64,000 bases of DNA from a virus, in the IMG/VR virus record IMGVR_UViG_3300036781_000230, positions 1-64,000 of that record; one strand, 5' to 3'. Within the stretch, counting starts at the first letter, position 1. Each line of letters opens with the position of its first letter. The notes under the pieces were generated by a model that did not search any database, had not been told where the DNA came from, and was given only the letters and a program-made list of their open reading frames with translations. The position numbers were made by a program, and so were the translations under genes. Positions 1 to 64,000 of the stretch are shown here, piece by piece.

Positions 1-40
1 CCGTCTCGAGCGGCCTGGAGCGGGCTCATACGGCCTACAG
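1..40. repeat. Four degenerate 10-bp GC-rich tandem units
   Basis: ccgtctcgag/cggcctggag/cgggctcata/cggcctacag in an AT-rich genome; may be truncated by the window edge. Confidence 0.5.
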
Positions 41-175
41 GACATGTCCTCCAGGAATTGTGTCATTTCACGCGCTAATGGAAAACCAGCCCTCCCGACT
101 GACATAATCCTGGGCCCGGCATTTTCTAAAGAAAAGCTCCCAGTATGGGGCACCAAACACGTATTTATGCAATCA

Positions 176-475
176 TCAAACGGCGTTCATAATAGAGAAG
201 ATTCTATCGCACTCATCTTGAGTAAGAACACGTCGATCGATATAGGCAGGAGTAAGTTCAGTGAGCAGCCACTCGAGTTTAGAGTCGCTAGAGTCGTAAC
301 CCACTTCTTTTTCTATTTCATTTGCAAGTTCTCTTAAGGCATCAGGGAGAGTATCTCCGAATCCCGCTAGTCCTTCTTGTATATCAGAGCCGATGAGAGC
401 TAAAACCTGATTGCCGTCACCTCGACAATTAACAACGCAAGGAACACTTCTCATGATAGGTCTCTTTATATTCAT
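176..475 (-). CDS. Hypothetical phage protein, possibly HicB-like fold
   Basis: DGNQVLALIG..IQEGLAGFGDTLPDALREL motif. Confidence 0.55.
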   Translation of the reverse strand: MNIKRPIMRSVPCVVNCRGDGNQVLALIGSDIQEGLAGFGDTLPDALRELANEIEKEVGYDSSDSKLEWLLTELTPAYIDRRVLTQDECDRIFSIMNAV

Positions 476-630
476 TTCTGCAACCTCTTAAAATTAGCAA
501 GATTAGACTCGATATCAGCTTTAGTAAAGTTACAATCCGTGTCCCGAAGTACCTCTAACATCTTTTCTTCTTCAGCTATAGCTATACGAAGAGCTAACTG
601 TATAACTTCTTCATCAGTCATATTAGTCAT
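472..630 (-). CDS. Small hypothetical protein (52 aa, not in ORF track)
   Basis: MTNMTDEEVIQLALRIA...; fills the gap with start/stop overlaps on both sides. Confidence 0.5.
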   Translation of the reverse strand: MTNMTDEEVIQLALRIAIAEEEKMLEVLRDTDCNFTKADIESNLANFKRLQK

Positions 631-941
631 CACCAAGGTCCCCTTGTGTTCACTGAAATAAAACTAAATACTGGAGGAGGTCTATAGCCCCATCGATTCT
701 CCCAGTAGTACTCACACTCATCCTCAAGAAGAGCCTCCATTTGAAGCTGCTCATCCCACAATTTCCACGCTGAAAAGGCGTTCATTGATTTCATCCTCTT
801 GCGAAGTGCTTCGTTACTTTCAACAAATATCCCATTAAATGGGTCCCATCGCGCATCCGGATGATCCTCAGGAAGAAGCATTCTCGTTATGCGCGGAAGT
901 CTAAAGAGGGCGTCTAATTCTTTGATATCGTCGTCAGTCAT
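630..941 (-). CDS. Hypothetical protein
   Basis: ORF in tightly packed operon; start moved to MTDDDIKEL. Confidence 0.55.
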   Translation of the reverse strand: MTDDDIKELDALFRLPRITRMLLPEDHPDARWDPFNGIFVESNEALRKRMKSMNAFSAWKLWDEQLQMEALLEDECEYYWENRWGYRPPPVFSFISVNTRGPW

Positions 942-1134
942 GGTGACAGTAGTCCTTAGGCATCTCTTGATCTTCCTGTGGAGTATCTGTGGGCATCCCA
1001 CAAAACTTACAAGAGTATGGGTGGTCTAGCAGGTACTGAATATCTCTAAGCTTTGCATCCATAGGGCCTTCTTTGAAATGAGGCCTGCTGACGAGGTTAA
1101 GGATTCGATTAGCTAATGTACCAGGTTTATTCAT
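934..1134 (-). CDS. Hypothetical protein with CxxC
   Basis: Overlaps both neighbours; CKFC motif. Confidence 0.55.
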   Translation of the reverse strand: MNKPGTLANRILNLVSRPHFKEGPMDAKLRDIQYLLDHPYSCKFCGMPTDTPQEDQEMPKDYCHHD

Positions 1135-1504
1135 GAGCTATTTCCTCAAGTGATTTAAAAGTAGATTCATAAACTCCAAGTCTATTACCATTATTGTGAT
1201 ATTCACGAAGTAAGGTGACGTAATAAGACTGAACAGTCACTTCGGAGCCATAGAGATATCTAATTGGAACCTGATATTGAGCCGCCATGAACACTGCGAA
1301 GTCATAAAATTTCTGGGCCATTATCCAGAGAAACTGGGTGTCGGCTGTCATTGCGATAGGTGGAGCTATCTGAATCGCGGTTTCCGACGCAGAGGTGTCG
1401 AGCGCAAGCGCCTTTGAATCAGTGCTTATTGCTATAGTCGTGGCGACAAATAGCTGTAGAAACCTTCTTCTACTTATAGACAAGTTTGACCACACTTTCC
1501 ACAT
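1127..1504 (-). CDS. Hypothetical protein with twin-arginine-like N-terminus
   Basis: ISRRRFLQLFVATTIA...ALA. Confidence 0.6.
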   Translation of the reverse strand: MWKVWSNLSISRRRFLQLFVATTIAISTDSKALALDTSASETAIQIAPPIAMTADTQFLWIMAQKFYDFAVFMAAQYQVPIRYLYGSEVTVQSYYVTLLREYHNNGNRLGVYESTFKSLEEIAHE

Positions 1505-1508
1505 AAAG

Positions 1509-1724
1509 TTATAGGCATAGTGAACCTTCTTTTTTCATTAATCTAAGCTCACTTTCAACATCAGATTTTGCTGCTTGAACTGTGAAAAAGCGTTCACATG
1601 GTCCATAGAATCGATCAGGTGACGTACCAAGAGTCCAGAAATACCTCAGATAGAAAGTATTGAACCAAATTTCTACTACAACTCCAAGATACTCATAACG
1701 CTCTATAAACACGGTTGACCACAC
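1509..1724 (-). CDS. Hypothetical protein
   Basis: ORF in packed operon. Confidence 0.5.
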   Translation of the reverse strand: MWSTVFIERYEYLGVVVEIWFNTFYLRYFWTLGTSPDRFYGPCERFFTVQAAKSDVESELRLMKKEGSLCL

Positions 1725-2128
1725 TTTCCACTATGACCAGGAGATACCGGGGCACCACACTGGGAACACGTATTATAGTCTTTCGCGTCCCAATCTCCGA
1801 GTAGATGCTTTTCATAGAAATTTTCGTGAGTAGACTTCTCAATTTTCTCAAGTTGCTCAACAGTCATATAGTGATTAAAGTAGGGTTCATCTCGCAGTTT
1901 AAACCACTCTCTAAGTTGACTGAGTTTCGTGAAAGGAGTGTCCCATCTATCTTTGCGCCAACCGTTAAAGTAGAGACTCCAGTAGCGTCCTACTTTCTTG
2001 GCTACGTACACCGTGCCCCATCCCATTCTAAACTCGAATCGACGACTCGTCATCTGAACAACGGTGCTGACTGGTCTAGGTGGCAATACTACGTTTATGT
2101 TAACGGTTCTCATCAGTATCCTCATCAA
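1703..2128 (-). CDS. Hypothetical protein with C-terminal Zn-ribbon-like CxxC...CxxxC
   Basis: CSQCG...CGQPC. Confidence 0.55.
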   Translation of the reverse strand: MMRILMRTVNINVVLPPRPVSTVVQMTSRRFEFRMGWGTVYVAKKVGRYWSLYFNGWRKDRWDTPFTKLSQLREWFKLRDEPYFNHYMTVEQLEKIEKSTHENFYEKHLLGDWDAKDYNTCSQCGAPVSPGHSGKCGQPCL

Positions 2129-2300
2129 AGAAAGGTATTTCTTTAAATTGTTTCTGAATTTTATCCATCACGCTACGTAAAGCTGTTGCTCTTCTATAAG
2201 AAGATTTATGATCTTCATTCGGGTGACCGCGGTAAACCAGAGCTAGGATAAGCGCTCTCTTGACTACAGAAATATCTTTCTTAGTAAGTTCAACTTTCAT
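2100..2300 (-). CDS. Hypothetical protein
   Basis: ATGA-type overlap with the upstream gene. Confidence 0.55.
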   Translation of the reverse strand: MKVELTKKDISVVKRALILALVYRGHPNEDHKSSYRRATALRSVMDKIQKQFKEIPFFDEDTDENR

Positions 2301-2743
2301 AAAGATTCCGGTAGTGATTCTTGGAGTTTACTATCTAATTCAAATAATTCTGTTAAAGGTATTTCATCAAAATCTTTCTGATCGTACTTCATCCATACTC
2401 CCGCAGGTCTATACCCATCAATTACGTCTTTAAGCATTTCCATCAGAGGAGGTGAAACATAATTAGGTACCGCAACAGTAATTGAGTGTTCCTGAAAATT
2501 TTCTGTTACTGCCCACCTATTTCCAAGTAACCAGGTGAGCATCTGGTACATTCTAGTTTGCCAAGGAGTATATGCCCAGTCTCCAACCATTAGAGGTCTA
2601 GTGATGAAAGGCTCAATAGTCTCAAGAGTGGTTTTAATGACAGCGCCGCTCGGCTCGATAGGCTCTATTAGTTCTTTTGGAGCTACCGTAGCTACGGCTA
2701 CAACACCAGCGATTTGCTTGAAGAAGCCGCGTCTCGTGCTCAT
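2297..2743 (-). CDS. Hypothetical protein with twin-arginine-like N-terminus; probably leaderless
   Basis: MSTRRGFFKQIAGVVAVA; ATG lies 6 nt downstream of a TATAAT box. Confidence 0.65.
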   Translation of the reverse strand: MSTRRGFFKQIAGVVAVATVAPKELIEPIEPSGAVIKTTLETIEPFITRPLMVGDWAYTPWQTRMYQMLTWLLGNRWAVTENFQEHSITVAVPNYVSPPLMEMLKDVIDGYRPAGVWMKYDQKDFDEIPLTELFELDSKLQESLPESL

Positions 2744-2748
2744 AATTA

Positions 2749-2778
2749 ATTATACAACCTATTGTACAAAGTTGTACA
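2749..2778 (-). promoter_or_regulatory. Phage promoter TGTACA-N18-TATAAT
   Basis: One of six TGTACAACT-type promoters; at a divergence point. Confidence 0.65.
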
Positions 2779-2880
2779 TAACAATATTACTAAACAGTTA
2801 TGACGTGCAATAAAAACTTGCGAAAAAAGCCAGCGGTTGTTATATGATGAATTATAAGCACTGAGTTATCCTTTAACCTT

Positions 2881-2995
2881 TCACTGAACACGTAAAACGA
2901 ATCTCCTGACTAAGATCGTTGGACGCAGCTATCCGGAGCTATAGCCGGAGCATTAGATCAGGTTGAACACAGACTCGTGAGTGGAGGTTCAGTGA
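2881..2995 (+). promoter_or_regulatory. Structured 5' leader of the late operon
   Basis: tcactgaac (2881-2889) is complementary to gttcagtga (2987-2995), between the GGAGG RBS and the ATG; internal hairpins. Confidence 0.4.
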
Positions 2996-3162
2996 TGCTT
3001 GATCCACAGACCGTATATTTAATTTCAATAGATCAATACTTTCCTACACCTGATGAGGTTAAGGAAATGGCTCGCGTGTTACATGCTCAAGAGTGTTCAA
3101 AGCAAGCCTCTTTGCTTACAGGTACTTTAATCGAAGCTAACGTTCAGATCGGTAGAGCATAA
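2995..3162 (+). CDS. Hypothetical protein
   Basis: GGAGG RBS upstream of ATG 2995. Confidence 0.5.
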   Translation: MLDPQTVYLISIDQYFPTPDEVKEMARVLHAQECSKQASLLTGTLIEANVQIGRA

Positions 3163-3166
3163 AGAC

Positions 3167-3355
3167 ATGAAAATTTTCCTATCAATAGTGTGGATAGTTT
3201 TTGGAGTTATTTTGCTTGTTGTCTCTTATCCGGCGATTAAAGTTGGATTAGAATTCGGCGGAAGAATGGGAATTCTGTTCGTTGTATCTAGACTTTCATG
3301 GATTATCCCTGCTTTAATTTGCTTTAGGTTAAGTCTCCTAGAGCTAAGAGGGTGA
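3167..3355 (+). CDS. Small membrane protein (2 TM)
   Basis: Two hydrophobic stretches. Confidence 0.55.
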   Translation: MKIFLSIVWIVFGVILLVVSYPAIKVGLEFGGRMGILFVVSRLSWIIPALICFRLSLLELRG

Positions 3356-3621
3356 AGATCTGTGACGCGGGAAATAACCTCTATTTCTTCCATTGCCCTG
3401 GCTGCGGTAATGCTCACGGGTTTTCTACTGAACCGGGTCGCTGGACTTTCAACAATGATTACGTCAGACCTACAATCCAACCTTCAATTCTGTGCAACCG
3501 TGACGATCCGAAGACTCGTTGCCACTCATTCGTAGAGAATGGTAACATTCGGTTTCTTAATGATTGTCACCATATTCTTAAAGGACTTACGGTGACGATT
3601 CCTGACTGGGACAGTTTTTAG
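3352..3621 (+). CDS. DUF6527-like Zn-binding protein
   Basis: FHCPGCGNAH..WTFN.D..RPT..PSIL..CHSFV.NG.I.FL.DC.H pattern. Confidence 0.7.
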   Translation: MKICDAGNNLYFFHCPGCGNAHGFSTEPGRWTFNNDYVRPTIQPSILCNRDDPKTRCHSFVENGNIRFLNDCHHILKGLTVTIPDWDSF

Positions 3622-3734
3622 TTCATCCTTCAAATGAGTTGCTAGCATACCTTTCTAGAGGGTTAACTCGAGTGCCGGCCGTTTGAAGCGTTGAGCTGAG
3701 GTAGAGCGTTTCACCTAGCCTACCTCAGATTTTA
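3619..3734 (+). ncRNA. Intergenic structured element (nested stem) followed by a terminator-like hairpin
   Basis: agttca/tgagct, cttcaaatg/cgtttgaag and accttt/agggt pairings; ctgaggtag...ctacctcag + tttt. Confidence 0.4.
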
Positions 3735-3759
3735 ATAGTCAATCCAATGGAGAAATAGC

Positions 3760-4041
3760 ATGGACTGCTGTGTGTTGAGTTCTGAGGAAGTAGGACAGTT
3801 AAAGCACTACAAAATTCTTCCTAATCATGAGAATCATCACCATATTCCATGTGATCAAGCTATTCTCGGTATTAAGGATGAAGACTATGAACTTGTTGAC
3901 GGATTTAATGGTCGTCAGTATCTAACTAAAACTAAGTTATTTTTTCTGCGCAAAGTACCTTCTGGTGGCAAAGGAGCTATTCCAATAGTTCAACGAGTAG
4001 TTAGCAACCACTTGAAGCATCTTATGCCAGTTAGATTTTAA
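3760..4041 (+). CDS. Hypothetical protein
   Basis: GGAG RBS; directly upstream of TerS. Confidence 0.6.
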   Translation: MDCCVLSSEEVGQLKHYKILPNHENHHHIPCDQAILGIKDEDYELVDGFNGRQYLTKTKLFFLRKVPSGGKGAIPIVQRVVSNHLKHLMPVRF

Positions 4042-4054
4042 GGGAGGAGAGACT

Positions 4055-4501
4055 ATGGCCCCTTCTAATAATGGATGGAAACCAGGGCAGAGTGGCAATC
4101 CTGCCGGAGGACCTAAAGGTCCTCGTAAGAAAAATCTTCTCAGTGCTTCGTATAAGGCTATTCTTGGAGAAGTCCTCGATGAGGATACTAAACAAGAATT
4201 TAACATGCCTGACGGTTCTACTTGGGCTGATCTTATTGCAAAGCATGTAGTTAAGCGAGCCGTCGGTAAGGTTCCTGATGAGAAAATTTGCTTTAGAGCT
4301 ATTACTGAACTTCGAGAGACGACTGAAGGAAAAACTCCTGAAAAGGTAATCGCAGCTGGAAGTAATGAGGAACTTGCTAATCTAGCTCGAATCATGCAAG
4401 GAGAGCCGGCCCCACCTGAGGGAGAAGAAGCTATTACTGATGAAGATCAAGCTACAGAGAATGCTGAAGCTGATTTTCACAGTTCAGCAAATGAGGAATA
4501 A
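4055..4501 (+). CDS. terS: Terminase small subunit (DUF5681-like)
   Basis: WKPGQSGNPAGGPKG motif; GGAGG RBS; position before TerL. Confidence 0.75.
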   Translation: MAPSNNGWKPGQSGNPAGGPKGPRKKNLLSASYKAILGEVLDEDTKQEFNMPDGSTWADLIAKHVVKRAVGKVPDEKICFRAITELRETTEGKTPEKVIAAGSNEELANLARIMQGEPAPPEGEEAITDEDQATENAEADFHSSANEE

Positions 4502-4504
4502 ATT

Positions 4505-4822
4505 ATGTGTACATTTTCAGTAGTAGACACTCCACTTACACCAGTAGCGAGTGCCTTATTGCAAGGTGCCGCAAATACTTCAGTTTCAGTTGCTCTCCCC
4601 AGTAATTCTTCAAACACTCCTCCTTCTACAAAAATTATGTTGACTAATATCGGGTCGACTATTCTTTTCATTAATCTAGGAACTTCTGGTGTTGAGGCTA
4701 CTATCTGGGAAGGTGTTCCAGTTCTTCCGAATCAGAATTTATTTTTGTCTATCGGAACGAATGATCACATTGCCGCTATTTCTGAAAGCAGTACCGAACT
4801 CATGATTAATACGGGGTACTAA
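4505..4822 (+). CDS. Small beta-rich putative virion protein (paralog 1)
   Basis: SVALP..LTNIG..LGTSGVEAT..G; similar to the next ORF. Confidence 0.65.
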   Translation: MCTFSVVDTPLTPVASALLQGAANTSVSVALPSNSSNTPPSTKIMLTNIGSTILFINLGTSGVEATIWEGVPVLPNQNLFLSIGTNDHIAAISESSTELMINTGY

Positions 4823-4824
4823 AA

Positions 4825-5121
4825 ATGGCTTTTACTGAGTTTTTTACTCCCTCTGGATACGCTACGCTAGTAGCTGGCGCTACGTCTGCTGGTGTAGCTC
4901 TTCCTGCTGCTGGATCTCCTACCTCAGCTCGAGTTACAAATGCTGGGCCAAATCCAGTAGCTGTTTTGATTGGTGCTTCTGGGGTTGAAGTCACTCCTTC
5001 AACCGGACTTATTTTGAATGCTGGAGAATCAGTGTATCTTGCTACTGGAGCTGAAATTGCTGCCATTTCTTTGGGTGGTGGACCAAGTGATAGCTCAGTA
5101 TTTATCTCAGTAGGCACATAA
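4825..5121 (+). CDS. Small beta-rich putative virion protein (paralog 2)
   Basis: GVALP..VTNAG..IGASGVEVT..G. Confidence 0.65.
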   Translation: MAFTEFFTPSGYATLVAGATSAGVALPAAGSPTSARVTNAGPNPVAVLIGASGVEVTPSTGLILNAGESVYLATGAEIAAISLGGGPSDSSVFISVGT

Positions 5122-5131
5122 GGAGAGTGTT

Positions 5132-6400
5132 GTGCCAATCTTTAAACCGTTCGGACAAAAAGCCCACGATTTTATCAAGAGGCATCCGAGTCAGGATAAG
5201 AAGTACACTCTTCTAGAAGGTAGCGTTCGTTCTTCAAAGACTTTTGCTGTAGATGCTAAGCTCATTCTTCAACTTTGCAATTATAAAGTTAATGGAAAGA
5301 GAGTCATCTGCGGAGCTACGAAGCAAACTGTCTATAAGAACATGCTTCTGGATATATTTCAAGTAGTCGGTAAGAAAAACTATTCTTATAATCGAGCTTC
5401 TGGTGAACTCTGGTTATTCGGGGTTCAGTGGTTCATCATCGGAGCTCGAGATGAAGCAAGTTATAAGAACATTCTTGGCATGACCATTGGCATCGCAATA
5501 TGCGATGAGTGGACTGAATTTCCGAGAAGTTTCTCAATGCAGTTGTTTCTTCGACTTTCTCCCCCGGGCTCGAGGTTATATGCTACCACAAACCCTGGGA
5601 CACCTCAACACTATCTGTTCACTGAAGTCATTCATAACGAGAATTTTGCTCCTGATCTCGAAGTTATCCACTTCACACTCGAAGATAATCCCAATATTGA
5701 AGCTGATCAAAAGAGACAAATTATTGCCTCTCAGAAAGGCGTTTACTATCAACGATATATCTTAGGCCTGTGGGTGGTAGCTGAAGGAGCTATCTACAAG
5801 GATGCGTGGTCGGAAGATCTTTTGTATAATGATCAGTCTAGACCAATTGGACTGTACGGCTCTGGTGGGTACAATAAACATATAATAGCTATTGACCACG
5901 GGACGCACAATCCCTGTACGTTCCTAGAGTTCTTTGATGATGGTGACGTAGCATGGATGGATCGAGAATATTACTGGGACTCAGTTAAAGAGATGAGGCA
6001 AAAAACTAATTCTGAGTATGCTGATGACTTAGAAGAGTTCATAGCTAGTTCTAGAGTTATAGGGGTTAATAATCCTATGATTGTAGTTGATCCTGCTGCT
6101 GCTGGATTTAAGATAGAACTCGTTAAACGCGGATTGTATGTAGTTGATGCGAATAATGAAGTTCTAGAAGGTATTCATCGAACTTCTGAAGTGATGGCCT
6201 GTAAAGCTTTGAGAGTTCATGAAGATTGCGCGAATGAACGTCGAGAATGTGGTCTATATTCCTGGGATAAGAAAGCCGGGGAAAAGGGCAATGAGCAACC
6301 ACTCAAGGTCAATGATCATACTCAAGACGCCAAGAGATATGGAGTAATGGAACTGTTCCCTGAATGGAGAATGGTATCTACTCTTCAAAGAGCTGCTTAA
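5132..6400 (+). CDS. terL: Terminase large subunit
   Basis: Walker A-like EGSVRSSKT, Walker B ICDE, TTNPG, nuclease IAIDHG and DHTQDAKRY. Confidence 0.95.
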   Translation: MPIFKPFGQKAHDFIKRHPSQDKKYTLLEGSVRSSKTFAVDAKLILQLCNYKVNGKRVICGATKQTVYKNMLLDIFQVVGKKNYSYNRASGELWLFGVQWFIIGARDEASYKNILGMTIGIAICDEWTEFPRSFSMQLFLRLSPPGSRLYATTNPGTPQHYLFTEVIHNENFAPDLEVIHFTLEDNPNIEADQKRQIIASQKGVYYQRYILGLWVVAEGAIYKDAWSEDLLYNDQSRPIGLYGSGGYNKHIIAIDHGTHNPCTFLEFFDDGDVAWMDREYYWDSVKEMRQKTNSEYADDLEEFIASSRVIGVNNPMIVVDPAAAGFKIELVKRGLYVVDANNEVLEGIHRTSEVMACKALRVHEDCANERRECGLYSWDKKAGEKGNEQPLKVNDHTQDAKRYGVMELFPEWRMVSTLQRAA

Positions 6401-6409
6401 GGAGCTAAA

Positions 6410-6742
6410 ATGGCACATAATTTTGGTGGTTTCTCAGCTTACGCTAATGACGAGGCTCCCATTGAGGAGATGTCGAATGACGGTGGGCTTCCTGGTTCTC
6501 CTTATTACGCTGGAGACGGCGGTGATGGTTCTGGTGTAATGAGACGTCATCATGTGGAAGGACTTCGTGATTTAGACCGTAAACCTGCAGAAGACTCAAT
6601 GTCTGTTCCTGAAGGAATGAACTCAGGAATTAGTGAAGATTCGCTCGGACCAAGTGGTAAGAAATTCACTGAGCATTTACACTCTCGTAAAGGTGATGGT
6701 AAGTTCGAACCATCATCGATGCGTGGAAAAGAAAAAGAGTAG
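6410..6742 (+). CDS. Hypothetical, probable internal head protein
   Basis: Low complexity; repeated AxD(S/E/G) motifs; GGAG RBS. Confidence 0.6.
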   Translation: MAHNFGGFSAYANDEAPIEEMSNDGGLPGSPYYAGDGGDGSGVMRRHHVEGLRDLDRKPAEDSMSVPEGMNSGISEDSLGPSGKKFTEHLHSRKGDGKFEPSSMRGKEKE

Positions 6743-6767
6743 TCAAATTCGCAATACTGAAAGGTAA

Positions 6768-7064
6768 ATGATGAAACGCCTTGCATTCGCTCTATTGCTT
6801 CTTACGGTAGTTCCTGCGGTAAAAGCCCAGAGTCCTACCCTGCCTCAACCAAACTCAACTCTGGCGAATGACCCTGTTTTTCGGCAGATGGTAACTGAAC
6901 GTGAACTCTTGTTTAAGAAACTTCAGGATATTACCGAGTTTCAACAGTTCATGCAGGTTGAACGAAGCATTGAGCAATACGTAGCTACTCATCCTCAGGC
7001 TCCTGATCCTAAGAATGCTACTCCGGTAAAGCCTGTTACCCACAAGCCTGCTTCGAAGAAGTAA
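6768..7064 (+). CDS. Protein with Sec-type signal peptide
   Basis: MMKRLAFALLLLTVVPAVKA|QS. Confidence 0.7.
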   Translation: MMKRLAFALLLLTVVPAVKAQSPTLPQPNSTLANDPVFRQMVTERELLFKKLQDITEFQQFMQVERSIEQYVATHPQAPDPKNATPVKPVTHKPASKK

Positions 7065-7085
7065 TTCTAAAAGAAAGGAGGTCTG

Positions 7086-8738
7086 ATGCCACGCAAGAAA
7101 TCTACCTCTAGTATCAGACCTCTTCCAGCAAATGACGACAATAATTACGTTCGTCGTCCTAGTGGGATTGCTACTGACAGTTATAGCAATGCTCCTGCTC
7201 GTCTTGGTAATGGTACTCCTAATCTTGTACAGGCTGGTAATTATCCTCTTATTAGACTTACTGAGGATTATCCACTTATCTTGAGTCTGTACAGAAGTTC
7301 TTGGGTCATACGCCGCGTCATAGATACTGTAGCAAATAATATCTACAGTTCTTTTCCTACTCTTACAGCTGATCTAAAGCCTGAGCAGATAAGATCTTTT
7401 GATAGAGTAGTTCGAAAAACAGCTACCCTTACTAAATTGCGCTCAGCTCAGAAGTGGGGAAGACTCTTCGGTGGTGCTGGTGCCGTAATAGTCATCGACG
7501 GTCACGACGATTTGATGCAACCTCTTAGTTTAGACGATGTAGAAATTGGTTCTTTTAAAGGATTGATTCCTTTAGATCGGTGGTCTGGAATTATTCCAGG
7601 ACCTCAGATTGATTCTAATATCAACAACATCGGTAATTTCGGTCTACCTCTATACTATAACTGCATAATGGATGCAGGAAATGTAAACATCCACCATAGT
7701 CGTATTTTGCGGTTTACAGGTAGAGAACTTCCACAATGGGAAGTTCAGGTTGAACTATATTGGGGAATGTCTGAAGTCGAAATTGTATTTGATGAATTAC
7801 GTAAGAGAGATTACAGCTCTTGGAACATTGTGTCTCTGTTAACTCGTGCTCAAGTGCTAAGTATTGAAGAACCCCAATTAGCCACTTTGATGTCTGGTGC
7901 TGGTGGTAGTAATAAATCTTATGGAGATTTCATCAAGAGGATGGAATCCATCAGTCAACTTCTTAATAACCAGGGTCTTCTAGTTCTTGGTAAGGATGGT
8001 AAACTCCAGCAAACTTCTTATGGTTTTGGTGGAATCTCCGATGTCTATCATGAATTTATGAAAGATCTCGCAGCTTCATGTGAAATTCCATATGAAATCA
8101 TCTTTGGAAGAGAGTCTGGTCTTGGAAGTAATTCTGAAGGATCTCTTCAACTTTATGACAATTTGATAGAAGAGAAACGTAAATCTGAAGCCGATCCTAA
8201 TATGGATAGACTTATTCCTATTATAGCTCAGAGTACGTTTGGTTTTGTTCCCGACGATATCGATCACTCGTGGTCGCCGTTCAGATCTCTCTCGCAAGAG
8301 CAGCGCAATAATCTTGCTCGTGGAACTACGACCTCAATTGTTGAGGCCTTTAATTCTGATCTTATTACTAAGCGTGAAGCTAGAACTGAACTCAGAAATT
8401 CAAGCTTAGTTCATGATCAGTTTAGTAGCATTACTAAAGAAGCTCTAGCAGCAACCCCAGACAAGTTTGCTTCTGAGCTTGGCATGGGAGAAATACAAGT
8501 ACCTGAAGGGGGAGGTGATCCATTCTCTGAAGGAAGTGAAAAGGAAAAACCTGCTAAGAATAAGTCTGATAAAGATAAATCTGATAAAGATGAATCTTCT
8601 AAGAAACTCAAAAAGAAGAAAAAGAATAAACTAGCAAAAGATTCCTATCCTTCAGTTGAGAGTGAATCTCTCAAAAATCCAGTAGGAATTTTAGACTGGA
8701 TAAGTAATAAAATCAATATGTTCAGGGCCTCGCAATGA
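7086..8738 (+). CDS. Portal protein (DUF1073 type)
   Basis: LYRSSWVIRRVID, WGRLFGGA, IHHSRILRF, IPYEIIFG motifs; follows TerL. Confidence 0.9.
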   Translation: MPRKKSTSSIRPLPANDDNNYVRRPSGIATDSYSNAPARLGNGTPNLVQAGNYPLIRLTEDYPLILSLYRSSWVIRRVIDTVANNIYSSFPTLTADLKPEQIRSFDRVVRKTATLTKLRSAQKWGRLFGGAGAVIVIDGHDDLMQPLSLDDVEIGSFKGLIPLDRWSGIIPGPQIDSNINNIGNFGLPLYYNCIMDAGNVNIHHSRILRFTGRELPQWEVQVELYWGMSEVEIVFDELRKRDYSSWNIVSLLTRAQVLSIEEPQLATLMSGAGGSNKSYGDFIKRMESISQLLNNQGLLVLGKDGKLQQTSYGFGGISDVYHEFMKDLAASCEIPYEIIFGRESGLGSNSEGSLQLYDNLIEEKRKSEADPNMDRLIPIIAQSTFGFVPDDIDHSWSPFRSLSQEQRNNLARGTTTSIVEAFNSDLITKREARTELRNSSLVHDQFSSITKEALAATPDKFASELGMGEIQVPEGGGDPFSEGSEKEKPAKNKSDKDKSDKDESSKKLKKKKKNKLAKDSYPSVESESLKNPVGILDWISNKINMFRASQ

Positions 8739-9184
8739 AAAATTTATTTGCAAATGCTCTCGACGGTCTTTACTGGGCTAGTGACTCATTACCTACTAAG
8801 AAATTTCATGACTTAAATTTAGTTATAGAGACTCCTAAGTTTGGAATGAGGCAAGGTCCTGGATGGATGTCCAGCCCACCGGCCGACTACGGCTATATCC
8901 TGGACACTACAGGTGCTGACGGTGACGAAATGGACTGCTATCTAGGACCTAACCCAGAAAGTACAATAGTTTATGTGGTTGATCAAAATAGGATGGATAG
9001 TCCTGTGTTTGATGAACACAAATGTATGCTCGGTTATAATTCCATGGCAGAAGCTAAGAAAGATTACTATGATGGTCATACTCATGGAATTCAAATCTTT
9101 CGTAACATAACTGCTTTACCTTTAAGTGTTTTTAAAGCTTGGCTTAAACATGGAGATATCTCTAAGCCTATAATTCTACAGTAA
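8735..9184 (+). CDS. Inorganic pyrophosphatase-like domain protein
   Basis: DYGYI..T.GADGDEMDCYLG...FDEHKCMLGY. Confidence 0.8.
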   Translation: MKNLFANALDGLYWASDSLPTKKFHDLNLVIETPKFGMRQGPGWMSSPPADYGYILDTTGADGDEMDCYLGPNPESTIVYVVDQNRMDSPVFDEHKCMLGYNSMAEAKKDYYDGHTHGIQIFRNITALPLSVFKAWLKHGDISKPIILQ

Positions 9185-9204
9185 CAAGATTAAAAGAGAC
9201 TTAT

Positions 9205-9369
9205 ATGACTAACGATGAAATTTATCGATTAGCAAAGGCTGAAGACGTACGGTGTATAAAGCCTCTTATGAATTTAGTTACTCTAGCTGCTCTGGAGATT
9301 CTTAAATTAGAATCTAAAACTCCAGTTCCAGAGGGAGTGAAATTTGTCGACCTCTTTCCTCGTCCCTGA
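9205..9369 (+). CDS. Small hypothetical protein (54 aa, not in ORF track)
   Basis: MTNDEIYRLAKAEDV...; fills the gap. Confidence 0.45.
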   Translation: MTNDEIYRLAKAEDVRCIKPLMNLVTLAALEILKLESKTPVPEGVKFVDLFPRP

Positions 9370-10207
9370 TCGCATAGAATCTGCTTACAGATCAGCTATA
9401 TCAAAAGTAGTTATGTCTTGGATTCCTCCAAAGATAAAAGGCATAAGTCCTTCTTACTGGCTGAAAGAGTTATCTGATGTTAGTACTCGTAAAAGTATCA
9501 TTAATGCTAGTACTAATATAGCTGTAAACATGGTGAGTAGAGTCAACGTAGTAAATGTAAAGTCTTGGAGAGAAGCTGCTCTTAAGGCTCAGAGTAGTAG
9601 ATACATTTACGAACTTCTACAACAAGAGTTATCCGGTCCTGTCGGAGTACGAATTAGACAACTAGTACTAGAGAACGCTAAAGTACTAGGACAGATACCT
9701 ACTGACGTTTCTGATATTCTTGCTGAGGAAATAGCTAAAGCTCAGCAGCAAGGCACCAGGCCTGAGGCCATCGAAGCCCTTTTGAAACATCGCTTCACGG
9801 ACATTATGTCCTGGAAAATAGCTCAAATAGCTCGAACTCAGTCTGGATCAACCAGTACTGCTTTAACTAGAGCTAGAAGTGAAGAGCTTGGACTTCCATG
9901 TTTTATTTGGGATACGTCTGAAGATAGACGAGTAAGACACTCCCATAGAGTAATGGATGGCGTAGTAGTTTTTTGGAATGATTTGCCCTCTCCTGAATCT
10001 TTAGTAGGACAAAGAAGCTCTTTCGGTCGTTATGCTCCTGGGGACTGTACTAATTGCAGGTGCTATCCTCGTCCAGTATTAACTCTTGAAGACGTTTTTC
10101 AAAAGAAAAATAGTCTGATTAAAGTATATGCTGATGGTCAGATAATTAAAATGACTAGGATGAATTTTTCTAAGAAATCTGGAATTGAATCCAGAATGGC
10201 AGCTTAA
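9344..10207 (+). CDS. MuF / SPP1 gp7-like head morphogenesis protein
   Basis: IARTQ, WDTSEDRRVRHSH, PG..TNCRC. Confidence 0.9.
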   Translation: MSTSFLVPDRIESAYRSAISKVVMSWIPPKIKGISPSYWLKELSDVSTRKSIINASTNIAVNMVSRVNVVNVKSWREAALKAQSSRYIYELLQQELSGPVGVRIRQLVLENAKVLGQIPTDVSDILAEEIAKAQQQGTRPEAIEALLKHRFTDIMSWKIAQIARTQSGSTSTALTRARSEELGLPCFIWDTSEDRRVRHSHRVMDGVVVFWNDLPSPESLVGQRSSFGRYAPGDCTNCRCYPRPVLTLEDVFQKKNSLIKVYADGQIIKMTRMNFSKKSGIESRMAA

Positions 10208-10218
10208 GGAGAACTACT

Positions 10219-10632
10219 ATGAAGAATTTGGTTAAGATTTTTCTAGCTATTTTGCTCGGAACATCTACTGTTTTTGCTCAAGTTGCTGGGCCTGTTGCTG
10301 CTGTTCCTGGTACTCCTGGAGCTGCTGCTGTATATGGAACTCCAATCAATGGGACTCCAGTAATTATCCCTGGTACTGTTATTCCGACTAATGGAAAAAA
10401 TGTCCTCACAGGTACAGTCACAGCGACAACCGCAACTACAGCTCCTGCAACAATTACAGGAGTCACTACGAGTTCAGTATGTGTGTTTTCTGCTGCTAAT
10501 GCTATTGCTGCAGCCGCTATCATAGCCGATAACGCATTTTTAACGCCTACTGCTAATACTGTGACTCTTACCTTTAGTGCTGCTCCAGCGACTACCGGCG
10601 GAATCTTTAAGGTTCTCTGCACAGTTAACTAA
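10219..10632 (+). CDS. Signal-peptide-bearing putative head decoration/appendage protein
   Basis: MKNLVKIFLAILLGTSTVFA|QV; C-terminal domain resembles the C-terminus of the 1301-aa fibre. Confidence 0.7.
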   Translation: MKNLVKIFLAILLGTSTVFAQVAGPVAAVPGTPGAAAVYGTPINGTPVIIPGTVIPTNGKNVLTGTVTATTATTAPATITGVTTSSVCVFSAANAIAAAAIIADNAFLTPTANTVTLTFSAAPATTGGIFKVLCTVN

Positions 10633-10641
10633 GAGGTTAAT

Positions 10642-10842
10642 ATGTCGATAAATCCCGGAAGATCAGCTTTTCCATCAGACAACCAGAAGCCTTTTGAAGG
10701 TACTGAGAATTCTGATCCAGGTAATGGTGGTGGAAATAGCGGTGCTGTACTGAGTCCAGCTCCTGGTCTCGGGCTATCTGCTTATCAAGACCCTAGAGTT
10801 CCTGTAGAAGCACCACTACCAAATCGTCAAGGAGGAAGCTAG
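10642..10842 (+). CDS. Small hypothetical head-module protein
   Basis: GAGG RBS; G/P rich. Confidence 0.55.
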   Translation: MSINPGRSAFPSDNQKPFEGTENSDPGNGGGNSGAVLSPAPGLGLSAYQDPRVPVEAPLPNRQGGS

Positions 10843-10844
10843 CC

Positions 10845-11183
10845 ATGGCAAAAATCAATGGCGGATATAGCGCAGTTTCTTGGGGTCCTACTGTGGATTC
10901 AACTCCACATGATAATGGACCTATTCCAGAGATGAGTACTAGCATTCCAAGTTCTATTCCTGAGCTTGGAGCACTAGCTGATGCTGATCCGTATTCTGGT
11001 ATAGGAAACTACGGTAGTCCTGATAATCCTCCGGCTATGGATTCTGATTTTTCTAAGTTAGAACATAAACTGGAAAATAAACCAGGAGTTACTAACCCTG
11101 CTGGCCTCGCAGCAGAAATTGGAAGAAAAGAGCTTGGACAAGCTGAAATGACTCGTCGAAGCGAAGAGGGTCGAAAACACTAG
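10845..11183 (+). CDS. Hypothetical, probable internal head protein
   Basis: PAMDS motif followed by FSKLEHKL..KPGVTNPAGLAAEIGRK. Confidence 0.65.
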   Translation: MAKINGGYSAVSWGPTVDSTPHDNGPIPEMSTSIPSSIPELGALADADPYSGIGNYGSPDNPPAMDSDFSKLEHKLENKPGVTNPAGLAAEIGRKELGQAEMTRRSEEGRKH

Positions 11184-12583
11184 TGCCAAAATATCACTCA
11201 TTGATGCTTAGCCCCAACATCTCAAAAACTGTTGAGGGTTATCTGATATGCGAGAATGTTCCACTTTGTCGAAGTGGTTTTCAAGATTATCTAGGAAAAG
11301 AACTAGAAGATTTTGTAGGCTACGAAAAATCCTGGGAATTGAATCCAAATCAATTATATAGGGTATATCGACCTAAGGAAGAAGTTCTTCATCCAGACTT
11401 CATCGCCAGTCTCGAGGGAAAAACTGTCGTTGATGAGCATCCGGATGGAAACGTAGTTCATGTTGATAATGATCAAGAACTCAACTGTGGACACGTGGAA
11501 AAAGTTGGACCAGGTCCTACTATAGATGGAGAGGTTACTCTTAAGGGTGATCTCATCATTAAGAATCCTGATCTGATAGAAAAAGTTCGACCAGAAAGCG
11601 ATCCAGATAATGAATATGGAACCGCTGTTCGCGATGTAAGTTGCGGCTATGGTCTACACCTCAAACGTCTCGACGATGGGACGATTGTGATGCATCGGTT
11701 GCGTGGAAATCACGTAGCTGTAGTAGAAAAAGGCAGGGCTGGTCCGCGGTTTGCCATCAAGGATTCTGCTCCGCCCGAAATCAAAATAATCAAGGAGCCG
11801 ATTATGTCACTAAGGAAGACGATTATCGGGCGAGGAATCCAAGCACTCTTCGGTGATATCAGCGCAGCAGAAAAGGAAAGCCTCATGGCTGAACTCGATG
11901 CTTCTGGTACTACGAAAATTGCAACAGATGCTGAACCCAAGGAAATGCACCCTGCTCACGCTTGCCTAGATCGTTGCTTGTCGGCGATGAAGGCTGGAGA
12001 TTCTGCAGCTCTTGAAGAGCACAAAAAAGAACTCTTCAAGCACATCGGTCATCATGAGCCTGAACACATGGATGATTCTGATGTGGAAAAGCTCAAGGAT
12101 GAAGAGAAGGAAAAGAAGGAAGAGAAAAAGGCTGGTGATGAGGAACTTGAGCAGGAAGAGAAAACTCCTGCTGAGGAAAAAGAAGAGACTCACGCCACCG
12201 ACTCTGAAAAAGCCGAGAAAGAGATTAACGATCCTGGTGAATCTGTTCTTAAGGCCGCTAACGATTCTGTCCGCGATTACATTCGAAGCAGCCGTCCTGT
12301 GATTGCTGTCATTGCGAATAAGGACCAGAGCAAACGATCGAAGACAGAGCAGATCATGCTTGATAGTTATAATGGCGCTGTTAAGGGTCTTAACTCTCAG
12401 GTTGGTCGACGGTCTACTTATTCGGCTCTTTCTCGCACAAAGACGCCCGAAGGTATTCCTCCTCTGGCTACTGATTCTTCGGCAGTTACCAAGGCCCCTG
12501 AGACCTGCAACTGTTTTGACGGTGTTCCGTACAAAGTCGGTCTCAAGCGTCATGAAACCGCTCATCAGAAGGGAGCTAACTAA
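11183..12583 (+). CDS. Prohead protease-scaffold (DUF2213)
   Basis: GYLIC..VP..RSG.Q.Y, VYRP.EEV, VDEHP, VSCGY, NHVAVVEKGRAG; acidic scaffold tail. Confidence 0.9.
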   Translation: MPKYHSLMLSPNISKTVEGYLICENVPLCRSGFQDYLGKELEDFVGYEKSWELNPNQLYRVYRPKEEVLHPDFIASLEGKTVVDEHPDGNVVHVDNDQELNCGHVEKVGPGPTIDGEVTLKGDLIIKNPDLIEKVRPESDPDNEYGTAVRDVSCGYGLHLKRLDDGTIVMHRLRGNHVAVVEKGRAGPRFAIKDSAPPEIKIIKEPIMSLRKTIIGRGIQALFGDISAAEKESLMAELDASGTTKIATDAEPKEMHPAHACLDRCLSAMKAGDSAALEEHKKELFKHIGHHEPEHMDDSDVEKLKDEEKEKKEEKKAGDEELEQEEKTPAEEKEETHATDSEKAEKEINDPGESVLKAANDSVRDYIRSSRPVIAVIANKDQSKRSKTEQIMLDSYNGAVKGLNSQVGRRSTYSALSRTKTPEGIPPLATDSSAVTKAPETCNCFDGVPYKVGLKRHETAHQKGAN

Positions 12584-12588
12584 AAACT

Positions 12589-13149
12589 ATGCCAGCCTCA
12601 GTAATTCCTGTAAAAGGACTATACCTCGGCTTTGTCGGTAGTATCAGCAACGAAGGTTATTCTCTTCGCACTGCTCGGCAAGTCAAATCTTCGGACACGA
12701 ATCCTATCGCCTTTGGCGAAACGTTCGTTCTGAACGCAGATAACACTTACTCCAGCGTTAAGACCTTTATTGCTGGAAGTGGCACAGTTACAGCAGCTAC
12801 TCCGATGGGAATTGCTGCAAGCAACGTAAACATCAATCCTACCTACAATACTCAAGGTACGGATGGTGTAAATACTCCTGGCGGAGTTTATCTGCCTGGA
12901 ACTATTATGGATGGTCTTGTTCAGGGAACCATCAATGTTAGCTGCAACAATGGTACTCCTACGGCTGGCGGAAGCGTTTACGTTCGCACAGTTCTTAATG
13001 GAGCTATTCCAACTGGAGTTGTTGGCGGACTCGAAGCTCAGGCAGACGGCTCCAATAGCGTTCTCTACCCGAACTTTAAGTGGAAAACTGGTTTCCTCGA
13101 GACGGATCTTACGGCTCAGGTAACTATTCTCCAACGCACTATTGCCTAA
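12589..13149 (+). CDS. Capsid cement/decoration protein
   Basis: Between scaffold and MCP; G.INV...GTPTAGGSVYVR motif. Confidence 0.8.
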   Translation: MPASVIPVKGLYLGFVGSISNEGYSLRTARQVKSSDTNPIAFGETFVLNADNTYSSVKTFIAGSGTVTAATPMGIAASNVNINPTYNTQGTDGVNTPGGVYLPGTIMDGLVQGTINVSCNNGTPTAGGSVYVRTVLNGAIPTGVVGGLEAQADGSNSVLYPNFKWKTGFLETDLTAQVTILQRTIA

Positions 13150-13167
13150 TCGGCGGAAAGGTAAGAA

Positions 13168-14172
13168 ATGAATCCCAGAGAATATCAACAGAGCCTAAAC
13201 GCTCTGCGCAGTGGGAAGGTACTTTCCGATGCCGCAGCGGCAGCAACCGGTCAGACCTTCTTGATGGCGGAACTCGCCAAGCTCGATCCAGTGGTTCGTC
13301 TTCCACTGGAAAACTACACCTATCTTCGCGATATTCCTATCGATCGCGGCGGTGGATGGATCATGAATCATATCGCCCACAACGTTGATTTTCGTGGACC
13401 TGCTGATGACTCAGCTGGTTCTCAGACCAATGATTCGCGTGTGATCGAGTACAACGTCAACCAGGATACCTGGCCGGTATTCCCCTACCAAGTTCGCATC
13501 CGTATTCCCATCGTGGAATCCCTCCGGATGGCTCAGGTAGGACGTTCTCCTCAGGACTTGCTCGATAAAGGCGTTCGCGTCGACTACAGCAAGACCCTTG
13601 ATCGCCGTACATACGCAGGATTTGCTGGACAGTACGGGTTGGTTAACAATCCGGAACTGACACAGACATCCTTGCCTGCAACTGGAACCGGTAACACTAC
13701 GACATGGAGCACGAAGACTGCCACTCAGATTCTCGGCGACTTCAATTTCATGGCTGAGACCAACTGGCTTGCCAGCGGTTCGGCTCCTGGCGCTATGCCG
13801 GATCGTTTCCTTATTCCTCCGGCGCAGTATATTCAGATCACCCAGCCGATGGCGGTTGTTGGTGGACCTTCTGGTTACGCTTCCATTCAGGACTATGTCA
13901 AGAAGAACTACCTTGGCTCGGCCTTTGGAATTGAACCGGAAATCTACCCTCTGCCTGAATGGCTCGACGGTCAGGGTAGTGGCAGTACGCAGGAAATTAT
14001 CGCGTACAAGTATGACAAGGACTGCTTGAGCTTGGGTATTCCCCAGGAAATCACGCGGTTTGGTGCTCCTCCGTCGATCGTATCTGGCTGCTTCGAGTTC
14101 CTGTATCTTGCGAACATCGGTGTAGTCAAGATCAATCGGCCTACGACCGTAGGTCTCTTCTACGGCGCATAA
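13168..14172 (+). CDS. Major capsid protein (DUF2184 type)
   Basis: FLMAELAKLDP, YGLVNNP, PDRFLIPP; GC-shifted codons. Confidence 0.9.
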   Translation: MNPREYQQSLNALRSGKVLSDAAAAATGQTFLMAELAKLDPVVRLPLENYTYLRDIPIDRGGGWIMNHIAHNVDFRGPADDSAGSQTNDSRVIEYNVNQDTWPVFPYQVRIRIPIVESLRMAQVGRSPQDLLDKGVRVDYSKTLDRRTYAGFAGQYGLVNNPELTQTSLPATGTGNTTTWSTKTATQILGDFNFMAETNWLASGSAPGAMPDRFLIPPAQYIQITQPMAVVGGPSGYASIQDYVKKNYLGSAFGIEPEIYPLPEWLDGQGSGSTQEIIAYKYDKDCLSLGIPQEITRFGAPPSIVSGCFEFLYLANIGVVKINRPTTVGLFYGA

Positions 14173-14181
14173 CGTAGTAGT

Positions 14182-14223
14182 GTGCAACCTGAGTATGGTA
14201 TAACTCTCATACTCAGGTTGCAC
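14182..14223. repeat. 42-bp dyad, copy 1 (perfect 16-bp inverted arms)
   Basis: GTGCAAcctgagtATG-N10-CATactcaggTTGCAC. Confidence 0.8.
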
Positions 14224-14252
14224 ATCAATCTATAGATTGGAGATATGACGCC

Positions 14253-14702
14253 GTGAAAATCCTTGCCCATAAGAATCTTAACCTGCATTCAGCTTCCTCA
14301 AAAGGTAGACTGATTCATATCGCAAGTAAACAAGTAAAGATTGTTCCGGATGACGTTGCTGATCATCCTGCTTTTGATCTTCTTCGTGATGATGGCTCTA
14401 TCATCATTATTAAGGAAGAGAAGTCTGACGATATTCCTGAAGGAATCAAGGAATTACTCGAAAAGTATCCTGATGCCGCAAATCATGTCGAAGAAGCTCG
14501 TATTTCTGGTTCTCCTCTCCATTTAGTTGAGGCAAAACTTGCTGCTCAGGAAGCTGAGAAAATCAATGTCTCTAAAGATGAAGATTCTAATGAGTCGAAA
14601 TCCGATGAATCAAAGAAGCTTGACGAAGAGTCTAATTCTGACGATGAAGAAACCGATGAAGAATCTGACGATGAAGAAACAGATGACGAGAAATCAGAGT
14701 AA
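14253..14702 (+). CDS. Hypothetical protein with acidic tail
   Basis: Follows MCP; D/E-rich C-terminus. Confidence 0.7.
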   Translation: MKILAHKNLNLHSASSKGRLIHIASKQVKIVPDDVADHPAFDLLRDDGSIIIIKEEKSDDIPEGIKELLEKYPDAANHVEEARISGSPLHLVEAKLAAQEAEKINVSKDEDSNESKSDESKKLDEESNSDDEETDEESDDEETDDEKSE

Positions 14703-14728
14703 AGAAAATAACTAGAAGAGGTAACTAA

Positions 14729-15466
14729 ATGGGTACGCCTGGTTTTCCTGACATCGTCGGTTTTTACGATATGCTGTATGGTACAGCTGGAGTCGATTGG
14801 CAAACTTTAGGTGGATGGCCATTTAGTGGAGCATCAGGATTAGTATTCTCAGGAAATCCTCCTTACACGGTGACGGATTTCCTGGGAATCTATCCTAAAT
14901 TTCTGGGACCCTCTACTAATTTTAGTGGCGTTGTAGTTACTAGTGGATCGCCAAACATTACTGGATTTACTAGTACTGCTGGAATTGTAGCTGGTCAACT
15001 TATAGTAGATCCAGCTTTTCCCAAAGACACTCTCGTTTTATCTGTAGCTCCAACTGGTATAGTCGTTACTCAAAATGCTTTAGCTAACGGAACTACTCTT
15101 GTTGTATATGAGACTCCTATGATACCTATAGGAGTAATAGCGATGTTCGTTACTCTTGCTGGTGCTTGTGTTATGTGTGCTAGATATCATGAAATGTGGC
15201 CTTTTATGATGTCACTGTTTGTAGCTCACTACTGCACTCTCTATATGAGAACCGAAACAGCTTCTCCAAATGAGACTCCTTCACAGGTTGCTTCTTCTGG
15301 TCTTACAAAAGGTATTCTTATACACCGAGCGGCTGGCGATGTTAGTGCTACTTCTCAGTTAATTGCAGGATATGAACAATGGGGAGCTTGGACTGAAACT
15401 CAGTACGGTGAACAGTTTATAACTATAGGAAGAGCTGTTAATTGTGGTCCAGTATGGGTGCCGTAA
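14729..15466 (+). CDS. Head-tail adaptor (DUF4054-like) with inserted beta module
   Basis: DFL..YPKF, LFVAHY, GDVS, W..TQYG.QF. Confidence 0.8.
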   Translation: MGTPGFPDIVGFYDMLYGTAGVDWQTLGGWPFSGASGLVFSGNPPYTVTDFLGIYPKFLGPSTNFSGVVVTSGSPNITGFTSTAGIVAGQLIVDPAFPKDTLVLSVAPTGIVVTQNALANGTTLVVYETPMIPIGVIAMFVTLAGACVMCARYHEMWPFMMSLFVAHYCTLYMRTETASPNETPSQVASSGLTKGILIHRAAGDVSATSQLIAGYEQWGAWTETQYGEQFITIGRAVNCGPVWVP

Positions 15467-15553
15467 TGAGAAAAAATCTCGATCTAGACGAACCCAATAA
15501 CAGCTGGACTGACCGAGAAATTATGGTTTGGGCAGTCAAGAACGGAATAGCAG

Positions 15554-16141
15554 ATGAAGCCCACAGTATCTGTAAAGAAAACCAGTCAGTCGGCAAAACT
15601 TCTGGCCAATCTAAAAGGCCTCACTAGAAAGGCAGTTTATGTAGGTATTCCTACTACTTCAACTAATGATCGAATAGATCAACTTTTAGACATGACTAAT
15701 AAGTTGAGTGGTACAAATACTCGAAGTAAAAATAAGAAGAAAAAACTTATCACAGCTGCTGTAAAAACTGCAGCAAATCAGGTGAATAACGCAGAACTGC
15801 TATATACCTTCAGTAAAGGTTCTCCAGCTAATAAGCAACCTCCTAGACCAGTCATCGAGCCTGCTATTGTAGCTCAAGGAAATAAGGAAGCAATATCTTT
15901 TGAATTAGGTCAAGCCACTAAGGCTCAACTATCTGGAGATTTTCCTGAAGCTAAACGTAGATTGAAGAGAGCCGGTATGGCTGGTCAAAATGCCTCTCGT
16001 AAATGGTTTACTGATAGTCGAAACAACTGGGCACCTAACGCTCCGAGGACTATTGCGGAAAAAGGTTCTGATGTTCCTGGTATAGACACAGCGGCTATGA
16101 GAAGAGCTATTATCTACGTTGTAAAGGATGACACACCATGA
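15554..16141 (+). CDS. Neck / tail-completion protein
   Basis: VYVGIP, GSPA..QPPRP, WAPNAP.TI..KGS..PGIDT. Confidence 0.75.
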   Translation: MKPTVSVKKTSQSAKLLANLKGLTRKAVYVGIPTTSTNDRIDQLLDMTNKLSGTNTRSKNKKKKLITAAVKTAANQVNNAELLYTFSKGSPANKQPPRPVIEPAIVAQGNKEAISFELGQATKAQLSGDFPEAKRRLKRAGMAGQNASRKWFTDSRNNWAPNAPRTIAEKGSDVPGIDTAAMRRAIIYVVKDDTP

Positions 16142-16530
16142 GTGAAGTTAGCGATCTTTCAGAGGTAGTGAATGATGGGGTTCTATCAGAATCTTATTTT
16201 ATTCTACGTCAGACGGGTCATTTCGGCTTAGGTGGATGGATCATAGATTCTTCAAGTAATCTTAACGGGTGGGGAGTAGTTTCAGTAGCCACGGAAGAAG
16301 ACCTTTTGATGATTACAGAAGGTGATAGAGTTACCGGAATAATGGTCTTTCATTCCGAGAAAAGAATTTACGAGACTCAATTAGACACTGCTCCTACTAA
16401 TTCATCTAGTCTTCAGAAATTTAGCGATATTATGATTTGGAACCATCAACAGTGGAGAGTACTAGCTGTAGGTCCTTATCCTAACAGAAAATTCTGGAGA
16501 GCGTTAGCGGTCAGAATGGCTGGTGTTTAA
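16138..16530 (+). CDS. Head-closure protein
   Basis: Position; EGDRVTG, DIMIW...WRV. Confidence 0.7.
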   Translation: MSEVSDLSEVVNDGVLSESYFILRQTGHFGLGGWIIDSSSNLNGWGVVSVATEEDLLMITEGDRVTGIMVFHSEKRIYETQLDTAPTNSSSLQKFSDIMIWNHQQWRVLAVGPYPNRKFWRALAVRMAGV

Positions 16531-17351
16531 TGTCTATTATAACTTATCCAGACGGTTCACAATTAACATCAACCGCTCTAACTGATTCAGAAATACAAAC
16601 TCTGATGCAGACTATAAGTGCTCAGATGTTAGGAATTATAGTATCTCCATTCACAATAAACATTACAACTACTCAAAACAGTAGTGTTTGTTCAGTGGTA
16701 AATACTCTTAATCTATATGCTGGAGAACTTGTAGTTTCTGCTGGCATTCCTGAGAATACCTTAATTATAGCAGTAGATAACGAAGCGAAAACCATTACTT
16801 TAAGTAATAGTGCTACTATAACTGGAACTGAAGAAGCTACAATTACAGATCCAAATTGTTATTTTAAAGTAAGAATCGGGTGGCAAATCGAGGGTCAACC
16901 AGGTCCACCCATCGATCAAGATACTGTTACTATATCGGCAGTTACTCTAGACACTGATTACTCTAGAATGCACGATATTGTCAGTTCTGAATCTATGGAT
17001 GGGACGCAGAGCATTCAGACTGATGTATACACTAGAGCGTGGAAGATAAACTGGACATTCTACGGGCCTAGTTCAGTTGACCACGCCAGAGCAATTAGAT
17101 CAGCTCTAGTTACTATTCAATTTGTTACTGATTTTCTGTCTACTTCTAATCTGTATGTAAATCCAGACATAGAAGTACCCAAAAGATTTCCTGAAAATTT
17201 CCAGGGAAGATGGTGGGAAAGAGTAGATTTAGAAGTTCAGTTTAATGAACAAATTACTGAAACCTTTACTGTAGGGACCGTTCAGTCTGTCGAAGTTAAA
17301 ATGTACACTAAAGACGGGCTACAATCTGATTTTACAGTTACAACGCCATAA
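16530..17351 (+). CDS. Tail terminator protein with inserted beta module
   Basis: VRIGWQ.EGQP, TFYGP, WWERVDL; precedes the sheath. Confidence 0.75.
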   Translation: MSIITYPDGSQLTSTALTDSEIQTLMQTISAQMLGIIVSPFTINITTTQNSSVCSVVNTLNLYAGELVVSAGIPENTLIIAVDNEAKTITLSNSATITGTEEATITDPNCYFKVRIGWQIEGQPGPPIDQDTVTISAVTLDTDYSRMHDIVSSESMDGTQSIQTDVYTRAWKINWTFYGPSSVDHARAIRSALVTIQFVTDFLSTSNLYVNPDIEVPKRFPENFQGRWWERVDLEVQFNEQITETFTVGTVQSVEVKMYTKDGLQSDFTVTTP

Positions 17352-17363
17352 GGAGTTTAAGAT

Positions 17364-18797
17364 ATGGGATCATCTACTTTGCCGCTGTCTATTATCGCCG
17401 ATGTAACTGTAGTGACATCTTCACCTCAGGTAGCGGCTCCGACCTTTAATATAGGTTTGATTATTGGTCCTTCAACTGCTATTCCATCGTATGGAGCAAA
17501 TTCAAGAGTTCGTACGTATCTTGCAGCTACGTACTCTACAGCTATGTTAGCTGACGGATTTACTACTGATGACCCTGAGTTTATTTGTGCTCAGATTTAT
17601 TTCAGTCAATCTCCTCAACCTCAGACACTTCAAATTGGTCGTCAAGATTTAACTGCTATTGCTGCTGCTGCTCCTGCTGCTTCAGAAGGTGGTACAGGAT
17701 ATGTGGTTGGAGATATCGTAGGAGTGACTCAATCGAGTGCCTCTTTCGGTGAGCTTCGAGTATCTACGATTGGTACCAACGGCGTAGTTACTGCGCTTAC
17801 TACAGTTGCTGGCAATCAGGGAACGGGTTATTCTGTAGCTTCTGGCTTGGCTACAACTGGAGGTTCCGGTACTGGACTTCAGGTAGATATTACCGCTATT
17901 GGAGAAACTCCTCTTCAATCTGTTCAAGTTTGCAGAAATGTTAGTGCTTTGTGGTATCCTTGCATGGTTACCACCGCTGTCGACGCTGACCACATTGCTA
18001 TTTCAGCTTGGGTATTGTCTCAAGTCGGTACAATCTACTTTGGTACTTCCTCAGCTGCTACCGTTCCTGCTGGAACTGCCGGTAATCCTTTTCTTACCAT
18101 GTATGGCGCTGGCTCTAAGAGAACCTGGATGCAGTGGGCTACGACGCAAAGCGGACTCATCCCAACACAAGCATATTTTGTTGCTGCGGTCATGGGTCAA
18201 GCTATGGCTTCAAACACTCAACTTGCTAATTCTGCTTTCACTGAAAAGTTTAGCGGTGGAGTTCCTCTCGTCGGAGTATTCGTAGAACCCAATCTAACTA
18301 CCACTCAGATTGCTAATATCGAAGGACAGAGCACTTCGCTTGGCCCCAATGGAAATCTTTATCTAAATTACGGAAATTCATTCAATGTGCTTGAACAAGG
18401 CACCATGATGGCTCCCGGAGTTTTCTTTGATCAGATTTTAAATCTCGATATTCTAGCTTCTAACATTCAGTTTGCTATCATGAATCTTCTGACTTCATCT
18501 CCGAAGATTCCTCAAACTGACGCAGGTCAGCAACTCTTGATACAAGCAGTCGAGTCCGCTCTTACGCAGTCTGCTAACACCGGATTTATTGCTTCGGGAG
18601 TTTGGAAAGGACAGAATATCCTCAACCAGATTACTCCTGGTATGGCTCTTCCAACTGGATTTGCAGTAGTATCTCCTCTTTATAAGACTCTTACTTCTGC
18701 TCAAATCCAAGCTCGTCAAGCGCCTCCTATTTATGTGGCTCTTATCGAAGCTGGAGCTGTTCACTTCGTGACTATCGAAGTTCTTGTACAGGTATAA
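17364..18797 (+). CDS. Tail sheath protein (DUF3383)
   Basis: YFSQSPQP..L.IGR, G.FFDQ, KIPQTDAG, ARQAPPI, GAVHFV. Confidence 0.9.
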   Translation: MGSSTLPLSIIADVTVVTSSPQVAAPTFNIGLIIGPSTAIPSYGANSRVRTYLAATYSTAMLADGFTTDDPEFICAQIYFSQSPQPQTLQIGRQDLTAIAAAAPAASEGGTGYVVGDIVGVTQSSASFGELRVSTIGTNGVVTALTTVAGNQGTGYSVASGLATTGGSGTGLQVDITAIGETPLQSVQVCRNVSALWYPCMVTTAVDADHIAISAWVLSQVGTIYFGTSSAATVPAGTAGNPFLTMYGAGSKRTWMQWATTQSGLIPTQAYFVAAVMGQAMASNTQLANSAFTEKFSGGVPLVGVFVEPNLTTTQIANIEGQSTSLGPNGNLYLNYGNSFNVLEQGTMMAPGVFFDQILNLDILASNIQFAIMNLLTSSPKIPQTDAGQQLLIQAVESALTQSANTGFIASGVWKGQNILNQITPGMALPTGFAVVSPLYKTLTSAQIQARQAPPIYVALIEAGAVHFVTIEVLVQV

Positions 18798-18818
18798 TCT
18801 ATAAGTCTCAAGGGTTAT

Positions 18819-18910
18819 ATGCAATTCGAGTATGAATATACATACATATTTGGGTTGCATATGATTCCATGGGAATCCAGGATATCTTAGTGATGACCCT
18901 GGTGAATACT
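18819..18910. repeat. 42-bp dyad, copy 2, with phased tail
   Basis: ATGCAA-N30-TTGCAT at 18819-18860, then ..aatCCAGGat.. Confidence 0.8.
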
Positions 18911-18949
18911 AATCATCATTTTACTGTTCGGTATTTGAAAGGATAACTC

Positions 18950-19393
18950 ATGGCTACAACCTATGCCTTCAAGAGTGTTGTCGGGGCTTTTGCTGATCCT
19001 GACGTTGGAAGTTTCCCTTTTGCAGGACAAGAGGGGGTCAAGCATATTACGATTGGAAATGCTACAGATCGTACTGTGCACGACACAGCTGCTGATGGTA
19101 CTGTCATGGTATCCTATGTTTCAGGTGCTTCTGGTTACGCTGAAATTGAATGCCAACAGAATAGCACTCTTAATCAGTTTTTAGTTAACTGGGCAAATGC
19201 TAAGTTTACAGAGAGTGAAAATGGTGGAGCAGCTAATTTTGCTGCCGCTGTTCTTAAACTCGTAGATCTTCTATCTGGAGCCAACCATACTCTTACAGGA
19301 GTGTCTCCTCTGAAGATTCCAGATAAAGCTTATGGTCCTTCAGGAGCTTCTGTTACTTGGCGATTGATGGCAGCTCAAGTTGTGACTCAGTAG
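18950..19393 (+). CDS. Tail tube protein
   Basis: TYAF..V, ADGTVMVS, K.PD..YG...W; follows the sheath. Confidence 0.85.
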   Translation: MATTYAFKSVVGAFADPDVGSFPFAGQEGVKHITIGNATDRTVHDTAADGTVMVSYVSGASGYAEIECQQNSTLNQFLVNWANAKFTESENGGAANFAAAVLKLVDLLSGANHTLTGVSPLKIPDKAYGPSGASVTWRLMAAQVVTQ

Positions 19394-19426
19394 GTTTAAA
19401 ATCTTATTATCAAGGAGAATCAAAAA

Positions 19427-19816
19427 GTGGAACCCCGAGTAAATCAAAAGGAAGTTAAGGTAGGAGAACAATCTTACTCAATTAAGAAGATGGACCCACG
19501 ACTAGCTTGCTGGCTTTTCTCAGTCCTAGCAGGAAAAGCTCCCTCAGGGTCTTCTTTGTTGGCTGCCTTGGGAAACTGCTCCAAATCAGAGTTTGATGAA
19601 ATTCAAGGTCATGCTCTTCGATTTGTGTTCCACTGTGATCTCCAAGATGGGGTGCTTCTAGAGATTCCTATTCTCGGTTCTAATGGAATGTGGGCCATCA
19701 AAGAACTTAATGATGATCCATCAAAAGTTTATAAGTTGACTACTGAGAGTATCATGTTCAACATAAATCCTTTTTTAGAAGGAAACAAGTCGACCGACCA
19801 ACCGTTGAATCGCTAA
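19427..19816 (+). CDS. Tail assembly chaperone (G)
   Basis: Between tube and tape measure; slippery T TTT TTA near the 3' end. Confidence 0.8.
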   Translation: MEPRVNQKEVKVGEQSYSIKKMDPRLACWLFSVLAGKAPSGSSLLAALGNCSKSEFDEIQGHALRFVFHCDLQDGVLLEIPILGSNGMWAIKELNDDPSKVYKLTTESIMFNINPFLEGNKSTDQPLNR

Positions 19817-20025
19817 ATTCTTTCGGATGGGAACCAGCTTTTTATACTAGTCTAAGTCCAATACTCATGAGACCAGTAGAAGCTGGACTGTGGAAACTCC
19901 ACGAAACATTCGATGGAACTTACATAGTGGATGACTTGTTTGACATCCTAGAAATGATGGATGTAAAGATGGAGAACGAAGCACGAGCCGAAGAATATAG
20001 GAGAAGAAAAGAAAATGTCCGCTAA
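19771..20025 (+). CDS. -1 frameshift extension of the tail chaperone (GT)
   Basis: -1 frame open from T TTT TTA (19771-19777) to TAA at 20025: ..LMRPVEAGLWKLHETFDGTYIVDDLFDILEMMDV.. Confidence 0.8.
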   Translation, partial: FFRRKQVDRPTVESLNSFGWEPAFYTSLSPILMRPVEAGLWKLHETFDGTYIVDDLFDILEMMDVKMENEARAEEYRRRKENVR

Positions 20026-21646
20026 CATTCTCGATTCCTATTTAGTAAAACTCGGTGCTGTAGTAGATGGTAGTTCATGGCAGAAATTTTCTTACACTCT
20101 TAGAGACGCTGAGAAAAATGTCTTGTCATTTGCTGGTGGCACCATGCTCAATTTTCTCAAGGTTGAGGCTACTATAGTAAGTGCTCTTTCTGCGGCTGGA
20201 ACAGGAATCATAGCTCTAGCGGATAAAACCGCAATGGCTGATCAACAGTACAGACTCTTTGGTATGAGAATGTTAATGACCAAAGAGTCTGCCAGAGCCA
20301 TGAAAATTGCCCAAGATGAGCTCGGTGCTTCTCTTGATGAAATTGCTTACGATCCAGAACTTAATAAAAGATTTCAATATCTCTATGAGCAAAACATAAA
20401 GCTCGGTAGAGCTATGGGCGACGGGTTTGACAGTAACATGCGTAGTATTCGTGATATTCGCATGGAATATGGAAGATTTACCGCCGAATTAGAATTTCTT
20501 GCTGGTGGAGCAGTTAGTAAACTTTTCGAAAAATTGGGATTTGGTTCTGGAGATGTTCTCAATAAGCTTAATAAGCTTAATGATTGGTTCACAGAAAATC
20601 TTCCGGGAATATCAGATCAAGTAGCTAATAAGTTAATTCCAGTTTGGCAAGATTGGGTAGTGGTCGGTAAAGACCTTAAAAATACAGTTAAGGATGTTGC
20701 TGGAGAATTTCAGTTTTTAACTGGAGTAATTACTGGAGATGATTCACTTCAGACTAATACTCTAAATGTTAAAGACGCCACAAAGGCAGCTTTAGATTGG
20801 TTAGATGTACTTGCTGAAATTGCCCTTACTCTTCAACTGATTGCAAAAACAGGTACTCATGCTTTTGCAGCGGGAACTGAAGGATTAGCATCTTTGATGG
20901 CCAGATTTCATGGGAATACAAAAGAAGCAGATAGATTAAACTATCTTTCTCAGCAAGACATGAAAGCCGCTGTTAATAATGTTGGAGATTATTTCTCAGG
21001 TAACGGAGCTAATGGACTTAACAAAGATTTTAGTGGAATCAATGATTTCTTTAAGAAACAAAATGAAAGAACTCAAGCAGAAAACACAACAAATCCAAAC
21101 TTAGCTAATCTAGTAAATCAGGCTGGTAAAAAATACAACATCGATCCTAATCTTCTATCTGCTCTTATCCATAAGGAAAGTAATTATAATACCGGTGCGA
21201 TAAGCAATAAAGGAGCTAAAGGTTTGATGCAGATGATGCCAGGAACAGCTTCTCAATATGGAGTTGATAATCCTTTCAATCCTGCTCAGTCTATAGAAGG
21301 TGGAACTCACTATCTTTCTGATTTACTTAATAAATATAATGGGAATGTTGAGAAGGCTTTAGCGGCTTACAATGCAGGTCCTGGGAATGTTGATAAGTAT
21401 GGAGGTATTCCTCCGTATAAAGAAACTGAAGACTACGTAAGAACTATCCTGAGAGACTATAGTCGGTACAGCAATGATGCCCATAGAGAAGGAGAAGCTG
21501 TTCATATAGGAACCGTTCACATTCATGTTCCCCATGACCTCCCATCTGATCAGTGGTCTCATTTCGTTAAAGAATCTATGGTTGATCTTACAAAGACTAA
21601 CAACGCTAAGACCATGGCACAGACTGCGGGAGGAGCGTTCTTCTAA
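20015..21646 (+). CDS. Tape measure protein with C-terminal soluble lytic transglycosylase domain
   Basis: N-terminal YLVKLG; ALIHKESNYN..AIS.KGAKGLMQMMP, ALAAYNAGPG, ETEDYV. Confidence 0.9.
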   Translation: MSANILDSYLVKLGAVVDGSSWQKFSYTLRDAEKNVLSFAGGTMLNFLKVEATIVSALSAAGTGIIALADKTAMADQQYRLFGMRMLMTKESARAMKIAQDELGASLDEIAYDPELNKRFQYLYEQNIKLGRAMGDGFDSNMRSIRDIRMEYGRFTAELEFLAGGAVSKLFEKLGFGSGDVLNKLNKLNDWFTENLPGISDQVANKLIPVWQDWVVVGKDLKNTVKDVAGEFQFLTGVITGDDSLQTNTLNVKDATKAALDWLDVLAEIALTLQLIAKTGTHAFAAGTEGLASLMARFHGNTKEADRLNYLSQQDMKAAVNNVGDYFSGNGANGLNKDFSGINDFFKKQNERTQAENTTNPNLANLVNQAGKKYNIDPNLLSALIHKESNYNTGAISNKGAKGLMQMMPGTASQYGVDNPFNPAQSIEGGTHYLSDLLNKYNGNVEKALAAYNAGPGNVDKYGGIPPYKETEDYVRTILRDYSRYSNDAHREGEAVHIGTVHIHVPHDLPSDQWSHFVKESMVDLTKTNNAKTMAQTAGGAFF

Positions 21647-22434
21647 TGGGATCAGGTATTATTTTTCCGCTAGGTTCTATAGCAGTAGCTGAAACTGAAG
21701 CTATAATAATTTCTAGTGAATATCAGAGTCCTCACGTAACTGTGGCTTCTCAGGGGGCCTGGACTCCTCCTCAATATTCAAAACCTGCCTTAACTATCTT
21801 AACTGTTCCAGCGACTTCAAATACCGCTACTGGCCAACCCTCTACTCCAGCAATTAATTACGTTTTCGATGCTGTTATGAGACTTAACCACAGCCGATCT
21901 CTAGTTAAGACTCAGCATCCTGTTCTTACAGGAGCTAATATCTCAGATCACGCTTATGTTAAACCTAGTGTAGTGGTCTTAGAAATTGGTATGAGTGATG
22001 CGATGAGTTCATTTAGTGCTGGAGTGTGGGTAGGGGCAGCCACCAAGAGTGTTTCAGCTTGGCAAATTCTCAAACAACTTCAGGTTAGCAGAACTCTTCT
22101 AACTCTTACAACTAGATTAGATACGTATTCTAATATGCTGATCGAGAATTTAACTTCTCCAGACGATAATAAAACTCTTCATGGTTTGAGAGCGACCGTG
22201 ACTTTGGGAGAAATTCTTTCAGCTAGTGTATCTTCTGTTCCTAATGTTAGTGCCAGACCTCAAACATCTGGTAGTTCTTCTGGTGGAACTATTCAATCTG
22301 TTCCTCCTAATCCATCGCAGACTGAGCAGAATGTCATTCCATCTACGCTATGGCCTAACACTCCATTATTTCCATCAGTCCCAGGCGCTGGATTAGTCAG
22401 TAGCAACAGTCTGGGACAAGTCCCGACGGAGTAA
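21646..22434 (+). CDS. Baseplate / tube-initiator (Dit-like) protein
   Basis: FDAV...H......T.HPV.TGANISDHAY..P. Confidence 0.8.
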   Translation: MGSGIIFPLGSIAVAETEAIIISSEYQSPHVTVASQGAWTPPQYSKPALTILTVPATSNTATGQPSTPAINYVFDAVMRLNHSRSLVKTQHPVLTGANISDHAYVKPSVVVLEIGMSDAMSSFSAGVWVGAATKSVSAWQILKQLQVSRTLLTLTTRLDTYSNMLIENLTSPDDNKTLHGLRATVTLGEILSASVSSVPNVSARPQTSGSSSGGTIQSVPPNPSQTEQNVIPSTLWPNTPLFPSVPGAGLVSSNSLGQVPTE

Positions 22435-22437
22435 GTC

Positions 22438-22863
22438 ATGAGTTTACAGCTTATACCTCTTACTAATTCTCCAAATCAACAATTCACGGTGTTACTACAG
22501 GTTGACGGAACTCCATTAACTTTAAATTTAACTATTAAATTTAATGAGATGTCTGGCTACTGGATACTTTCTATTTCAGATGTGAATAATAATCTACTAG
22601 TAGATTCTGTTCCAATGATATGCGGTAGTTATCCAGCAGCTAATCTTCTTCAACAACAAAGATACTTGAATATTGGTAGTTGGTATATAATCAACGTAGC
22701 TAACGGAACCCCAACTGGGGGTTCTGGAATAGGCTATGGTCAAGGTGGATATGGTCAAGGACCGTACGGCGGACAAGCCGGCCAAGGTGGAGAAGACTAT
22801 CCAGATGCGAGTAATTTAGGAACTGATTTCCAACTATGGGTGGATGATACTCCTAATATTTAG
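22438..22863 (+). CDS. Small baseplate protein with GYG-repeat insertion
   Basis: IPLT..PNQ.F, W.L.I.D..NN.L, NLL.Q..YL.IG, LGTD..L. Confidence 0.75.
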   Translation: MSLQLIPLTNSPNQQFTVLLQVDGTPLTLNLTIKFNEMSGYWILSISDVNNNLLVDSVPMICGSYPAANLLQQQRYLNIGSWYIINVANGTPTGGSGIGYGQGGYGQGPYGGQAGQGGEDYPDASNLGTDFQLWVDDTPNI

Positions 22864-22875
22864 ATTAGGTTTTAT

Positions 22876-22960
22876 ATGCAAATAATGACTAAGTGTATTA
22901 TCATGAATAATTTGCATATAATTCCTGACGCAACCTGGATTAACTAGAGAATGACTCCAT
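22876..22960. repeat. 42-bp dyad, copy 3, with phased tail
   Basis: ATGCAA-N30-TTGCAT at 22876-22917, then ..aaCCTGGattaaCTAG.. Confidence 0.8.
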
Positions 22961-24059
22961 GAGCACTCAATCAACTACACCATTCTTCGGAAGAGCATAT
23001 TCACTAACTATTACTCCAAATCAAGGTCCATCAGCAGGAACTCCCATAGTTATTACGAGTGACTCTTTTGAACCCAATGCCTTAAGGGTAACTTTTGATA
23101 TAGTTCAATACGCTTTCTCAGCTTTCTGGGCAGCAGAAATAAACATCTGGAATGCTGATGGACCTATATCAACTGGACCTTCTGCAGGAGTTGATTTGTA
23201 CCAAGCTGTGATTCAAGAAGGTGACATAGTAACTTTAGCAGCTGGATATCAAGCTGACTATCCTTATCCTTCTGTTCCTCCAGCTATTTTTACTGGTCCA
23301 GTATTTTATACTATTCAAGATAGACTAGATGTCGTAGACAGAAGACTCACCATTCACTGTCTCTTGAATAGAGCACTAACTACTCAAAATTTTCTCAACG
23401 CTACTTTACCTGCTCTATCTACTCAGTTTACTCAAGCTCAGTTTATAGCCAGTCAGGCTCTCAATAAGATTGGATTGAATAATTCTCAGGTTCAGTCGGT
23501 TATAAATTCAGCTACTCCTCAAAGAGGAGCTAATAGATTACCTAGAGGAAAATCTTACTTTGGTAATCCTCATCCTTATCTTAATGCGTTAGCTGACCAA
23601 AATAACCTATTATCGTGGTTTGATAATAAAGGATGGAATGTAGACTCTCTACAGCAACCTCTAGGAAATTTAGTAGCTACTTATGCTCCTATAGTTCCTC
23701 AAGGTGGACCTCCAGCTAAAGTTGGTGGAGTAACTCTGAGTCTCATAGGACAGCCTCAACAGACTCAACTAGGAGTGAATTTTAGAGTTTTACTAGATCC
23801 TAATGTTCAAATAACTGCGCCACTTCCTCAAGTGGCTGTTCAAAAACAGTTTATTAGACAGGCTCCTATTGCCTATCCATTACCCGTAGGACAGGGACCG
23901 CCGGTTCCTATTGTTGATAAGTATGCTGTAGTTGGAATTCGTTTTATCGGAGACACTAGGGGAAATACCTGGTACTCAGAAATTACTGGAATAGCTCAAA
24001 TTCAGCAAGCTATTCAACTTCTTGGTCAAAGTCTTCAAGCCGACGCTACGGGGAATTAG
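22959..24059 (+). CDS. Baseplate hub protein
   Basis: LRVTFDI, AEINIWN, V.LAAGY, LPRGK, LIGQPQ, GDTRGNTWYS. Confidence 0.8.
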   Translation: MSTQSTTPFFGRAYSLTITPNQGPSAGTPIVITSDSFEPNALRVTFDIVQYAFSAFWAAEINIWNADGPISTGPSAGVDLYQAVIQEGDIVTLAAGYQADYPYPSVPPAIFTGPVFYTIQDRLDVVDRRLTIHCLLNRALTTQNFLNATLPALSTQFTQAQFIASQALNKIGLNNSQVQSVINSATPQRGANRLPRGKSYFGNPHPYLNALADQNNLLSWFDNKGWNVDSLQQPLGNLVATYAPIVPQGGPPAKVGGVTLSLIGQPQQTQLGVNFRVLLDPNVQITAPLPQVAVQKQFIRQAPIAYPLPVGQGPPVPIVDKYAVVGIRFIGDTRGNTWYSEITGIAQIQQAIQLLGQSLQADATGN

Positions 24060-24063
24060 AAAA

Positions 24064-24774
24064 ATGCTATCAATTCAAGAGAGACTGGGACTACATACAG
24101 AACCTATTGCTGGGGCTGCCTGGCAATGGGCTTGTATGTTACGCTGCGCAGTTCCTGGAATTGTAGAATCTTTCGATCCAGTTAAACAAACTTGTGTAGT
24201 TCAGCCAGCCATTCAGGAAATGGTTCTTTTACCGCCTCCACCAACTCAACAAGTCACTAATCCTGGAAATACTCAGAACATTCCCACATCAGTAACAATT
24301 GAACCTATTCAAGATGTTCCTATCATGATGATGAGAGTTCCTGGTTGGTCGATGACTTTTCCAATCACTAAAGGAACAGAGTGTCTTCTGATATTTTCTG
24401 ATATGTGTATCGACGGTTGGTGGCAGAACGGTGGAATCAACCCCCAGTATGATCGCCGTAGACACGATCTTTCCGACGCTTTTGCGTGGTTTGGCCCATG
24501 GTCTCAACCGAATGTCTTATCAAATTATTCTACCAGTTCTGTTCAAATAAGATCAGATGATCAGACTGTAGTTATAGACTTAGCTTCTAGCACTATTACA
24601 GTTACTGCTCCTAGTGTAGAAATTAAAGCTCAAGGCGGAACAGCTAAACCGGTTCTCACTAAAGATTTATATGACTGGGTGATCTCTACTTTATTGCCTG
24701 CTTTAGCTTCCCATAGCATTACAGTAACCCCTCCTCCAATTACTTCACTCACAACTATATTAGAGGCTGAGTAA
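24064..24774 (+). CDS. Baseplate central spike (Gp138 N-terminal-like)
   Basis: PGIVESFDP, VQPAI, DVP, ECLLIF.D.CID.WW..GG, R.HDLSD. Confidence 0.85.
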   Translation: MLSIQERLGLHTEPIAGAAWQWACMLRCAVPGIVESFDPVKQTCVVQPAIQEMVLLPPPPTQQVTNPGNTQNIPTSVTIEPIQDVPIMMMRVPGWSMTFPITKGTECLLIFSDMCIDGWWQNGGINPQYDRRRHDLSDAFAWFGPWSQPNVLSNYSTSSVQIRSDDQTVVIDLASSTITVTAPSVEIKAQGGTAKPVLTKDLYDWVISTLLPALASHSITVTPPPITSLTTILEAE

Positions 24775-25175
24775 TGGCAACTATAACTGTAAGAAAATTA
24801 GATCCAGTTACTTGGGAACCTCAATTTGGTAACGGTCAAGAGAACTTCATCTCGGATCTAGAGGCTGTAACTCAAATTATAGCTACTAGATTAAAATTAT
24901 TTCAGGGAGAATGGTTTCTTAATCTAGAAGACGGATTACCTCTGTTTCAATCTATCTTAGGTTCTTCGGGTAGTCAGAGAAATATCACAGTCATTACCAA
25001 CTTGATAGCAGCTAGAATTTTGGGAACTCCTTATGTTACGGCTATAGTTTCTATTACAGCTACCTATCAAAATAGAAAATTTGTGTTTAGTGCAACGGTG
25101 GCTACTCAGTTTGGAGTTGTAACAGTGAGCAATTCTCCTGGAACCTCTGCTATTCTGACGAGTCCATCCTCCTAG
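24774..25175 (+). CDS. Baseplate wedge / sheath initiator
   Basis: EAV.Q.I.TRL.LFQGEWFL...DG.P. Confidence 0.8.
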   Translation: MATITVRKLDPVTWEPQFGNGQENFISDLEAVTQIIATRLKLFQGEWFLNLEDGLPLFQSILGSSGSQRNITVITNLIAARILGTPYVTAIVSITATYQNRKFVFSATVATQFGVVTVSNSPGTSAILTSPSS

Positions 25176-25186
25176 AAAGGGCTCTG

Positions 25187-26386
25187 ATGGCATATTTTCC
25201 TCCAGTAATTACGGCAGCAGGGCTCTCTATACCTACTTTCAATGATATTCAAGCTGTTATCCTGAGCGCCTTTCAGTCGATCTATGGATCGACTACTTAC
25301 CTCGGAAATGACTCTGCTGATTATCAATGGATTTCTGCTCTAGCTCTTAAGTTAAATGACAATATGGGTCTCTGTCAGTTGGCCTATAATGCTCGATCCC
25401 CACTTACTGCTATAGGTTCTGATTTAGATTCTATACTTAAGATTAATGGATTAACTAGACTTTCTTCTTCTAATTCATCAGTAACTCTGTTACTTACTGG
25501 TTTATCTGGAACTCCTATTTACAGCGCCATTATAGCTGACGTGAATGGTATTCTCTGGCAACTTCCTCCAACAGTAACTATCGGTCCTGGTGGAAGCGCT
25601 AGTGCTACTGCTATATGTCAGCAAGGTGGTCCGATTAGTGCTGCTCCAGATACTATCAAAACTCCAGTCGGTGGATTTACTGCTGGTTGGAACACAGTAA
25701 CTAACCCTTCGGCCGCTAACGTAGGAACTCCTGTAGAATCTGATTCTAATGCCAGAGCTCGTCAATCTGTTTCGGTAGCTCTACCATCTAGTACTAGACT
25801 TGCTGGAACCGTCGCTGAAGTCAAAGCAGTGGCTGGAGTTACTCTTACTAATATCTTAGAGAATCAAACTGGAGTTACTGATGCTTACGGTAACCTTGGT
25901 CACTCTATGACTGCTGTTGTAATGGGTGGAACTGATTTAGATGTCGCTACTGCTATCTTCAATAATAGAGGAATAGGATGTAACACTATTGGAGCTACAG
26001 CCGTATCTATGGTTGAAGTTTCTGTAACTGATCCCAATTCTGGAAATGTTATGGTTATTGGTTTTGTTAGACCTGTATCAGTTCCCATTTATGTCATGCT
26101 TGGAATTCACGGTCTAACATCTAATTATAATTCTGCTATGCAGACGAATATTCAGAATGCCGTAGCTAACTATCTCAATAGTTTGCAAATTGGAGAAGAA
26201 GTTACTCAATCTGCTTTATATGGAGTGGCTTTGTCTGCTATGCCTAATCTGCTTCAGCCTGATTTTTCCATTAGATCTCTTCAACTGGGAATTACTTCTT
26301 CCCCTACTGGAACTACAGATATTGATATGGATTTCTGGCAAGTTTCTTCTGGCTTATCAGCTAATGTTACTATCAATGCGGTGTAA
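25187..26386 (+). CDS. Baseplate J-like protein
   Basis: YNARSP.TA.G..LD, V.NP..A..G...ESD...R.RQ. Confidence 0.9.
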   Translation: MAYFPPVITAAGLSIPTFNDIQAVILSAFQSIYGSTTYLGNDSADYQWISALALKLNDNMGLCQLAYNARSPLTAIGSDLDSILKINGLTRLSSSNSSVTLLLTGLSGTPIYSAIIADVNGILWQLPPTVTIGPGGSASATAICQQGGPISAAPDTIKTPVGGFTAGWNTVTNPSAANVGTPVESDSNARARQSVSVALPSSTRLAGTVAEVKAVAGVTLTNILENQTGVTDAYGNLGHSMTAVVMGGTDLDVATAIFNNRGIGCNTIGATAVSMVEVSVTDPNSGNVMVIGFVRPVSVPIYVMLGIHGLTSNYNSAMQTNIQNAVANYLNSLQIGEEVTQSALYGVALSAMPNLLQPDFSIRSLQLGITSSPTGTTDIDMDFWQVSSGLSANVTINAV

Positions 26387-26389
26387 ATC

Positions 26390-26977
26390 ATGCCTGGACA
26401 ACTTCCTATTCAATCACTTACTAATGGTTACTATCTAAACATATTAACCTCTGAATACAGAACAACCACCCAATTTAATCAGTGGTTTACTGTAGTTTTG
26501 AATATTGCTACTGATATTTCAAATTGTCTACAGTTTATTACGTCTGCTTTTGATTTAGATTTTGCTGTAGGAGTTCAACTAGATATTCTAGGTGTTTTAA
26601 TTGGAGTTAAAAGAACAGTTCCTTTCCAGCCTAATAACGGAATAAGTCCTGTTCTCGATGATGACACCTATAGAATACTCTTGAAAGCTACTATAGCTAA
26701 TAATCAATGGGATGGAACACAGGGAAGTCTGTATCCTATCTGGAAACAACTTTTCCCTGGTGGTCAAATTATTATCATAGATAATCAAAATATGACCGCA
26801 GACATCCTGATGACAGGGTCGTTCTCCTCTATTCTTCAAGACTTAATCACCAATGGAATGATTGTTCCAAGACCACAGGCTGTTCAATATAATTATGTCT
26901 TCGGTACGCTTCCATTCTTTGGATTCGGATTTAACAATCAGTTCATAGCTGGCTTTGGTACAGGCCATTGGGGGTAA
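26390..26977 (+). CDS. Baseplate wedge protein (DUF2612)
   Basis: FDLD.AVG.QLD.LG, LDDDTYR.LLKA.I..N.WDG, DNQNMT, VPRP. Confidence 0.85.
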   Translation: MPGQLPIQSLTNGYYLNILTSEYRTTTQFNQWFTVVLNIATDISNCLQFITSAFDLDFAVGVQLDILGVLIGVKRTVPFQPNNGISPVLDDDTYRILLKATIANNQWDGTQGSLYPIWKQLFPGGQIIIIDNQNMTADILMTGSFSSILQDLITNGMIVPRPQAVQYNYVFGTLPFFGFGFNNQFIAGFGTGHWG

Positions 26978-26986
26978 TAAAGAACA

Positions 26987-27559
26987 ATGGCTGGCTCAAC
27001 TAATCTTCTTCAATTTAATCCCGGCGCAGCTAATCAAGAAACTGATGCTCAATATGCAGCAGATTCTCAACGAGCTGGTGGAACTATTAATGGTCAAATC
27101 TTTAATGATCAACTGGCTAATAAGTTATTCTATCAGCTCTCTACTTTCTGTACGGCTTTTGGATTGATGATGGCTTCTAAAGGCTATACTATTACAGATA
27201 CGGATATATCCGCTTTAGAAGGTCAATTAGCTAACGTTATCACAGCTGCTGATCTTAAAGCAAATCTTCAGATTTTAGGATTCTCTTCTACTACTAACTT
27301 TAACGCTGCTACTAGTAATGGTTTCCAAGTTACTCTTTCTGGAAATATGGTTGCTACAGCATCTGGAGTTTCTCCTGGTCAAGAGGTTACTTTCATAATC
27401 ATTCAAGACGCAACTGGTGGTAGAGATATTACCTGGGGCTCAGGATTTGCTGGAGGTCCTAGCCCAGCTCCTAACCCTAATCAAGTGTCTATAATCACTT
27501 TTTATGGTGATGGTGGTGGAACTCTTCGATCTAAGGTAGCTGGCGCAGTAACGAATTAA
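26987..27559 (+). CDS. Short baseplate-anchored tail fibre / adaptor (no signal peptide)
   Basis: N-terminal F.P.AAN..T.A.Y...NKLFYQ.S; C-terminal QDATGGR.ITW domain. Confidence 0.75.
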   Translation: MAGSTNLLQFNPGAANQETDAQYAADSQRAGGTINGQIFNDQLANKLFYQLSTFCTAFGLMMASKGYTITDTDISALEGQLANVITAADLKANLQILGFSSTTNFNAATSNGFQVTLSGNMVATASGVSPGQEVTFIIIQDATGGRDITWGSGFAGGPSPAPNPNQVSIITFYGDGGGTLRSKVAGAVTN

Positions 27560-27570
27560 GGGAGATTTTC

Positions 27571-28149
27571 ATGCGTAATTTTTTTAAGATTAGTGTCGTT
27601 GTGTTGTTTTTAGTCTCAGTAGCCTGGGCTATCAACTATGCAAATCAGTATAACACTCATCTACTTAATTCACTAGTAGATAACACGCCAATTGGACAGA
27701 GTCAAGCAGCGGCCGGTACATTTACTACTCTTAATGGAAGTTCTTCTACTATTAGCGGAAATCAAAACGTAGGAAGTTTTCAGATAGGTGGAGGAGCCCC
27801 AAACGGTCAAGTTTTGATGGGTAATGGAAGTACTTACATTCCTCAAAATATAGTTATTCCTCCAGCTGGAAGTCAAGTAGTTAGCACAACTATTACCGGT
27901 TGTTCTTTCGGCGGTTATAGCAATCTTAATTCCTGTGCTGGTACATTCTTTTGGACGACTCCTTTTGGTGATACTAATTATGATATAACGGGATGCATAG
28001 CAAATAGTAATAATGCTGCTTCTGTTATTGTAGCTCAGACTGGAACAAAACAAACGTATGGATTTTCGTACGTAGCAACTTTGATTATGATTAATGGCGC
28101 TGGAGGAGGATGGGCTCCTCAAATTACGTGCTCAGCTTACCACCACTAA
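27571..28149 (+). CDS. Tail-fibre-like protein with Sec signal peptide
   Basis: MRNFFKISVVVLFLVSVAWA|; NGQVL.GNG shaft repeat; WTTPFGDTNY C-terminal domain; 4 Cys. Confidence 0.75.
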   Translation: MRNFFKISVVVLFLVSVAWAINYANQYNTHLLNSLVDNTPIGQSQAAAGTFTTLNGSSSTISGNQNVGSFQIGGGAPNGQVLMGNGSTYIPQNIVIPPAGSQVVSTTITGCSFGGYSNLNSCAGTFFWTTPFGDTNYDITGCIANSNNAASVIVAQTGTKQTYGFSYVATLIMINGAGGGWAPQITCSAYHH

Positions 28150-28172
28150 TAGTTAGAAACCAGGAGATTTAG

Positions 28173-31100
28173 ATGAGAAAGTTTTTGCTGTATGCGGCCC
28201 TAGTGTTTACTCTGGTTTCGACTGTTTCAGCTCAGTATGTCCCCACTCCTAACATTGGTTTAGAAATTCCAGCGAATGGTTCTAATAATTGGAACATTCC
28301 TCTTAACTATAATTTTAATAGATTAGATCAATTGCTTAGTGGGCAATTGTCTCTTCCTGGTCTTAGTGTTAGTGGAAATGTGACAGTAACTGGATCTGTT
28401 ACAGCTAATAGCTTTATCGGCGCGGGTGGTGCTGGTCTTGCTACGGCTTCCATAGCTTCTCAGTGGAGTCCTGTATACTATTCTGCTTCTCCTACTGGAA
28501 ATTCTTTTGCTGGAGTTTCTCCTTTTACTGGACTAGCAAAATATAGCGCTACCGGACCACCTTCTTCTGCTGTACTATCAGATATTAATTCTTTACTTCT
28601 AACTGGAAGTAATTGCTCTACCACAGGTACTGTTTATTCTCCAAAAAGTGGATCGTGTGTTGTTGCTGGTGGAGTAGCTGCTGGAAGTACGCAAGATGTT
28701 CAATTCAATACTAATGGGGCTTTTGCGGCTGACACGAATTTCTTTGGATACACTCTTGGGTCTCATACTCTTAGTACGACTAATCAAGTCAACAGCACTC
28801 TCTTTAGCTCAAAGAGCACAAACGACATACTGAATTCAGATATGTTCTTGACCAGCCCTACGAGTAATGACGGTGTACCGAATGCATTCGCTAGTTCGTA
28901 TTGCTCACCTGGACCTTGCTTAGTTACACGAAATACCAACAGCGCTGACAACTATGACGTCGGAACGGCGTTTCCTCCAAGTGGCGACACACTTGTAGAT
29001 CACCAACTTGGGCGCGAAACTTACATCATCCATAATCCTCCTGCCATTTCTGCTCCTCATACAAATAGCCCCTACGATTGCAACGGATTCAATGCAGCAA
29101 CCTGCCACACAGTTTTGTTTGATACTGTTGACCCTACTGCCACTGTACAACCTACTAGTCGTCCGGGGGTGGAAAGTGCTTCAGCAGCATTCAATATGTG
29201 GAGTTGGAACTACGGAAATTGTCCAAACTGTGGAAATACGCAATGGGGACCAGCAGGGAGTATGGAAAGTTTGTATGCTGGTTTTAGCTCACAAGGTATT
29301 ACTCAAGTTCGAACATCTGATGTAGTCAAGCATGGAACAGGAGATTGGAGTTCTTTCTATGCCTATTTCTTCAGTGATGGCGGGCAACCCGACTACTCTG
29401 GAGAAGGCGGAAATAATGAAACGATTCAAGGTGGTGAAACCAGTGATTACGGACACTTTATCGTAGGATCTGGGGGAACTGCTAATACCATATCTCTTCC
29501 AATTGTTTACAATTCTGCATTTACTCCGTCCAGTATAAATCGCAATGCTACTAGTGGTGGCGGTTATATGATAGATATTACTCAAGGATCAATTACTGGA
29601 CATGTAACTGGAGTAGATCAGACTCTTCCTCAGAACGCTTATGTTGGAATACTTCCTATAGATACTTCAGTTACCCCTTCAACAGCATATGGAAACACAA
29701 CTTGTGAAATGCCTGTTCCTGTATCCACCAATCCAAATCTGTACGGTTCAATTACCTGTACAATTAGTAACATTGGAGGAAGTAATTCAGCAGGTTTCAC
29801 TACGGGGTTTGCGGAACTTTCAGGAGACTTTCCAGAGGGAGTAACTATTACATCTGCTCCAACTCCAGCATCAGGAGGTAGCCAGACGGTAACTTTTACC
29901 TACGTACATCCACATGGTTCTACTCAAACGATGCTGTGGCAGGGAAGTAATGTTATTGGAGATTTTTTAAGTTGGGATTACTACACTGGACTTAACTCTA
30001 TGAAATCTCCATTTCATGTGTATGGAGCTACTGACTCAACCCATATTGTAGCTCAACCTCGTTTTGGTGGAGTAGTTATAAATCCTTATAATGCTGGAGT
30101 AGTTCAAACTGTTTCTAGTTTGACTCAATCTGGAACTACTGTAACAGCGCTGATCTATCCATCTACTTCAATATCTGCGATGCAACCATTTAATAAACAA
30201 TCAGCAGTTATATCTGGTTGTTCTGACGCAGGATTTAATCAAACCGTAACTAATGTCACGCTTCATCCGGCTGCTTCTCCTAATCAGACAGTTACATGGA
30301 CTTCTCCGGGAACTGGTTCTACTTGCGCTACTGCTTCTATAACTCTAGTTCCGGCAACATTCGCTTTTCATTTGTATCCAGGCGCTGAGCAGTTTGGTCC
30401 TGCGATTGCAGCACCGGCTAATCTTCCTCTCCTCATAAATAATGTTAATTGGACTCCAGGCGATCTCATCGAAATGCCTCACCACTTCGACTGGTCTGGA
30501 ACTGATTTACGCACAACTTGGATTGTGAATAATGCGACAGCTGTATTTGGAGGAAACAGTAATGGCGCTGGACACACCTTTCAAGGTCCAGGAATCGGGG
30601 GTCAATTCAAACCATTCAATGTAGGTATCGCTAATCCATGCTCCTACTACGTAGGATGCGGGGGAAATATTCCTCCGGTTTACATGGTGATATTTGGAAC
30701 TGGTGGTAATCCTTCTAATGGCGGTGTCAACGGAGGAGGAATCAGATTAGGAGAAGCTCCTATAAACGGTGGAGCTGGTCTAAGTATTGGTTGTGCCGAT
30801 GCTGCTCTCGGAGGATGCTCAAGCATTGATCCAATTATCTTTCTCCAGACTAATGAAAACGCTCAAGGAATCTTTGAGTTTTTGCCTGGTCTTTCTTCAT
30901 GGGCACTCCCTAGTTTAACTGTAGGTCTTCCATCACCAAATTCACGGCCAGGATTAGGAACTATCACAGCAGGTAGTTATCACATTGCTGGATTCGAAGA
31001 TAATACTTTAGGACTTAATTTCTACGGATACGGTAGCACAGTACTCAACACTCTAGGATTCTGTAACCATAATTCCTTCACTTTTGCAATTTCGGTTGGA

Positions 31101-32078
31101 ACCTGCACGAATGGGTCAAGGTTATCTACGTCGGTGGGAGAACTGGATGCTGGAGTCCTGAGGGCTGATGCTTCGGCTAGTTTGGCGAGTATTTCTGTTG
31201 GATTAGTTCCCCCAGTTAAGGCTCCTACTCTGGTATATACTGGAACAACTGGAACTACAGAAAGAAATTACGGAGTTTCTGTAGTTAGTCCTCTTGGAGT
31301 AGAAGGTGCTCTCGGAGAATCGACATATGTGGAGAATACCGCATCAACTCTAGATGCTAGCGATTATGTAACGATCACATGCCCCACATCATTACAGCCA
31401 AACTATCCAACCGGAACCACCTACAATGTGTGGTCTAGTACAGGCACTCCCTATCCCCTTGGGAATTGTCCAGTCGGCGGATCGATTGTTGATAATGGGA
31501 CACACAGTGCAGGAACTTATCCAACTCAATTTGCCAACATGACGGCTTTGGCCCTACAGTGGCAAGTAGAACTCGGAGGAGCTCTAGGATTCTGGAACTC
31601 TAATACAACTGGTAAAGCTCTAGACGTCTATATCAATAGACTTAGCGCTAACACTATAGGAATTGGTTCGACCCCAGGAACGAGTCATAACGGCAGTTTT
31701 GAAGCAGCTACTATTACTGCTGATACTGGTTTTGCTGGAAGCGGATCGGCTCTTACTAATATTAATGCTGTAAAAGTTAATGGGGGTTCTCTTCCTACTT
31801 CCACTCCATATCTTGCCACTAACGGCACTGGTCAAGTAATTGCTTCAACCAATATTCCCGTTAGATATGTTGGGACAATAACTTCAGTTGCTGGAACTAG
31901 TGATACCCTATCTGTCACTGGTTTAACAACCTCGAATCATTGTTCTATACAATTTACAAACTCAGGATCAGCTGCTCTTACTGGGGATTTTGTTTCAGTA
32001 GGTACCGGCTCATTAACGTGGAATCATTCACTATCTGTAGGCGGTGAGACGGTGGATGCTTTCTGCAATATTCCTTAA
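28173..32078 (+). CDS. 1301-aa tail fibre / receptor-binding protein with Sec signal peptide
   Basis: MRKFLLYAALVFTLVSTVSA|Q followed by TPNIGLEIP..W..LN.NF.RLD; G/S/T rich; 22 Cys by hand count. Confidence 0.8.
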   Translation: MRKFLLYAALVFTLVSTVSAQYVPTPNIGLEIPANGSNNWNIPLNYNFNRLDQLLSGQLSLPGLSVSGNVTVTGSVTANSFIGAGGAGLATASIASQWSPVYYSASPTGNSFAGVSPFTGLAKYSATGPPSSAVLSDINSLLLTGSNCSTTGTVYSPKSGSCVVAGGVAAGSTQDVQFNTNGAFAADTNFFGYTLGSHTLSTTNQVNSTLFSSKSTNDILNSDMFLTSPTSNDGVPNAFASSYCSPGPCLVTRNTNSADNYDVGTAFPPSGDTLVDHQLGRETYIIHNPPAISAPHTNSPYDCNGFNAATCHTVLFDTVDPTATVQPTSRPGVESASAAFNMWSWNYGNCPNCGNTQWGPAGSMESLYAGFSSQGITQVRTSDVVKHGTGDWSSFYAYFFSDGGQPDYSGEGGNNETIQGGETSDYGHFIVGSGGTANTISLPIVYNSAFTPSSINRNATSGGGYMIDITQGSITGHVTGVDQTLPQNAYVGILPIDTSVTPSTAYGNTTCEMPVPVSTNPNLYGSITCTISNIGGSNSAGFTTGFAELSGDFPEGVTITSAPTPASGGSQTVTFTYVHPHGSTQTMLWQGSNVIGDFLSWDYYTGLNSMKSPFHVYGATDSTHIVAQPRFGGVVINPYNAGVVQTVSSLTQSGTTVTALIYPSTSISAMQPFNKQSAVISGCSDAGFNQTVTNVTLHPAASPNQTVTWTSPGTGSTCATASITLVPATFAFHLYPGAEQFGPAIAAPANLPLLINNVNWTPGDLIEMPHHFDWSGTDLRTTWIVNNATAVFGGNSNGAGHTFQGPGIGGQFKPFNVGIANPCSYYVGCGGNIPPVYMVIFGTGGNPSNGGVNGGGIRLGEAPINGGAGLSIGCADAALGGCSSIDPIIFLQTNENAQGIFEFLPGLSSWALPSLTVGLPSPNSRPGLGTITAGSYHIAGFEDNTLGLNFYGYGSTVLNTLGFCNHNSFTFAISVGTCTNGSRLSTSVGELDAGVLRADASASLASISVGLVPPVKAPTLVYTGTTGTTERNYGVSVVSPLGVEGALGESTYVENTASTLDASDYVTITCPTSLQPNYPTGTTYNVWSSTGTPYPLGNCPVGGSIVDNGTHSAGTYPTQFANMTALALQWQVELGGALGFWNSNTTGKALDVYINRLSANTIGIGSTPGTSHNGSFEAATITADTGFAGSGSALTNINAVKVNGGSLPTSTPYLATNGTGQVIASTNIPVRYVGTITSVAGTSDTLSVTGLTTSNHCSIQFTNSGSAALTGDFVSVGTGSLTWNHSLSVGGETVDAFCNIP

Positions 32079-32082
32079 AAGA

Positions 32083-32201
32083 TTTACGCTCAGACCTCAA
32101 TAAAGCGTAAATAGGGCGAAGATATTCTTCGACCCAATCTCCTAATCAGAGAGAATCAAGGCAGATGGGAAGTCATTCGTGAGGATGGCTTCCCGATTTT
32201 T
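32083..32201 (+). terminator. Three hairpins plus an intrinsic terminator before the lysis cassette
   Basis: atttacgct/agcgtaaat; gggcgaag/cttcgaccc; tctc/gaga; gggaagtcattc-gtga-ggatggcttccc-gattttt. Confidence 0.65.
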
Positions 32202-32232
32202 CTTCACTTTTAAAAGTATTGGGGAATAAGAA

Positions 32233-32580
32233 ATGATCAGAAGCATTCAACGAAACGGCCTGCTTTATATTCGATGCATGCTTTTGCTAACTTTTTTGTA
32301 CATAGCTCTATCTGGTAATTATCCTCCGGCTCACGCTCAAGTTCCTACTCAGAGTTTTATACCGGTTATTAGTCAGGCTGATCCAGTTCAAAATGAGCAG
32401 ATTTTAGAGTTGAATCGACATCTAGATAATACAGATAAAATAGTAGCTCAGCAAGAAACTGAAATTTCTAGTGTTAGAAATGACTACAGCCGAGGATACG
32501 GCATGGTCCAGGGATTTGGATGGCTTCTCACTTTTTTAGTTACTGCTAGCATTACAATTCAGGTTAGAAAGAAGGCATAA
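32233..32580 (+). CDS. Lysis-region membrane protein (signal/TM, coiled coil, C-terminal TM)
   Basis: LLLTFLYIALS..PPAHA|Q; C-terminal hydrophobic stretch then RKKA. Confidence 0.6.
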   Translation: MIRSIQRNGLLYIRCMLLLTFLYIALSGNYPPAHAQVPTQSFIPVISQADPVQNEQILELNRHLDNTDKIVAQQETEISSVRNDYSRGYGMVQGFGWLLTFLVTASITIQVRKKA

Positions 32581-32876
32581 TGATTTCCGAAATTAGTTTC
32601 GGTATCATGAGTATTTTCTATCATCTTTGTGTTGTCATTTCCTGTGCTTCTTTAGTGGCTAACTTTCTCCCCAGCGCCAGACTACTTAATCACTATCCTA
32701 AAGTTAAAGCTATTTATCTTCTAATAGTTGACTGGATAGCTTTACTTGCTCTAAATTTTAGAGCCGATCTTCCCTCTTTGGATAAAGAAATTTTAGGATT
32801 TAAACGTAGATTCAGACACGCCTACAGAAACTGGAAACAAAGTAGACAGGATACTGTAGTTAGAAAAGGAATATAA
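32580..32876 (+). CDS. Holin-like membrane protein
   Basis: Two hydrophobic segments, basic C-terminus; precedes the endolysin. Confidence 0.5.
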   Translation: MISEISFGIMSIFYHLCVVISCASLVANFLPSARLLNHYPKVKAIYLLIVDWIALLALNFRADLPSLDKEILGFKRRFRHAYRNWKQSRQDTVVRKGI

Positions 32877-32878
32877 CT

Positions 32879-33424
32879 GTGATTGACCTAGACGCTGTAG
32901 TTCTATTTGTAATTAAACAAGAAGACTCAACTCTATCTGGAATAATTACGAATGATCCACTAGATAACGGTGGAACTACTAGATATGGGTTAACTCAGAA
33001 ATTTCACTCCGAACTAAAGCGGCAAGGATTTTTTGATAGAGGAGTTGTTCCTGCTGATCGTGCGCTGATAATGGCCCAACAGGCATATCAATCTCAATAT
33101 GCACAACCTCTAATGTTGACGTCATTTAACTCTCAAGCCATAGCTACCGCCATGCTTTCATTCGCTGTAGTTGAAGGTAATCACGTTGCTGTAAAATGTC
33201 TTCAGACTTCAGTAACTAAATGTGGAATACCCATAACTGTAGATGGACTATTAGGTCATGCTACAGTAGATGGAGCAAATACTATTGATCAGACTTCACT
33301 TCTTCAAGAGTGGATCAATCAAGAGAATACCTACTTTGAAACTATAGTAGAGCACAATTCGAGTCAGCAACGATTTTTAAAAGGCTGGGAAGCCCGGGCT
33401 GAAAAACTTAAAACACTTCTGTAG
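32879..33424 (+). CDS. Endolysin, GH108-like with peptidoglycan-binding domain
   Basis: QED..SG..NDPLDNGGTTRYGLT; VDG.LG..T; Q.RFLKGW..R. Confidence 0.85.
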   Translation: MIDLDAVVLFVIKQEDSTLSGIITNDPLDNGGTTRYGLTQKFHSELKRQGFFDRGVVPADRALIMAQQAYQSQYAQPLMLTSFNSQAIATAMLSFAVVEGNHVAVKCLQTSVTKCGIPITVDGLLGHATVDGANTIDQTSLLQEWINQENTYFETIVEHNSSQQRFLKGWEARAEKLKTLL

Positions 33425-33432
33425 GAGTCATT

Positions 33433-33744
33433 ATGCATTATACTGCTTTCCAAATTTCTCTGTTTATGGTTCTGATCATCTTTGCTATAATGATTATCAG
33501 AGGTAAGACCGATCTTCCCCAGTTCATCGGTGCAATCAATAGTGTCGGCTCTCAGCCTACAGCCATAACTGTAATGATGATTGGTTGTATAATGCTGGTC
33601 ATGTGTAAGATATACGGTTTGGATTCAACTATCGCTGGCGGTATTATCGGAGTAGCTTCTAATATGTTAACTAACATGTTTGTGAAGACCCATACCGATA
33701 ATGCTGGTAATAAGAGCCAGGATTCAGAAATCCCAAAAGTGTAA
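33433..33744 (+). CDS. Holin-like protein (up to 3 TM)
   Basis: Hydrophobic segments; adjacent to the endolysin. Confidence 0.55.
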   Translation: MHYTAFQISLFMVLIIFAIMIIRGKTDLPQFIGAINSVGSQPTAITVMMIGCIMLVMCKIYGLDSTIAGGIIGVASNMLTNMFVKTHTDNAGNKSQDSEIPKV

Positions 33745-33785
33745 ATCAACCTTTAACGCTTTATCAACCAGAGAAAGAGAGTATC

Positions 33786-34196
33786 ATGTCTAACCCAGTC
33801 ATTACATTCTTTGAAAAGATCGGTTCTAAGCTCGCCAGCATGTTCAAGAAGGCTCCATCCATAGAAGTACAGGTTTCTTCAGCCATTAACTACTGCGCTC
33901 CCTTTGTTGAAGAACTCGACACCTTGGTTGATCCCACATTGGCTCCTATCATCAACCCCATCATCGATAAGGTTAAAACTGGACTCGCTGCTCTTGCGGT
34001 GACTATTCAGCAAGCAAGTACCCCTACTGGTCAAACCAATCTTCAGAGTATTTTCTCTTCGCTGAAGAGCAATCTCTCTTCGTTGGAGTCTGCTGCTCAA
34101 GTTAAGAATCCTGAGAATGCAGCTAAATTCTCTCAGATTGTTAACTTGATTATCGGAGAAATTTCCGCAATCTCAACCTCTGTAATCAAGGCTTAG
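33786..34196 (+). CDS. Amphipathic helical protein in the lysis cassette
   Basis: ORF with GC-shifted codons. Confidence 0.6.
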   Translation: MSNPVITFFEKIGSKLASMFKKAPSIEVQVSSAINYCAPFVEELDTLVDPTLAPIINPIIDKVKTGLAALAVTIQQASTPTGQTNLQSIFSSLKSNLSSLESAAQVKNPENAAKFSQIVNLIIGEISAISTSVIKA

Positions 34197-34216
34197 TTTA
34201 CTAAAGGAGATATCTG

Positions 34217-34891
34217 GTGGCAAAGTTACTCACTATCGCAAAGGTCGTGGCTCTCATTGCCATCAGTTTCTTCTTTGTGGAAGCTGGTCTATTCTTTAAG
34301 AATGGTATTATTTCTCTAGACAATACTTTAGTCTCCATTAATACAGCAACTGATTCTATATCAAAAGATTCCATTAAGCTTGGACAGACTCTTGATATGA
34401 TCAACAATCCAGACCCTCGACTCGGAACTATTAAACTAGTGAACAAAGATCTGGTTAATTTAAAAGATACACTAGTTCTAATAAACATGAGCGCTAAGAC
34501 CTTCAGCGATACGTCAAGAACCCAAGCTCTATACGCTCAGAAGTGGGACGGTCAAATCACCGACACTCTAGGAAATGTGAATAAAATTGCAGTCACAGCT
34601 AATCAGAGTATATCAGATACTTCTTTAGCACTACAATCTTCTGTGGTAGCTATAAAGCCTGTTCTTCAACAGACGACTTCTACTTTAGTCGCCACTGAGA
34701 AACTTATAAGTAATCCTGAAGTTGTTGAAACTATTCACAATCTCAACACTAGTAGTAAGGCCTTATCTGGAATAACCACAGACACTGAGACTTGGTGGCA
34801 CAATACTCTCTATCCTAAGTGGCCAAGAAGAGTAATGAATGTCTTAACTAATCAGAGCATGACAGCAATTAAGTGGTTCACGGGGAATTAA
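34217..34891 (+). CDS. N-terminally anchored coiled-coil protein (spanin-like candidate)
   Basis: N-terminal TM then a long heptad-like region; last gene of the operon. Confidence 0.55.
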   Translation: MAKLLTIAKVVALIAISFFFVEAGLFFKNGIISLDNTLVSINTATDSISKDSIKLGQTLDMINNPDPRLGTIKLVNKDLVNLKDTLVLINMSAKTFSDTSRTQALYAQKWDGQITDTLGNVNKIAVTANQSISDTSLALQSSVVAIKPVLQQTTSTLVATEKLISNPEVVETIHNLNTSSKALSGITTDTETWWHNTLYPKWPRRVMNVLTNQSMTAIKWFTGN

Positions 34892-34898
34892 GGATGAT

Positions 34899-34991
34899 GT
34901 GCAAAATTTGCGTGATAATTTACATTATTACGGTATGCATATTTATCCTTAGATAACCCAGGTTTCTCTAGTATACACTTTAAATTACTAG
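34899..34991. repeat. 42-bp dyad, copy 4, with phased tail
   Basis: GTGCAA-N30-ATGCAT at 34899-34940, then ..aacCCAGGtttctCTAG.. Confidence 0.75.
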
Positions 34992-35012
34992 TTTTTATCA
35001 TTATATGCCATC

Positions 35013-35051
35013 GCCCGTACCCTTATCTCATCAATAAGGGTACGGGCTTTT
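35013..35051 (+). terminator. Intrinsic terminator at the convergent junction
   Basis: gcccgtacccttat-N7-ataagggtacgggc-tttt. Confidence 0.85.
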
Positions 35052-35063
35052 GGTGTTTAAGAA

Positions 35064-35321
35064 CTAGTGTTTAACTAGTGGACTTAAGGGTCTCTGTTTA
35101 GCTTTTACTTTTAACATGTTAGCTGAGATTACTTTCTCAACCATATTATTCACGTGTCGAATGGCTCTTTCACGGCTTGAGAAAGGTTTTCCTGGAACTC
35201 TATCTTTTCCCATAGTTATGAACCATTCGTCCTTGTCTTTTACTTTTCTAATCTCAACTACTTCTCCATCAAATATAGCAGTAGAGAGTTCTGGATTCAC
35301 GTGTTTGAATAGGATTACCAA
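35064..35321 (-). CDS. Hypothetical protein
   Basis: ORF at the end of the minus-strand operon. Confidence 0.55.
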   Translation of the reverse strand: MVILFKHVNPELSTAIFDGEVVEIRKVKDKDEWFITMGKDRVPGKPFSSRERAIRHVNNMVEKVISANMLKVKAKQRPLSPLVKH

Positions 35322-35339
35322 GGTCTTATCTCCGAGATA

Positions 35340-35768
35340 TTAAATGTGACGTGATTCTAATGTAGTTAAATTACCAGGCTGGGCGATAATACCTTTGATA
35401 TCAGGAGCTACATAATCAGGGCCTTTAGGAGTTTTTGTCCCGTATTTCTTGCCCTTTGTAGCTTTTACCGGAGTCTTAGTCATATTAGACCGATGAACTT
35501 CAGTAAAAATTCTATCGATAGGAATACCGTAGGAGATCATAGTACCAACCAACACATAAATAAGATCAGCGCAGCCATCAGCCATTTCAACAAGATCATT
35601 GCGAAGAAATGCTGTGAAGAATTCATTAAACTCTTCCATTATCAAATCTGATCTAAGTTGTTTTACCTCACTAGGAACTTCATGATTAGGTTGACTACTT
35701 TTCATGTGACCGTACTTTTCGTGAAACTCAAGAACAGCTTTCTCCATGGTTAACTGAGAGACGAGCAT
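35340..35768 (-). CDS. All-alpha NTP pyrophosphohydrolase (MazG/HisE superfamily); candidate dCTPase/dUTPase
   Basis: LIMEEFNE, EMADGCADLIYV..G, EVHRSNMTK, KGPDY..PD. Confidence 0.85.
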   Translation of the reverse strand: MLVSQLTMEKAVLEFHEKYGHMKSSQPNHEVPSEVKQLRSDLIMEEFNEFFTAFLRNDLVEMADGCADLIYVLVGTMISYGIPIDRIFTEVHRSNMTKTPVKATKGKKYGTKTPKGPDYVAPDIKGIIAQPGNLTTLESRHI

Positions 35769-36219
35769 GGACTTCCTTTCTATGGTTAATCATCAATTGA
35801 ACTACTCTATTACTTCCATATCCTACCTGAAGTATGTCTGCGCTATTAAGCCATGGAATTTTAGCTAATGGATTATTAGGACGAAGTTGTTCAACATTAT
35901 CCATAGTAAGAATAGCTGTTTTTCTTATTTCCGGATAATAAATAGCATAAAGAACTAATGTATGTCTACTTATCAGTTTACAAACTTCGTATTGTCTTAT
36001 ATCCTTTTTGATAACTTTCCAAGGTTGAATGTAGTGAAAACCTTCAGCTAAAGTATATTCATCTCCTATTTTAGTCTCTATATATGTAGCTATTCCTGTT
36101 AGGAGATGAATGTAGTCTGGGAGACCTAGAGTAGAGCGATCACTTATCTTAAAGATTTTTCCTCCCATTTTTCTTTCTATGTCACTTGAGAGCGCTCCAC
36201 CAAAGGTTGCTTCTAGCAT
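35728..36219 (-). CDS. PD-(D/E)XK / VRR-NUC-like nuclease
   Basis: K.SD....GLPD....YIETK. Confidence 0.7.
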   Translation of the reverse strand: MLEATFGGALSSDIERKMGGKIFKISDRSTLGLPDYIHLLTGIATYIETKIGDEYTLAEGFHYIQPWKVIKKDIRQYEVCKLISRHTLVLYAIYYPEIRKTAILTMDNVEQLRPNNPLAKIPWLNSADILQVGYGSNRVVQLMINHRKEVHARLSVNHGESCS

Positions 36220-36233
36220 CTTACCTCCTAGTA

Positions 36234-37235
36234 TTATTTCTTGATGAGTCTTTCAATCATCGTTTTCACGTGCTCTTTAGAAGATATGTTCTGATCAAGC
36301 CATATTTTCTGTCGTTCAACAATATCAAGATATTGCTTTTCAGTTTCGATATCCTCAAATTTACTAGGCTCACCTTGAAAAGCAACGCCCATAACTGCGG
36401 CATCCTTCGGATCTGAGTATATGATACTCTCAGCCCAAGCAGCGTTAAGATATCGAGTTCTCCACCATCCTGATCCAGCAGATGGATAGCCAGTAGATAA
36501 GACTCCATAGCTATCAGCAAACAATCGAACAGTGTTACTTTCATTAAGAATCTGAGTTCCTACCATTCGTTTGTTTCCGACGTATAGAACTGGAATCTTA
36601 AAATTCTGTTTCTTCACCCATCGAGTGTGATCTGATAGCGCAGCCATTACCCACTGCCTCTTTTTCTCAAAAGGGGACGGAACTTCTACTGTAGGATACT
36701 TCAGCCATCGACTAGGGTCAACCGTAATGAGTTTAGCTGAGTAATTCTCTCTCATGAGAAATTTATGATCTCCCCAAGGAAACATAGGAGCGAGCATTGG
36801 AGCATTATTTCCTTCACTCGCTTCCATCATCATTTCGAGAGATTCTCGAGTTTTTTCGAGTATCTCAGATTGGTAAGGAAAGTTCTTATAACTTAGATAT
36901 TTTCCCCAGCGCTCAAGAGCATATTTTACAGAATCTCCGTATCCACAGAAACTCCAATCATCAGCATAAACAGCGTGACGACCTCTCATCTGATCCATCG
37001 CATAATGAGTCTCTGGTACACGGCCAGAAGTCATCGAACTAAGTGGAGCAACTCCACAAAAAGCAAAGTCATAAATCGTTGGAAGTTCTTCTCCAATTTT
37101 TACTTTCTTTCGATGTACTACGTGTCCCATAGAGATTAGAATTTCTTCCAGGAGATATGAGAAAGTTATATAGTCTCCCTGTACTCGATCACTACCGAAC
37201 ATTCGAGTAGTGTATCCGGTAATTAAAATCCTCAT
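36234..37235 (-). CDS. Putative DNA glycosyltransferase (GT-B, T4 BGT-like)
   Basis: MRILITG...MGH.V Rossmann start, DDW, YP..GSGWWR.RY; located in the nucleotide-modification operon. Confidence 0.6.
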   Translation of the reverse strand: MRILITGYTTRMFGSDRVQGDYITFSYLLEEILISMGHVVHRKKVKIGEELPTIYDFAFCGVAPLSSMTSGRVPETHYAMDQMRGRHAVYADDWSFCGYGDSVKYALERWGKYLSYKNFPYQSEILEKTRESLEMMMEASEGNNAPMLAPMFPWGDHKFLMRENYSAKLITVDPSRWLKYPTVEVPSPFEKKRQWVMAALSDHTRWVKKQNFKIPVLYVGNKRMVGTQILNESNTVRLFADSYGVLSTGYPSAGSGWWRTRYLNAAWAESIIYSDPKDAAVMGVAFQGEPSKFEDIETEKQYLDIVERQKIWLDQNISSKEHVKTMIERLIKK

Positions 37236-37447
37236 GCTTTAGCCTCCACCTTAAGTTCAGGTATATATTTCTCAATTCTATTGGTGATAACTACTCCACA
37301 TTCTTCCCATGTGGATCTGTAGTTCTGTTTAGATTTAACTAAAAATTTAACATCTTTCTCAGCTACGCTAAGACTTCCCAATTTTTCATTAAGATGTCTA
37401 GCTACTATTTCTCTTAGTTCTTTTTCGGTTAATTCTACTGTAACCAT
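37232..37447 (-). CDS. Hypothetical protein
   Basis: Start moved to MVTVELTEKE; VKSKQNYRS.WE motif. Confidence 0.55.
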   Translation of the reverse strand: MVTVELTEKELREIVARHLNEKLGSLSVAEKDVKFLVKSKQNYRSTWEECGVVITNRIEKYIPELKVEAKA

Positions 37448-37449
37448 CA

Positions 37450-37764
37450 CTATTCTCCATCTATATTGACTTTGATGTTTACCCCATCTAATTTTCCAAT
37501 AACAGTCAGTGGAGGGGTACACAGTTCCTCGAGAATACTCCTTGATCCACTAACAGTTACTGTACAGCTTTTAAATCCATGGTCGAGTTGAACTTCCACT
37601 TTAATTTCCTGAAATTTAGGTCCTAGTGAATCGTCCAAACATTTCAAATAGAGTTGTCTAAATTCTTCACATCCCTTATTAGTAAGAGGAATTCTAGTTG
37701 GAGCCCAGTCCAACACATAAATTACTTGCTTCTTGATTTCTTCGGTTATTTCTTCGGTTGTCAT
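37450..37764 (-). CDS. Hypothetical protein
   Basis: ATGA overlap with the polymerase stop. Confidence 0.55.
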   Translation of the reverse strand: MTTEEITEEIKKQVIYVLDWAPTRIPLTNKGCEEFRQLYLKCLDDSLGPKFQEIKVEVQLDHGFKSCTVTVSGSRSILEELCTPPLTVIGKLDGVNIKVNIDGE

Positions 37765-39662
37765 TCTGTACAAGCCCTCCAGTTTGGTCCAGTTTCTACA
37801 TCCCAAAGTAATGGCACGCGACACGGGATACGGCTATCAGGAGCTTCGAGAAGTTCTTTAAAGTTCTTCTTATGTTTCGGATCCTTATCTATATCACCAT
37901 CAAGTTCATCATGCACCGTGGCCCGTAAATCAATAGTGAGAAATTTACGATTGTTATAAGTTTCTAAGAGTTTAACTTTAAGAGTTTCAGCAGCCGTGCC
38001 CTGAATGATTTTATTAAGAGCTGAGTGTAGACGTTCTCCAGTAGGAAATCTACCTCTTCTCTTCATGATAGTTTTGACATAACCGCGATTTTTAGCTATT
38101 TTCATAGCTTCTCTAGTAAGAGCTTGAGCTTCAGGAAATTTAGTGTCATACTCTTTACTAATTGCAAACGCTTTGTGGATTCTGCAATCCATGTGGTGAC
38201 TAGCTTTATTCCACTGATCTTTAGGATCGCACCCGCACTGACAACTTAAGCCGAGTTTTCTAGCCAACTTCGGAACGCCCATCGTATAGAGTTTTCCGAA
38301 ATTATTATGTTTGGCGTCCTTTCGCTTTTGACCCAACATGTTTGCGACGAGTTGATGAAAATCCATCGTTGGGTCGGCATTATATTCTTTGATAAGTCGC
38401 TCTGACTTAGAATAATGAGCGAACCACCTGAACTCGATTTGACTAGCATCTGCAGAGACATATATCTTTCCTTGTACTGGAATCATGAGTTCTCGAACAA
38501 TCCAATCTCGAATGAACTCTTCTTCTAGTTGACTCTCTACTTTCATTACTTGCTGAATATTGCATCCACCACTCGAAGGTGCAGCTGACGCGTATCTTCC
38601 AGTTACAGTTCCAAAATCGTCATTCCTTAACTGATGAAGACTGTACCTCAAGATATTATCGCGGTCAAGATTTTTCAGATACTTCTTCAAATACTTCGTA
38701 TTTAGAGAATGGAGTTTTCTAGCGGCAATAACTAGTCGTATGCAAGGGTGCTCAACTCTTGAAAGATATTCTTCCTCAAATGTTTCTCCTCCACCTAGCT
38801 CTTCTTCTCTTTTAGGAATAGGAATACTATAGAAGTTAAACAACTTTCGAAGATCATTTCCAGAATTTGGATTGATTTTCAACCCTGTAGTTCGGTGAAG
38901 TTCGAGAATGGCTGCTTGATGAGCTAGTTCAACTTCATGAACCCAGCGTTCAAGCTTAGGTCTATCAATGAGAGCTCCTGCTCTCTCCATAGCGCAGGTA
39001 GCATAGATGAGATCATCTTCCAGATTACATACATCTGTCAAATCTTGCTCGTCTATAAGTTTTTGTTCTACTAAGTCTAGTTGAAGATGAAGGTAAGCAT
39101 CGTATTCCGCGTACTCTCCAACTTCACTAGCGGCCATGTCTGCGATATTGCTTTTATCAGAATCGTGAGGAGATAACTCTGCTTTCTGTTCTCCCAGAAA
39201 TTCAGTAGCTAGAATATTGAGATTAAATCTTCGACGATGCTCATCAAGTAAAGCCGCTTTGAAAGCCGGGTCATGAACCTTAGCTCCTATTTCTTCTAAA
39301 TCTAATCCCCATGTTTTAGTTACATGAACATCAGCTTTTGCGTTAATGATACTTAGATGACGACCTTTAAGTTCTTTCTTAGCCCATCGTCTTACAGAAT
39401 TCTCATCTATATTCCCGCCTCCCCGATGTCCATGAGGAAGATAATACTTCTTAAAATCTGGAGTACAAAGAGCTATTCCTACTTGCTGAGCAGTGAGAAT
39501 GTTCTTGTCACTAAACGTAAACTCAGTATCGAAACCGAAATGTAGATCGAGAGGATACGCCGAAAGGTCAGGCAACTCTTGAGGAGCTGTCCAACCTGAC
39601 GGAGCATGGTGCCCAGAGAACAAATTTCCTACCATACCTGGTTTAGGAAGGATTTTCGGCAT
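37761..39662 (-). CDS. polA: DNA polymerase family A with 3'-5' exonuclease
   Basis: FDTE, YAEYDA, TVTGRY, motif A ADASQIEFR, motif B R..AK..NFG.LY, motif C TVHDEL. Confidence 0.95.
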   Translation of the reverse strand: MPKILPKPGMVGNLFSGHHAPSGWTAPQELPDLSAYPLDLHFGFDTEFTFSDKNILTAQQVGIALCTPDFKKYYLPHGHRGGGNIDENSVRRWAKKELKGRHLSIINAKADVHVTKTWGLDLEEIGAKVHDPAFKAALLDEHRRRFNLNILATEFLGEQKAELSPHDSDKSNIADMAASEVGEYAEYDAYLHLQLDLVEQKLIDEQDLTDVCNLEDDLIYATCAMERAGALIDRPKLERWVHEVELAHQAAILELHRTTGLKINPNSGNDLRKLFNFYSIPIPKREEELGGGETFEEEYLSRVEHPCIRLVIAARKLHSLNTKYLKKYLKNLDRDNILRYSLHQLRNDDFGTVTGRYASAAPSSGGCNIQQVMKVESQLEEEFIRDWIVRELMIPVQGKIYVSADASQIEFRWFAHYSKSERLIKEYNADPTMDFHQLVANMLGQKRKDAKHNNFGKLYTMGVPKLARKLGLSCQCGCDPKDQWNKASHHMDCRIHKAFAISKEYDTKFPEAQALTREAMKIAKNRGYVKTIMKRRGRFPTGERLHSALNKIIQGTAAETLKVKLLETYNNRKFLTIDLRATVHDELDGDIDKDPKHKKNFKELLEAPDSRIPCRVPLLWDVETGPNWRACTE

Positions 39663-40113
39663 TCCACTCCTTCCCAGCTATTTCAATGTAGCAACCTCTT
39701 TCAGCCAACACAAGAAGTCCTTTCTTATCTGCGTAATCTTCAGCACAGATAATTACCTCAATTCCTGTATTAGCTAGCATTTTAGCACATACAAAACAAG
39801 GAACACAGCTACAATAGATAGTATGAGCCCTGTTAAGATCATTACACTGAAGAAGAGCGTTTTGTTCAGCGTGGACTGCCATACATGATGATGTATCCCC
39901 TGGCATATCAGAAGCACCCAAACAAGGAACATCGATACAGTGGTCAAAATCCTTTGGTACACCGTTATACCCTGTGCTAAGTACATGACCTTCCTTATCC
40001 GTTATAATTGCTCCTACTGCTCTTCTAATACAAGTACTACGAGCTGCTACTAGCTGTAACATTGCAAGATAGTACTCATGCCGTTGTAAACGATCTGGTC
40101 GAATTGAGTCCAC
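39643..40113 (-). CDS. dCMP deaminase
   Basis: RSTC.RRAVGA, TGYNG, HAEQNA, PCFVC. Confidence 0.95.
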   Translation of the reverse strand: MDSIRPDRLQRHEYYLAMLQLVAARSTCIRRAVGAIITDKEGHVLSTGYNGVPKDFDHCIDVPCLGASDMPGDTSSCMAVHAEQNALLQCNDLNRAHTIYCSCVPCFVCAKMLANTGIEVIICAEDYADKKGLLVLAERGCYIEIAGKEWNAENPS

Positions 40114-40954
40114 GTAACACCTCCAAACAACTTTTCTTATTACTAGTTAGTGATTGAGTGTATTCTTTCCAAGGACTATCAAAGACTTCTAGGTCAGACG
40201 GATGAACTCTTCTACTTAGAATTCTTTTAATTTCTTCCTGAGTTGGTTCCATTATATCTGGAGTAAATTGAGGAGAACGAATATTCTCTACATTACTCTG
40301 AACTGAAGCTTCAGTTCCAATCATCCAATTAGTTGAATAGATATGACTAGAAGCAAGATTCATAGTCACTGAACCAACCTCTATCCCAAGTCTAGAAGAT
40401 ATGAGATTAGTTAACTGACTAAAAGTAAAGAAATCATATGGAAGTCCCAACCAAACATCTGAACTTCTCATATTTGCAGTACAGTGAAGTTTACTTCCAC
40501 GAACCATCCACTGCAGAGAAATAGTACAAGGGATATCTTTTGAATCAGATGGATTGGGAGTCCAAATAGTTGCTACAGCTTGACGTGAATCAGGTTTTCT
40601 CAACGTCTCGAGTAGATAAGGAAGTTGAGGCATAAGCCGTGGACCATATGCGCCTGATAGTATTTGATCATCATCACTAAATTTACGCATAACTGAATTG
40701 TAAATAGCTAGACTCTCAACATCATTGAGCCCAGCTTGAATCCACAACCACTCAGCAATCATAAATCTATAGTTAAGGTCTCTGGTCTTACTTACCATGA
40801 TGTTATTGAGGCCGTCTTCAATCTCGAGTGTTACATTGAGAATTTCTTTAGTTCTTAATCCTCTGGGTTGATATTCTTTTCCATCTCCTAATAGTGTTCC
40901 AAGTAACTGGAGCCACCCGAACGCAATACTTCTTTGACGAATATGAAGAGCCAT
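40076..40954 (-). CDS. Thymidylate synthase homolog; probable dCMP hydroxymethyltransferase
   Basis: KDIPC, MRSSDVWLGLPYD (Asp at the pyrimidine-specificity site), SSHIY. Confidence 0.8.
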   Translation of the reverse strand: MALHIRQRSIAFGWLQLLGTLLGDGKEYQPRGLRTKEILNVTLEIEDGLNNIMVSKTRDLNYRFMIAEWLWIQAGLNDVESLAIYNSVMRKFSDDDQILSGAYGPRLMPQLPYLLETLRKPDSRQAVATIWTPNPSDSKDIPCTISLQWMVRGSKLHCTANMRSSDVWLGLPYDFFTFSQLTNLISSRLGIEVGSVTMNLASSHIYSTNWMIGTEASVQSNVENIRSPQFTPDIMEPTQEEIKRILSRRVHPSDLEVFDSPWKEYTQSLTSNKKSCLEVLRGLNSTRSFTTA

Positions 40955-40966
40955 TACCCTGTCTTT

Positions 40967-41920
40967 CTATTTTTTCATGGAGTCGAGGATGAGGTCAGAC
41001 ATAACTCGAGGATTATGCCCCTTAAATCTCTTAAGGAAAGACGGGTGAGGTAATCGATCTACTTTAAAAGGTAAGTCAGTATTTCCATCAGTCTGTTTCC
41101 AGAACCATTCTTTTGCTTTATTACCTAGAAGAAAAATTCTTTTCAGATGTGGAAGGTTACACAGAATAGGTCCTAGAGAATGTTGTTCCCCAGTAACTGA
41201 ATAAGCATTAGACAAGGCCAACTGGGACTCTTTGATGCCAGCGAATTCAATAGCTTTGTTAAGGTATCCGCTAGAACCGTTTAGAGCAAAAAATGGTATA
41301 TCAATAGAATCGTGATTTGGTTGGTCACCTATAAAAAGATACTCAGCCCAGTGAGTGCCAATAGTTCCATTCGGTAAGACTACTCTCTCGGTGGATAGAG
41401 ATTCTCTGTGAATTCTCTCAGGAGCATCTTTGGTATAGTCATACATCATGCCCATATTTCCAAAATGATACATCCACTCAGCATATTTCATGAAAACTTT
41501 TTCCCACATAACCATTGGGCTTAAGGTTTGATTCTTAACTCCCTTAAGGTAGTCATCTTTTTCTTTTAGTTTTTCTTTATAGTTTTGTCTAGCAATATCT
41601 ATATTAGGCATAACTATATACATGTTAATGTATTTTGATCGATGAAGTCTATAGAATAGATTTTGACCTTCTATTCCTAGATTGTCTTTTCCTCTGGCTA
41701 TAGGGCCATATATTCTTTCTCCGAGCCATAACCGGTCGTGAACTACAGGTTTTGGAGATCTTAAAGAGTCATCAATAATTTTCAAGTAGTGAGCTACTTG
41801 ATCTACCCCAGGTGAAGGTGGACCTTCATGACGATAGTCAAAGCCCATGTCCACGAGCTTTTTAGCTATTGTAGTTTTTCCTCCACCATCCGGTCCTTCA
41901 AGAATCACAATTCTACCCAC
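40967..41920 (-). CDS. dNMP kinase fused to a uracil-DNA glycosylase-like domain
   Basis: EGPDGGGKTT and HDR; C-terminal IGDQPN, PF...GSSG.L, SNA, LLGNKA, LPHPS. Confidence 0.8.
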   Translation of the reverse strand: MGRIVILEGPDGGGKTTIAKKLVDMGFDYRHEGPPSPGVDQVAHYLKIIDDSLRSPKPVVHDRLWLGERIYGPIARGKDNLGIEGQNLFYRLHRSKYINMYIVMPNIDIARQNYKEKLKEKDDYLKGVKNQTLSPMVMWEKVFMKYAEWMYHFGNMGMMYDYTKDAPERIHRESLSTERVVLPNGTIGTHWAEYLFIGDQPNHDSIDIPFFALNGSSGYLNKAIEFAGIKESQLALSNAYSVTGEQHSLGPILCNLPHLKRIFLLGNKAKEWFWKQTDGNTDLPFKVDRLPHPSFLKRFKGHNPRVMSDLILDSMKK

Positions 41921-41946
41921 GTCTGTTGCCTCAATCTTTCAGTTGT

Positions 41947-42318
41947 TTACTTTTTTTCTGGGATGGCTAATAAGAATTGCTTCCCGCAACATTCGCACCC
42001 TACGTGAAAATGAGGCACCATAACTCCAGCACAAGTTACTGGGTGTTTGTGCTTATCTCTAAATAGTCCGATGTGCTCTATTTCAGCTGGTTGATTTCCT
42101 CCACAGTAGGCAGACTCAAACTTACCGGTCTTTTCTCTACTATAAAAATCGTCAAGAGCGAGACACGTGGGACACTCTAGATTAGCAATTCTATGATTGA
42201 CCCTACGAGTTTCATCGGGACCAATAACAGTTCCGTTAACTGTAAAGTTTTCGATAGAAGGGAAAGGGTGAATCTTGATGGAGGGAATGATTGAATCTAA
42301 GTTGTAGTCTTTCGTCAT
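41947..42318 (-). CDS. Cys-rich (Zn-binding) hypothetical protein
   Basis: CPTC, HFH..CECCG. Confidence 0.6.
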   Translation of the reverse strand: MTKDYNLDSIIPSIKIHPFPSIENFTVNGTVIGPDETRRVNHRIANLECPTCLALDDFYSREKTGKFESAYCGGNQPAEIEHIGLFRDKHKHPVTCAGVMVPHFHVGCECCGKQFLLAIPEKK

Positions 42319-42375
42319 CGTTATTCCTCGTGTAATTCTCACACCAGAGGTTATACTGAGTTAATAAGCTGATAT

Positions 42376-42405
42376 AGGTAGTCTCCTCGATTAAAGAGAC
42401 TACCT
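42376..42405 (-). terminator. Hairpin after the putative DNA-binding gene
   Basis: aggtagtctc/gagactacct. Confidence 0.5.
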
Positions 42406-42441
42406 GTACCAGATGAATCACACAAACTGCTTAATTAAGAA

Positions 42442-42840
42442 TTAAGCAGCAGCCTTGTCTTCAGTTCCAGCAACTTCAGCAGCAGGGGCGGCTGGCGTAA
42501 TCTGCTCGACTTCCTTGTCAGCCACGAGACCCTTGAGGTGATAGGTCGCGGAAGCAACCACAGGCGTCTTGGAGACCAGACCTTCGCACTTGGCAGCGAT
42601 CTGCTCAGCAGTAAAGCTTCCATCGCCCAGACTCTGAAGAGCCTTCACGACGATCTGACGCTGTCCACGGAACTTCGCAGCATCAACTCCCGCAAGGATG
42701 CGGTACTGAACATTCGCAGGAGTACGGGGCGTACGCTCTTTCTTCTGAGCTCCATCAACTGCGGTCTCAGCCTTGTCTCCCTGCTTGGTTTTACCCTTCT
42801 TTGGCTCTTCAGCAACAACCTTCTCAGTAGCTTCCTTCAT
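42442..42840 (-). CDS. Putative abundant winged-helix DNA-binding protein
   Basis: AAAGGAG RBS at MKEATEK; basic N-terminus; wHTH-like core; strongly GC-shifted codons. Confidence 0.7.
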   Translation of the reverse strand: MKEATEKVVAEEPKKGKTKQGDKAETAVDGAQKKERTPRTPANVQYRILAGVDAAKFRGQRQIVVKALQSLGDGSFTAEQIAAKCEGLVSKTPVVASATYHLKGLVADKEVEQITPAAPAAEVAGTEDKAAA

Positions 42841-42859
42841 GGTATTTCTCCTTTCGCTC

Positions 42860-43477
42860 TTAGGCGATAATCTCAAGGATTCCTTGAGATGTAAGTTTAT
42901 TGACAAAGTAGGTCACCACCCTACCAAGATCAGATTTAGTTTCCAGCTTTCCTTTTACGCGTGAGGTGAGTTGGTAAATAGAAGCTGGGCCATGCTCTTT
43001 AAAATCTCTAAGCAAAGCTAACTGCCTGCCATTGAACATTGTTATATCTACATTTGCTTTAAGAGCATATTCTCTGTTAGCCTTATCAGATAGACGAGAT
43101 ATAGATTCTCCATACTCATTTACTGACAAACTACCAATGAACTGCATGGCTTCTTCTATGGTAATTTCTTCCATATCAGCCAAGGCCCTTGCCACAGTGT
43201 TGACAGGGAAAGGGCGATTATTTTCTAAGAAGAAAGCAATTCTCTTCTTAAAAGAGTCCATGAATCTAGAGGCTGAGAACGTAACTCCTGTAGTATTCAT
43301 GGGCCAGATTGATTTTCCAGAATTTCTGGCGAAATCATACTCACTAACTATTAGTTCAGTTAGAGTAATCGGATGAAGAAGATGAGCTTTACGATCTTTC
43401 TCATCGAGTACAATCCATACACCGTAACCGGTGATTGGAGATTTCTCGTGATAGGTGGTAAACTCTCTGATTTCCAC
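42860..43477 (-). CDS. Protein with C-terminal winged-helix-like domain paralogous to 42442..42840
   Basis: Y.L.A.VD...F.G.Q...L.TK.....V.Y....L; start set at GTG 43477 with AAGGA RBS. Confidence 0.65.
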   Translation of the reverse strand: MEIREFTTYHEKSPITGYGVWIVLDEKDRKAHLLHPITLTELIVSEYDFARNSGKSIWPMNTTGVTFSASRFMDSFKKRIAFFLENNRPFPVNTVARALADMEEITIEEAMQFIGSLSVNEYGESISRLSDKANREYALKANVDITMFNGRQLALLRDFKEHGPASIYQLTSRVKGKLETKSDLGRVVTYFVNKLTSQGILEIIA

Positions 43478-43513
43478 TTCAGTAATCCTTTCAGTATCAA
43501 TCAATCTATTAAT

Positions 43514-43543
43514 ACTATAATATGTGATACCGCTAGTTGTACA
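43514..43543 (-). promoter_or_regulatory. Phage promoter TGTACA-N18-TATAGT
   Basis: TGTACAACT motif family. Confidence 0.6.
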
Positions 43544-43597
43544 CAAAATAATGAGCGAGTTTTCATTTATTTTTGCTAGTCACTATTGCACAAAATT

Positions 43598-45079
43598 TTA
43601 TACTCGATAAGAATATGTCCCATCCGGAAGAAGAAACATTAGCCTCTCTTTAGCTCTAGTGACTCCAACATACCACACTCTATGCTCATCGTCAGGATTA
43701 GCTAGAAGACTATCATATACCGCTCTACTAATCTCAGTATCAATAATAACTGTTTGGGCTTCTCTACCTTTGGACTGATGTATAGACAGTAATTCAGTAT
43801 TTGGTCTAGCTGTATTAAGAAACCCTACTCTCCTAGCGCACGACTCTAAGTAATCTTTTCCTGGAAGATTGTGCATTATTCGTGTCCACTCGTGCCACTC
43901 TGGACGATTGATAAAAACATCCTCTAACTTAAATGTTTTTTGAGAGGTTATGCGTTTCTTGATATTCAGGTGAAGAAATCCAGGATCACAGTACTTTACT
44001 ACTTTACGAGCAGCTGCTTGAGGAATTTCTTTATTCTTGATTAATTTATACCAAGACAGTAAAGCAGTTCGTACTCCAGCATCATATAAAGGGCTTCCGT
44101 GTCCTATGAACGGAACACTTTCTTCTTTAAGTTGACGAGCTAATTCTTGTCCTCGATAGTGATTTCTAAAAAGTACAAAAGTTTTATCTTTAAACTCATG
44201 AGTTCGAAGATATCCGATATCAGCTACTTCTCCATCAGACTCAGTGGGAGCATACTCTTTCGTCAGCCGTGTCCCTATCCTACTTACCACTTTCATCGCG
44301 GCCTTATGTACAGCTTTTGATACTCGGTAAGATTGATCTAGAGTCTCAATCATATCTACCTTTAAGTCTTGAAATGCTGTAGCATCAGCACCAGCCCAAT
44401 GAAAAATAGCTTGATCATCATCTCCAGCTATAAACCATCTCTGAGCATTAGCTCCAAGCTTACTAACTACTTCCCACTGTAAACTGGATAAATCCTGAGC
44501 TTCATCTACAAATATAGTGTCGATGTCGAGTGGTTTGCCGTGATCTAGATACTGAGTAAGGAGGTCTGTGTAATCCAACATCCCTTCCATGTTCTTCCAG
44601 TTACGGTATGCTTTCGTGAACCAAACCGCGTATTTGAAGTCAACGTCAAGACTAATTTCTTGTAAAGCTTCTTTAAGTAAAATACCTCGGTGTCTTCCAC
44701 AGTGGTTTGCTTGGAGCAGAAAATCATCTCTTGTTGGGGGATCGAAAGTTCGTTCAAATTCTTCAACCCATGGGTCTGTAGTATTTCCATTAAGCTTAAC
44801 TCCAAGAAATTTTCCGAATGTTCTGAGGTCATGAGGCTTAACAATTTGGTCCTGAGTAATTCCGAGCTGACGATAACAAATAGCATGAATAGTCCTCAAG
44901 TAAGGGAAGTCTGCTTCAATACGTCCTGTTCTTTGTAGAGCTTCTTCTCTAGCAGCTCTAGTGAATGTTAAGAAAGCCACGCGATCAGGTCGTGTTCCAA
45001 GAGTTAGTTCCTCTTCGAGAAGTTCCATCAATCTGGTCGTCTTGCCTGTACCTGGAGGGCCGAGTAACTTTAACTTCAT
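43598..45079 (-). CDS. UvrD/Rep-like SF1 helicase
   Basis: GPPGTGKT, VDEAQD, AGDDDQAI, QSYR, IHQSKGRE, YVGVTRAK. Confidence 0.95.
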   Translation of the reverse strand: MKLKLLGPPGTGKTTRLMELLEEELTLGTRPDRVAFLTFTRAAREEALQRTGRIEADFPYLRTIHAICYRQLGITQDQIVKPHDLRTFGKFLGVKLNGNTTDPWVEEFERTFDPPTRDDFLLQANHCGRHRGILLKEALQEISLDVDFKYAVWFTKAYRNWKNMEGMLDYTDLLTQYLDHGKPLDIDTIFVDEAQDLSSLQWEVVSKLGANAQRWFIAGDDDQAIFHWAGADATAFQDLKVDMIETLDQSYRVSKAVHKAAMKVVSRIGTRLTKEYAPTESDGEVADIGYLRTHEFKDKTFVLFRNHYRGQELARQLKEESVPFIGHGSPLYDAGVRTALLSWYKLIKNKEIPQAAARKVVKYCDPGFLHLNIKKRITSQKTFKLEDVFINRPEWHEWTRIMHNLPGKDYLESCARRVGFLNTARPNTELLSIHQSKGREAQTVIIDTEISRAVYDSLLANPDDEHRVWYVGVTRAKERLMFLLPDGTYSYRV

Positions 45080-45091
45080 GTCTTGCTCTTT

Positions 45092-45589
45092 CTAGAATAA
45101 ACTCAATTGTGTTTCTGATACAGGCAAAACTATTTTTGTTTGTGTGATTACCTCTGGCTTATTTATTTTAGGAGTTAGATGTATTCTTCCTCCCATCTTA
45201 ATTTCAGTTTTTACATTTTCTTTATATAGCGGTAATCCTTCAGATTCTGTCTTAGAGAATCTTATAATTCCCTCTTCTAGATCACCTACTTCCATTACAA
45301 ATCGATACAGCATGCACAAACTTATAGCAGCCCAGTGTCCACTTCCTCGATGAAACACTTGAATCAAAGAAGTATGAATCGCGGCGGACATAGCTATATC
45401 TAAATCTATGACACTTAAAGTTTTAGTAGGTACAGCAGCTACTAATCCTTTTTCAGTAATAGCCCGAATTTCTTCTGATAATTTCTTTAGTGGCTCATTA
45501 TACTTAGCTTCGTGATAGAAATCAGGATCGAGATTTCTAGCTGCATAGCAATCATTAAAGACGTCATACATTTTCAAGTTTGTTGACAT
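45092..45589 (-). CDS. Hypothetical protein
   Basis: ORF in the replication operon. Confidence 0.6.
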   Translation of the reverse strand: MSTNLKMYDVFNDCYAARNLDPDFYHEAKYNEPLKKLSEEIRAITEKGLVAAVPTKTLSVIDLDIAMSAAIHTSLIQVFHRGSGHWAAISLCMLYRFVMEVGDLEEGIIRFSKTESEGLPLYKENVKTEIKMGGRIHLTPKINKPEVITQTKIVLPVSETQLSLF

Positions 45590-46025
45590 CGGGACATCTC
45601 CTCAAAAAATCATTAAGATAGTCTTCGTACCATTTTGATTTAGCATGATCCTGAGTTCTTTCATACTGATTTTTCTTTCCTGCCCTAGCTGTATACTTGA
45701 TTATATTTCCTTTTAGGAAACCAATGAGTTCATCTCTTGATAGCCAAACCTCAAGAACCTTAATGACCTCATAAGGGTTGTCTCCACCATAGTGAGAAGG
45801 ATGGTTTACTTTATCTATGATTGGCTCTACTGGAGTATTTTCTATCATATAATTCCATCCTCTAGGTAATTCTTCATTAGCGAACCTAATCACAGAGTCT
45901 TGATTAGCATCTCCGAGTAAGATAAGCAGTTCTCTTTTTATATTATCTACTTTAGAAGTTAATCCACTTCCTCTAAAATTACAAAATAAAGTATGAGTAA
46001 AGTGTTCAATATTAGAATAAGCCAT
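45564..46025 (-). CDS. DUF3310 (T7 gp1.7-like nucleotide kinase) domain protein
   Basis: VNHPSHY, GFLKGNIIKY..RAGKK, D..K..WY. Confidence 0.85.
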   Translation of the reverse strand: MAYSNIEHFTHTLFCNFRGSGLTSKVDNIKRELLILLGDANQDSVIRFANEELPRGWNYMIENTPVEPIIDKVNHPSHYGGDNPYEVIKVLEVWLSRDELIGFLKGNIIKYTARAGKKNQYERTQDHAKSKWYEDYLNDFLRRCPDVNKLENV

Positions 46026-46186
46026 TATTCCTCCTTATTATTAGATGGGCACTTTTTATTGTAGCAATCTCCATCACACCCTAAGGGATCGCCGCACTCA
46101 TCGCAAGTATACCCATCAGCATCTCCAAAATGCTCTTCTATATCGGCTCCCGTTACTCCAGGAGGATAATTAGATAGATTGCTCAT
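46025..46186 (-). CDS. Small Cys-rich protein (53 aa, not in ORF track)
   Basis: MSNLSNYPPGVT..CDECG..C..C..C; TAATG overlaps at both ends. Confidence 0.55.
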   Translation of the reverse strand: MSNLSNYPPGVTGADIEEHFGDADGYTCDECGDPLGCDGDCYNKKCPSNNKEE

Positions 46187-46935
46187 TATCTTCCTTTCGA
46201 TATATTCTCGACCTGCCGTGATTCAGGTATAATATCATTATATAATACGGGAATCAGAGTTTGAAATTCTTTTAACAACGGAATTGTAATCTGTCTCATT
46301 TGCGGGTGAGCTTCTTTTGTGGTGCGCATTAACAAGAAGTGTCTCCACGAACGAAGATTCATAGTGACTAAAATCTTAGAAGCAAGAGCATTGGGAAATA
46401 CACTCCGTGCTTCTTGAGGACGCCACCCTTTAGCTAAAAGTTCTTTATACGATTTTTCTGATTCTAGTATAGACTTAACCCAGAATGGATCGTATAGACA
46501 AGTAGTTCCGTTATGTTCTGAGGTATTTTCACAGTAGTGTAAACAGACGTTATCATTTTCTAAACGCGGCTCACTGTCTCCTTCTAAGCAATAAAAACAC
46601 TCAATATCAGGAATCGGATAAATGAAAGAAGGAGGCATCTTCTTTACATAATTCACAAAACGAGTAGACTCCTGAGTGTAAGACGCTATTCGATGCCTGA
46701 CTATTTCATGAGTAATTCCACGGTCTACTAACATCTCAACAGATACTGATACGTGCTCGACTACAGACCAATCACCGTGGTTCAAAACGACCGCTGTAAG
46801 AAATCGTTCAGATGATCCTTCTTTCATATCATCTTCTGATCGATGAGAAATACGAGCAGCATACTCGATTTTCTTTATACAATCTTCCATATAATCATTG
46901 GTAAGAATTTTAGCGTACGGTTTTACTATTTTCAT
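46186..46935 (-). CDS. thyX: FAD-dependent thymidylate synthase
   Basis: H.SV.EH, THEIVRHRIASYTQESTR, PQEARSV.P, NLRSWRHF..R, AHPQMR. Confidence 0.95.
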   Translation of the reverse strand: MKIVKPYAKILTNDYMEDCIKKIEYAARISHRSEDDMKEGSSERFLTAVVLNHGDWSVVEHVSVSVEMLVDRGITHEIVRHRIASYTQESTRFVNYVKKMPPSFIYPIPDIECFYCLEGDSEPRLENDNVCLHYCENTSEHNGTTCLYDPFWVKSILESEKSYKELLAKGWRPQEARSVFPNALASKILVTMNLRSWRHFLLMRTTKEAHPQMRQITIPLLKEFQTLIPVLYNDIIPESRQVENISKGR

Positions 46936-47105
46936 TTAGTTTCTACCTTTATTAGTCCTTCAAGAACTATTTTCTTCCAAGCCTCTTCTATTTCAAATTG
47001 AATATCTTCATCAATACGGCTCCACTCATGCTTGAGGCCTCTTCTGTCTTTAAGGTCTCTAAGAATAGCTGCTACTATACTATCTGCTATTTTAGAATTG
47101 TTCAT
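46932..47105 (-). CDS. Small hypothetical protein (57 aa, not in ORF track)
   Basis: DL.DRRGLKHEW..IDEDIQ.EI...W; ATGA overlaps. Confidence 0.55.
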   Translation of the reverse strand: MNNSKIADSIVAAILRDLKDRRGLKHEWSRIDEDIQFEIEEAWKKIVLEGLIKVETK

Positions 47106-47812
47106 CCAATTACCCTCGTTTTGAATGGAAAATTCTCTTTCTCAATCTTATGTTTCTTGATAGAACGCACCCACATCTTAGTCGTGGCATCCCAACGGAA
47201 TCGCTTCTCTTTAGCTTTTTCACGGTCATCATAAGACACTAGAGCCTGAAGCACGATGGTCGGCTGTTGAGCGGAGTATAGAATCTCATCAATCTTATAG
47301 TTTTCAAGAACTTTAAGCATCGTCAGAACGTCGAATACTGCACGATGGGCGAACGGATTAAGGAACCCATGTTCCGCTGCAAGATATGTAAGTTTACGGC
47401 TTCGAATCTCTTCTGGATAGTCGATGTCATTCTGAGTATCAATCCAAGGTTTATCATCTCGTTGATCCCCAAGATCTGTTGCTGTTACCTTCTTGCACCA
47501 TTCTCGATAAAACTTACGATCGAAGAGTTCTCCATTATGAGCAACTACAGCATCAGCTATATGAACCTGTTCTGATAGTCTATAGAAAGCTGTTTCTGAA
47601 TCTAAACCAAATTCATTAAGATCTGCCTGTTGAATTCCAGTGATCTTAGTAATTTCTTCTGTGAGTTCAATTCCATCATGCTTTACAAAATAGCTGTCGA
47701 TTGAGATAGGTCCACGACGCTCCGTGTCCCACAGTACTACACCAACCTCTGTAACGTAATCTTCTACAGGATCGAGACCAGTAGTCTCGAAATCTAGTCC
47801 TAAAAGACGCAT
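47102..47812 (-). CDS. DEDDh 3'-5' exonuclease (DnaQ-like)
   Basis: DFETTGL, VAHN..FD, AHRAVFD. Confidence 0.9.
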   Translation of the reverse strand: MRLLGLDFETTGLDPVEDYVTEVGVVLWDTERRGPISIDSYFVKHDGIELTEEITKITGIQQADLNEFGLDSETAFYRLSEQVHIADAVVAHNGELFDRKFYREWCKKVTATDLGDQRDDKPWIDTQNDIDYPEEIRSRKLTYLAAEHGFLNPFAHRAVFDVLTMLKVLENYKIDEILYSAQQPTIVLQALVSYDDREKAKEKRFRWDATTKMWVRSIKKHKIEKENFPFKTRVIG

Positions 47813-47845
47813 TTGTTACTCCGTTTCGGTCATCCCAGGTTAATA

Positions 47846-47935
47846 ATGCAAATAATTAATGAGTATACCTATTATAATTGTACGCATATTTTACCTGATT
47901 AACCCAGGTTACTCTAGGATACACTCAGGATAATG
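47846..47935. repeat. 42-bp dyad, copy 5, with phased tail
   Basis: ATGCAA-N30-ACGCAT at 47846-47887, then CCTG..CCAGG..CTAGG..TCAGG at ~10-11 bp intervals. Confidence 0.75.
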
Positions 47936-47940
47936 AGTTT

Positions 47941-48129
47941 TCATTTATCTATTGAATTTAACAACACTTTACCTAACTTATCACGTAATTCAATAGGTAG
48001 TTTACTGATTTCTACTGATACTCCTTTAGGACAGATCGACTCTCCTACGACGGCTTCTCTGAAGGACTGTTTTTCTTCTTCAGTAAAATTATCTCGAATT
48101 TTATTCCACTTCGTATCAAGCATCAACAT
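47941..48129 (-). CDS. Small hypothetical protein
   Basis: GGAG RBS; co-oriented with the operon. Confidence 0.55.
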   Translation of the reverse strand: MLMLDTKWNKIRDNFTEEEKQSFREAVVGESICPKGVSVEISKLPIELRDKLGKVLLNSIDK

Positions 48130-48148
48130 ATCATCTCCAATTTACGGT

Positions 48149-48249
48149 AAGGGGGAGCAGTCCCAGATGTTGCCCTGCTCCCTTTTCCTCTCCGTTCCCG
48201 ATGCGCATTATGCTAGTAATCGGGTTCTTATGAGTGAGTCCACTCATAA
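48149..48249. other. Three consecutive hairpins downstream of the primase
   Basis: aagggggagcag/ctgctcccttt; cccgat/atcggg; ttatgagtg/cactcataa. Confidence 0.55.
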
Positions 48250-48252
48250 ACT

Positions 48253-49743
48253 TTAAATTTCACTTTCCTCGTGATCAAACACTGCATCACTAAATTCTTC
48301 TTCTTGTCTATTGACTAGCTTAGCTGGAATAGACCAGGCTCTGACAACCTTACCTTTGATTTTGATCATGTCATAGTTACACTGACGTCGGTGAAGAATA
48401 GAAAAAAGATCTTTGTTGTCGATCATTACTTTCTGAGAAGCTAAGTACTTTTGAAGATAAGATACTTGGAACAATATCTTTTCTTTCTCAACTATTGGCA
48501 TACCTCGTAAAAGGTCTTCTCTACTCTTTGTTCTCTCACTTAAGCAAAGAAAATCATCTATCTTAGCACTGATTGCTCCATATTCTGAAGCGTCATCAGG
48601 AGCTTGAATTTCAATCTTAGAAGCCAGTAATTCTCTCAATTTCTGTTCCCATTGAGCTTGTTTCATTGGTCTGATAACAGCATCATGAATTTCAAAAACT
48701 CTTTTACGGAGTTTGTCGTATCCTCTTAATTGATCCGAACTAAGATGTAAATCTATACTATTTACTTCGAGAATATACGTAGGAGGATCAGTGAGAATTT
48801 TTCTAAGATTTCCTACTACGATTTCATCAAAATTATTGTCGTCTTCCCAGGGTTTGTTACCTATTCCATAGGGTAAAGTGAGACACGTTTTTCGATCACA
48901 GTGAGAGCACAGCGGTTCCTCATCACACTTGTATTGATACTGTCGATCCCCGATCGATTTAATGAGAGCTTCCACTTCACGAGAACCAAGAGGAGGGCTA
49001 ACGTAGTTTTGATTATGATAACGAAGCTTATCTGCCCATCCGTTGGGCGAAGATTTTCGATAGAAAACTCCGTAACTAAATAATCCGACGTTTCTTGTTC
49101 CTGGGGGTAATCCTTGTTCTGTAAGAGTCTTGAGACAAGGTGGCATAGAATCAATCTGAATGAGGTTTTCATTGACGTTTTCATCTATTTTTTCCTCTCC
49201 AGTGAAATACCTAATTGATGAAAGAAATTCTCCGATTTCGATGGAACCTCTATCATTAACACAGTATCTGACTGTATTTTCTCCATTAAAATATGGAAGA
49301 TTGATCCAGTTGCCAATATTGTTAGAGGTCGATTTCGTCTGCTTAGGAAATATCTCAGTCTTAGAAGGAAACCCCAGAAGCCCAGCCCACTTTTTGAGAA
49401 TAGTTTGGACGGATACAGCAGGATGAGGCTCCTTAAAGAAGAGATATAAATGAGCTCCACCCGATTTACTTCTACACACCGACAACGGGAGATTTCTTGT
49501 GCGAACACGAGCATATAAATCCTTATGATCGATGGTATCGATGTCAATATCGATAGCACCAAAGTAGCATTTTCCTTCTTCATTTACAGGAACAATTCCT
49601 AAACCAAGGGTTCCATCTAGATGTTTTTTATAGTCTTCTTCAGTTGCGGGCGATAGAGTAGTAGCCATGTTACCGGTCGCCTTTTCCCAGGTACCGTGTG
49701 CTAGGCTGCTCCCGCGAAACAGTTTACTAAACTCACTCAACAC
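48253..49743 (-). CDS. Archaeo-eukaryotic-type primase with PriCT-like domain
   Basis: IDIDID, RSKSGGAHLYLF, EIFPKQ, GNWINLPY, PPC..G.RN..LF. Confidence 0.9.
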   Translation of the reverse strand: MLSEFSKLFRGSSLAHGTWEKATGNMATTLSPATEEDYKKHLDGTLGLGIVPVNEEGKCYFGAIDIDIDTIDHKDLYARVRTRNLPLSVCRSKSGGAHLYLFFKEPHPAVSVQTILKKWAGLLGFPSKTEIFPKQTKSTSNNIGNWINLPYFNGENTVRYCVNDRGSIEIGEFLSSIRYFTGEEKIDENVNENLIQIDSMPPCLKTLTEQGLPPGTRNVGLFSYGVFYRKSSPNGWADKLRYHNQNYVSPPLGSREVEALIKSIGDRQYQYKCDEEPLCSHCDRKTCLTLPYGIGNKPWEDDNNFDEIVVGNLRKILTDPPTYILEVNSIDLHLSSDQLRGYDKLRKRVFEIHDAVIRPMKQAQWEQKLRELLASKIEIQAPDDASEYGAISAKIDDFLCLSERTKSREDLLRGMPIVEKEKILFQVSYLQKYLASQKVMIDNKDLFSILHRRQCNYDMIKIKGKVVRAWSIPAKLVNRQEEEFSDAVFDHEESEI

Positions 49744-49776
49744 TTTAAAGGGCCTCTAGCTAAAAACAAGTATGGT

Positions 49777-49803
49777 AAGCGGGTCTCTGTCAAAGACCCG
49801 CTT
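49777..49803 (-). terminator. Hairpin after the SSB-like gene
   Basis: aagcgggtct/agacccgctt. Confidence 0.55.
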
Positions 49804-49821
49804 GCTGTGAGTGGTTAAAGT

Positions 49822-50631
49822 TTAGAGTTCAGTTTCTGAGTTATTTCCGTGGTCGAAAGAAGCGTCTCCCTCTTCTTCACCAGTCGTATCAACCTTGATG
49901 TTAGCTGCCTTAAGGGCTTCAAAATTGCTCTTCATCGATTCAAAGAGTTCTGGCTCTACGAAGCCACCTGGAATGACTTTCTTTTCAAACCACTCATTGT
50001 CACCCGATCGCATATCTACAACTGTGACTTTCCAGTACTTTGCGTACATCGGAAGCCGAGTCATGCGAACCCCAGACAAGAGTTGTTTAGATAGTTTAAG
50101 CCCAGTTGACTTATAGCTAATAGCTATTGGACTGTTTTCCTTTGGGATGAATGCCATGAAGTTATGATACAAAGTACATAGAGGGGCATCGTTTCCATGC
50201 TCATCATCTTTCTCGCCATTTCCCCAGGTGCTAAACTTGCAAATACTGCAACCATCTGGAGAAATTCGTCCTCCATCAATTCCATTTGCAGAGATACAGT
50301 CAATTCCACCACCATCGTCGATGTCGATGTACTTGATTCTGTTTTTGAAGAAAAACAAGGAAACGATGGTAATCTCTTTTCCATAGATTTCTTGAGTCAC
50401 CGTATTGAATAAATCTCCCTCATTGAGGCCCTCAATATAGGCAGCGTGACTCTTACGCTTCTGTGGAGAAAGAGCTTGACACAAGCCAAGACGAGGGATA
50501 AGAATATCTCCCTGCTCTACATTTTCCATGCCTTCTTGATGACCAATTTGAGAACGAAGCCACTCAGGAATTTCTTCCTTCGTAGACAGGGCCGAATTAC
50601 CTGCTGGTATGATATCTTTATTCTTGCTCAA
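49822..50631 (-). CDS. Putative ssDNA-binding protein
   Basis: G.ENV...DILIPRL...QALSPQ; acidic C-terminus; between primase and helicase. Confidence 0.6.
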   Translation of the reverse strand: MSKNKDIIPAGNSALSTKEEIPEWLRSQIGHQEGMENVEQGDILIPRLGLCQALSPQKRKSHAAYIEGLNEGDLFNTVTQEIYGKEITIVSLFFFKNRIKYIDIDDGGGIDCISANGIDGGRISPDGCSICKFSTWGNGEKDDEHGNDAPLCTLYHNFMAFIPKENSPIAISYKSTGLKLSKQLLSGVRMTRLPMYAKYWKVTVVDMRSGDNEWFEKKVIPGGFVEPELFESMKSNFEALKAANIKVDTTGEEEGDASFDHGNNSETEL

Positions 50632-51139
50632 GGTTTTTCACTCCTCTTACTTGGATGCTCTGTTTGAAGTACACGTCAATTCCCGGAGGAATAGGATCGC
50701 CATCGATGAGATTCGTCTTAGTCATCGAAGACATTGTCTGGTAGTTGACAGAGAATAGATCTTCTTGCCCTGTGCTCCGAATCCAACTATGGAATTTCGG
50801 TTTATCTTTCACAGTGCAATAAACATCATCCTTAATGGTCAAAGAAATGTTATTGCTTAACTTCAAGCTTGTATAACTCTCTGATTCCATTCTTTCGACC
50901 AACATCTGATCAAGAGCAGCAATGATGAGATTCTCTTCTTTCACCAGACTTTCAAGTCGAGCCTTTTCAATTCTCGACTCTACCATTAGAGCACCAAGAT
51001 TGGAAGTGGTTACCTTTTTCTCCTGGTCTTGGAGAATCTTGATAATTTCTTCTTTCTTAGAATTTACCCTATCCTGGTATTCCGGCTCGCCTGAGAAACT
51101 CGTCAGCTGCCCTTTAAGGTGGCTATACTTTCCTGGCAC
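50618..51139 (-). CDS. Conserved replication-module protein
   Basis: F..W....G..D...VN.QT....PPG; start set at GTG with AAGGA RBS. Confidence 0.65.
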   Translation of the reverse strand: MPGKYSHLKGQLTSFSGEPEYQDRVNSKKEEIIKILQDQEKKVTTSNLGALMVESRIEKARLESLVKEENLIIAALDQMLVERMESESYTSLKLSNNISLTIKDDVYCTVKDKPKFHSWIRSTGQEDLFSVNYQTMSSMTKTNLIDGDPIPPGIDVYFKQSIQVRGVKNLEQE

Positions 51140-51416
51140 AGTTTTCCTTTCTATTCTTCCGTGGACATTCAAAATCATCCAACGTTGTCAACGGAACTTT
51201 ATATTTCGTGGTGTGCCCACACGAACATTTAACCACAGTATACTGAGCAGTCATTTTCTTATTGATTGATTTCGGTCGATTTTCCCACCATACCGGTCGA
51301 TGCCCAGAAGATCTCAGTTGTTTCAACTCAATGAGTACTGATAGATATTCTTCAGTTTTTTCAATGAGTTTATTGAGGTCGTCACCACTCACATTTTTGT
51401 TAAAATGGGATGTCAT
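51123..51416 (-). CDS. Hypothetical protein (CxC...C)
   Basis: Overlaps both neighbours. Confidence 0.55.
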   Translation of the reverse strand: MTSHFNKNVSGDDLNKLIEKTEEYLSVLIELKQLRSSGHRPVWWENRPKSINKKMTAQYTVVKCSCGHTTKYKVPLTTLDDFECPRKNRKENCARKV

Positions 51417-52911
51417 CAGCTTCCTCCTGCATTATTTCTGCTACCCACTTTGAACATGTCCAATTAGCCATGTTTTCGTGATCTTTAAGAGCTTTCAGGA
51501 TGATTCCACTCATCGTTCTCTCTCGATTGGGACCAACCACTACGTAATTCTGAAATAACATACTATTCTTCTGACCAGGTCTATCTACTCGATCATTACT
51601 CTGAGAATAAGTTAGATAAGAATGATCATAGGATAAGCGATCGACGTTAGAGCATTTAGTGAAGTTAAGACCAAACCTTCCCGCCTGAGGCTGACCGATA
51701 AGGAGAGCTTGCCCTGGCGGATCAGGAGCGTCTGGATGGAAGAGAGACTTAGCTTCTTCTCGATCAGTTTTGGATAATCCTCCTTGGAGCACACGTACCA
51801 GTAATTTAGGAAATCGTTCCCTTGCTCGTCTCTCAAGACGAGCAATTTCTGGTCGAAATCTACACCAGACAATGAGCTTATAATGTTCGTCATTCTCGAG
51901 TCTAAACCCGAGATGATCCAAGAAGTGATTGGTGAGCTCGGAACCAATTTCGACTGTGTCTGTTTCTGAATTCTCGTCATTTGTTACTCCTCCCAGGAAA
52001 CCTGAGCAAATTTGAGCTAATCTCAGTGCTTTTACCGGAGCAGCAGATACTATAGATGCTCCTTCATTTTCTCCAATATATGCTACGAATTCTTCTCTCA
52101 TCTGAACGTATTTAGCCCAAGAATGAGCAGATAGTTTAACTTCTCTAAGAGGAGCATCGAGTCTCTCAGGAAGATCAAGGCAATCTTTTTTCAATCTCCT
52201 AAGAGCATACGGTTTTATCTTATTTTGAATTTCTTCAAGATTATAAAATCCGATGACTTGCTTATTCATATAGCCACCCATCTGAGCGTGACGATTACGA
52301 AAAGCATAGAAATTCTTAAATCCTAAAATTGAAGGACTTAGGAATTGAAATTGAGAAAATAAATTGAGAGGAGATTGTCCTACAGGTGTACCATTCAGTA
52401 TTGATCTTCGTAATACTTTGGGAGCTATAGTAAGAACTCCCTTGGTTTGTGAAGCTTTTGGATTGGAGATGGTTGAAGATTCATCTACTACAGCCCAAAC
52501 TTTTCTATTCTTCAAGAGATTGAGTAATCTCTTGACGTGATCCATGTTTCTTAGAAGTTCAACTGAGGTCACTATCCAAAGAAGACCTTTACTTACAGGT
52601 GGAATCTCTACAGACTTACTTGTATATTCGTGAATGATACCTTTTTTCCAAGCATGCTCGATGATTTGAGAAAACTGAGGATGCACCCACACATCCTTTA
52701 CTTGAGCTGGGCAAATGATAAGAACTACATCTATCTGATTATCCTCAAATAAGAAACACCCAGTATCGATAATCTGCTTTGTCTTACCGGCTCCCATCTC
52801 ATCCAATAAGGCAAAATACTTATTCTGTATAAGTTTCTTTACTCCATCTATTTGATGATCAAAAGGAGGGTACTTGCATCGAGACCAATCGAGATTATCT
52901 AGATCAATCAT
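51400..52911 (-). CDS. SNF2-family SF2 helicase
   Basis: DEMGAGKT, VDES, LNGTP, FGLN, QS.DR..RPGQ. Confidence 0.9.
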   Translation of the reverse strand: MIDLDNLDWSRCKYPPFDHQIDGVKKLIQNKYFALLDEMGAGKTKQIIDTGCFLFEDNQIDVVLIICPAQVKDVWVHPQFSQIIEHAWKKGIIHEYTSKSVEIPPVSKGLLWIVTSVELLRNMDHVKRLLNLLKNRKVWAVVDESSTISNPKASQTKGVLTIAPKVLRRSILNGTPVGQSPLNLFSQFQFLSPSILGFKNFYAFRNRHAQMGGYMNKQVIGFYNLEEIQNKIKPYALRRLKKDCLDLPERLDAPLREVKLSAHSWAKYVQMREEFVAYIGENEGASIVSAAPVKALRLAQICSGFLGGVTNDENSETDTVEIGSELTNHFLDHLGFRLENDEHYKLIVWCRFRPEIARLERRARERFPKLLVRVLQGGLSKTDREEAKSLFHPDAPDPPGQALLIGQPQAGRFGLNFTKCSNVDRLSYDHSYLTYSQSNDRVDRPGQKNSMLFQNYVVVGPNRERTMSGIILKALKDHENMANWTCSKWVAEIMQEEADDIPF

Positions 52912-53372
52912 CAGAATCCCTCCTTAGTCGGCCAAAAATAAGGTAAATCTACACTTTCATCTGGCCAAAATTTTCGATAGTGAATCGGTTGCTTCCTAAC
53001 TAAATTAGAACGATGAGATTTGTGAAATGCTTCAAATCCCCACCACTTAGGACGAGATTGAGAATCTGTGTCATACTTTGGAATGATAATAGAATTCGTG
53101 AATCCGCGATACTCCCATTCTCCAACTGCGCATGCCATGTATAGTTTAAGCCATTCTTCATGACTTTTCCACATTAGGACAGCAGGATGTCTATGCCATT
53201 GACTTAAAGTTCTATCGAATGGCGCTGCTGATTGTAAACTTTTTGGGAGAATTGGCTTATCTAGAAGAATTTCTAGTATTTGAGCAGCCTCAACCCTTTG
53301 TTTACCAAGACGAGCGTTATCTAAGTACTCCATTGACTTCACAAATGATATATCAGGCAGGAATGTCTGCAC
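52911..53372 (-). CDS. Pyrimidine-dimer DNA glycosylase-like protein (MSMEG_6728 family)
   Basis: MQTFLP, LD..RLGKQRVEA.QI, HPAVLMW, SHRSNL.RK. Confidence 0.85.
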   Translation of the reverse strand: MQTFLPDISFVKSMEYLDNARLGKQRVEAAQILEILLDKPILPKSLQSAAPFDRTLSQWHRHPAVLMWKSHEEWLKLYMACAVGEWEYRGFTNSIIIPKYDTDSQSRPKWWGFEAFHKSHRSNLVRKQPIHYRKFWPDESVDLPYFWPTKEGF

Positions 53373-53589
53373 TCTGGTCGTCCTCTGGTTCTATAGATTC
53401 GATACTCCAAATGCTTTCCATCTTTTCATCGAGTGCTTCTGAGATTTTTAAAGCTGTACGAAGTGTTACGTTCTTACCGCTTCGAGCATTGAAAATTGTC
53501 ATTCGTGGAAGTCCAGTTTTTTCTATAAGTTGATCAACGGTGATCCCTTTAGCTTCCATTATCGCATCGATTTGTGATTCAATATTCAT
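53353..53589 (-). CDS. XRE-family HTH regulator
   Basis: KGITVDQL.EKTGL...TI...G..V.L.T..KI.EAL. Confidence 0.85.
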   Translation of the reverse strand: MNIESQIDAIMEAKGITVDQLIEKTGLPRMTIFNARSGKNVTLRTALKISEALDEKMESIWSIESIEPEDDQSADIPA

Positions 53590-53606
53590 GGTTATCCAAT
53601 AAAATA

Positions 53607-53636
53607 ATTGTATAATACATTGTACATAGTTGTAAA
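53607..53636 (-). promoter_or_regulatory. Promoter TTTACA-N18-TACAAT
   Basis: TACAACT motif family; upstream of the XRE gene. Confidence 0.6.
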
Positions 53637-53682
53637 CAACTTTTTTTCTGATAGAATATCTAAGTTATTCAGAATAAATGAC

Positions 53683-53946
53683 TTAGCGTGGATCATTTTC
53701 TAACATAGTCAATCTTAGTTCGAAAATTCTACGTCTAATAGATCTTTCAGAAATGTTCAGTAATAGTGACATTTCTCTAGCGTTGTATCCAGCAACTATC
53801 AAGAATAGAAAATTCTCCTCTAGTTTAGTTAACTTGTCCGACTGTTTACAAAAGTCTACATGGGCTATTACCATCAAATCTAAATTAGAGGCATAGAAAG
53901 GATGATACCGGTATTTCATCTCTCTTTGAATATCTGTTATTATCAT
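53683..53946 (-). CDS. LuxR / sigma region 4-type HTH protein
   Basis: LT..E...L...GY..REM...LNISERSI. Confidence 0.75.
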   Translation of the reverse strand: MIITDIQREMKYRYHPFYASNLDLMVIAHVDFCKQSDKLTKLEENFLFLIVAGYNAREMSLLLNISERSIRRRIFELRLTMLENDPR

Positions 53947-53955
53947 TGCGCCCTC

Positions 53956-54198
53956 TTAGAAATCTGATGTAGCAGCGTACATTTCTTGATGTCTATCGGC
54001 TCGTGTTCTTATTGGCTCGACTATCGTTTCCCGTACTCCTCTAACTGTCGATGTTATTCTAAGAGTTCGTGGATGATTAAGATCTTTTAAAATAGCCCCT
54101 CTAAACTCGTGGGCTTGCTTGAATGTGGGTAACGGTTCTACGTTCCACACATCATTGAACTCATCCTTCACAAAATAGTCTCTCCTAACTGTGGCCAT
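53956..54198 (-). CDS. Hypothetical protein
   Basis: Packed operon. Confidence 0.55.
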   Translation of the reverse strand: MATVRRDYFVKDEFNDVWNVEPLPTFKQAHEFRGAILKDLNHPRTLRITSTVRGVRETIVEPIRTRADRHQEMYAATSDF

Positions 54199-54376
54199 TA
54201 GGATCTTTCCACCTGTGGTCTTCTCTTACAATTACGTCCCAATCGATAGATCTTCCAAGGTCTATACCTTTTGATCTGGCCTCTTCTTGAATGGCTATAT
54301 TGATAGCCGTAACAAGAGTTCTCTCAGTGAACTCACTTGGAAGAACTATTGTAGCGTTAAAGCTTTTTCTGTACAT
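54185..54376 (-). CDS. Hypothetical protein
   Basis: AAGGA RBS. Confidence 0.55.
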   Translation of the reverse strand: MYRKSFNATIVLPSEFTERTLVTAINIAIQEEARSKGIDLGRSIDWDVIVREDHRWKDPNGHS

Positions 54377-54399
54377 TCTTTATCCTTTCAGTTTAATTT

Positions 54400-54441
54400 A
54401 TGCAAAATTTTCATGATAATTCTATCACTCTAATATTGCAC
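54400..54441. repeat. 42-bp dyad, copy 6 (opposite orientation)
   Basis: ATGCAA-N30-TTGCAC; the reverse complement begins atgatgtgcaa, as copy 4 does. Confidence 0.75.
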
Positions 54442-54449
54442 ATCATTAT

Positions 54450-54734
54450 TTAAGCTCCGCCCTTACGTATACTGCGTTCCTCAGGTGGTTCAGGTGGTTG
54501 TTCTTTTGATTGAACTATATCAAAACTACCTGTAGACATCCATCTTGTAAAGGCTACAGCGGCACACGTTTCACTGCACGCATCTTTTATAGGATTTTTA
54601 GTGTCATCAGCTACAAATAGTTCAGCAGCGCATGCTCCGAATCTTTTATTTCTTATCCAGAATTTCCACCAATGATTCGTTGTCTCCTTTTTCTTGCTAC
54701 AAATATCACATGTTACCTGCATAGTAGTAGCCAT
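54450..54734 (-). CDS. Zn-finger hypothetical protein
   Basis: TCDIC..K...NHW...ACSETC. Confidence 0.65.
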   Translation of the reverse strand: MATTMQVTCDICSKKKETTNHWWKFWIRNKRFGACAAELFVADDTKNPIKDACSETCAAVAFTRWMSTGSFDIVQSKEQPPEPPEERSIRKGGA

Positions 54735-54736
54735 AA

Positions 54737-55061
54737 CTAAACTCCCAAGAATTCTTTGAGGTTATTCTTCTGTTTACTTACCACGATTTCTTTCCACTGC
54801 TTCATCAGTGTGTCAATAACGCTCGCTTTCGACACCGAGGATTTGCAGCTAGTGACAACTTGACGATTACTACCATTTCCTACCTGATAGCGATGAACTG
54901 CGGCATACCAACACTGCTTATCACTAAGCCAAGCTAATTGAATACCAGGAGCATGAGCGTCTCCCTCATAAAACTCAGTAAGAGATTTCAGAAAAAGATC
55001 CAACCCATCTCTCTTGTTTACTATTTTTACTTTCTTTTTGGACGCTTTTTTTTAAGGCCAT
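54737..55061 (-). CDS. Hypothetical protein with an apparent frameshift in an A8 tract near the start
   Basis: ATG 55061 has an RBS but is out of frame with the body by one base at the T8 run 55046-55053. Confidence 0.5.
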
Positions 55062-55069
55062 AACTGATC

Positions 55070-55546
55070 CTACCTTTCACTTTCCTTAGTATAGCGCCCT
55101 AAGATGTAATCAGGACGACGTTGAGCATTAGGAGGACATACAGCTATTATCCTCCACCGATCATTCAACATACGTTGAATCTCATCAGTACAACAATCAT
55201 CTAAATTAGTGATTTCATTGTACGTAAGCAGAGCCATGTCGGGAATGTGTATCTGAATTATTTGTCCCTTAGCATAATTCTCTATTTCCTCAATCTCACG
55301 GTCGTACTTATCTTTAATTTTACAAAGAGCTTGGTGAGGAGAGAAAGCCTCTACCATAACTTTAAAGTTTTTTCCAGCTATCACAGCCATAACTGTATCT
55401 ATATCTGCAGTAATGGAACTATCATACCAGTAATTAGGTTTTTCTTTATCTCTGTGTTCAGGAAACAATAACTGAATAGCACTCCACTGCTCATCATTCG
55501 GGGTATTCGAGTAATTTCCCAGACTTATATTCATCTTCGCAATCAT
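55070..55546 (-). CDS. Hypothetical phage protein
   Basis: DCCTD.IQ..L...WRIIAVCP...QRRPDYILGR motif. Confidence 0.65.
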   Translation of the reverse strand: MIAKMNISLGNYSNTPNDEQWSAIQLLFPEHRDKEKPNYWYDSSITADIDTVMAVIAGKNFKVMVEAFSPHQALCKIKDKYDREIEEIENYAKGQIIQIHIPDMALLTYNEITNLDDCCTDEIQRMLNDRWRIIAVCPPNAQRRPDYILGRYTKESER

Positions 55547-55550
55547 GTCT

Positions 55551-55784
55551 CTACCTTGGAATAAAGAGTAAGTGCATCACTACTTGTGCTGCGTACACCC
55601 AAGCTTTTTCTTCACTAAATGCTGTTGGACCAATAGGTTTGCTTCCTGCTTTAACTGTGTATTCTTTTCTAGAGGGGGCGCCTACGACGTTGATTATTTC
55701 CTCTAGGCAAACTGCTCCTTCATGAACATTTTGTACTATGTCCATAAGCGTCTCTTGCTTGAGTTTAGTGATGTCGAGGTTCAT
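55551..55784 (-). CDS. Hypothetical protein
   Basis: AAGGA RBS. Confidence 0.55.
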   Translation of the reverse strand: MNLDITKLKQETLMDIVQNVHEGAVCLEEIINVVGAPSRKEYTVKAGSKPIGPTAFSEEKAWVYAAQVVMHLLFIPR

Positions 55785-55929
55785 TTCGTCTTTCCTTTCG
55801 GTACATACTTATAACTAAGAACTCTTTCACACGCAGCACACCACCAGTTTATTCGACTCGCAAGACAAAGGCCTTGAGAATTACAATGAATGCAAAATGC
55901 GACCCGCATTCCAGATGGTGTGGCCATAA

Positions 55930-56091
55930 CTAATACTCCCATTCTGGGGAAAGTCCCCTTTTACACCGAGAGCATACAAGATCAGATTCTTTAAGTTCAA
56001 TGTCAGCCCATATAACCATAGGTCTTCCACACTCTTTGCAGTGTATCTGATCTATTGGTCGATCTTCATCATTCTCGATAATACGAGCCAT
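55930..56091 (-). CDS. Small Zn-ribbon protein
   Basis: CKEC...CSRC; GAGGAG RBS before MARIIE. Confidence 0.6.
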   Translation of the reverse strand: MARIIENDEDRPIDQIHCKECGRPMVIWADIELKESDLVCSRCKRGLSPEWEY

Positions 56092-56093
56092 AG

Positions 56094-56306
56094 TTAAGCT
56101 CTCCTCTTCACGAGTAAAGTAGGAACACCGTGATACTTTAAGACTGATCTCCAACTGTCGATACATCGAACTTTATCGTGTTTACCGTACACTACTATAG
56201 GAACCCAAACTCTATAATTACGGTTCCAGTAAAAGCTGTCTAGAGACACTAGAATCGTGTTTCCAGTTTCATTCTGAGTGTCGGAAGTAATAAGTTCTAT
56301 TTTCAT
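56094..56306 (-). CDS. Hypothetical protein
   Basis: Packed operon. Confidence 0.55.
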   Translation of the reverse strand: MKIELITSDTQNETGNTILVSLDSFYWNRNYRVWVPIVVYGKHDKVRCIDSWRSVLKYHGVPTLLVKRRA

Positions 56307-56314
56307 GATTTATC

Positions 56315-56611
56315 CTAGTGCTTGAATGAAATTCGATAAGGTGGTTTCTTTCCACTCTTTATTGCTTCGAGATTTAACTCTACTTCAATCAGTGTAATGA
56401 GATTTGCAAGACACTGTAGAGCATTACTGTAGTTTTTACCGAAGTAACCTCCTTCGATTAGAGGAGTTTCTTTATTAGAACCAGAAACCTGATGAAACAG
56501 ATGGTATTCTGCTCTCACTAGAATCTCACGACCAGCGTCTAAATGCCGACCTGGATTAGTTTTCTGTTCTAAATCTTTGGTTGTTTCAACTAATTTACTG
56601 AAAGCATCCAT
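56315..56611 (-). CDS. Hypothetical protein
   Basis: First gene after the leftward promoter. Confidence 0.6.
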   Translation of the reverse strand: MDAFSKLVETTKDLEQKTNPGRHLDAGREILVRAEYHLFHQVSGSNKETPLIEGGYFGKNYSNALQCLANLITLIEVELNLEAIKSGKKPPYRISFKH

Positions 56612-56639
56612 TTGTATTATCCTAGTATTACTTGTATCT

Positions 56640-56668
56640 ATATTATACTATGTAAAATGAGTTGTACA
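56640..56668 (-). promoter_or_regulatory. Promoter TGTACA-N17-TAATAT
   Basis: TGTACAACT motif family. Confidence 0.6.
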
Positions 56669-56767
56669 TAACAGTTTATAACTTTATTTCTTACGCGTAC
56701 GCGCGCGCCTATATAATATTGATAAGAATAATACAGAAACAAAAATGCAAACACCGTCATTTTATTG

Positions 56768-56796
56768 TGTACAACTTGATTTACAAGGTATATACT
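56768..56796 (+). promoter_or_regulatory. Promoter TGTACA-N17-TATACT
   Basis: TGTACAACT motif family; drives the + strand island. Confidence 0.65.
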
Positions 56797-56817
56797 ATAT
56801 TTAGATTAATTCTGGAG

Positions 56818-57018
56818 ATGAACATGAAGACTTTTCGAATTACTATTAAGCCCGTGGAATCTCAACCTACTATGACTATTTCTTTCTACATCAATGGTGA
56901 AGATGAAGATGAGGTCCTCATGGGACTCAATCAGAATTTTCATGAATTTCATTGTGTAGTCAATGAAGTCATTATTCAGAATAGTTTTTCTCAAGCTCGT
57001 AAGAATTCTGGACTGTAG
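56818..57018 (+). CDS. Early hypothetical protein
   Basis: Start placed downstream of the promoter (ATG 56818 or 56824). Confidence 0.55.
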   Translation: MNMKTFRITIKPVESQPTMTISFYINGEDEDEVLMGLNQNFHEFHCVVNEVIIQNSFSQARKNSGL

Positions 57019-57043
57019 TAAAATAAAATAAGGAGAAATAAAC

Positions 57044-57241
57044 ATGGAAATGATCGTGCTTGTTGAGGGTCTTCAGGATTCAGGTTTTCTAGCCACTGTT
57101 AAGTTTGGTAGAAATTCAGCCTTTCACACTGGTTTCACCTCGAAAGAACAAGCAGAGAACTGGTCAAACATCGTTTCTAAGAAAATCGAGAAACAACATA
57201 AGGAGTTGATGAAGCATGAATACCAAGCTCTACAGAGTTAA
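57044..57241 (+). CDS. Early hypothetical protein
   Basis: AAGGAG RBS. Confidence 0.6.
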   Translation: MEMIVLVEGLQDSGFLATVKFGRNSAFHTGFTSKEQAENWSNIVSKKIEKQHKELMKHEYQALQS

Positions 57242-57434
57242 CATCTTCGAAATGTCAGATGGAGAAAGAGAGAATGTTTTCTCTGAGATTATTGAAACTA
57301 ACAATGTCGCTTCGGTGGAGTTTTCTCTTGTGATGCTCACTAAAGGTACGTGTCTTGAGTGGGAGCTTAAGCCACTCGAAGCGACGATTACTCTTGAATC
57401 TCTCACCAGTAGAATTCAAGGTCTCCTAGGATAG
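57216..57434 (+). CDS. Early hypothetical protein
   Basis: AAGGAG RBS. Confidence 0.6.
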   Translation: MNTKLYRVNIFEMSDGERENVFSEIIETNNVASVEFSLVMLTKGTCLEWELKPLEATITLESLTSRIQGLLG

Positions 57435-57436
57435 TC

Positions 57437-57574
57437 ATGTCTCGATTCGCGTGGATGTCTAAACAAAACGTAGTAGCTACCTGTAAGAAGTGCGGTGCTC
57501 TTCAAAAGGGTGCCGCAGGTTGTTCTCACGTGTCATGCGGTGGAATCTTTGTTATAAAGAAGGTAAATAAATGA
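57437..57574 (+). CDS. Small Zn-ribbon protein (45 aa, not in ORF track)
   Basis: CKKCG..CSHVSCG; ATGA overlap. Confidence 0.5.
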   Translation: MSRFAWMSKQNVVATCKKCGALQKGAAGCSHVSCGGIFVIKKVNK

Positions 57575-57765
57575 CAACATTTGAAGCTCTTACGCTTCCT
57601 TTAACGGTAAAGTGTCCTCGTTGTACCCGTAGAAATGTCATCAAAGATGAGGTTTGCTTCGTATGCAGAGGTACTGGACAAACTATGCGCCTCAAAACTG
57701 AAATGGCTGAGATTATCGTAACTCTTCGCGCTGAATTAGAGAAAAGAGTGTGGAAACAAAAATGA
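57571..57765 (+). CDS. Small Zn-finger protein (DnaJ-like CxxC..CxxCxGxG)
   Basis: CPRC...CFVCRGTG. Confidence 0.6.
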   Translation: MTTFEALTLPLTVKCPRCTRRNVIKDEVCFVCRGTGQTMRLKTEMAEIIVTLRAELEKRVWKQK

Positions 57766-57784
57766 TTTCTCTGTCATTATTTTA

Positions 57785-57813
57785 TGTACAACTCGTTATA
57801 CACATGATAATAT
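57785..57813 (+). promoter_or_regulatory. Promoter TGTACA-N17-TAATAT with extended -10 TG
   Basis: TGTACAACT motif family; upstream of the RNA cassette. Confidence 0.65.
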
Positions 57814-57858
57814 TGAATCAGATTGATAGAGTAATTCTGATATAAAGGAAACTAACTA

Positions 57859-58023
57859 ATGAAGATTGACATCAAGCAGCTTTTAACCTCCTCAACGCTT
57901 GGTAGCATTATTCTACTTCATGCTGCTGATTATCTCTTCAGACAGAATGAAGAAGATAAAGTAAATCTAGAAGCAGTTGGTGTTCTCGATATGCTCAGGA
58001 AAGAAATTGTAATCTTTTGCTAG
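57859..58023 (+). CDS. Small hypothetical protein (54 aa, not in ORF track)
   Basis: AAAGGA RBS; MKIDIKQLL... Confidence 0.55.
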   Translation: MKIDIKQLLTSSTLGSIILLHAADYLFRQNEEDKVNLEAVGVLDMLRKEIVIFC

Positions 58024-58033
58024 GAGATTCACT

Positions 58034-58219
58034 ATGTATGATTTGTTTGTAGTACCTGTTATCTGCATTGGGATAGTAGTTTGGTTAGCTCTTAATGAGA
58101 ATACTTGGTTTGCTTCGAGTGATATACCAATGCTTGAGCAAATTGAAAATGCTCGTTGTCAAGCCGCAGAAGAACGTAAACTGTTGGAAAATCCAGTAGT
58201 CTATACTTTGGAGTACTAA
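58034..58219 (+). CDS. Small single-pass membrane protein
   Basis: AGGAG RBS; N-terminal TM. Confidence 0.6.
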   Translation: MYDLFVVPVICIGIVVWLALNENTWFASSDIPMLEQIENARCQAAEERKLLENPVVYTLEY

Positions 58220-58226
58220 ACTCATC

Positions 58227-58751
58227 TTGTATGATGAGTGATGCTCATAGGAAAGCATGGGGAACCATGAAACCTTTTGCAATGGGGTGGTTCGTTTTCT
58301 TCATGGGAAAAAAACGGAGTAAACTCATCCTATGAGTAGCACTGGTTGTACAAGCAACCAGCAAGGGAGGTAATAGTGATCTTTAGTAGGCCACTGATAG
58401 TCACGTTTATCGTTCTTGCATTTGTAATTGGAGACACAGACCACGACATCGCGCGGTCGGGGAAGCCTTCCCATAGTGTCTCATCAAATGCAGATCGACA
58501 TATTTCGCCCGGCTTGGCGGGCGCTATAAATTCCAAGGGATGACATATAGATAGTAAAATTAGATAGCAGTTTGATACCCTGCTTAAGCGCCGGATAAAT
58601 ATCAAGCACTAAAGAGTCTTGACGCGTAAGTGGGGTATTTCGTAAGTTGTATGATGAGTGATGCTCTTGAATCTAACCAAGGCTCGGGACTGACGTACCC
58701 AATACGTTCGCGGAAAGCCCCGTTAGATAGAGAGCATCACTGGTTGTATAA
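58227..58751 (+). ncRNA. Structured RNA cassette: two units closed by a shared duplicated stem, flanking a multibranched domain
   Basis: Exact 20-nt repeat at 58227 and 58647 pairs with near-identical repeats at 58334 and 58732; many nested stems with G-U pairs. Confidence 0.7.
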
Positions 58752-58766
58752 TTGAAAGGAGCACGA

Positions 58767-59033
58767 ATGGCAAAGTGCGTAGTATGTACATCTCTCAATG
58801 CGGAGATTGAACACAACCTCAGGAGCAAATCTCTTGACAAGAAGAATGCCGATGGTTCAACATCCAAAGGTTTTCATCACCCAACTGGAGCAGTCTTGAA
58901 AGCTCTCAAGCGTCGTCGAGCTTTTTATTCTCCTCGTACGAGCCCCCACAAGTTCTGCATACATCATGCCCCAAAGGGTGAACCTAATTTCGAAGGCGGT
59001 ACTGGCCGTGCCACCTGGGCAGGAGCCAAGTAA
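58767..59033 (+). CDS. Basic Cys/His protein
   Basis: AAAGGAG RBS before MAKCVVC; C..H near the C-terminus. Confidence 0.65.
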   Translation: MAKCVVCTSLNAEIEHNLRSKSLDKKNADGSTSKGFHHPTGAVLKALKRRRAFYSPRTSPHKFCIHHAPKGEPNFEGGTGRATWAGAK

Positions 59034-59152
59034 TGGCGAGAATCTTTCTTAATAAGAACAACTGGAAATATCACGCGAAAGAATTACTAGGTGCTTTGAT
59101 GATGGCTGCTCTATTTCTTTGCTTGGCTCTTACTCCATTGCTGAGTAAATAA
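59033..59152 (+). CDS. Small membrane peptide (39 aa, not in ORF track)
   Basis: TAATG overlap; LLGALMMAALFLCLAL. Confidence 0.45.
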   Translation: MARIFLNKNNWKYHAKELLGALMMAALFLCLALTPLLSK

Positions 59153-59195
59153 AAGAGTGTAAAATATCGTCATTCATCATATTTAAAGTTGACTC

Positions 59196-59230
59196 CTAGT
59201 GACCCTGGCATTATGCCAGGGTCATTTAGT
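59196..59230. terminator. Hairpin terminator at the convergent junction
   Basis: tgaccctggca/tgccagggtca. Confidence 0.75.
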
Positions 59231-59250
59231 TTATGAGGATGATATAACAC

Positions 59251-59493
59251 TCATCCTTTATTTTGCATACCGCCAGGGTCAACCGATATACAGTTTCTAT
59301 TATTATCGAAGCTTAAAGTGTTGATGTGCGTCAATTCAATTGAGTCGAATATTGCTTGATTGTGCATATCCTCAAACATAATCTTAGGAAACACCTCGAT
59401 ACACTTCACTTCTCCTGTCTTGAGTATTTCTGCTACTATGTAATATTTCCCATTAGTGTGTTTAACTATTTTGTTGATGTCTTGTGAGGTCAC
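59251..59493 (-). CDS. Hypothetical protein
   Basis: Packed operon. Confidence 0.5.
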   Translation of the reverse strand: MTSQDINKIVKHTNGKYYIVAEILKTGEVKCIEVFPKIMFEDMHNQAIFDSIELTHINTLSFDNNRNCISVDPGGMQNKG

Positions 59494-59684
59494 TGTTTCT
59501 TTACCTTCTCTCCTTCACTGTCTCTAACTGATTTAGCCCTCTCAGTGTGGGTGCCAGTGAGAGCAGTACCATCAGTACGACGGCACTTAGAACCAATAGC
59601 AGCAAAACAACGAGGACATCTCTTAGTAAGATGAACCTCTCGAAAGCTTACTCGAGTAGTATTACTTCTGAGTGTGATTTCCAC
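59490..59684 (-). CDS. Zn-finger (CPRC..C..H) protein
   Basis: CPRC.A..G..CR......H..R. Confidence 0.6.
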   Translation of the reverse strand: MEITLRSNTTRVSFREVHLTKRCPRCFAAIGSKCRRTDGTALTGTHTERAKSVRDSEGEKVKKQ

Positions 59685-59844
59685 TATCTACCTTCTTAGG
59701 AAGTTCGATTTCTTTCCAAGTTCCGTTAAACCGCTCATATAGTTCTCCCTCATCGGTAAGAACATATAGACTCGGAGTAAGAGCTCCGTGTGTTTGAATA
59801 GCAGCAATCTGAATTACTTTAAGCATGCTTCGTGCCCCTTTCAT
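59662..59844 (-). CDS. Hypothetical protein
   Basis: LYVLTDEG.LY....W motif. Confidence 0.55.
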   Translation of the reverse strand: MKGARSMLKVIQIAAIQTHGALTPSLYVLTDEGELYERFNGTWKEIELPKKVDSGNHTQK

Positions 59845-60170
59845 TTCTTTGTAGTGCAGACGTACATGAAACCTTGGTGATCCTGAATTTCAAAAGCTTT
59901 ACAGTCTAGTTGATCTTGAGGATCAGTAACTTCTACAGTTCTCATACTATTGGAAAAAATAGCTGTCCATCCAGAGTAATTTAAAATGCTCGAATTAGCA
60001 ATGAAAGCATCGAAACACTCCTTTGTTGTAGTTACTTTACCGTTCTTATCTAATGAAGAGGTTTTTCCTTCATATGTACAAGGTTGAACAGGCGGTGGCA
60101 TTGACTTTGCTTTGACTTGAAATAATAGTCCTAGCACTAATAAGTTTATCATTCTCCTACCTCTTTCCAT
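59841..60170 (-). CDS. Putative exported protein with 4 Cys
   Basis: MINLLVLGLLFQVKA N-terminus. Confidence 0.5.
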   Translation of the reverse strand: MERGRRMINLLVLGLLFQVKAKSMPPPVQPCTYEGKTSSLDKNGKVTTTKECFDAFIANSSILNYSGWTAIFSNSMRTVEVTDPQDQLDCKAFEIQDHQGFMYVCTTKK

Positions 60171-60463
60171 CCGTAAACGTGTTTGATTGTAGTTCCAATA
60201 CTCATGATGAAACAGAACTGTTCGAATTCTGTATCTTTTTTCAATTCACAAAAACAGATGAATTTCTCTAACTTACCAGTTTTTCTATCTATGGAGTCTA
60301 CAAGATAAGCTATAGATACACTACAAGGTACATCAGTAGTTTTCCATGTAGATATTGGAAGTTTGAGAAGTTGTTCAGCTTTTAAATTAGCGTCTCTAAC
60401 CTCATCTTCACTGGCTTTTATCTTATTAGTATGACTCTCTTTAAACCACTCTTCGGTTATCAT
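60149..60463 (-). CDS. Hypothetical protein
   Basis: Packed operon. Confidence 0.55.
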   Translation of the reverse strand: MITEEWFKESHTNKIKASEDEVRDANLKAEQLLKLPISTWKTTDVPCSVSIAYLVDSIDRKTGKLEKFICFCELKKDTEFEQFCFIMSIGTTIKHVYGWKEVGE

Positions 60464-60729
60464 GAAATCTTCTCTTCATCAATTTCTAAGTACATATTGA
60501 CTATTCTTCTATTACTATAAATATCGAACCACAATTTAGAAGAATTAGGTGTGTGTGGAGTTCTTAGGAGAATTTCTGGAAAGATTCTTAAATGAGATTT
60601 AAGTGGGTCATGCTTTACGAGTTGATTTAAAGTTATTACAATTTCACTACCATCCCACTTAGGTACAGTTTCTAATCGAGTCATTACGCACTGTATTTTA
60701 ACTCTAGCATTACTCACAGTTTGCTCCAA
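60460..60729 (-). CDS. Hypothetical protein
   Basis: Packed operon. Confidence 0.5.
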   Translation of the reverse strand: MEQTVSNARVKIQCVMTRLETVPKWDGSEIVITLNQLVKHDPLKSHLRIFPEILLRTPHTPNSSKLWFDIYSNRRIVNMYLEIDEEKIS

Positions 60730-60867
60730 TATTTACAGGCTAATATCAATAGCGAAGAAGGGTTCATCTCAATCTGATGAGTCACTTTAAGTTTAACTAG
60801 AAAATCGAACATATTGATAATTGTGTTGCGGTTTGTTCGTCCCATGATCCAGAGTCCCAGAGTAGCT

Positions 60868-61287
60868 CTAAACATACACCACTCCAAAGGTAGGAAGATC
60901 AAACTCATATTTCCAGTTGTCTGAGTCTTCATCACATGTCATTACAAAATTAAGACGCTTGCTCTTGCCGTAAATATCATGAAGTTGTTCTTCGCAGTGT
61001 CTGATAAGATTACGAAGCTTCGCTACTGGTACTCCTTTCGGTACCCTCACCATCGCTATACGAGGAAGATTTTCTGGCTCTTGCTCACCAAAATCAACTT
61101 TGTCTTCGGCACCTTCACCTGGTATAACAAAGAGTAGCTGCAGCTTAATTTTCTTCTTAGTTAACTGAGTAGGGTGAATCCCCTCAAAATCTCGATCGAC
61201 GTATCCTGTTGAAATTGACTCAGTGCGTAGAGGAAATGAGCTAGTGATGTGACTCATATTCTCGATTACGATGTTGCTACCCAACAT
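60868..61287 (-). CDS. Hypothetical protein
   Basis: Packed operon. Confidence 0.55.
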   Translation of the reverse strand: MLGSNIVIENMSHITSSFPLRTESISTGYVDRDFEGIHPTQLTKKKIKLQLLFVIPGEGAEDKVDFGEQEPENLPRIAMVRVPKGVPVAKLRNLIRHCEEQLHDIYGKSKRLNFVMTCDEDSDNWKYEFDLPTFGVVYV

Positions 61288-61501
61288 TTGGTTCTCCCTT
61301 TGATTTACTTACAAATAAGTAAGTCCGTTCATCTAACTTTAAACTATACAAATGAAGACCATTCTCAACTTCATCTTTAATTATCGTAGCGCCAGAAGCT
61401 AAGAGCAATCTTTTGAACTGCTCCGCTCTCCATGATTTACCGTATCTTTCTCCTCTAGCAATAGGCGTGAACCGTCTCCTGTCAACACCATCCCACGTCA
61501 T
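61277..61501 (-). CDS. Hypothetical protein
   Basis: WDGVDRR N-terminus; ATGA overlap. Confidence 0.55.
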   Translation of the reverse strand: MTWDGVDRRRFTPIARGERYGKSWRAEQFKRLLLASGATIIKDEVENGLHLYSLKLDERTYLFVSKSKGEPNVG

Positions 61502-61809
61502 TGTAACTTTAACTTAGACTGAATAAATCTTCGAACATTGTGATTGACGTTTTGTAAACCTATTGCTCTATCGAATCTCTGTCCTTGTAATTTTTCGAGT
61601 GATTCGTCTCCATTGTGTGCCCACACGATAAATGTGTTACCGCTAAAGTCTGTTAATTTTGACTGACTATGGTTATAACTATACTTATGTTGATCGAAAG
61701 TCTCAAAGTGCTCATTTAACCACTCACGCTTAAACATCTCAGCTTGAAAACAAACTACACATAATAGTTTTTTCTCTTTAAATGTTATTTCGAGGATATC
61801 TTTGAGCAT
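61498..61809 (-). CDS. Hypothetical protein
   Basis: TAATG overlap. Confidence 0.55.
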   Translation of the reverse strand: MLKDILEITFKEKKLLCVVCFQAEMFKREWLNEHFETFDQHKYSYNHSQSKLTDFSGNTFIVWAHNGDESLEKLQGQRFDRAIGLQNVNHNVRRFIQSKLKLQ

Positions 61810-62147
61810 TAGAACTCCTGATGGTGCAGGTTAGACCGAACAGTAATAGTTTTAGAAGCAGAGCTTTCCATCATAGTCTTAGAAGATAAATCGTTAGCAA
61901 ATTGCATGATACCTATCGCTGAGTGTACGTGCCCTAATTCTTCGCATAGATTCATGCGGTTAGAGCGACTATTTTCTTTATCTGGATTTTTACTCCCGTA
62001 CCCATGCCTCAAAATCTTACCGATTGCGTGGATCACCTCGCCACACTCTTCAGAGAGCCAAGCAAGACGCTCAGCTTCAGCAGCTGATAAACCATTTGTA
62101 AAGGGCTTAACTTTCTTCTTACTTTTCTTATCGATTTTCTTCGACAC
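61809..62147 (-). CDS. MazG-like nucleotide pyrophosphohydrolase domain protein
   Basis: L.EECGEVI.AIGKILRHG...L.EELG.V. Confidence 0.75.
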   Translation of the reverse strand: MSKKIDKKSKKKVKPFTNGLSAAEAERLAWLSEECGEVIHAIGKILRHGYGSKNPDKENSRSNRMNLCEELGHVHSAIGIMQFANDLSSKTMMESSASKTITVRSNLHHQEF

Positions 62148-62159
62148 TATGATTCTCCT

Positions 62160-62663
62160 TTAAATTGAATCTGGATTCGGTATTCCACGGCTCACCCGAA
62201 TCTCTCGAGCCATCTTTTGAATAGTTTTAAGATTTGGTACCAGTAAGCCTGAGTGAATAAGTTGGATAGTTGAGTCGTCAAGAGGTACGTCGACCTTGGC
62301 TTCAATTAGTTCACTGAGTATAGTATTCGAGTTTACACTCGAACACGATTCACTTGCGTGGCCTTGTACATGTCTCTTAAAAAACAGATAAAGTTCTTTG
62401 GTGTTCTCGACTTCTGGAAACGGCACAAGAACTATCTGATTACAACCAGGACAAGCATATGTCGGTTGTAAGTAATTTGGTTTACGTGTCTGAGGATTTT
62501 CTACTGTTTCGATGTTATGAAGTCCATTAACTCTCAGATTACTGTAATACCAGACTAGTGTGAACACGTCATGAAATCCAAGTTCCTGGATCGCGACATG
62601 CTCAGGCCATGCGTCGTCTCCCATCGGTTTAAGTGCCATTAGTAGCCTACTTTCAAGTGCCAT
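62160..62663 (-). CDS. Hypothetical protein (CPGC..H..H)
   Basis: ORF; start uncertain. Confidence 0.55.
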   Translation of the reverse strand: MALESRLLMALKPMGDDAWPEHVAIQELGFHDVFTLVWYYSNLRVNGLHNIETVENPQTRKPNYLQPTYACPGCNQIVLVPFPEVENTKELYLFFKRHVQGHASESCSSVNSNTILSELIEAKVDVPLDDSTIQLIHSGLLVPNLKTIQKMAREIRVSRGIPNPDSI

Positions 62664-62830
62664 GCTGCGTGAAGTGAAGCACTCAGGACGACGCTAGAGC
62701 ATACAGGACAGTGAGATACTCGTGAAGATACTCCCATCTCGTCACGTACTCTAAACGTATCCCAAGTATAGGGATTCCCTAGTCTTTCTTCTATACTCTT
62801 GGTTATCTTGACTTCAATACTCATTGCCAC
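62639..62830 (-). CDS. C2H2-like Zn-finger protein
   Basis: CPVC......H..WH. Confidence 0.6.
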   Translation of the reverse strand: MAMSIEVKITKSIEERLGNPYTWDTFRVRDEMGVSSRVSHCPVCSSVVLSASLHAAWHLKVGY

Positions 62831-62996
62831 CTCAAGCTAATCGAGTATGCTGTCATGATAATACCGCAGTATCCCACTCCGAACAGTATTCCCGCTATAA
62901 AGGAACTGCCAACGCCTAATTTTTTGTACATAGGACCTAGAGGCCACCCTATAATTAGTAAGAATACAGATAATGTAGAAAGACAAAAGATTGAAA

Positions 62997-63689
62997 TCAT
63001 CCGATTCTACCACATACGTCACAACGAACGTCTTTGATAGTCTGGCACTCATGTGGTCGACGCCACATATCGATCTTCTTTTCATAGTCGATGTGGAATA
63101 TCTTCCACTCGTCCCCTTCTGGTGGCGGTGTGTTGAAGTCAGTCTGTACGAAGTCGTAGAGCATCAACTCCTCAGCAGGCTTCGGAAAGCCCAGCACTTT
63201 TGACAGTCGTTCGCTCGGAGTCAACAACCTTGGTACATCAATAGGTGCTGCAGACGCGACACTCTCGAGTAGGCTCTTCGGCCTGTACAGCGTCACCGCA
63301 ATTGACTTGCAAGTTTGACACACCAGGTCACCACCCACATAGCCACCTTTCGAAAACTCCTGAACGAACCCTTCAAAGAGGACTTCCTTGACGTCCGCAC
63401 AATTTCCACACCAAGCAAATTTAGAGTGAACAACGGTCTCTTGCGTAGCTTCATCTTTTGTTAAGAATTTAAACCCGAAGAATTCGGTCATGTTCAAAAT
63501 GCCTTCGAGAGCGACTTTGAGAGCGTTTAGTCTATCTGGCGTAGGTATCGGGTTAAATATCATGTACATCGAATTCGGTCTGAACAACTGATCAAGAAGG
63601 CCCTTTACGTACGTCTCGGGATTCATCTTGGCTCGTTGAGACGTTAGCTTGAGTTGAGCTTTAGCTTCTGGGTTTAATGAGACTATCAT
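62997..63689 (-). CDS. Hypothetical multi-Cys protein
   Basis: CGNC, CQTC, CDVCG. Confidence 0.6.
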   Translation of the reverse strand: MIVSLNPEAKAQLKLTSQRAKMNPETYVKGLLDQLFRPNSMYMIFNPIPTPDRLNALKVALEGILNMTEFFGFKFLTKDEATQETVVHSKFAWCGNCADVKEVLFEGFVQEFSKGGYVGGDLVCQTCKSIAVTLYRPKSLLESVASAAPIDVPRLLTPSERLSKVLGFPKPAEELMLYDFVQTDFNTPPPEGDEWKIFHIDYEKKIDMWRRPHECQTIKDVRCDVCGRIG

Positions 63690-63994
63690 GCTATGAATAT
63701 ATCCTTAGGAAGTTCTTTTACGATCTCGAATCTGTATTCTCCTAATTCTCTTACAAGAAACCACGGTGTTATCATCGCGTGAAGAGAATGATTGAATCTT
63801 GACTTTGTGAGTCTCAGATTTCGTAGACAGTGTTGTTGGAATTCAGATATCTTCAGTGTGGATAAACCTTTCAGTACATCGATAGATCTAAATCCATTAG
63901 AAGACTCTAGTAGAATGCGAACATTCATACTGGTAAGTTTATTCGAGTGTAGAGATTTTACATACGTGAACCGTTCCCCTAGTTTATTGTCCAA
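63686..63994 (-). CDS. Hypothetical protein (5' end may lie beyond the window)
   Basis: ORF at the window edge. Confidence 0.5.
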   Translation of the reverse strand: MDNKLGERFTYVKSLHSNKLTSMNVRILLESSNGFRSIDVLKGLSTLKISEFQQHCLRNLRLTKSRFNHSLHAMITPWFLVRELGEYRFEIVKELPKDIFIA

Positions 63995-64000
63995 TTGTAT

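Follow-up and report, generated by a model that had tools for sequence, protein, structure and literature searches.

Textbooks describe the assembly of tailed phages as taking place wholly in the cytoplasm. The long tail fibres of phage T4 are synthesized separately and join the finished particle at the very end of assembly, a reaction that also works in vitro, and all of their components are cytoplasmic and devoid of a signal peptide. Use of the host Sec machinery is established, as cited in PMC8878798, for the Lys44-type signal-peptide endolysins of fOg44 (Lys44 via signal peptidase), SAR endolysins, and spanins; these, however, are lysis proteins rather than virion parts, and the endolysin of the phage studied here is itself leaderless. 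An architecture like that of the protein P0002 described below is found in the MAT fibres of Bdellovibrio bacteriovorus, which combine a signal peptide and a conserved N-terminal domain with a tail-fibre-like trimeric shaft and a mosaic tip (Caulton et al. 2024, PMC10769870). They show that Sec-exported fibre-like trimers can fold and function, but are encoded by cellular genes of a predatory bacterium for display on its own surface and are not parts of a virus particle; neither sequence nor structure matched when they were compared with the phage proteins. In Porphyromonas gingivalis phages, genes with predicted signal peptidase I cleavage exposing Gln have been reported (Matrishin et al. 2023, PMC10367356), albeit with unknown function, potential modification of the host outer membrane, and no link to tail fibres.

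A cultured analogue is Cellulophaga phage phi18:3 (NC_021794; Pachyviridae), a podovirus that infects a marine member of the Bacteroidota. Its proteins gp085, gp086, and gp087 carry leaders of the signal peptidase I type ending in S/Q, A/Q, and A/Q (the slash marks the predicted cut), like P0002, and are encoded just upstream of the lysis cassette, as are P0001 and P0002; on the basis of MS/MS proteomics, the record lists them as structural or tail proteins. They have no detectable sequence similarity to P0001 or P0002 and are almost free of Cys (0–3 residues). No paper commenting on these leaders was found in the literature. As a general counterpoint to this precedent, mass spectrometry of virions can pick up co-purifying envelope material.

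The window analysed here, from a phage known only through a metagenome, comprises 64,000 nucleotides (positions 1 to 64,000 of IMG/VR record IMGVR_UViG_3300036781_000230). Its baseplate genes (24774..26977) define the tail-fibre position, which is occupied by a short fibre gene and the two ORFs of interest, P0001 and P0002 (Table 1). Among 19 related myophage loci, 18 likewise have a leader-bearing gene directly after the gp25/gpJ/DUF2612 genes and a leaderless short-fibre gene. The lysis cassette of relatives additionally holds a candidate lipoprotein o-spanin.

Table 1. Features of the tail-fibre locus and its surroundings (positions in the window).
Feature	Position	Strand	Basis
gp25-like baseplate wedge gene	24774..25175	+	PHROG, Pfam matches
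gpJ-like baseplate wedge gene	25187..26386	+	PHROG, Pfam matches
DUF2612/gpI-like baseplate wedge gene	26390..26977	+	PHROG, Pfam matches
P0003, leaderless 190-aa proximal fibre stub	26987..27559	+	alignment with orthologues
Shine-Dalgarno GGGAG	27560..27564	+	sequence; 6 nt 5' of P0001 ATG
P0001, 192-aa ORF	27571..28149	+	
Predicted signal peptide of P0001, aa 1-20, AWA at -3..-1	27571..27630	+	sequence
Mature P0001, 172 aa	27631..28149	+	alignment with relatives
Shine-Dalgarno AGGAG	28162..28166	+	sequence; 6 nt 5' of P0002 ATG
P0002, 1301-aa ORF	28173..32078	+	
Predicted signal peptide of P0002, aa 1-20, VSA/Q	28173..28232	+	sequence, conservation in homologue clusters
Conserved tail-fibre N-terminal domain, mature aa 1-60	28233..28412	+	homologue search, AF2
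Central Cys-paired body, ~aa 217-1000	28821..31172	+	38-77% identity with P0004, P0005, P0006
C-terminal ~80-aa domain with Cys1257/Cys1298 pair	31833..32078	+	BLAST
Lysis cassette: small membrane proteins, endolysin, further membrane proteins	32233..34891	+	
Leaderless endolysin, GH108 + PG_binding_3	32879..33424	+	profile matches

A first-pass annotation of this DNA had claimed that both ORFs begin with typical signal peptides, and this held up. The leader of P0002, as read from the sequence, consists of the n-region MRK, the h-region FLLYAALVFTLV, and STVSA in front of a Gln at +1 of the predicted cleavage site, while that of P0001 reads MRNFFK, ISVVVLFLVSV, and AWA followed by Ile. Both combine a positive n-region, an h-region in the range of 7–15 residues (short here, at 11–12 residues, with a good cleavage site behind it), and small amino acids at positions −3 and −1, as expected for Sec and signal peptidase I; these calls rest on n/h/c-region rules and conservation, not on a trained predictor such as SignalP. 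Inspection of the two leaders revealed neither a lipobox Cys at +1 nor a twin-arginine (Tat) motif, and a superinfection-exclusion lipoprotein (T5 Llp or Cor type), one form of the host-surface alternative offered earlier, is not supported, given the missing lipobox in both proteins and the 1301 aa of P0002, where such lipoproteins are small. The assigned starts were borne out by the strong ribosome-binding sites in front of both ORFs and by the lack of a further Met over some 220 aa of P0002, whose second Met is residue 224. Leader-like N-termini are confined to only four ORFs within the structural block at 5–32 kb; together with the conservation described next, this speaks against a chance occurrence.

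Conservation of the signal peptide, proposed as a check, was found as well. The N-terminus of P0002 has 221 homologue clusters (clustered at 50% identity) at E<=1e-3, and a leader is present in about 130 of the best 150 of these. While its sequence varies freely, it ends in nearly all of the ~130 with a small-x-small/Gln site (121/124 leader-bearing homologues in a strict count), located 1–7 residues ahead of a TPNIGL..W..PLNxNF..LD domain. Since a Met near the cleavage site occurs in only 11 of 119 homologues, there is no conserved internal start for a cytoplasmic isoform. For P0001, the hydrophobic N-terminus is retained in P0008, P0009, and P0010, even though identity to P0010 is down to 43%.

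The motif following the cleavage site of P0002 (TPNIGLEIP..NW..PLNYNFNRLD..LSG), which had been noted to resemble fibre-attachment N-termini, is by homology the N-terminal domain of a tail fibre. This identity follows from leaderless copies belonging to proteins that have PHROG tail-fibre matches at their C-termini, and from a leaderless version at the same locus in more distant phages of the lineage. In podovirus-like IMG/VR contigs (L021–L026), the homologous TPN..W..PLNxNF..LD domain occupies the extreme N-terminus of leaderless fibres, just as in mature P0002, and the C-terminal parts give matches to PHROG families of tail fibres and tail collars. In two more distant myophages of the same lineage (L030 and L031), a leaderless mini-version of only ~130 aa, compared with 1301 aa in P0002, follows the same baseplate genes. 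All of these leaderless relatives have a Met and 1–9 residues before the motif, no signal peptide, and a Cys content of 0.43%. The domain is conserved at 35–60% identity, whereas the remainder of the protein is mosaic; an AF2 model of its 60 residues reached a pLDDT of 86–94, and a structure search with this model gave no match. According to a domain survey, the C-termini of the family include GDSL esterase, beta-helix, pectate-lyase-like, K1-lyase_C, Phage_depo_C, and CBM domains. Type IX secretion cargo was rejected, as NCBIfam/Pfam searches of P0002, P0001, and six homologues yielded no type IX C-terminal sorting domain (TIGR04183, TIGR04131, or Por_Secre_tail).

The Cys counts of the first-pass annotation proved accurate: P0002 contains 22 Cys arranged as 11 consecutive near pairs spaced 3–41 residues apart (among them CSPGPC, CPNC, and CSYYVGC), and P0001 contains four. 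Leader-bearing members of the family contain 1.62% Cys as compared to the 0.43% of leaderless relatives, the other structural proteins of the phage contain 0.75%, and the Cys count is even in 112 of 127 leader-bearing members (p = 1.6e-19). Statistically, this is how Cys are distributed in disulfide-bonded proteins outside the cytoplasm. P0002, P0004, P0005, and P0006, which share the central body, have 11 invariant Cys; P0005 and P0006 also have leaders, with N-domains other than that of P0002. The AF2 model of the body has a pLDDT of 25.6. In a related phage, the C-terminal domain of P0002 is found on a second protein with a leader (L019 5001..6263; BLAST, 39% identity over 79 aa).

The upstream fibre P0003 is short and lacks a hydrophobic N-terminus, as stated earlier. 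Its orthologues measure 281–391 aa and possess an additional fibre-repeat motif and a tail-fibre tip domain, both missing in P0003; in one relative, the C-terminus of the short fibre gives matches to tail-fibre families of PHROG. The P0003 counterpart in the near-identical locus L002 also has 190 aa. As P0003 is devoid of the receptor-binding tip of its orthologues, another protein must recognize the host, and no other fibre candidate was seen in the genome besides the P0001–P0003 region. P0001 may correspond to the tip half of the short fibre found in relatives. Aligned with its relatives, the mature protein shows NTPIG..AAGTFTTL, a fibre-repeat motif, and a C-terminal domain in which four Cys are invariant, and Smith-Waterman comparison with the C-halves of relatives' fibres gave z-scores of up to 4.3 (P0001) and 6.6 (P0010). 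However, hhalign of P0001 against the tip domain was not significant (probability 1%), and Pfam gave no match of P0001 to the gp53-like tail-fibre tip domain PF21882; regarding the latter, the nearest named Atlas cluster (score 0.82) is a lead only.

The leaders also bear on the host. According to the Q-rule of Bacteroidota, Gln directly follows the signal peptidase I site and yields pyroglutamate, and high Q-values were also given for Ignavibacterium (Bochtler et al. 2018, PMC5837995). P0002 conforms to this rule, unlike P0001 with its AWA/I site, and the Gln at +1 points to a putative host in the FCB group. Shine-Dalgarno motifs, in turn, precede 57% of the genes of the phage as compared to a background of 10%, and 55–76% across the phage group as opposed to 5% for Flavobacterium phage 11b, which equals the background; this heavy use argues against a classical Bacteroidota host. 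A sequence test for the Bacteroidota O-glycosylation sequon showed no enrichment.

Taken together, the leaders, the Cys statistics, and the evidence from locus and fibre domain make Sec export and oxidative folding of P0001 and P0002 very likely. We propose that this soil myophage of ~66 kb synthesizes both as Sec pre-proteins and that they are its distal host-recognizing fibres, folded in the periplasm and docked once the membrane opens, a reading that as a whole we consider plausible yet tentative. Host Sec would translocate both proteins and signal peptidase I would cut after AWA and VSA, leaving P0002 with an N-terminal Gln that the host could cyclize to pyroglutamate; the 11 and 2 Cys pairs would be oxidized in the periplasm, where the proteins would fold and presumably trimerize. 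Sequence statistics support this step of export, cleavage, and oxidation. All other virion parts, among them the P0003 stub on its gpJ/DUF2612 baseplate, would be built in the cytoplasm and would not encounter the fibres until the inner membrane is opened by the holin or the cell bursts, the fibres then docking through the conserved N-terminal domain exposed by cleavage. Such docking is plausible, if putative. Fibre attachment as a last step would be shared with T4; the new element would be two halves waiting in different compartments. Attachment only at lysis would require speed or a tolerance of dilution. From the interpretation given in the first-pass annotation, the apparently real and conserved leaders, the extracytoplasmic type of Cys pattern, and the fibre N-domain stand, while the docking retains the weaker standing just given.

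A doubtful but serious possibility is that the proteins are exported and never enter the virion, acting instead as secreted or periplasmic fibre-like enzymes or binders (e. g., depolymerases or esterases) on the envelope polysaccharide of the infected cell, blocking superinfection or the sticking of progeny to debris. The leader and Cys evidence fits this equally well, the depolymerase- and esterase-like C-termini of the family agree with it, and the Q-rule proteins of P. gingivalis phages were read as host-modifying by the authors of that study (PMC10367356). Moreover, the leaderless short fibre of relatives is complete, tip included, and would be their true receptor-binding protein, so that their exported proteins need not be receptor-binding. 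Accessory leader-bearing genes also occur elsewhere in structural operons, such as 10219..10632 with a homologue in only one of four related complete genomes, and position in a late operon is therefore no proof of a virion role. What this leaves unexplained is the conservation of the fibre N-domain amid a mosaic remainder and the near-identical N-terminus after cleavage, as in leaderless fibres; besides, both the present phage and L002 would be left without any receptor-binding tip, and the record lists the leader-bearing proteins of phi18:3 as virion constituents detected by MS/MS.

It is unlikely that the hydrophobic N-termini are not used for Sec and that the proteins stay in the cytoplasm for conventional assembly, with the segment serving as a buried anchor or phage-protease pro-peptide or being ignored by a host whose Sec is shut down. 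All characterized tailed phages assemble in the cytoplasm, as textbooks hold. Yet a buried helix or pro-peptide needs no positive n-region, free drift, and conserved small-x-small/Gln site, and the even-numbered, four-fold enriched Cys found only in leader-bearing members would have no account; for capsid proteins, predicted leaders have been ascribed to prohead-protease substrates by the authors of the P. gingivalis phage study (PMC10367356), in favour of this reading. Least probable is an uncleaved signal anchor that tethers the fibres to the inner membrane on its periplasmic side, for pick-up by virions there or for membrane-bound exclusion. Membrane-associated steps of phage assembly do exist in textbook cases, namely the T4 portal initiator and filamentous phage coats, but the short h-regions leading into a good cleavage site, the missing lipobox Cys, and a conserved domain starting right after the site, as expected for a needed free end, speak against it.

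Slightly more tentatively than for this phage, the preferred reading of split-compartment assembly may extend to the whole soil-myophage lineage, with Sec-exported, disulfide-locked, and pyroglutamate-capped fibres as a widespread and overlooked route; the unrelated leader-bearing virion proteins of phi18:3 form part of this wider reading. In the literature, neither a tailed phage assembling with exported fibres nor a paper describing such a route was found. The export-signal pattern itself extends beyond P0001 and P0002 to a large uncultured group of relatives, the size of the family provides many sequences for testing, and phi18:3 as a cultured analogue brings the question within reach of the bench. 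If true, leaders at the fibre position would be no ground for annotating proteins as non-structural, and such receptor-binding proteins would need periplasmic expression in host-range work or for use as enzymes. Fibre attachment would then be coupled to the timing of lysis, and host-recognition parts maturing in the periplasm could gain disulfides and pyroglutamate, and perhaps further modifications of the envelope side, all of them barred to cytoplasmic proteins.

Both proteins at the distal tail-fibre position, P0001 and P0002, begin with what reads as a Sec/signal-peptidase-I signal peptide (leader). P0002 starts with MRK, a 12-residue hydrophobic stretch and STVSA↓Q (the arrow marks the predicted cleavage site), and P0001 with MRNFFK, an 11-residue hydrophobic stretch and AWA↓I. 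Re-reading of the sequence bore out the translations, starts, and ribosome-binding sites described for both in the first-pass annotation, and the second Met of P0002 is found only at residue 224. Within the 5-32 kb structural block, leader-like N-termini occur besides these on only two other ORFs, both small.

A full HMMER search with P0002 residues 1-200 as query (E<=1e-3) returned 221 clusters, and the N-termini of the best 150 were read and scored. The signal peptide proved to be conserved in homologues, with a leader kept in ~130 of these best 150 clusters. The leader sequences drift freely, while their ending is fixed as small-x-small↓Gln, most frequently AxA↓Q, and only 1-7 residues separate it from the N-domain, that is, the conserved segment TPNIGLxIP..W..PLNxNF..LD..LSG; 121 of 124 leader-bearing homologues fit when the motif is counted strictly. 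About 16 of the 150 clusters are leaderless and start with Met plus 1-9 residues ahead of the motif, so that leader cleavage would recreate nearly their N-terminus. A Met falls within the ten residues before the motif in just 11 of 119 members with a leader, so that internal initiation of a cytoplasmic isoform is not a conserved option. The predicted leader is thus a lineage-wide and statistically strong feature, confirming the initial observation. Two database homologues of P0002 were considered as true fusions and rejected, as both retain an internal Met and the full leader: P0142, in which a P0003-like stub is joined upstream of a leader-bearing fibre gene, represents two genes read as one rather than a natural stub-fibre fusion, and P0082, with an upstream partner that is GIY-YIG-like (judged from its N-terminal motif by eye), is a gene-calling fusion.

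The claim of paired cysteines likewise held on counting. The 22 Cys of P0002 group into 11 successive close pairs, spaced 3-41 residues apart within and 39-158 residues between pairs, and 11 of these Cys are invariant in three homologues of its central body (P0004, P0005, and P0006); P0001 has 4 Cys, all invariant in its family. With leaders excluded, leader-bearing members contain 1.62% Cys, and the count is even in 112 of the 127 that have any (binomial p = 1.6e-19). The corresponding Cys contents are 0.75% in the other structural proteins of this phage and 0.43% (median 0) in leaderless relatives, for which the even-count test is not informative. Such a pattern, which goes with the leader, is the signature of putatively disulfide-bonded extracytoplasmic proteins. 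On these sequence grounds, P0001 and P0002 are with high probability Sec/signal-peptidase-I pre-proteins with disulfide-type cysteines.

The window represents a myophage, and its late operon is ordinary in gene order: terminase, portal, head morphogenesis, protease, capsid, sheath, tube, SLT-domain tape-measure-like, Dit-like, hub, gp25-like, gpJ-like, and DUF2612, followed by the tail-fibre genes and the lysis cassette (see table). The window covers the opening 64 kb of the IMG/VR record. The record spans 79 kb and looks like an assembly running from one strain into a related strain; terminal repeats as its ends were ruled out, because the two copies are only ~87.5% identical. The unit genome measures ~65.85 kb and the label "100% complete, 79 kb" is accordingly too high. 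A run search located the window sequence in one soil-metagenome DNA run, which may be the source sample, and in no RNA run. The INPHARED phage collection contained no match to P0002, the N-domain, P0003, or the window DNA, and a viral-contig scan with whole P0002 as query gave no relatives.

Coordinates of the tail-fibre region, related loci, and further exported candidates
Feature	Coordinates	Strand	Remarks
Tail-fibre position, gene 1	26987..27559		P0003, 190 aa, short fibre
Tail-fibre position, gene 2	27571..28149		P0001, 192 aa
Tail-fibre position, gene 3	28173..32078		P0002, 1301 aa
Lysis cassette	after P0002		contains leaderless GH108 endolysin
Head-module protein	6768-7064	+	98 aa, leader VKA↓QS; no family match
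Head-module protein	10219-10632	+	137 aa, leader VFA↓QV; no family match
Early-region protein	1127-1504	-	twin-arginine-like SRRRFLQLF, then hydrophobic stretch
Early-region protein	2297-2743	-	twin-arginine-like TRRGFFKQI, then hydrophobic stretch
Repeated segment	window 1-13235; record 66424-79071		blastn match, ~87.5% nucleotide identity
Extra leader-bearing genes after main fibre gene (up to four)	L013 8327-15160; L008 10001-16453; L011 10001-13337		Gln at +1 in most
Separate N-domain protein	L030 7256-7642; L031 3806-4204		leaderless, 128-132 aa, directly after P0003-like gene

Further candidates for export lie outside the fibre region. The 137-aa head-module protein was rejected as a core virion part and its gene classed as accessory, since only one of four related complete genomes encodes a homologue in the equivalent position. 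The twin-arginine-like N-termini of the two early-region proteins suggest Tat export; Pfam gave no family for either, and each has a variant in the second copy of the region, close to the record end.

Searching IMG/VR with the N-domain recovered 25 loci, 19 of them (L002-L020) from related myophages. In 18 of these 19, the order gp25, gpJ, DUF2612, P0003-like gene, leader-bearing gene (376-1563 aa) is retained, and 0-4 more leader-bearing genes stand between the main one and the lysis cassette. The remaining loci (L021-L026) are podovirus-like and encode leaderless proteins of 200-375 aa with the N-domain motif at the N-terminus and C-termini matching PHROG tail-fibre and tail-collar families. 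In L030 and L031, which belong more distantly to the myophage lineage (gpJ 41-48% identical), the N-domain is a protein of its own, perhaps the module in its unfused form. The next gene in L030 is a separate one with a leader, and it overlaps the N-domain gene by 20 nt. The C-termini of the family include GDSL esterase, beta-helix, pectate-lyase-like, K1-lyase_C, Phage_depo_C, Laminin_G_3, and CBM domains, as receptor-binding proteins and depolymerases usually do. The Cys-paired body of P0002 is also found behind quite different N-terminal domains in P0005 and P0006, whose leaders end in A↓Q and of which the latter terminates in a K1-lyase_C domain. AF2 modelled the first 60 mature residues of P0002 with pLDDT 86-94, and this N-domain model had no match in the PDB (Foldseek), BFVD, or VIA-align wide, nor did a profile search of PDB sequences give one; for the body (aa 220-1000), a 4-row alignment yielded a pLDDT of 25.6 and an unusable model.

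The short upstream fibre adds a further aspect. Orthologues of P0003 have 281-391 aa; their first ~180 residues are conserved, and beyond these lie a fibre-repeat motif (..TPIG...P..G.F.T..) and a tip with matches to PHROG tail-fibre families. In the window phage and its near-twin L002, P0003 ends at 190 aa, ahead of both, which leaves the window phage without any leaderless protein bearing a receptor-binding tip. Mature P0001 starts with a fibre-repeat-type motif (NTPIGQSQAAAGTFTTL), as in the P0003 orthologues, and shows weak-to-moderate local similarity to the C-terminal half of the L005 short fibre (Smith-Waterman z = 4.3); for its homologue P0010 and the corresponding half of the L012 short fibre, z = 6.6. 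Neither hhalign nor Pfam confirmed the similarity to the orthologue tips, and P0001 as a gp53-like tip was dismissed for lack of significance by the same two methods. Splitting of an ancestral short fibre, with a leader now on the distal part, is a lead, not a result.

The first-pass annotation had proposed that the fibres are exported, oxidatively folded, and docked onto the short anchor once the inner membrane is breached. This proposal is partly supported: the leader and Cys statistics make export and oxidative folding very likely, and late docking would be plausible. P0001 and P0002 would be distal fibres whose attachment to the particle has to wait until the inner membrane is opened by the holin or the cell lyses, with the N-domain exposed by cleavage as docking element; we regard this part as a tentative possibility. 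By textbook lysis biology, a leaderless endolysin implies a holin with holes large enough for folded proteins, which would be compatible with docking at membrane opening.

Alternatively, the proteins may be exported and never become virion-bound, acting instead as secreted enzymes on the cell's own envelope. The complete leaderless fibre owned by relatives would fit such a role, as would accessory leader-bearing genes within structural operons such as that at 10219..10632; however, conservation of a fibre N-domain on proteins that are mosaic elsewhere speaks against it, and the window phage would be left without any tip. We consider this main rival somewhat less probable than late docking.

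As to the host, Gln occupies position +1 in nearly every P0002 family member and, judged from N-termini read by eye, in ~14 of 17 additional leader-bearing proteins from this phage group. This recalls the Bacteroidetes Q-rule (Gln at +1 averages 71% in Bacteroidetes and reaches 77% in Ignavibacterium album; PMC5837995) and points to a putative host in the Bacteroidota or the FCB group. GGAG, GAGG, or AGGA precedes 55-76% of genes in the phage group (window; L005-L017, L032) versus a background of ~10%, while in Flavobacterium phage 11b, a genuine Bacteroidota phage, Shine-Dalgarno motifs reach 5%, equal to its own background. The O-glycosylation sequon of Bacteroidota showed no enrichment (4 observed, 3.9 expected). 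Judged from these sequence signals, Shine-Dalgarno use and sequon non-enrichment argue against a classical Bacteroidota host, and the host is taken to be a soil diderm, possibly of an FCB-group lineage outside the classical Bacteroidota. NCBIfam and Pfam gave no T9SS C-terminal domain in P0001, P0002, or six homologues, and scanning of GTDB genome contigs and a metagenome gave no relatives and thus no prophage or host to name.

We found no description of Sec-routed tail fibres in the literature. Among the nearest published items are functionally uncharacterised Q-rule proteins of P. gingivalis phages (PMC10367356), signal-peptide endolysins (PMC8878798), and the MAT fibres of Bdellovibrio, cellular trimers of tail-fibre-like build in which a conserved domain follows the signal peptide (PMC10769870). 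In Cellulophaga phage phi18:3, three proteins encoded just ahead of the lysis genes have leaders: gp085 (ending in FGYS↓Q), gp086 (VSA↓Q), and gp087 (LNA↓Q). The RefSeq record lists them as structural or tail proteins "based on experimental MS/MS proteomics analysis"; their sequences are unrelated to P0002. These MS/MS data are an independent hint that leader-bearing proteins can reach particles, but the signal may also come from co-purifying envelope material. As a cultured analogue, phi18:3 makes the question of a secretory route for tail fibres testable.

Follow-up and report, generated by a model that had tools for sequence, protein, structure and literature searches.

In the processing stalks of ribosomal RNA a helix formed by flanking sequence encloses a folded RNA, and RNase III excises pre-16S and pre-23S. 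The phi29 pRNA and the bacterial Y RNAs (YrlA) are about 120 nt long and carry a branched head on a long helix formed by their 5' and 3' ends. The early precursor transcript of phage T7 contains five RNase III signals; an ideal substrate of the E. coli enzyme is a 22-bp helix cut at its centre, and with mismatches at this site cutting can be confined to one strand (PMC3867540). T4-type phages carry PeSL elements, which combine a sigma-70 promoter with a short GC-rich terminator hairpin and act in DNA recombination (PMC2839356, PMC4122927). The locus described here belongs to an uncultured phage from a soil metagenome, represented in IMG/VR by a 79-kb virus genome of which the first 64 kb (64,000 nucleotides) is the stretch of DNA that was analysed, hereafter the window. 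It holds two units in which a long closing helix (the handle) encloses a folded insert (the cargo). Like the T7 early signals R0.3 to R1.3, these handles are intercistronic hairpins of an early operon, present in several related copies per genome, with about two helical turns and a central non-Watson-Crick element, and the enzyme in T7, as would be the case here, is that of the host and not phage-encoded (PMC3867540). They lie between the cistrons of a putative polycistronic early transcript. In contrast to the T7 signals, with which they have no sequence similarity, the helices close a cargo of 60-170 nt and not a simple upper stem, and contain a single G·G in place of an internal loop; here cleavage is putative. 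The likeness to the rRNA stalks lies in a long helix enclosing a folded RNA, whereas cutting is only proposed here and the cargo, of about 100 nt, lies between phage protein-coding genes.

The source genome has no close relative among the GenBank phages, and comparison of 57700-59200 (blastn) and of the downstream protein P0001 (tblastn) with the same phages gave no match. The one sequencing run listed for the sequence was the source soil DNA run, whose contigs did not cover the locus. The source annotation calls four genes in the + strand island (orf54, orf61, P0001 and orf39) and none in 58220-58766, where the units lie (Table 1). These genes would form a + strand early operon, transcribed from putative promoters at 56768 and 57785 to the terminator at 59226. 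The promoter motif, TGTACAACT, occurs seven times in the genome with a TATAAT-like hexamer about 14 nt after every copy; two of the seven (2770 and 69427) are a single locus counted twice through the duplicated contig end. On this pattern TGTACAACT is a real phage promoter-type motif, and the copy at 57785, on the + strand upstream of the units, bears out the statement of the sequence-only reading that the cassette lies downstream of such a promoter. Two further copies, at 56660 (-) and 56768 (+), stand as divergent early promoters inside an imperfect palindrome of 26-28 bp (56644-56792), the longest long-range inverted repeat of the genome, and an upstream block AAAAATGA...TCATT.TTTT is common to three promoter copies (56768, 57785 and 43535).

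Table 1. Features of the early + strand island and of units built alike (positions refer to the source genome unless another sequence is named; folds are predicted)
Feature	Position	Strand	Details
Early promoter (putative)	57785..57813	+	TGTACAACT 57785-57793, 14-nt spacer, -10-like TAATAT 57808-57813
orf54	57859-58023	+	exact protein in source annotation; codon score 0.15
orf61	58034-58219	+	exact protein in source annotation; N-terminal hydrophobic helix; codon score 0.20
Unit 1, type-1 Y-shaped RNA	58226..58354	+	fold; L019/L021 homologues; covariance model 135.7 bits
Unit 1 P1 (handle)	58226-58252 with 58328-58354	+	G·G at 58236/58344
Unit 1 P2	58255-58262 with 58273-58280	+	loop holds ACCAUGAAACC (58264-58274)
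Unit 1 P3	58288-58302 with 58307-58321	+	loop UCAUGGGAA (58298-58306)
Unit 1 junction GUAAAC	58316-58321	+	
Hairpin A	58361-58419	+	z -5.4; encloses Shine-Dalgarno AAGGGAGG and GTG at 58376
Candidate 55-aa ORF	58376-58543	+	strong Shine-Dalgarno; uncalled by source; codon score -0.06; overlaps central stretch 58361..58640
Hairpin B	58420-58495	+	z -4.3
Hairpin C	58503-58527	+	small, GC
Hairpin D	58573-58640	+	z -4.2
Unit 2	58645..58753	+	24-bp handle 58645-58668 with 58730-58753; G·G 58656/58742; irregular hairpin cargo
Shine-Dalgarno AAAGGAG	58755-58761	+	before P0001
P0001	58767-59033	+	88 aa; CxxC and HxxCxHH motifs, basic stretch
orf39	59033-59152	+	C-terminal hydrophobic helix
Intrinsic terminator	59198..59226	+	13-pair stem, then T-rich tail; closes + strand island
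Third long-range helix, this genome	64130-64349	+	23-26 bp, central G·G, encloses 168 nt
L004 alpha	4577-4687		22-bp closing helix; z -8.1
L004 beta	4691-4819		26-bp closing helix; z -9.4; ends just before Shine-Dalgarno
L019 type-1 unit	2305-2434		between genes; L019 helicase 66% identical
L019 beta-type unit	2963-3074		between genes
L021 type-1 unit	L021:1857-1977		

The repeat structure reported for the locus was found as described. The two 20-nt 5' arms (58227-58246 and 58647-58666) have the same sequence, and their partners at 58334-58353 and 58732-58751, said to be near-identical, are 85% alike; arm and partner pair on the + strand in helices of 24-27 bp that contain the G-U pairs and the internal mismatch expected. 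No further copy of the arms was detected in the 79-kb genome with up to five mismatches allowed. The helix of unit 2 consists of 11 bp, a G·G mismatch and 12 bp, and that of unit 1 of 10 bp, G·G, 4 bp, A·G and 11 bp. As DNA the arms are only 75% complementary: their differences amount to four G·U wobbles and the G·G in unit 2, and to four wobbles, the G·G and the A·G in unit 1. These wobbles would be A·C mismatches on the - strand, and because they are G·U the outer half of the shared helix exists only as + strand RNA. The two helices enclose 57-79 nt and lack a following U-tract; A-U and G-U pairs abound in their outer halves.

Folding of the + strand gave -52.5 kcal/mol for unit 1 (z -5.4) and -50.2 kcal/mol for unit 2 (z -8.0), and the - strand folds of both units were weaker since the G·U wobbles pair on the + strand alone. 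When 551-nt windows from the whole genome were used to regress folding energy on GC, the + strand of 58218-58768 came first among 394 (residual -49.7 kcal/mol, 4.1 sd) and its - strand 27th; as predicted by this model, no other 551-nt window of the 79-kb genome is as structured once GC is corrected for. Units 1 and 2 are thus strand-specific structures at the RNA level, formed by the + strand. Their interiors alone are modestly structured (z -1.5 and -2.3). In sequence context the helix of unit 2 forms with a pairing probability of about 100%, whereas the outer half of the shared helix in unit 1 reaches about 6% and competing mini-hairpins that flank the unit (ACUCAUC/GAUGAGU and GGUUG/CAACC) reach 94%. 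A 10-nt direct repeat, TAAACTCATC, stands just ahead of unit 1 (58217-58226) and a second time within the unit, ahead of P1's 3' strand (58320-58329); either copy is able to pair with GAUGAGU in the 5' arm, so that unit 1 has alternative folds that are absent from unit 2. The interiors had both been described as branched. For unit 1 the cgtttt/aaaacg stem stood and covaries in homologues as P3, while gaaccat/gtggttc falls outside the consensus fold even though its ACCA and UGGU are conserved. For unit 2 the pairing atctaac/gttagat is kept, the proposed TTCG-capped hairpin does not appear in the predicted fold, and the cargo is predicted to be one irregular hairpin with no branch.

Searches with the arms themselves led nowhere. 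Exact and gapped arm patterns in IMG/VR returned either nothing or one chance match in a coding sequence (L002), and a two-arm pattern gave 10 matches in 185,579 prokaryote genomes, about the number estimated from the size of the collection, none of which folds into the stem. Relatives were instead reached through a nearby SNF2 helicase gene. One of the phages found in this way, L019, contains a unit whose alignment with unit 1 of the window needs just one gap, of one base: the two units differ throughout the sequence of the closing helix and of P3, whereas they have the same loops, ACCAUGAAACC and UCAUGGGAA, and the same GUAAAC junction. A pattern built from these invariant loops recovered one further member, in L021, a phage of 57% GC that has no protein similarity to the source genome over 10 kb. 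A looser version of the pattern added only chance matches (L022-L027). Three strong members of the type-1 family were found, in the window, L019 and L021. Their alignment supports a consensus structure with 26 pairs in P1, 8 in P2 and 13 in P3. Covariation across homologues, a check proposed in the sequence-only reading, was strong: 27 of the 47 pairs have changed on both sides with pairing kept, against 11.1 in shuffles and 4-9 in slid registers, and 90.3% of the cells are paired, against 68.6% in shuffles; none of 500 shuffles did as well. There are only three sequences, yet the covariation goes beyond relatedness because the helices are rebuilt from different letters.

A covariance model of the family (R1) scores its three members at 110-136 bits, with one copy per genome. 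Unit 2 does not match this model; the alpha unit of a further phage, L004, gives a weak match (26 bits) that comes mostly from the handle and was rejected as a type-1 cargo. No Rfam 15 family was detected in the window, elsewhere in the genome or in the homologous units of L019 and L021, and at E up to 10 nothing in 57700-59300 overlapped the units. Judged from sequence comparison, type-1 is an RNA family and architecture that is absent from Rfam and, as far as we could find, previously undescribed. Its presence in other phages indicates that the units are real RNA modules and not chance repeats, and the conservation of the cargo across unrelated phages suggests that it has a function of its own, for instance in binding a ligand, a protein or another RNA. 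Most likely the units are cut out of the early transcript or control it.

Further units built in the same manner were found in these phages. L004, whose helicase is 68% identical, has two adjacent Y-shaped units (alpha and beta) in a gene-free gap of its early region, and both fold much more weakly on the - strand. With the two in L019 and the one in L021 they make five, to which the helix at 64130-64349 of the source genome is added; the cargos measure 60-170 nt. All seven unit-type helices that were checked contain one central G·G, separated from the base by 7-11 bp and from the junction by 12-16 bp, and across the seven units the helix has 21-27 positions. Six control long helices have mismatches other than G·G, and in background helices G·G makes up about 8-12% of the mismatches. 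The handles of L004, L019 and L021 share the sequence UGCC-NN-GG paired with CC-N'N'-GGGAG, in which the NN pairs are fully compensated in three cases and form a C·U mismatch in the fourth (L019 beta). Handles are alike within a phage, the two of the window being near-identical, while cargos are common to different phages: the type-1 cargo is carried on the window-type handle here and on the UGCC-type handle in L019 and L021, and the cargos of unit 2, alpha and beta ride on the same handles as type-1. The idea that one closing stem serves different cargos thus holds in several genomes, with the type-1 cargo recurring on other handles, and at the level of sequence the modularity of handle and cargo is shown.

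The same comparisons bear on whether the repeats act as DNA. They could be recombination modules of the PeSL kind that shuffle ORFan cassettes, or a small mobile element with terminal inverted repeats. Two identical 20-nt repeats, in direct orientation and 420 bp apart, do bound a variable segment in an ORFan-rich early region, the + strand island cassette is absent from the close relative L004, and a precedent exists in the PeSL elements themselves (PMC2839356), which are also repeated intergenic motifs flanking ORFans in a variable early region with a potential for modular exchange. However, the differences between the arms are G·U on the + strand except for one in unit 2 and two in unit 1, compensatory changes preserve the helices across phages, and neither a target-site duplication nor another copy was found in the genome, in IMG/VR or in the 185,579 prokaryote genomes. 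Unlike PeSL elements, the repeat contains no promoter, its long helices are rich in G·U on one strand and it covaries at the RNA level; no promoter in the arms is common to both units, the sole promoter-scan match nearby (TAGATA-17-TATAAT, 58724-58752) being specific to unit 2 and placed so that transcription would start inside the Shine-Dalgarno sequence, and units 1 and 2 do not form a short GC-rich terminator stem-loop. A match to a known mobile repeat, which the sequence-only reading had named as evidence against it, did not turn up, and the locus departs from a MITE in its two copies, unrelated interiors and lack of flanking duplication.

A coding origin of the repeats fares no better. 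The arms could be parts of two 34-aa ORFs beginning MMSDA (58231-58335 and 58651-58755), both of which are open, of equal length and alike in their first five residues. Against this, they have no properly spaced Shine-Dalgarno sequence and their start codons are buried in the helix; the source annotation does not call them; their codon scores are 0.10 and 0.02 compared with 0.10-0.20 in neighbouring genes; the 3' arms are also conserved despite different frames and contexts; and the frame is not kept in L019 and L021, where the handle sequence is completely different. Both explanations are unlikely in view of the G·U asymmetry, the compensatory changes and the absence of further copies: DNA-level repeats very much so, and the small ORFs to the point of being hardly credible.

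What the handle does is suggested by its geometry and its position. Its placement and its two-turn helix with a central non-canonical element lead us to favour, tentatively and at a little short of an even chance, processing of the RNase III type, by which cistrons would be separated and the folded cargos freed or capped. The handle, a helix of 20-27 bp or about two turns of dsRNA with the G·G near its centre, fills the space between stop codon and Shine-Dalgarno sequence, type-1 members beginning 6-10 nt downstream of the stop codon; a dsRNA-specific endonuclease, most likely the RNase III of the host, would recognise it, and cleavage at or near the G·G would separate the upstream orf54-orf61 from the downstream P0001-orf39 and either free the folded cargos or leave them as terminal hairpins. 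The sequence-only reading had proposed such processing too, with discrete small RNAs that would be released and might act as decoys or against host defence. Several points temper this proposal. Neither an RNase III nor a dsRBD gene was found in the phage genome, so nothing ties the phage-specific handle sequence to a dedicated enzyme. The central G·G could equally prevent cleavage by RNase III, since it splits the helix into segments of less than 20 bp. The predicted loss of the outer handle of unit 1 to its flanking mini-hairpins would also count against processing, and the position upstream of the Shine-Dalgarno sequence fits a purely cis-regulatory role equally well.

Such a role would make the units uncut leaders that control the translation or stability of the downstream gene, with the cargo as a riboswitch-like aptamer and the handle as a rigid spacer or standby site. 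The arrangement of the units speaks for it: in the window, L019, L021 and L004 they end 13-24 nt before a start codon with the Shine-Dalgarno sequence right after the helix, L004 alpha being the one exception. So does the shape of type-1, a three-way junction in which P1 carries two hairpins with an invariant junction and invariant loops of mutually complementary sequence (CCAUG and CAUGG), which resembles the kissing-loop arrangement of purine-type aptamers, and in unit 1 the outer handle and its alternative hairpins could act as a switch. The family also has the conserved, covarying cargo of a riboswitch. However, the ORFs downstream of its three members are unrelated (55 aa and hydrophobic, 95 aa, 43 aa) and not of one gene class, no expression platform was recognised, the unit leaves the Shine-Dalgarno sequence free, and the Rfam search, with E up to 10, found no riboswitch. 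Unlike in purine riboswitches, P1 has 21-27 bp, and it is fully stable in unit 2, L019 and L021, too stable to switch. We consider a cis-acting leader unlikely, if deserving of attention. In L019 the beta-type unit immediately precedes a 275-aa protein that has a Tat-like signal, RRKFL (L019:2963-3914), and the homologous beta unit of L004 is followed by an unrelated basic protein of 154 aa, so the same RNA stands before different genes.

It is also conceivable that the handle is a docking site for an RNA-binding protein, of phage or host, that recognises the G·G helix, with a ribonucleoprotein or a stabilised transcript as the outcome and the uncut RNA as the functional form. Purine-purine mismatches widen the major groove for arginine-rich peptides, as in Rev/RRE, and handles that are similar within a phage and differ between phages with the G·G kept would fit co-evolution with a cognate factor. 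P0001, encoded just downstream, is small and basic and has a Zn-binding-like motif. Yet no candidate protein is common to all the phages, L021 having no protein similar to those of the window genome in its 10 kb, and the structure model of P0001 is of low confidence (pLDDT 66) and matches no family. This reading therefore seems quite unlikely to us. P0001 has three relatives at about 80% identity (P0002-P0004), and a metagenome scan for it yielded only a 35%-identical relative with no stem upstream of its gene. The Shine-Dalgarno sequence and first eight codons of P0001 (58755-58795) are nearly identical as DNA to L003:4990-5030 and to L007, although the protein encoded after this near-identical start is only 35% identical and its contig much more GC-rich. 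This comparison suggests nucleotide-level constraint on the start region of P0001, as an operator or a recombination junction.

Between the two units the + strand is predicted to form a chain of hairpins in the order unit 1, A, B, C, D, unit 2, and hairpins A, B and D are each more stable on the + strand than on the - strand. ORFs inside the 58220-58766 gap score poorly in codon usage compared with the neighbouring genes. The candidate 55-aa ORF in this stretch, for which no homologue was found, may be coding, with the non-coding alternative somewhat the more probable; we keep it at this level because the homologous units of L019 and L021 also precede a Shine-Dalgarno sequence and a start codon.

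Other RNA classes were considered and set aside. No complementarity of at least 13 nt to the rest of the genome pointed to an antisense target, and the GGA count is about what composition predicts, contrary to a CsrA sponge. The motif UGAUGA...CUGG lacks the 3-nt bulge and the tandem G·A pairs of a K-turn or box C/D element, Rfam gave no signal for hammerhead or other ribozymes, and ARAGORN found no tRNA or tmRNA in the window or the rest of the genome. A retron msr/msd was rejected since there is no RVT_1 match anywhere in the genome. A Y RNA acting with Ro was discarded too: unlike phi29 pRNA and YrlA, the units have no Rfam match, and the phage has no Ro gene, with no TROVE match. The phage also differs from phi29 in its DUF1073-type portal, whose nearest matches come from tailed phages other than those of the phi29 group.

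Structured non-coding RNAs of lytic phages are poorly charted, and the comparisons above turn the oddity of a single genome into an RNA family supported by covariation. Should the handle indeed direct processing, the T7 model would come to include the excision of folded small RNAs, and a compact, transplantable excision tag would be gained, the whole system taking less than 600 nt; should the cargo bind a host factor or a small molecule, a new function in early infection would follow. These considerations lead us to speculate that the handle may be a portable RNA tag, in which a two-turn helix with a central G·G is tuned to the phage or host and placed on interchangeable cargos for their excision or presentation from early transcripts, type-1 being an unknown trans-acting RNA or aptamer that unrelated phages of 38-57% GC direct at a conserved host function. 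In this full form the idea is possible, on the doubtful side.

Some features elsewhere in the genome deserve mention. The longest local hairpin of the genome, a 4-nt loop on a stem of 26 bp in which G·U pairs are numerous, is found on the + strand of the window at 18812-18867, between the ORFs 17364-18797 and 20015-21646. The last 12.6 kb (genome 66424-79071; L008:2424-15071) is a copy of window positions 1-13235 at about 87% identity, and from these similar ends the 79-kb contig is probably the wrap-around of a circularly permuted genome of about 66.4 kb, in which the assembly joined two co-occurring strains. A gene-free stretch of about 600 nt that lies just outside the window (genome 64022-64634; L008:22-634) contains five copies of the iteron-like GCCATAACT and three of GTTACCT, and its fold has a z of -3.7 (+ strand) and -1.5 (- strand). 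This stretch may serve as an origin or in regulation, or may hold a third handle-type RNA antisense to its neighbours.
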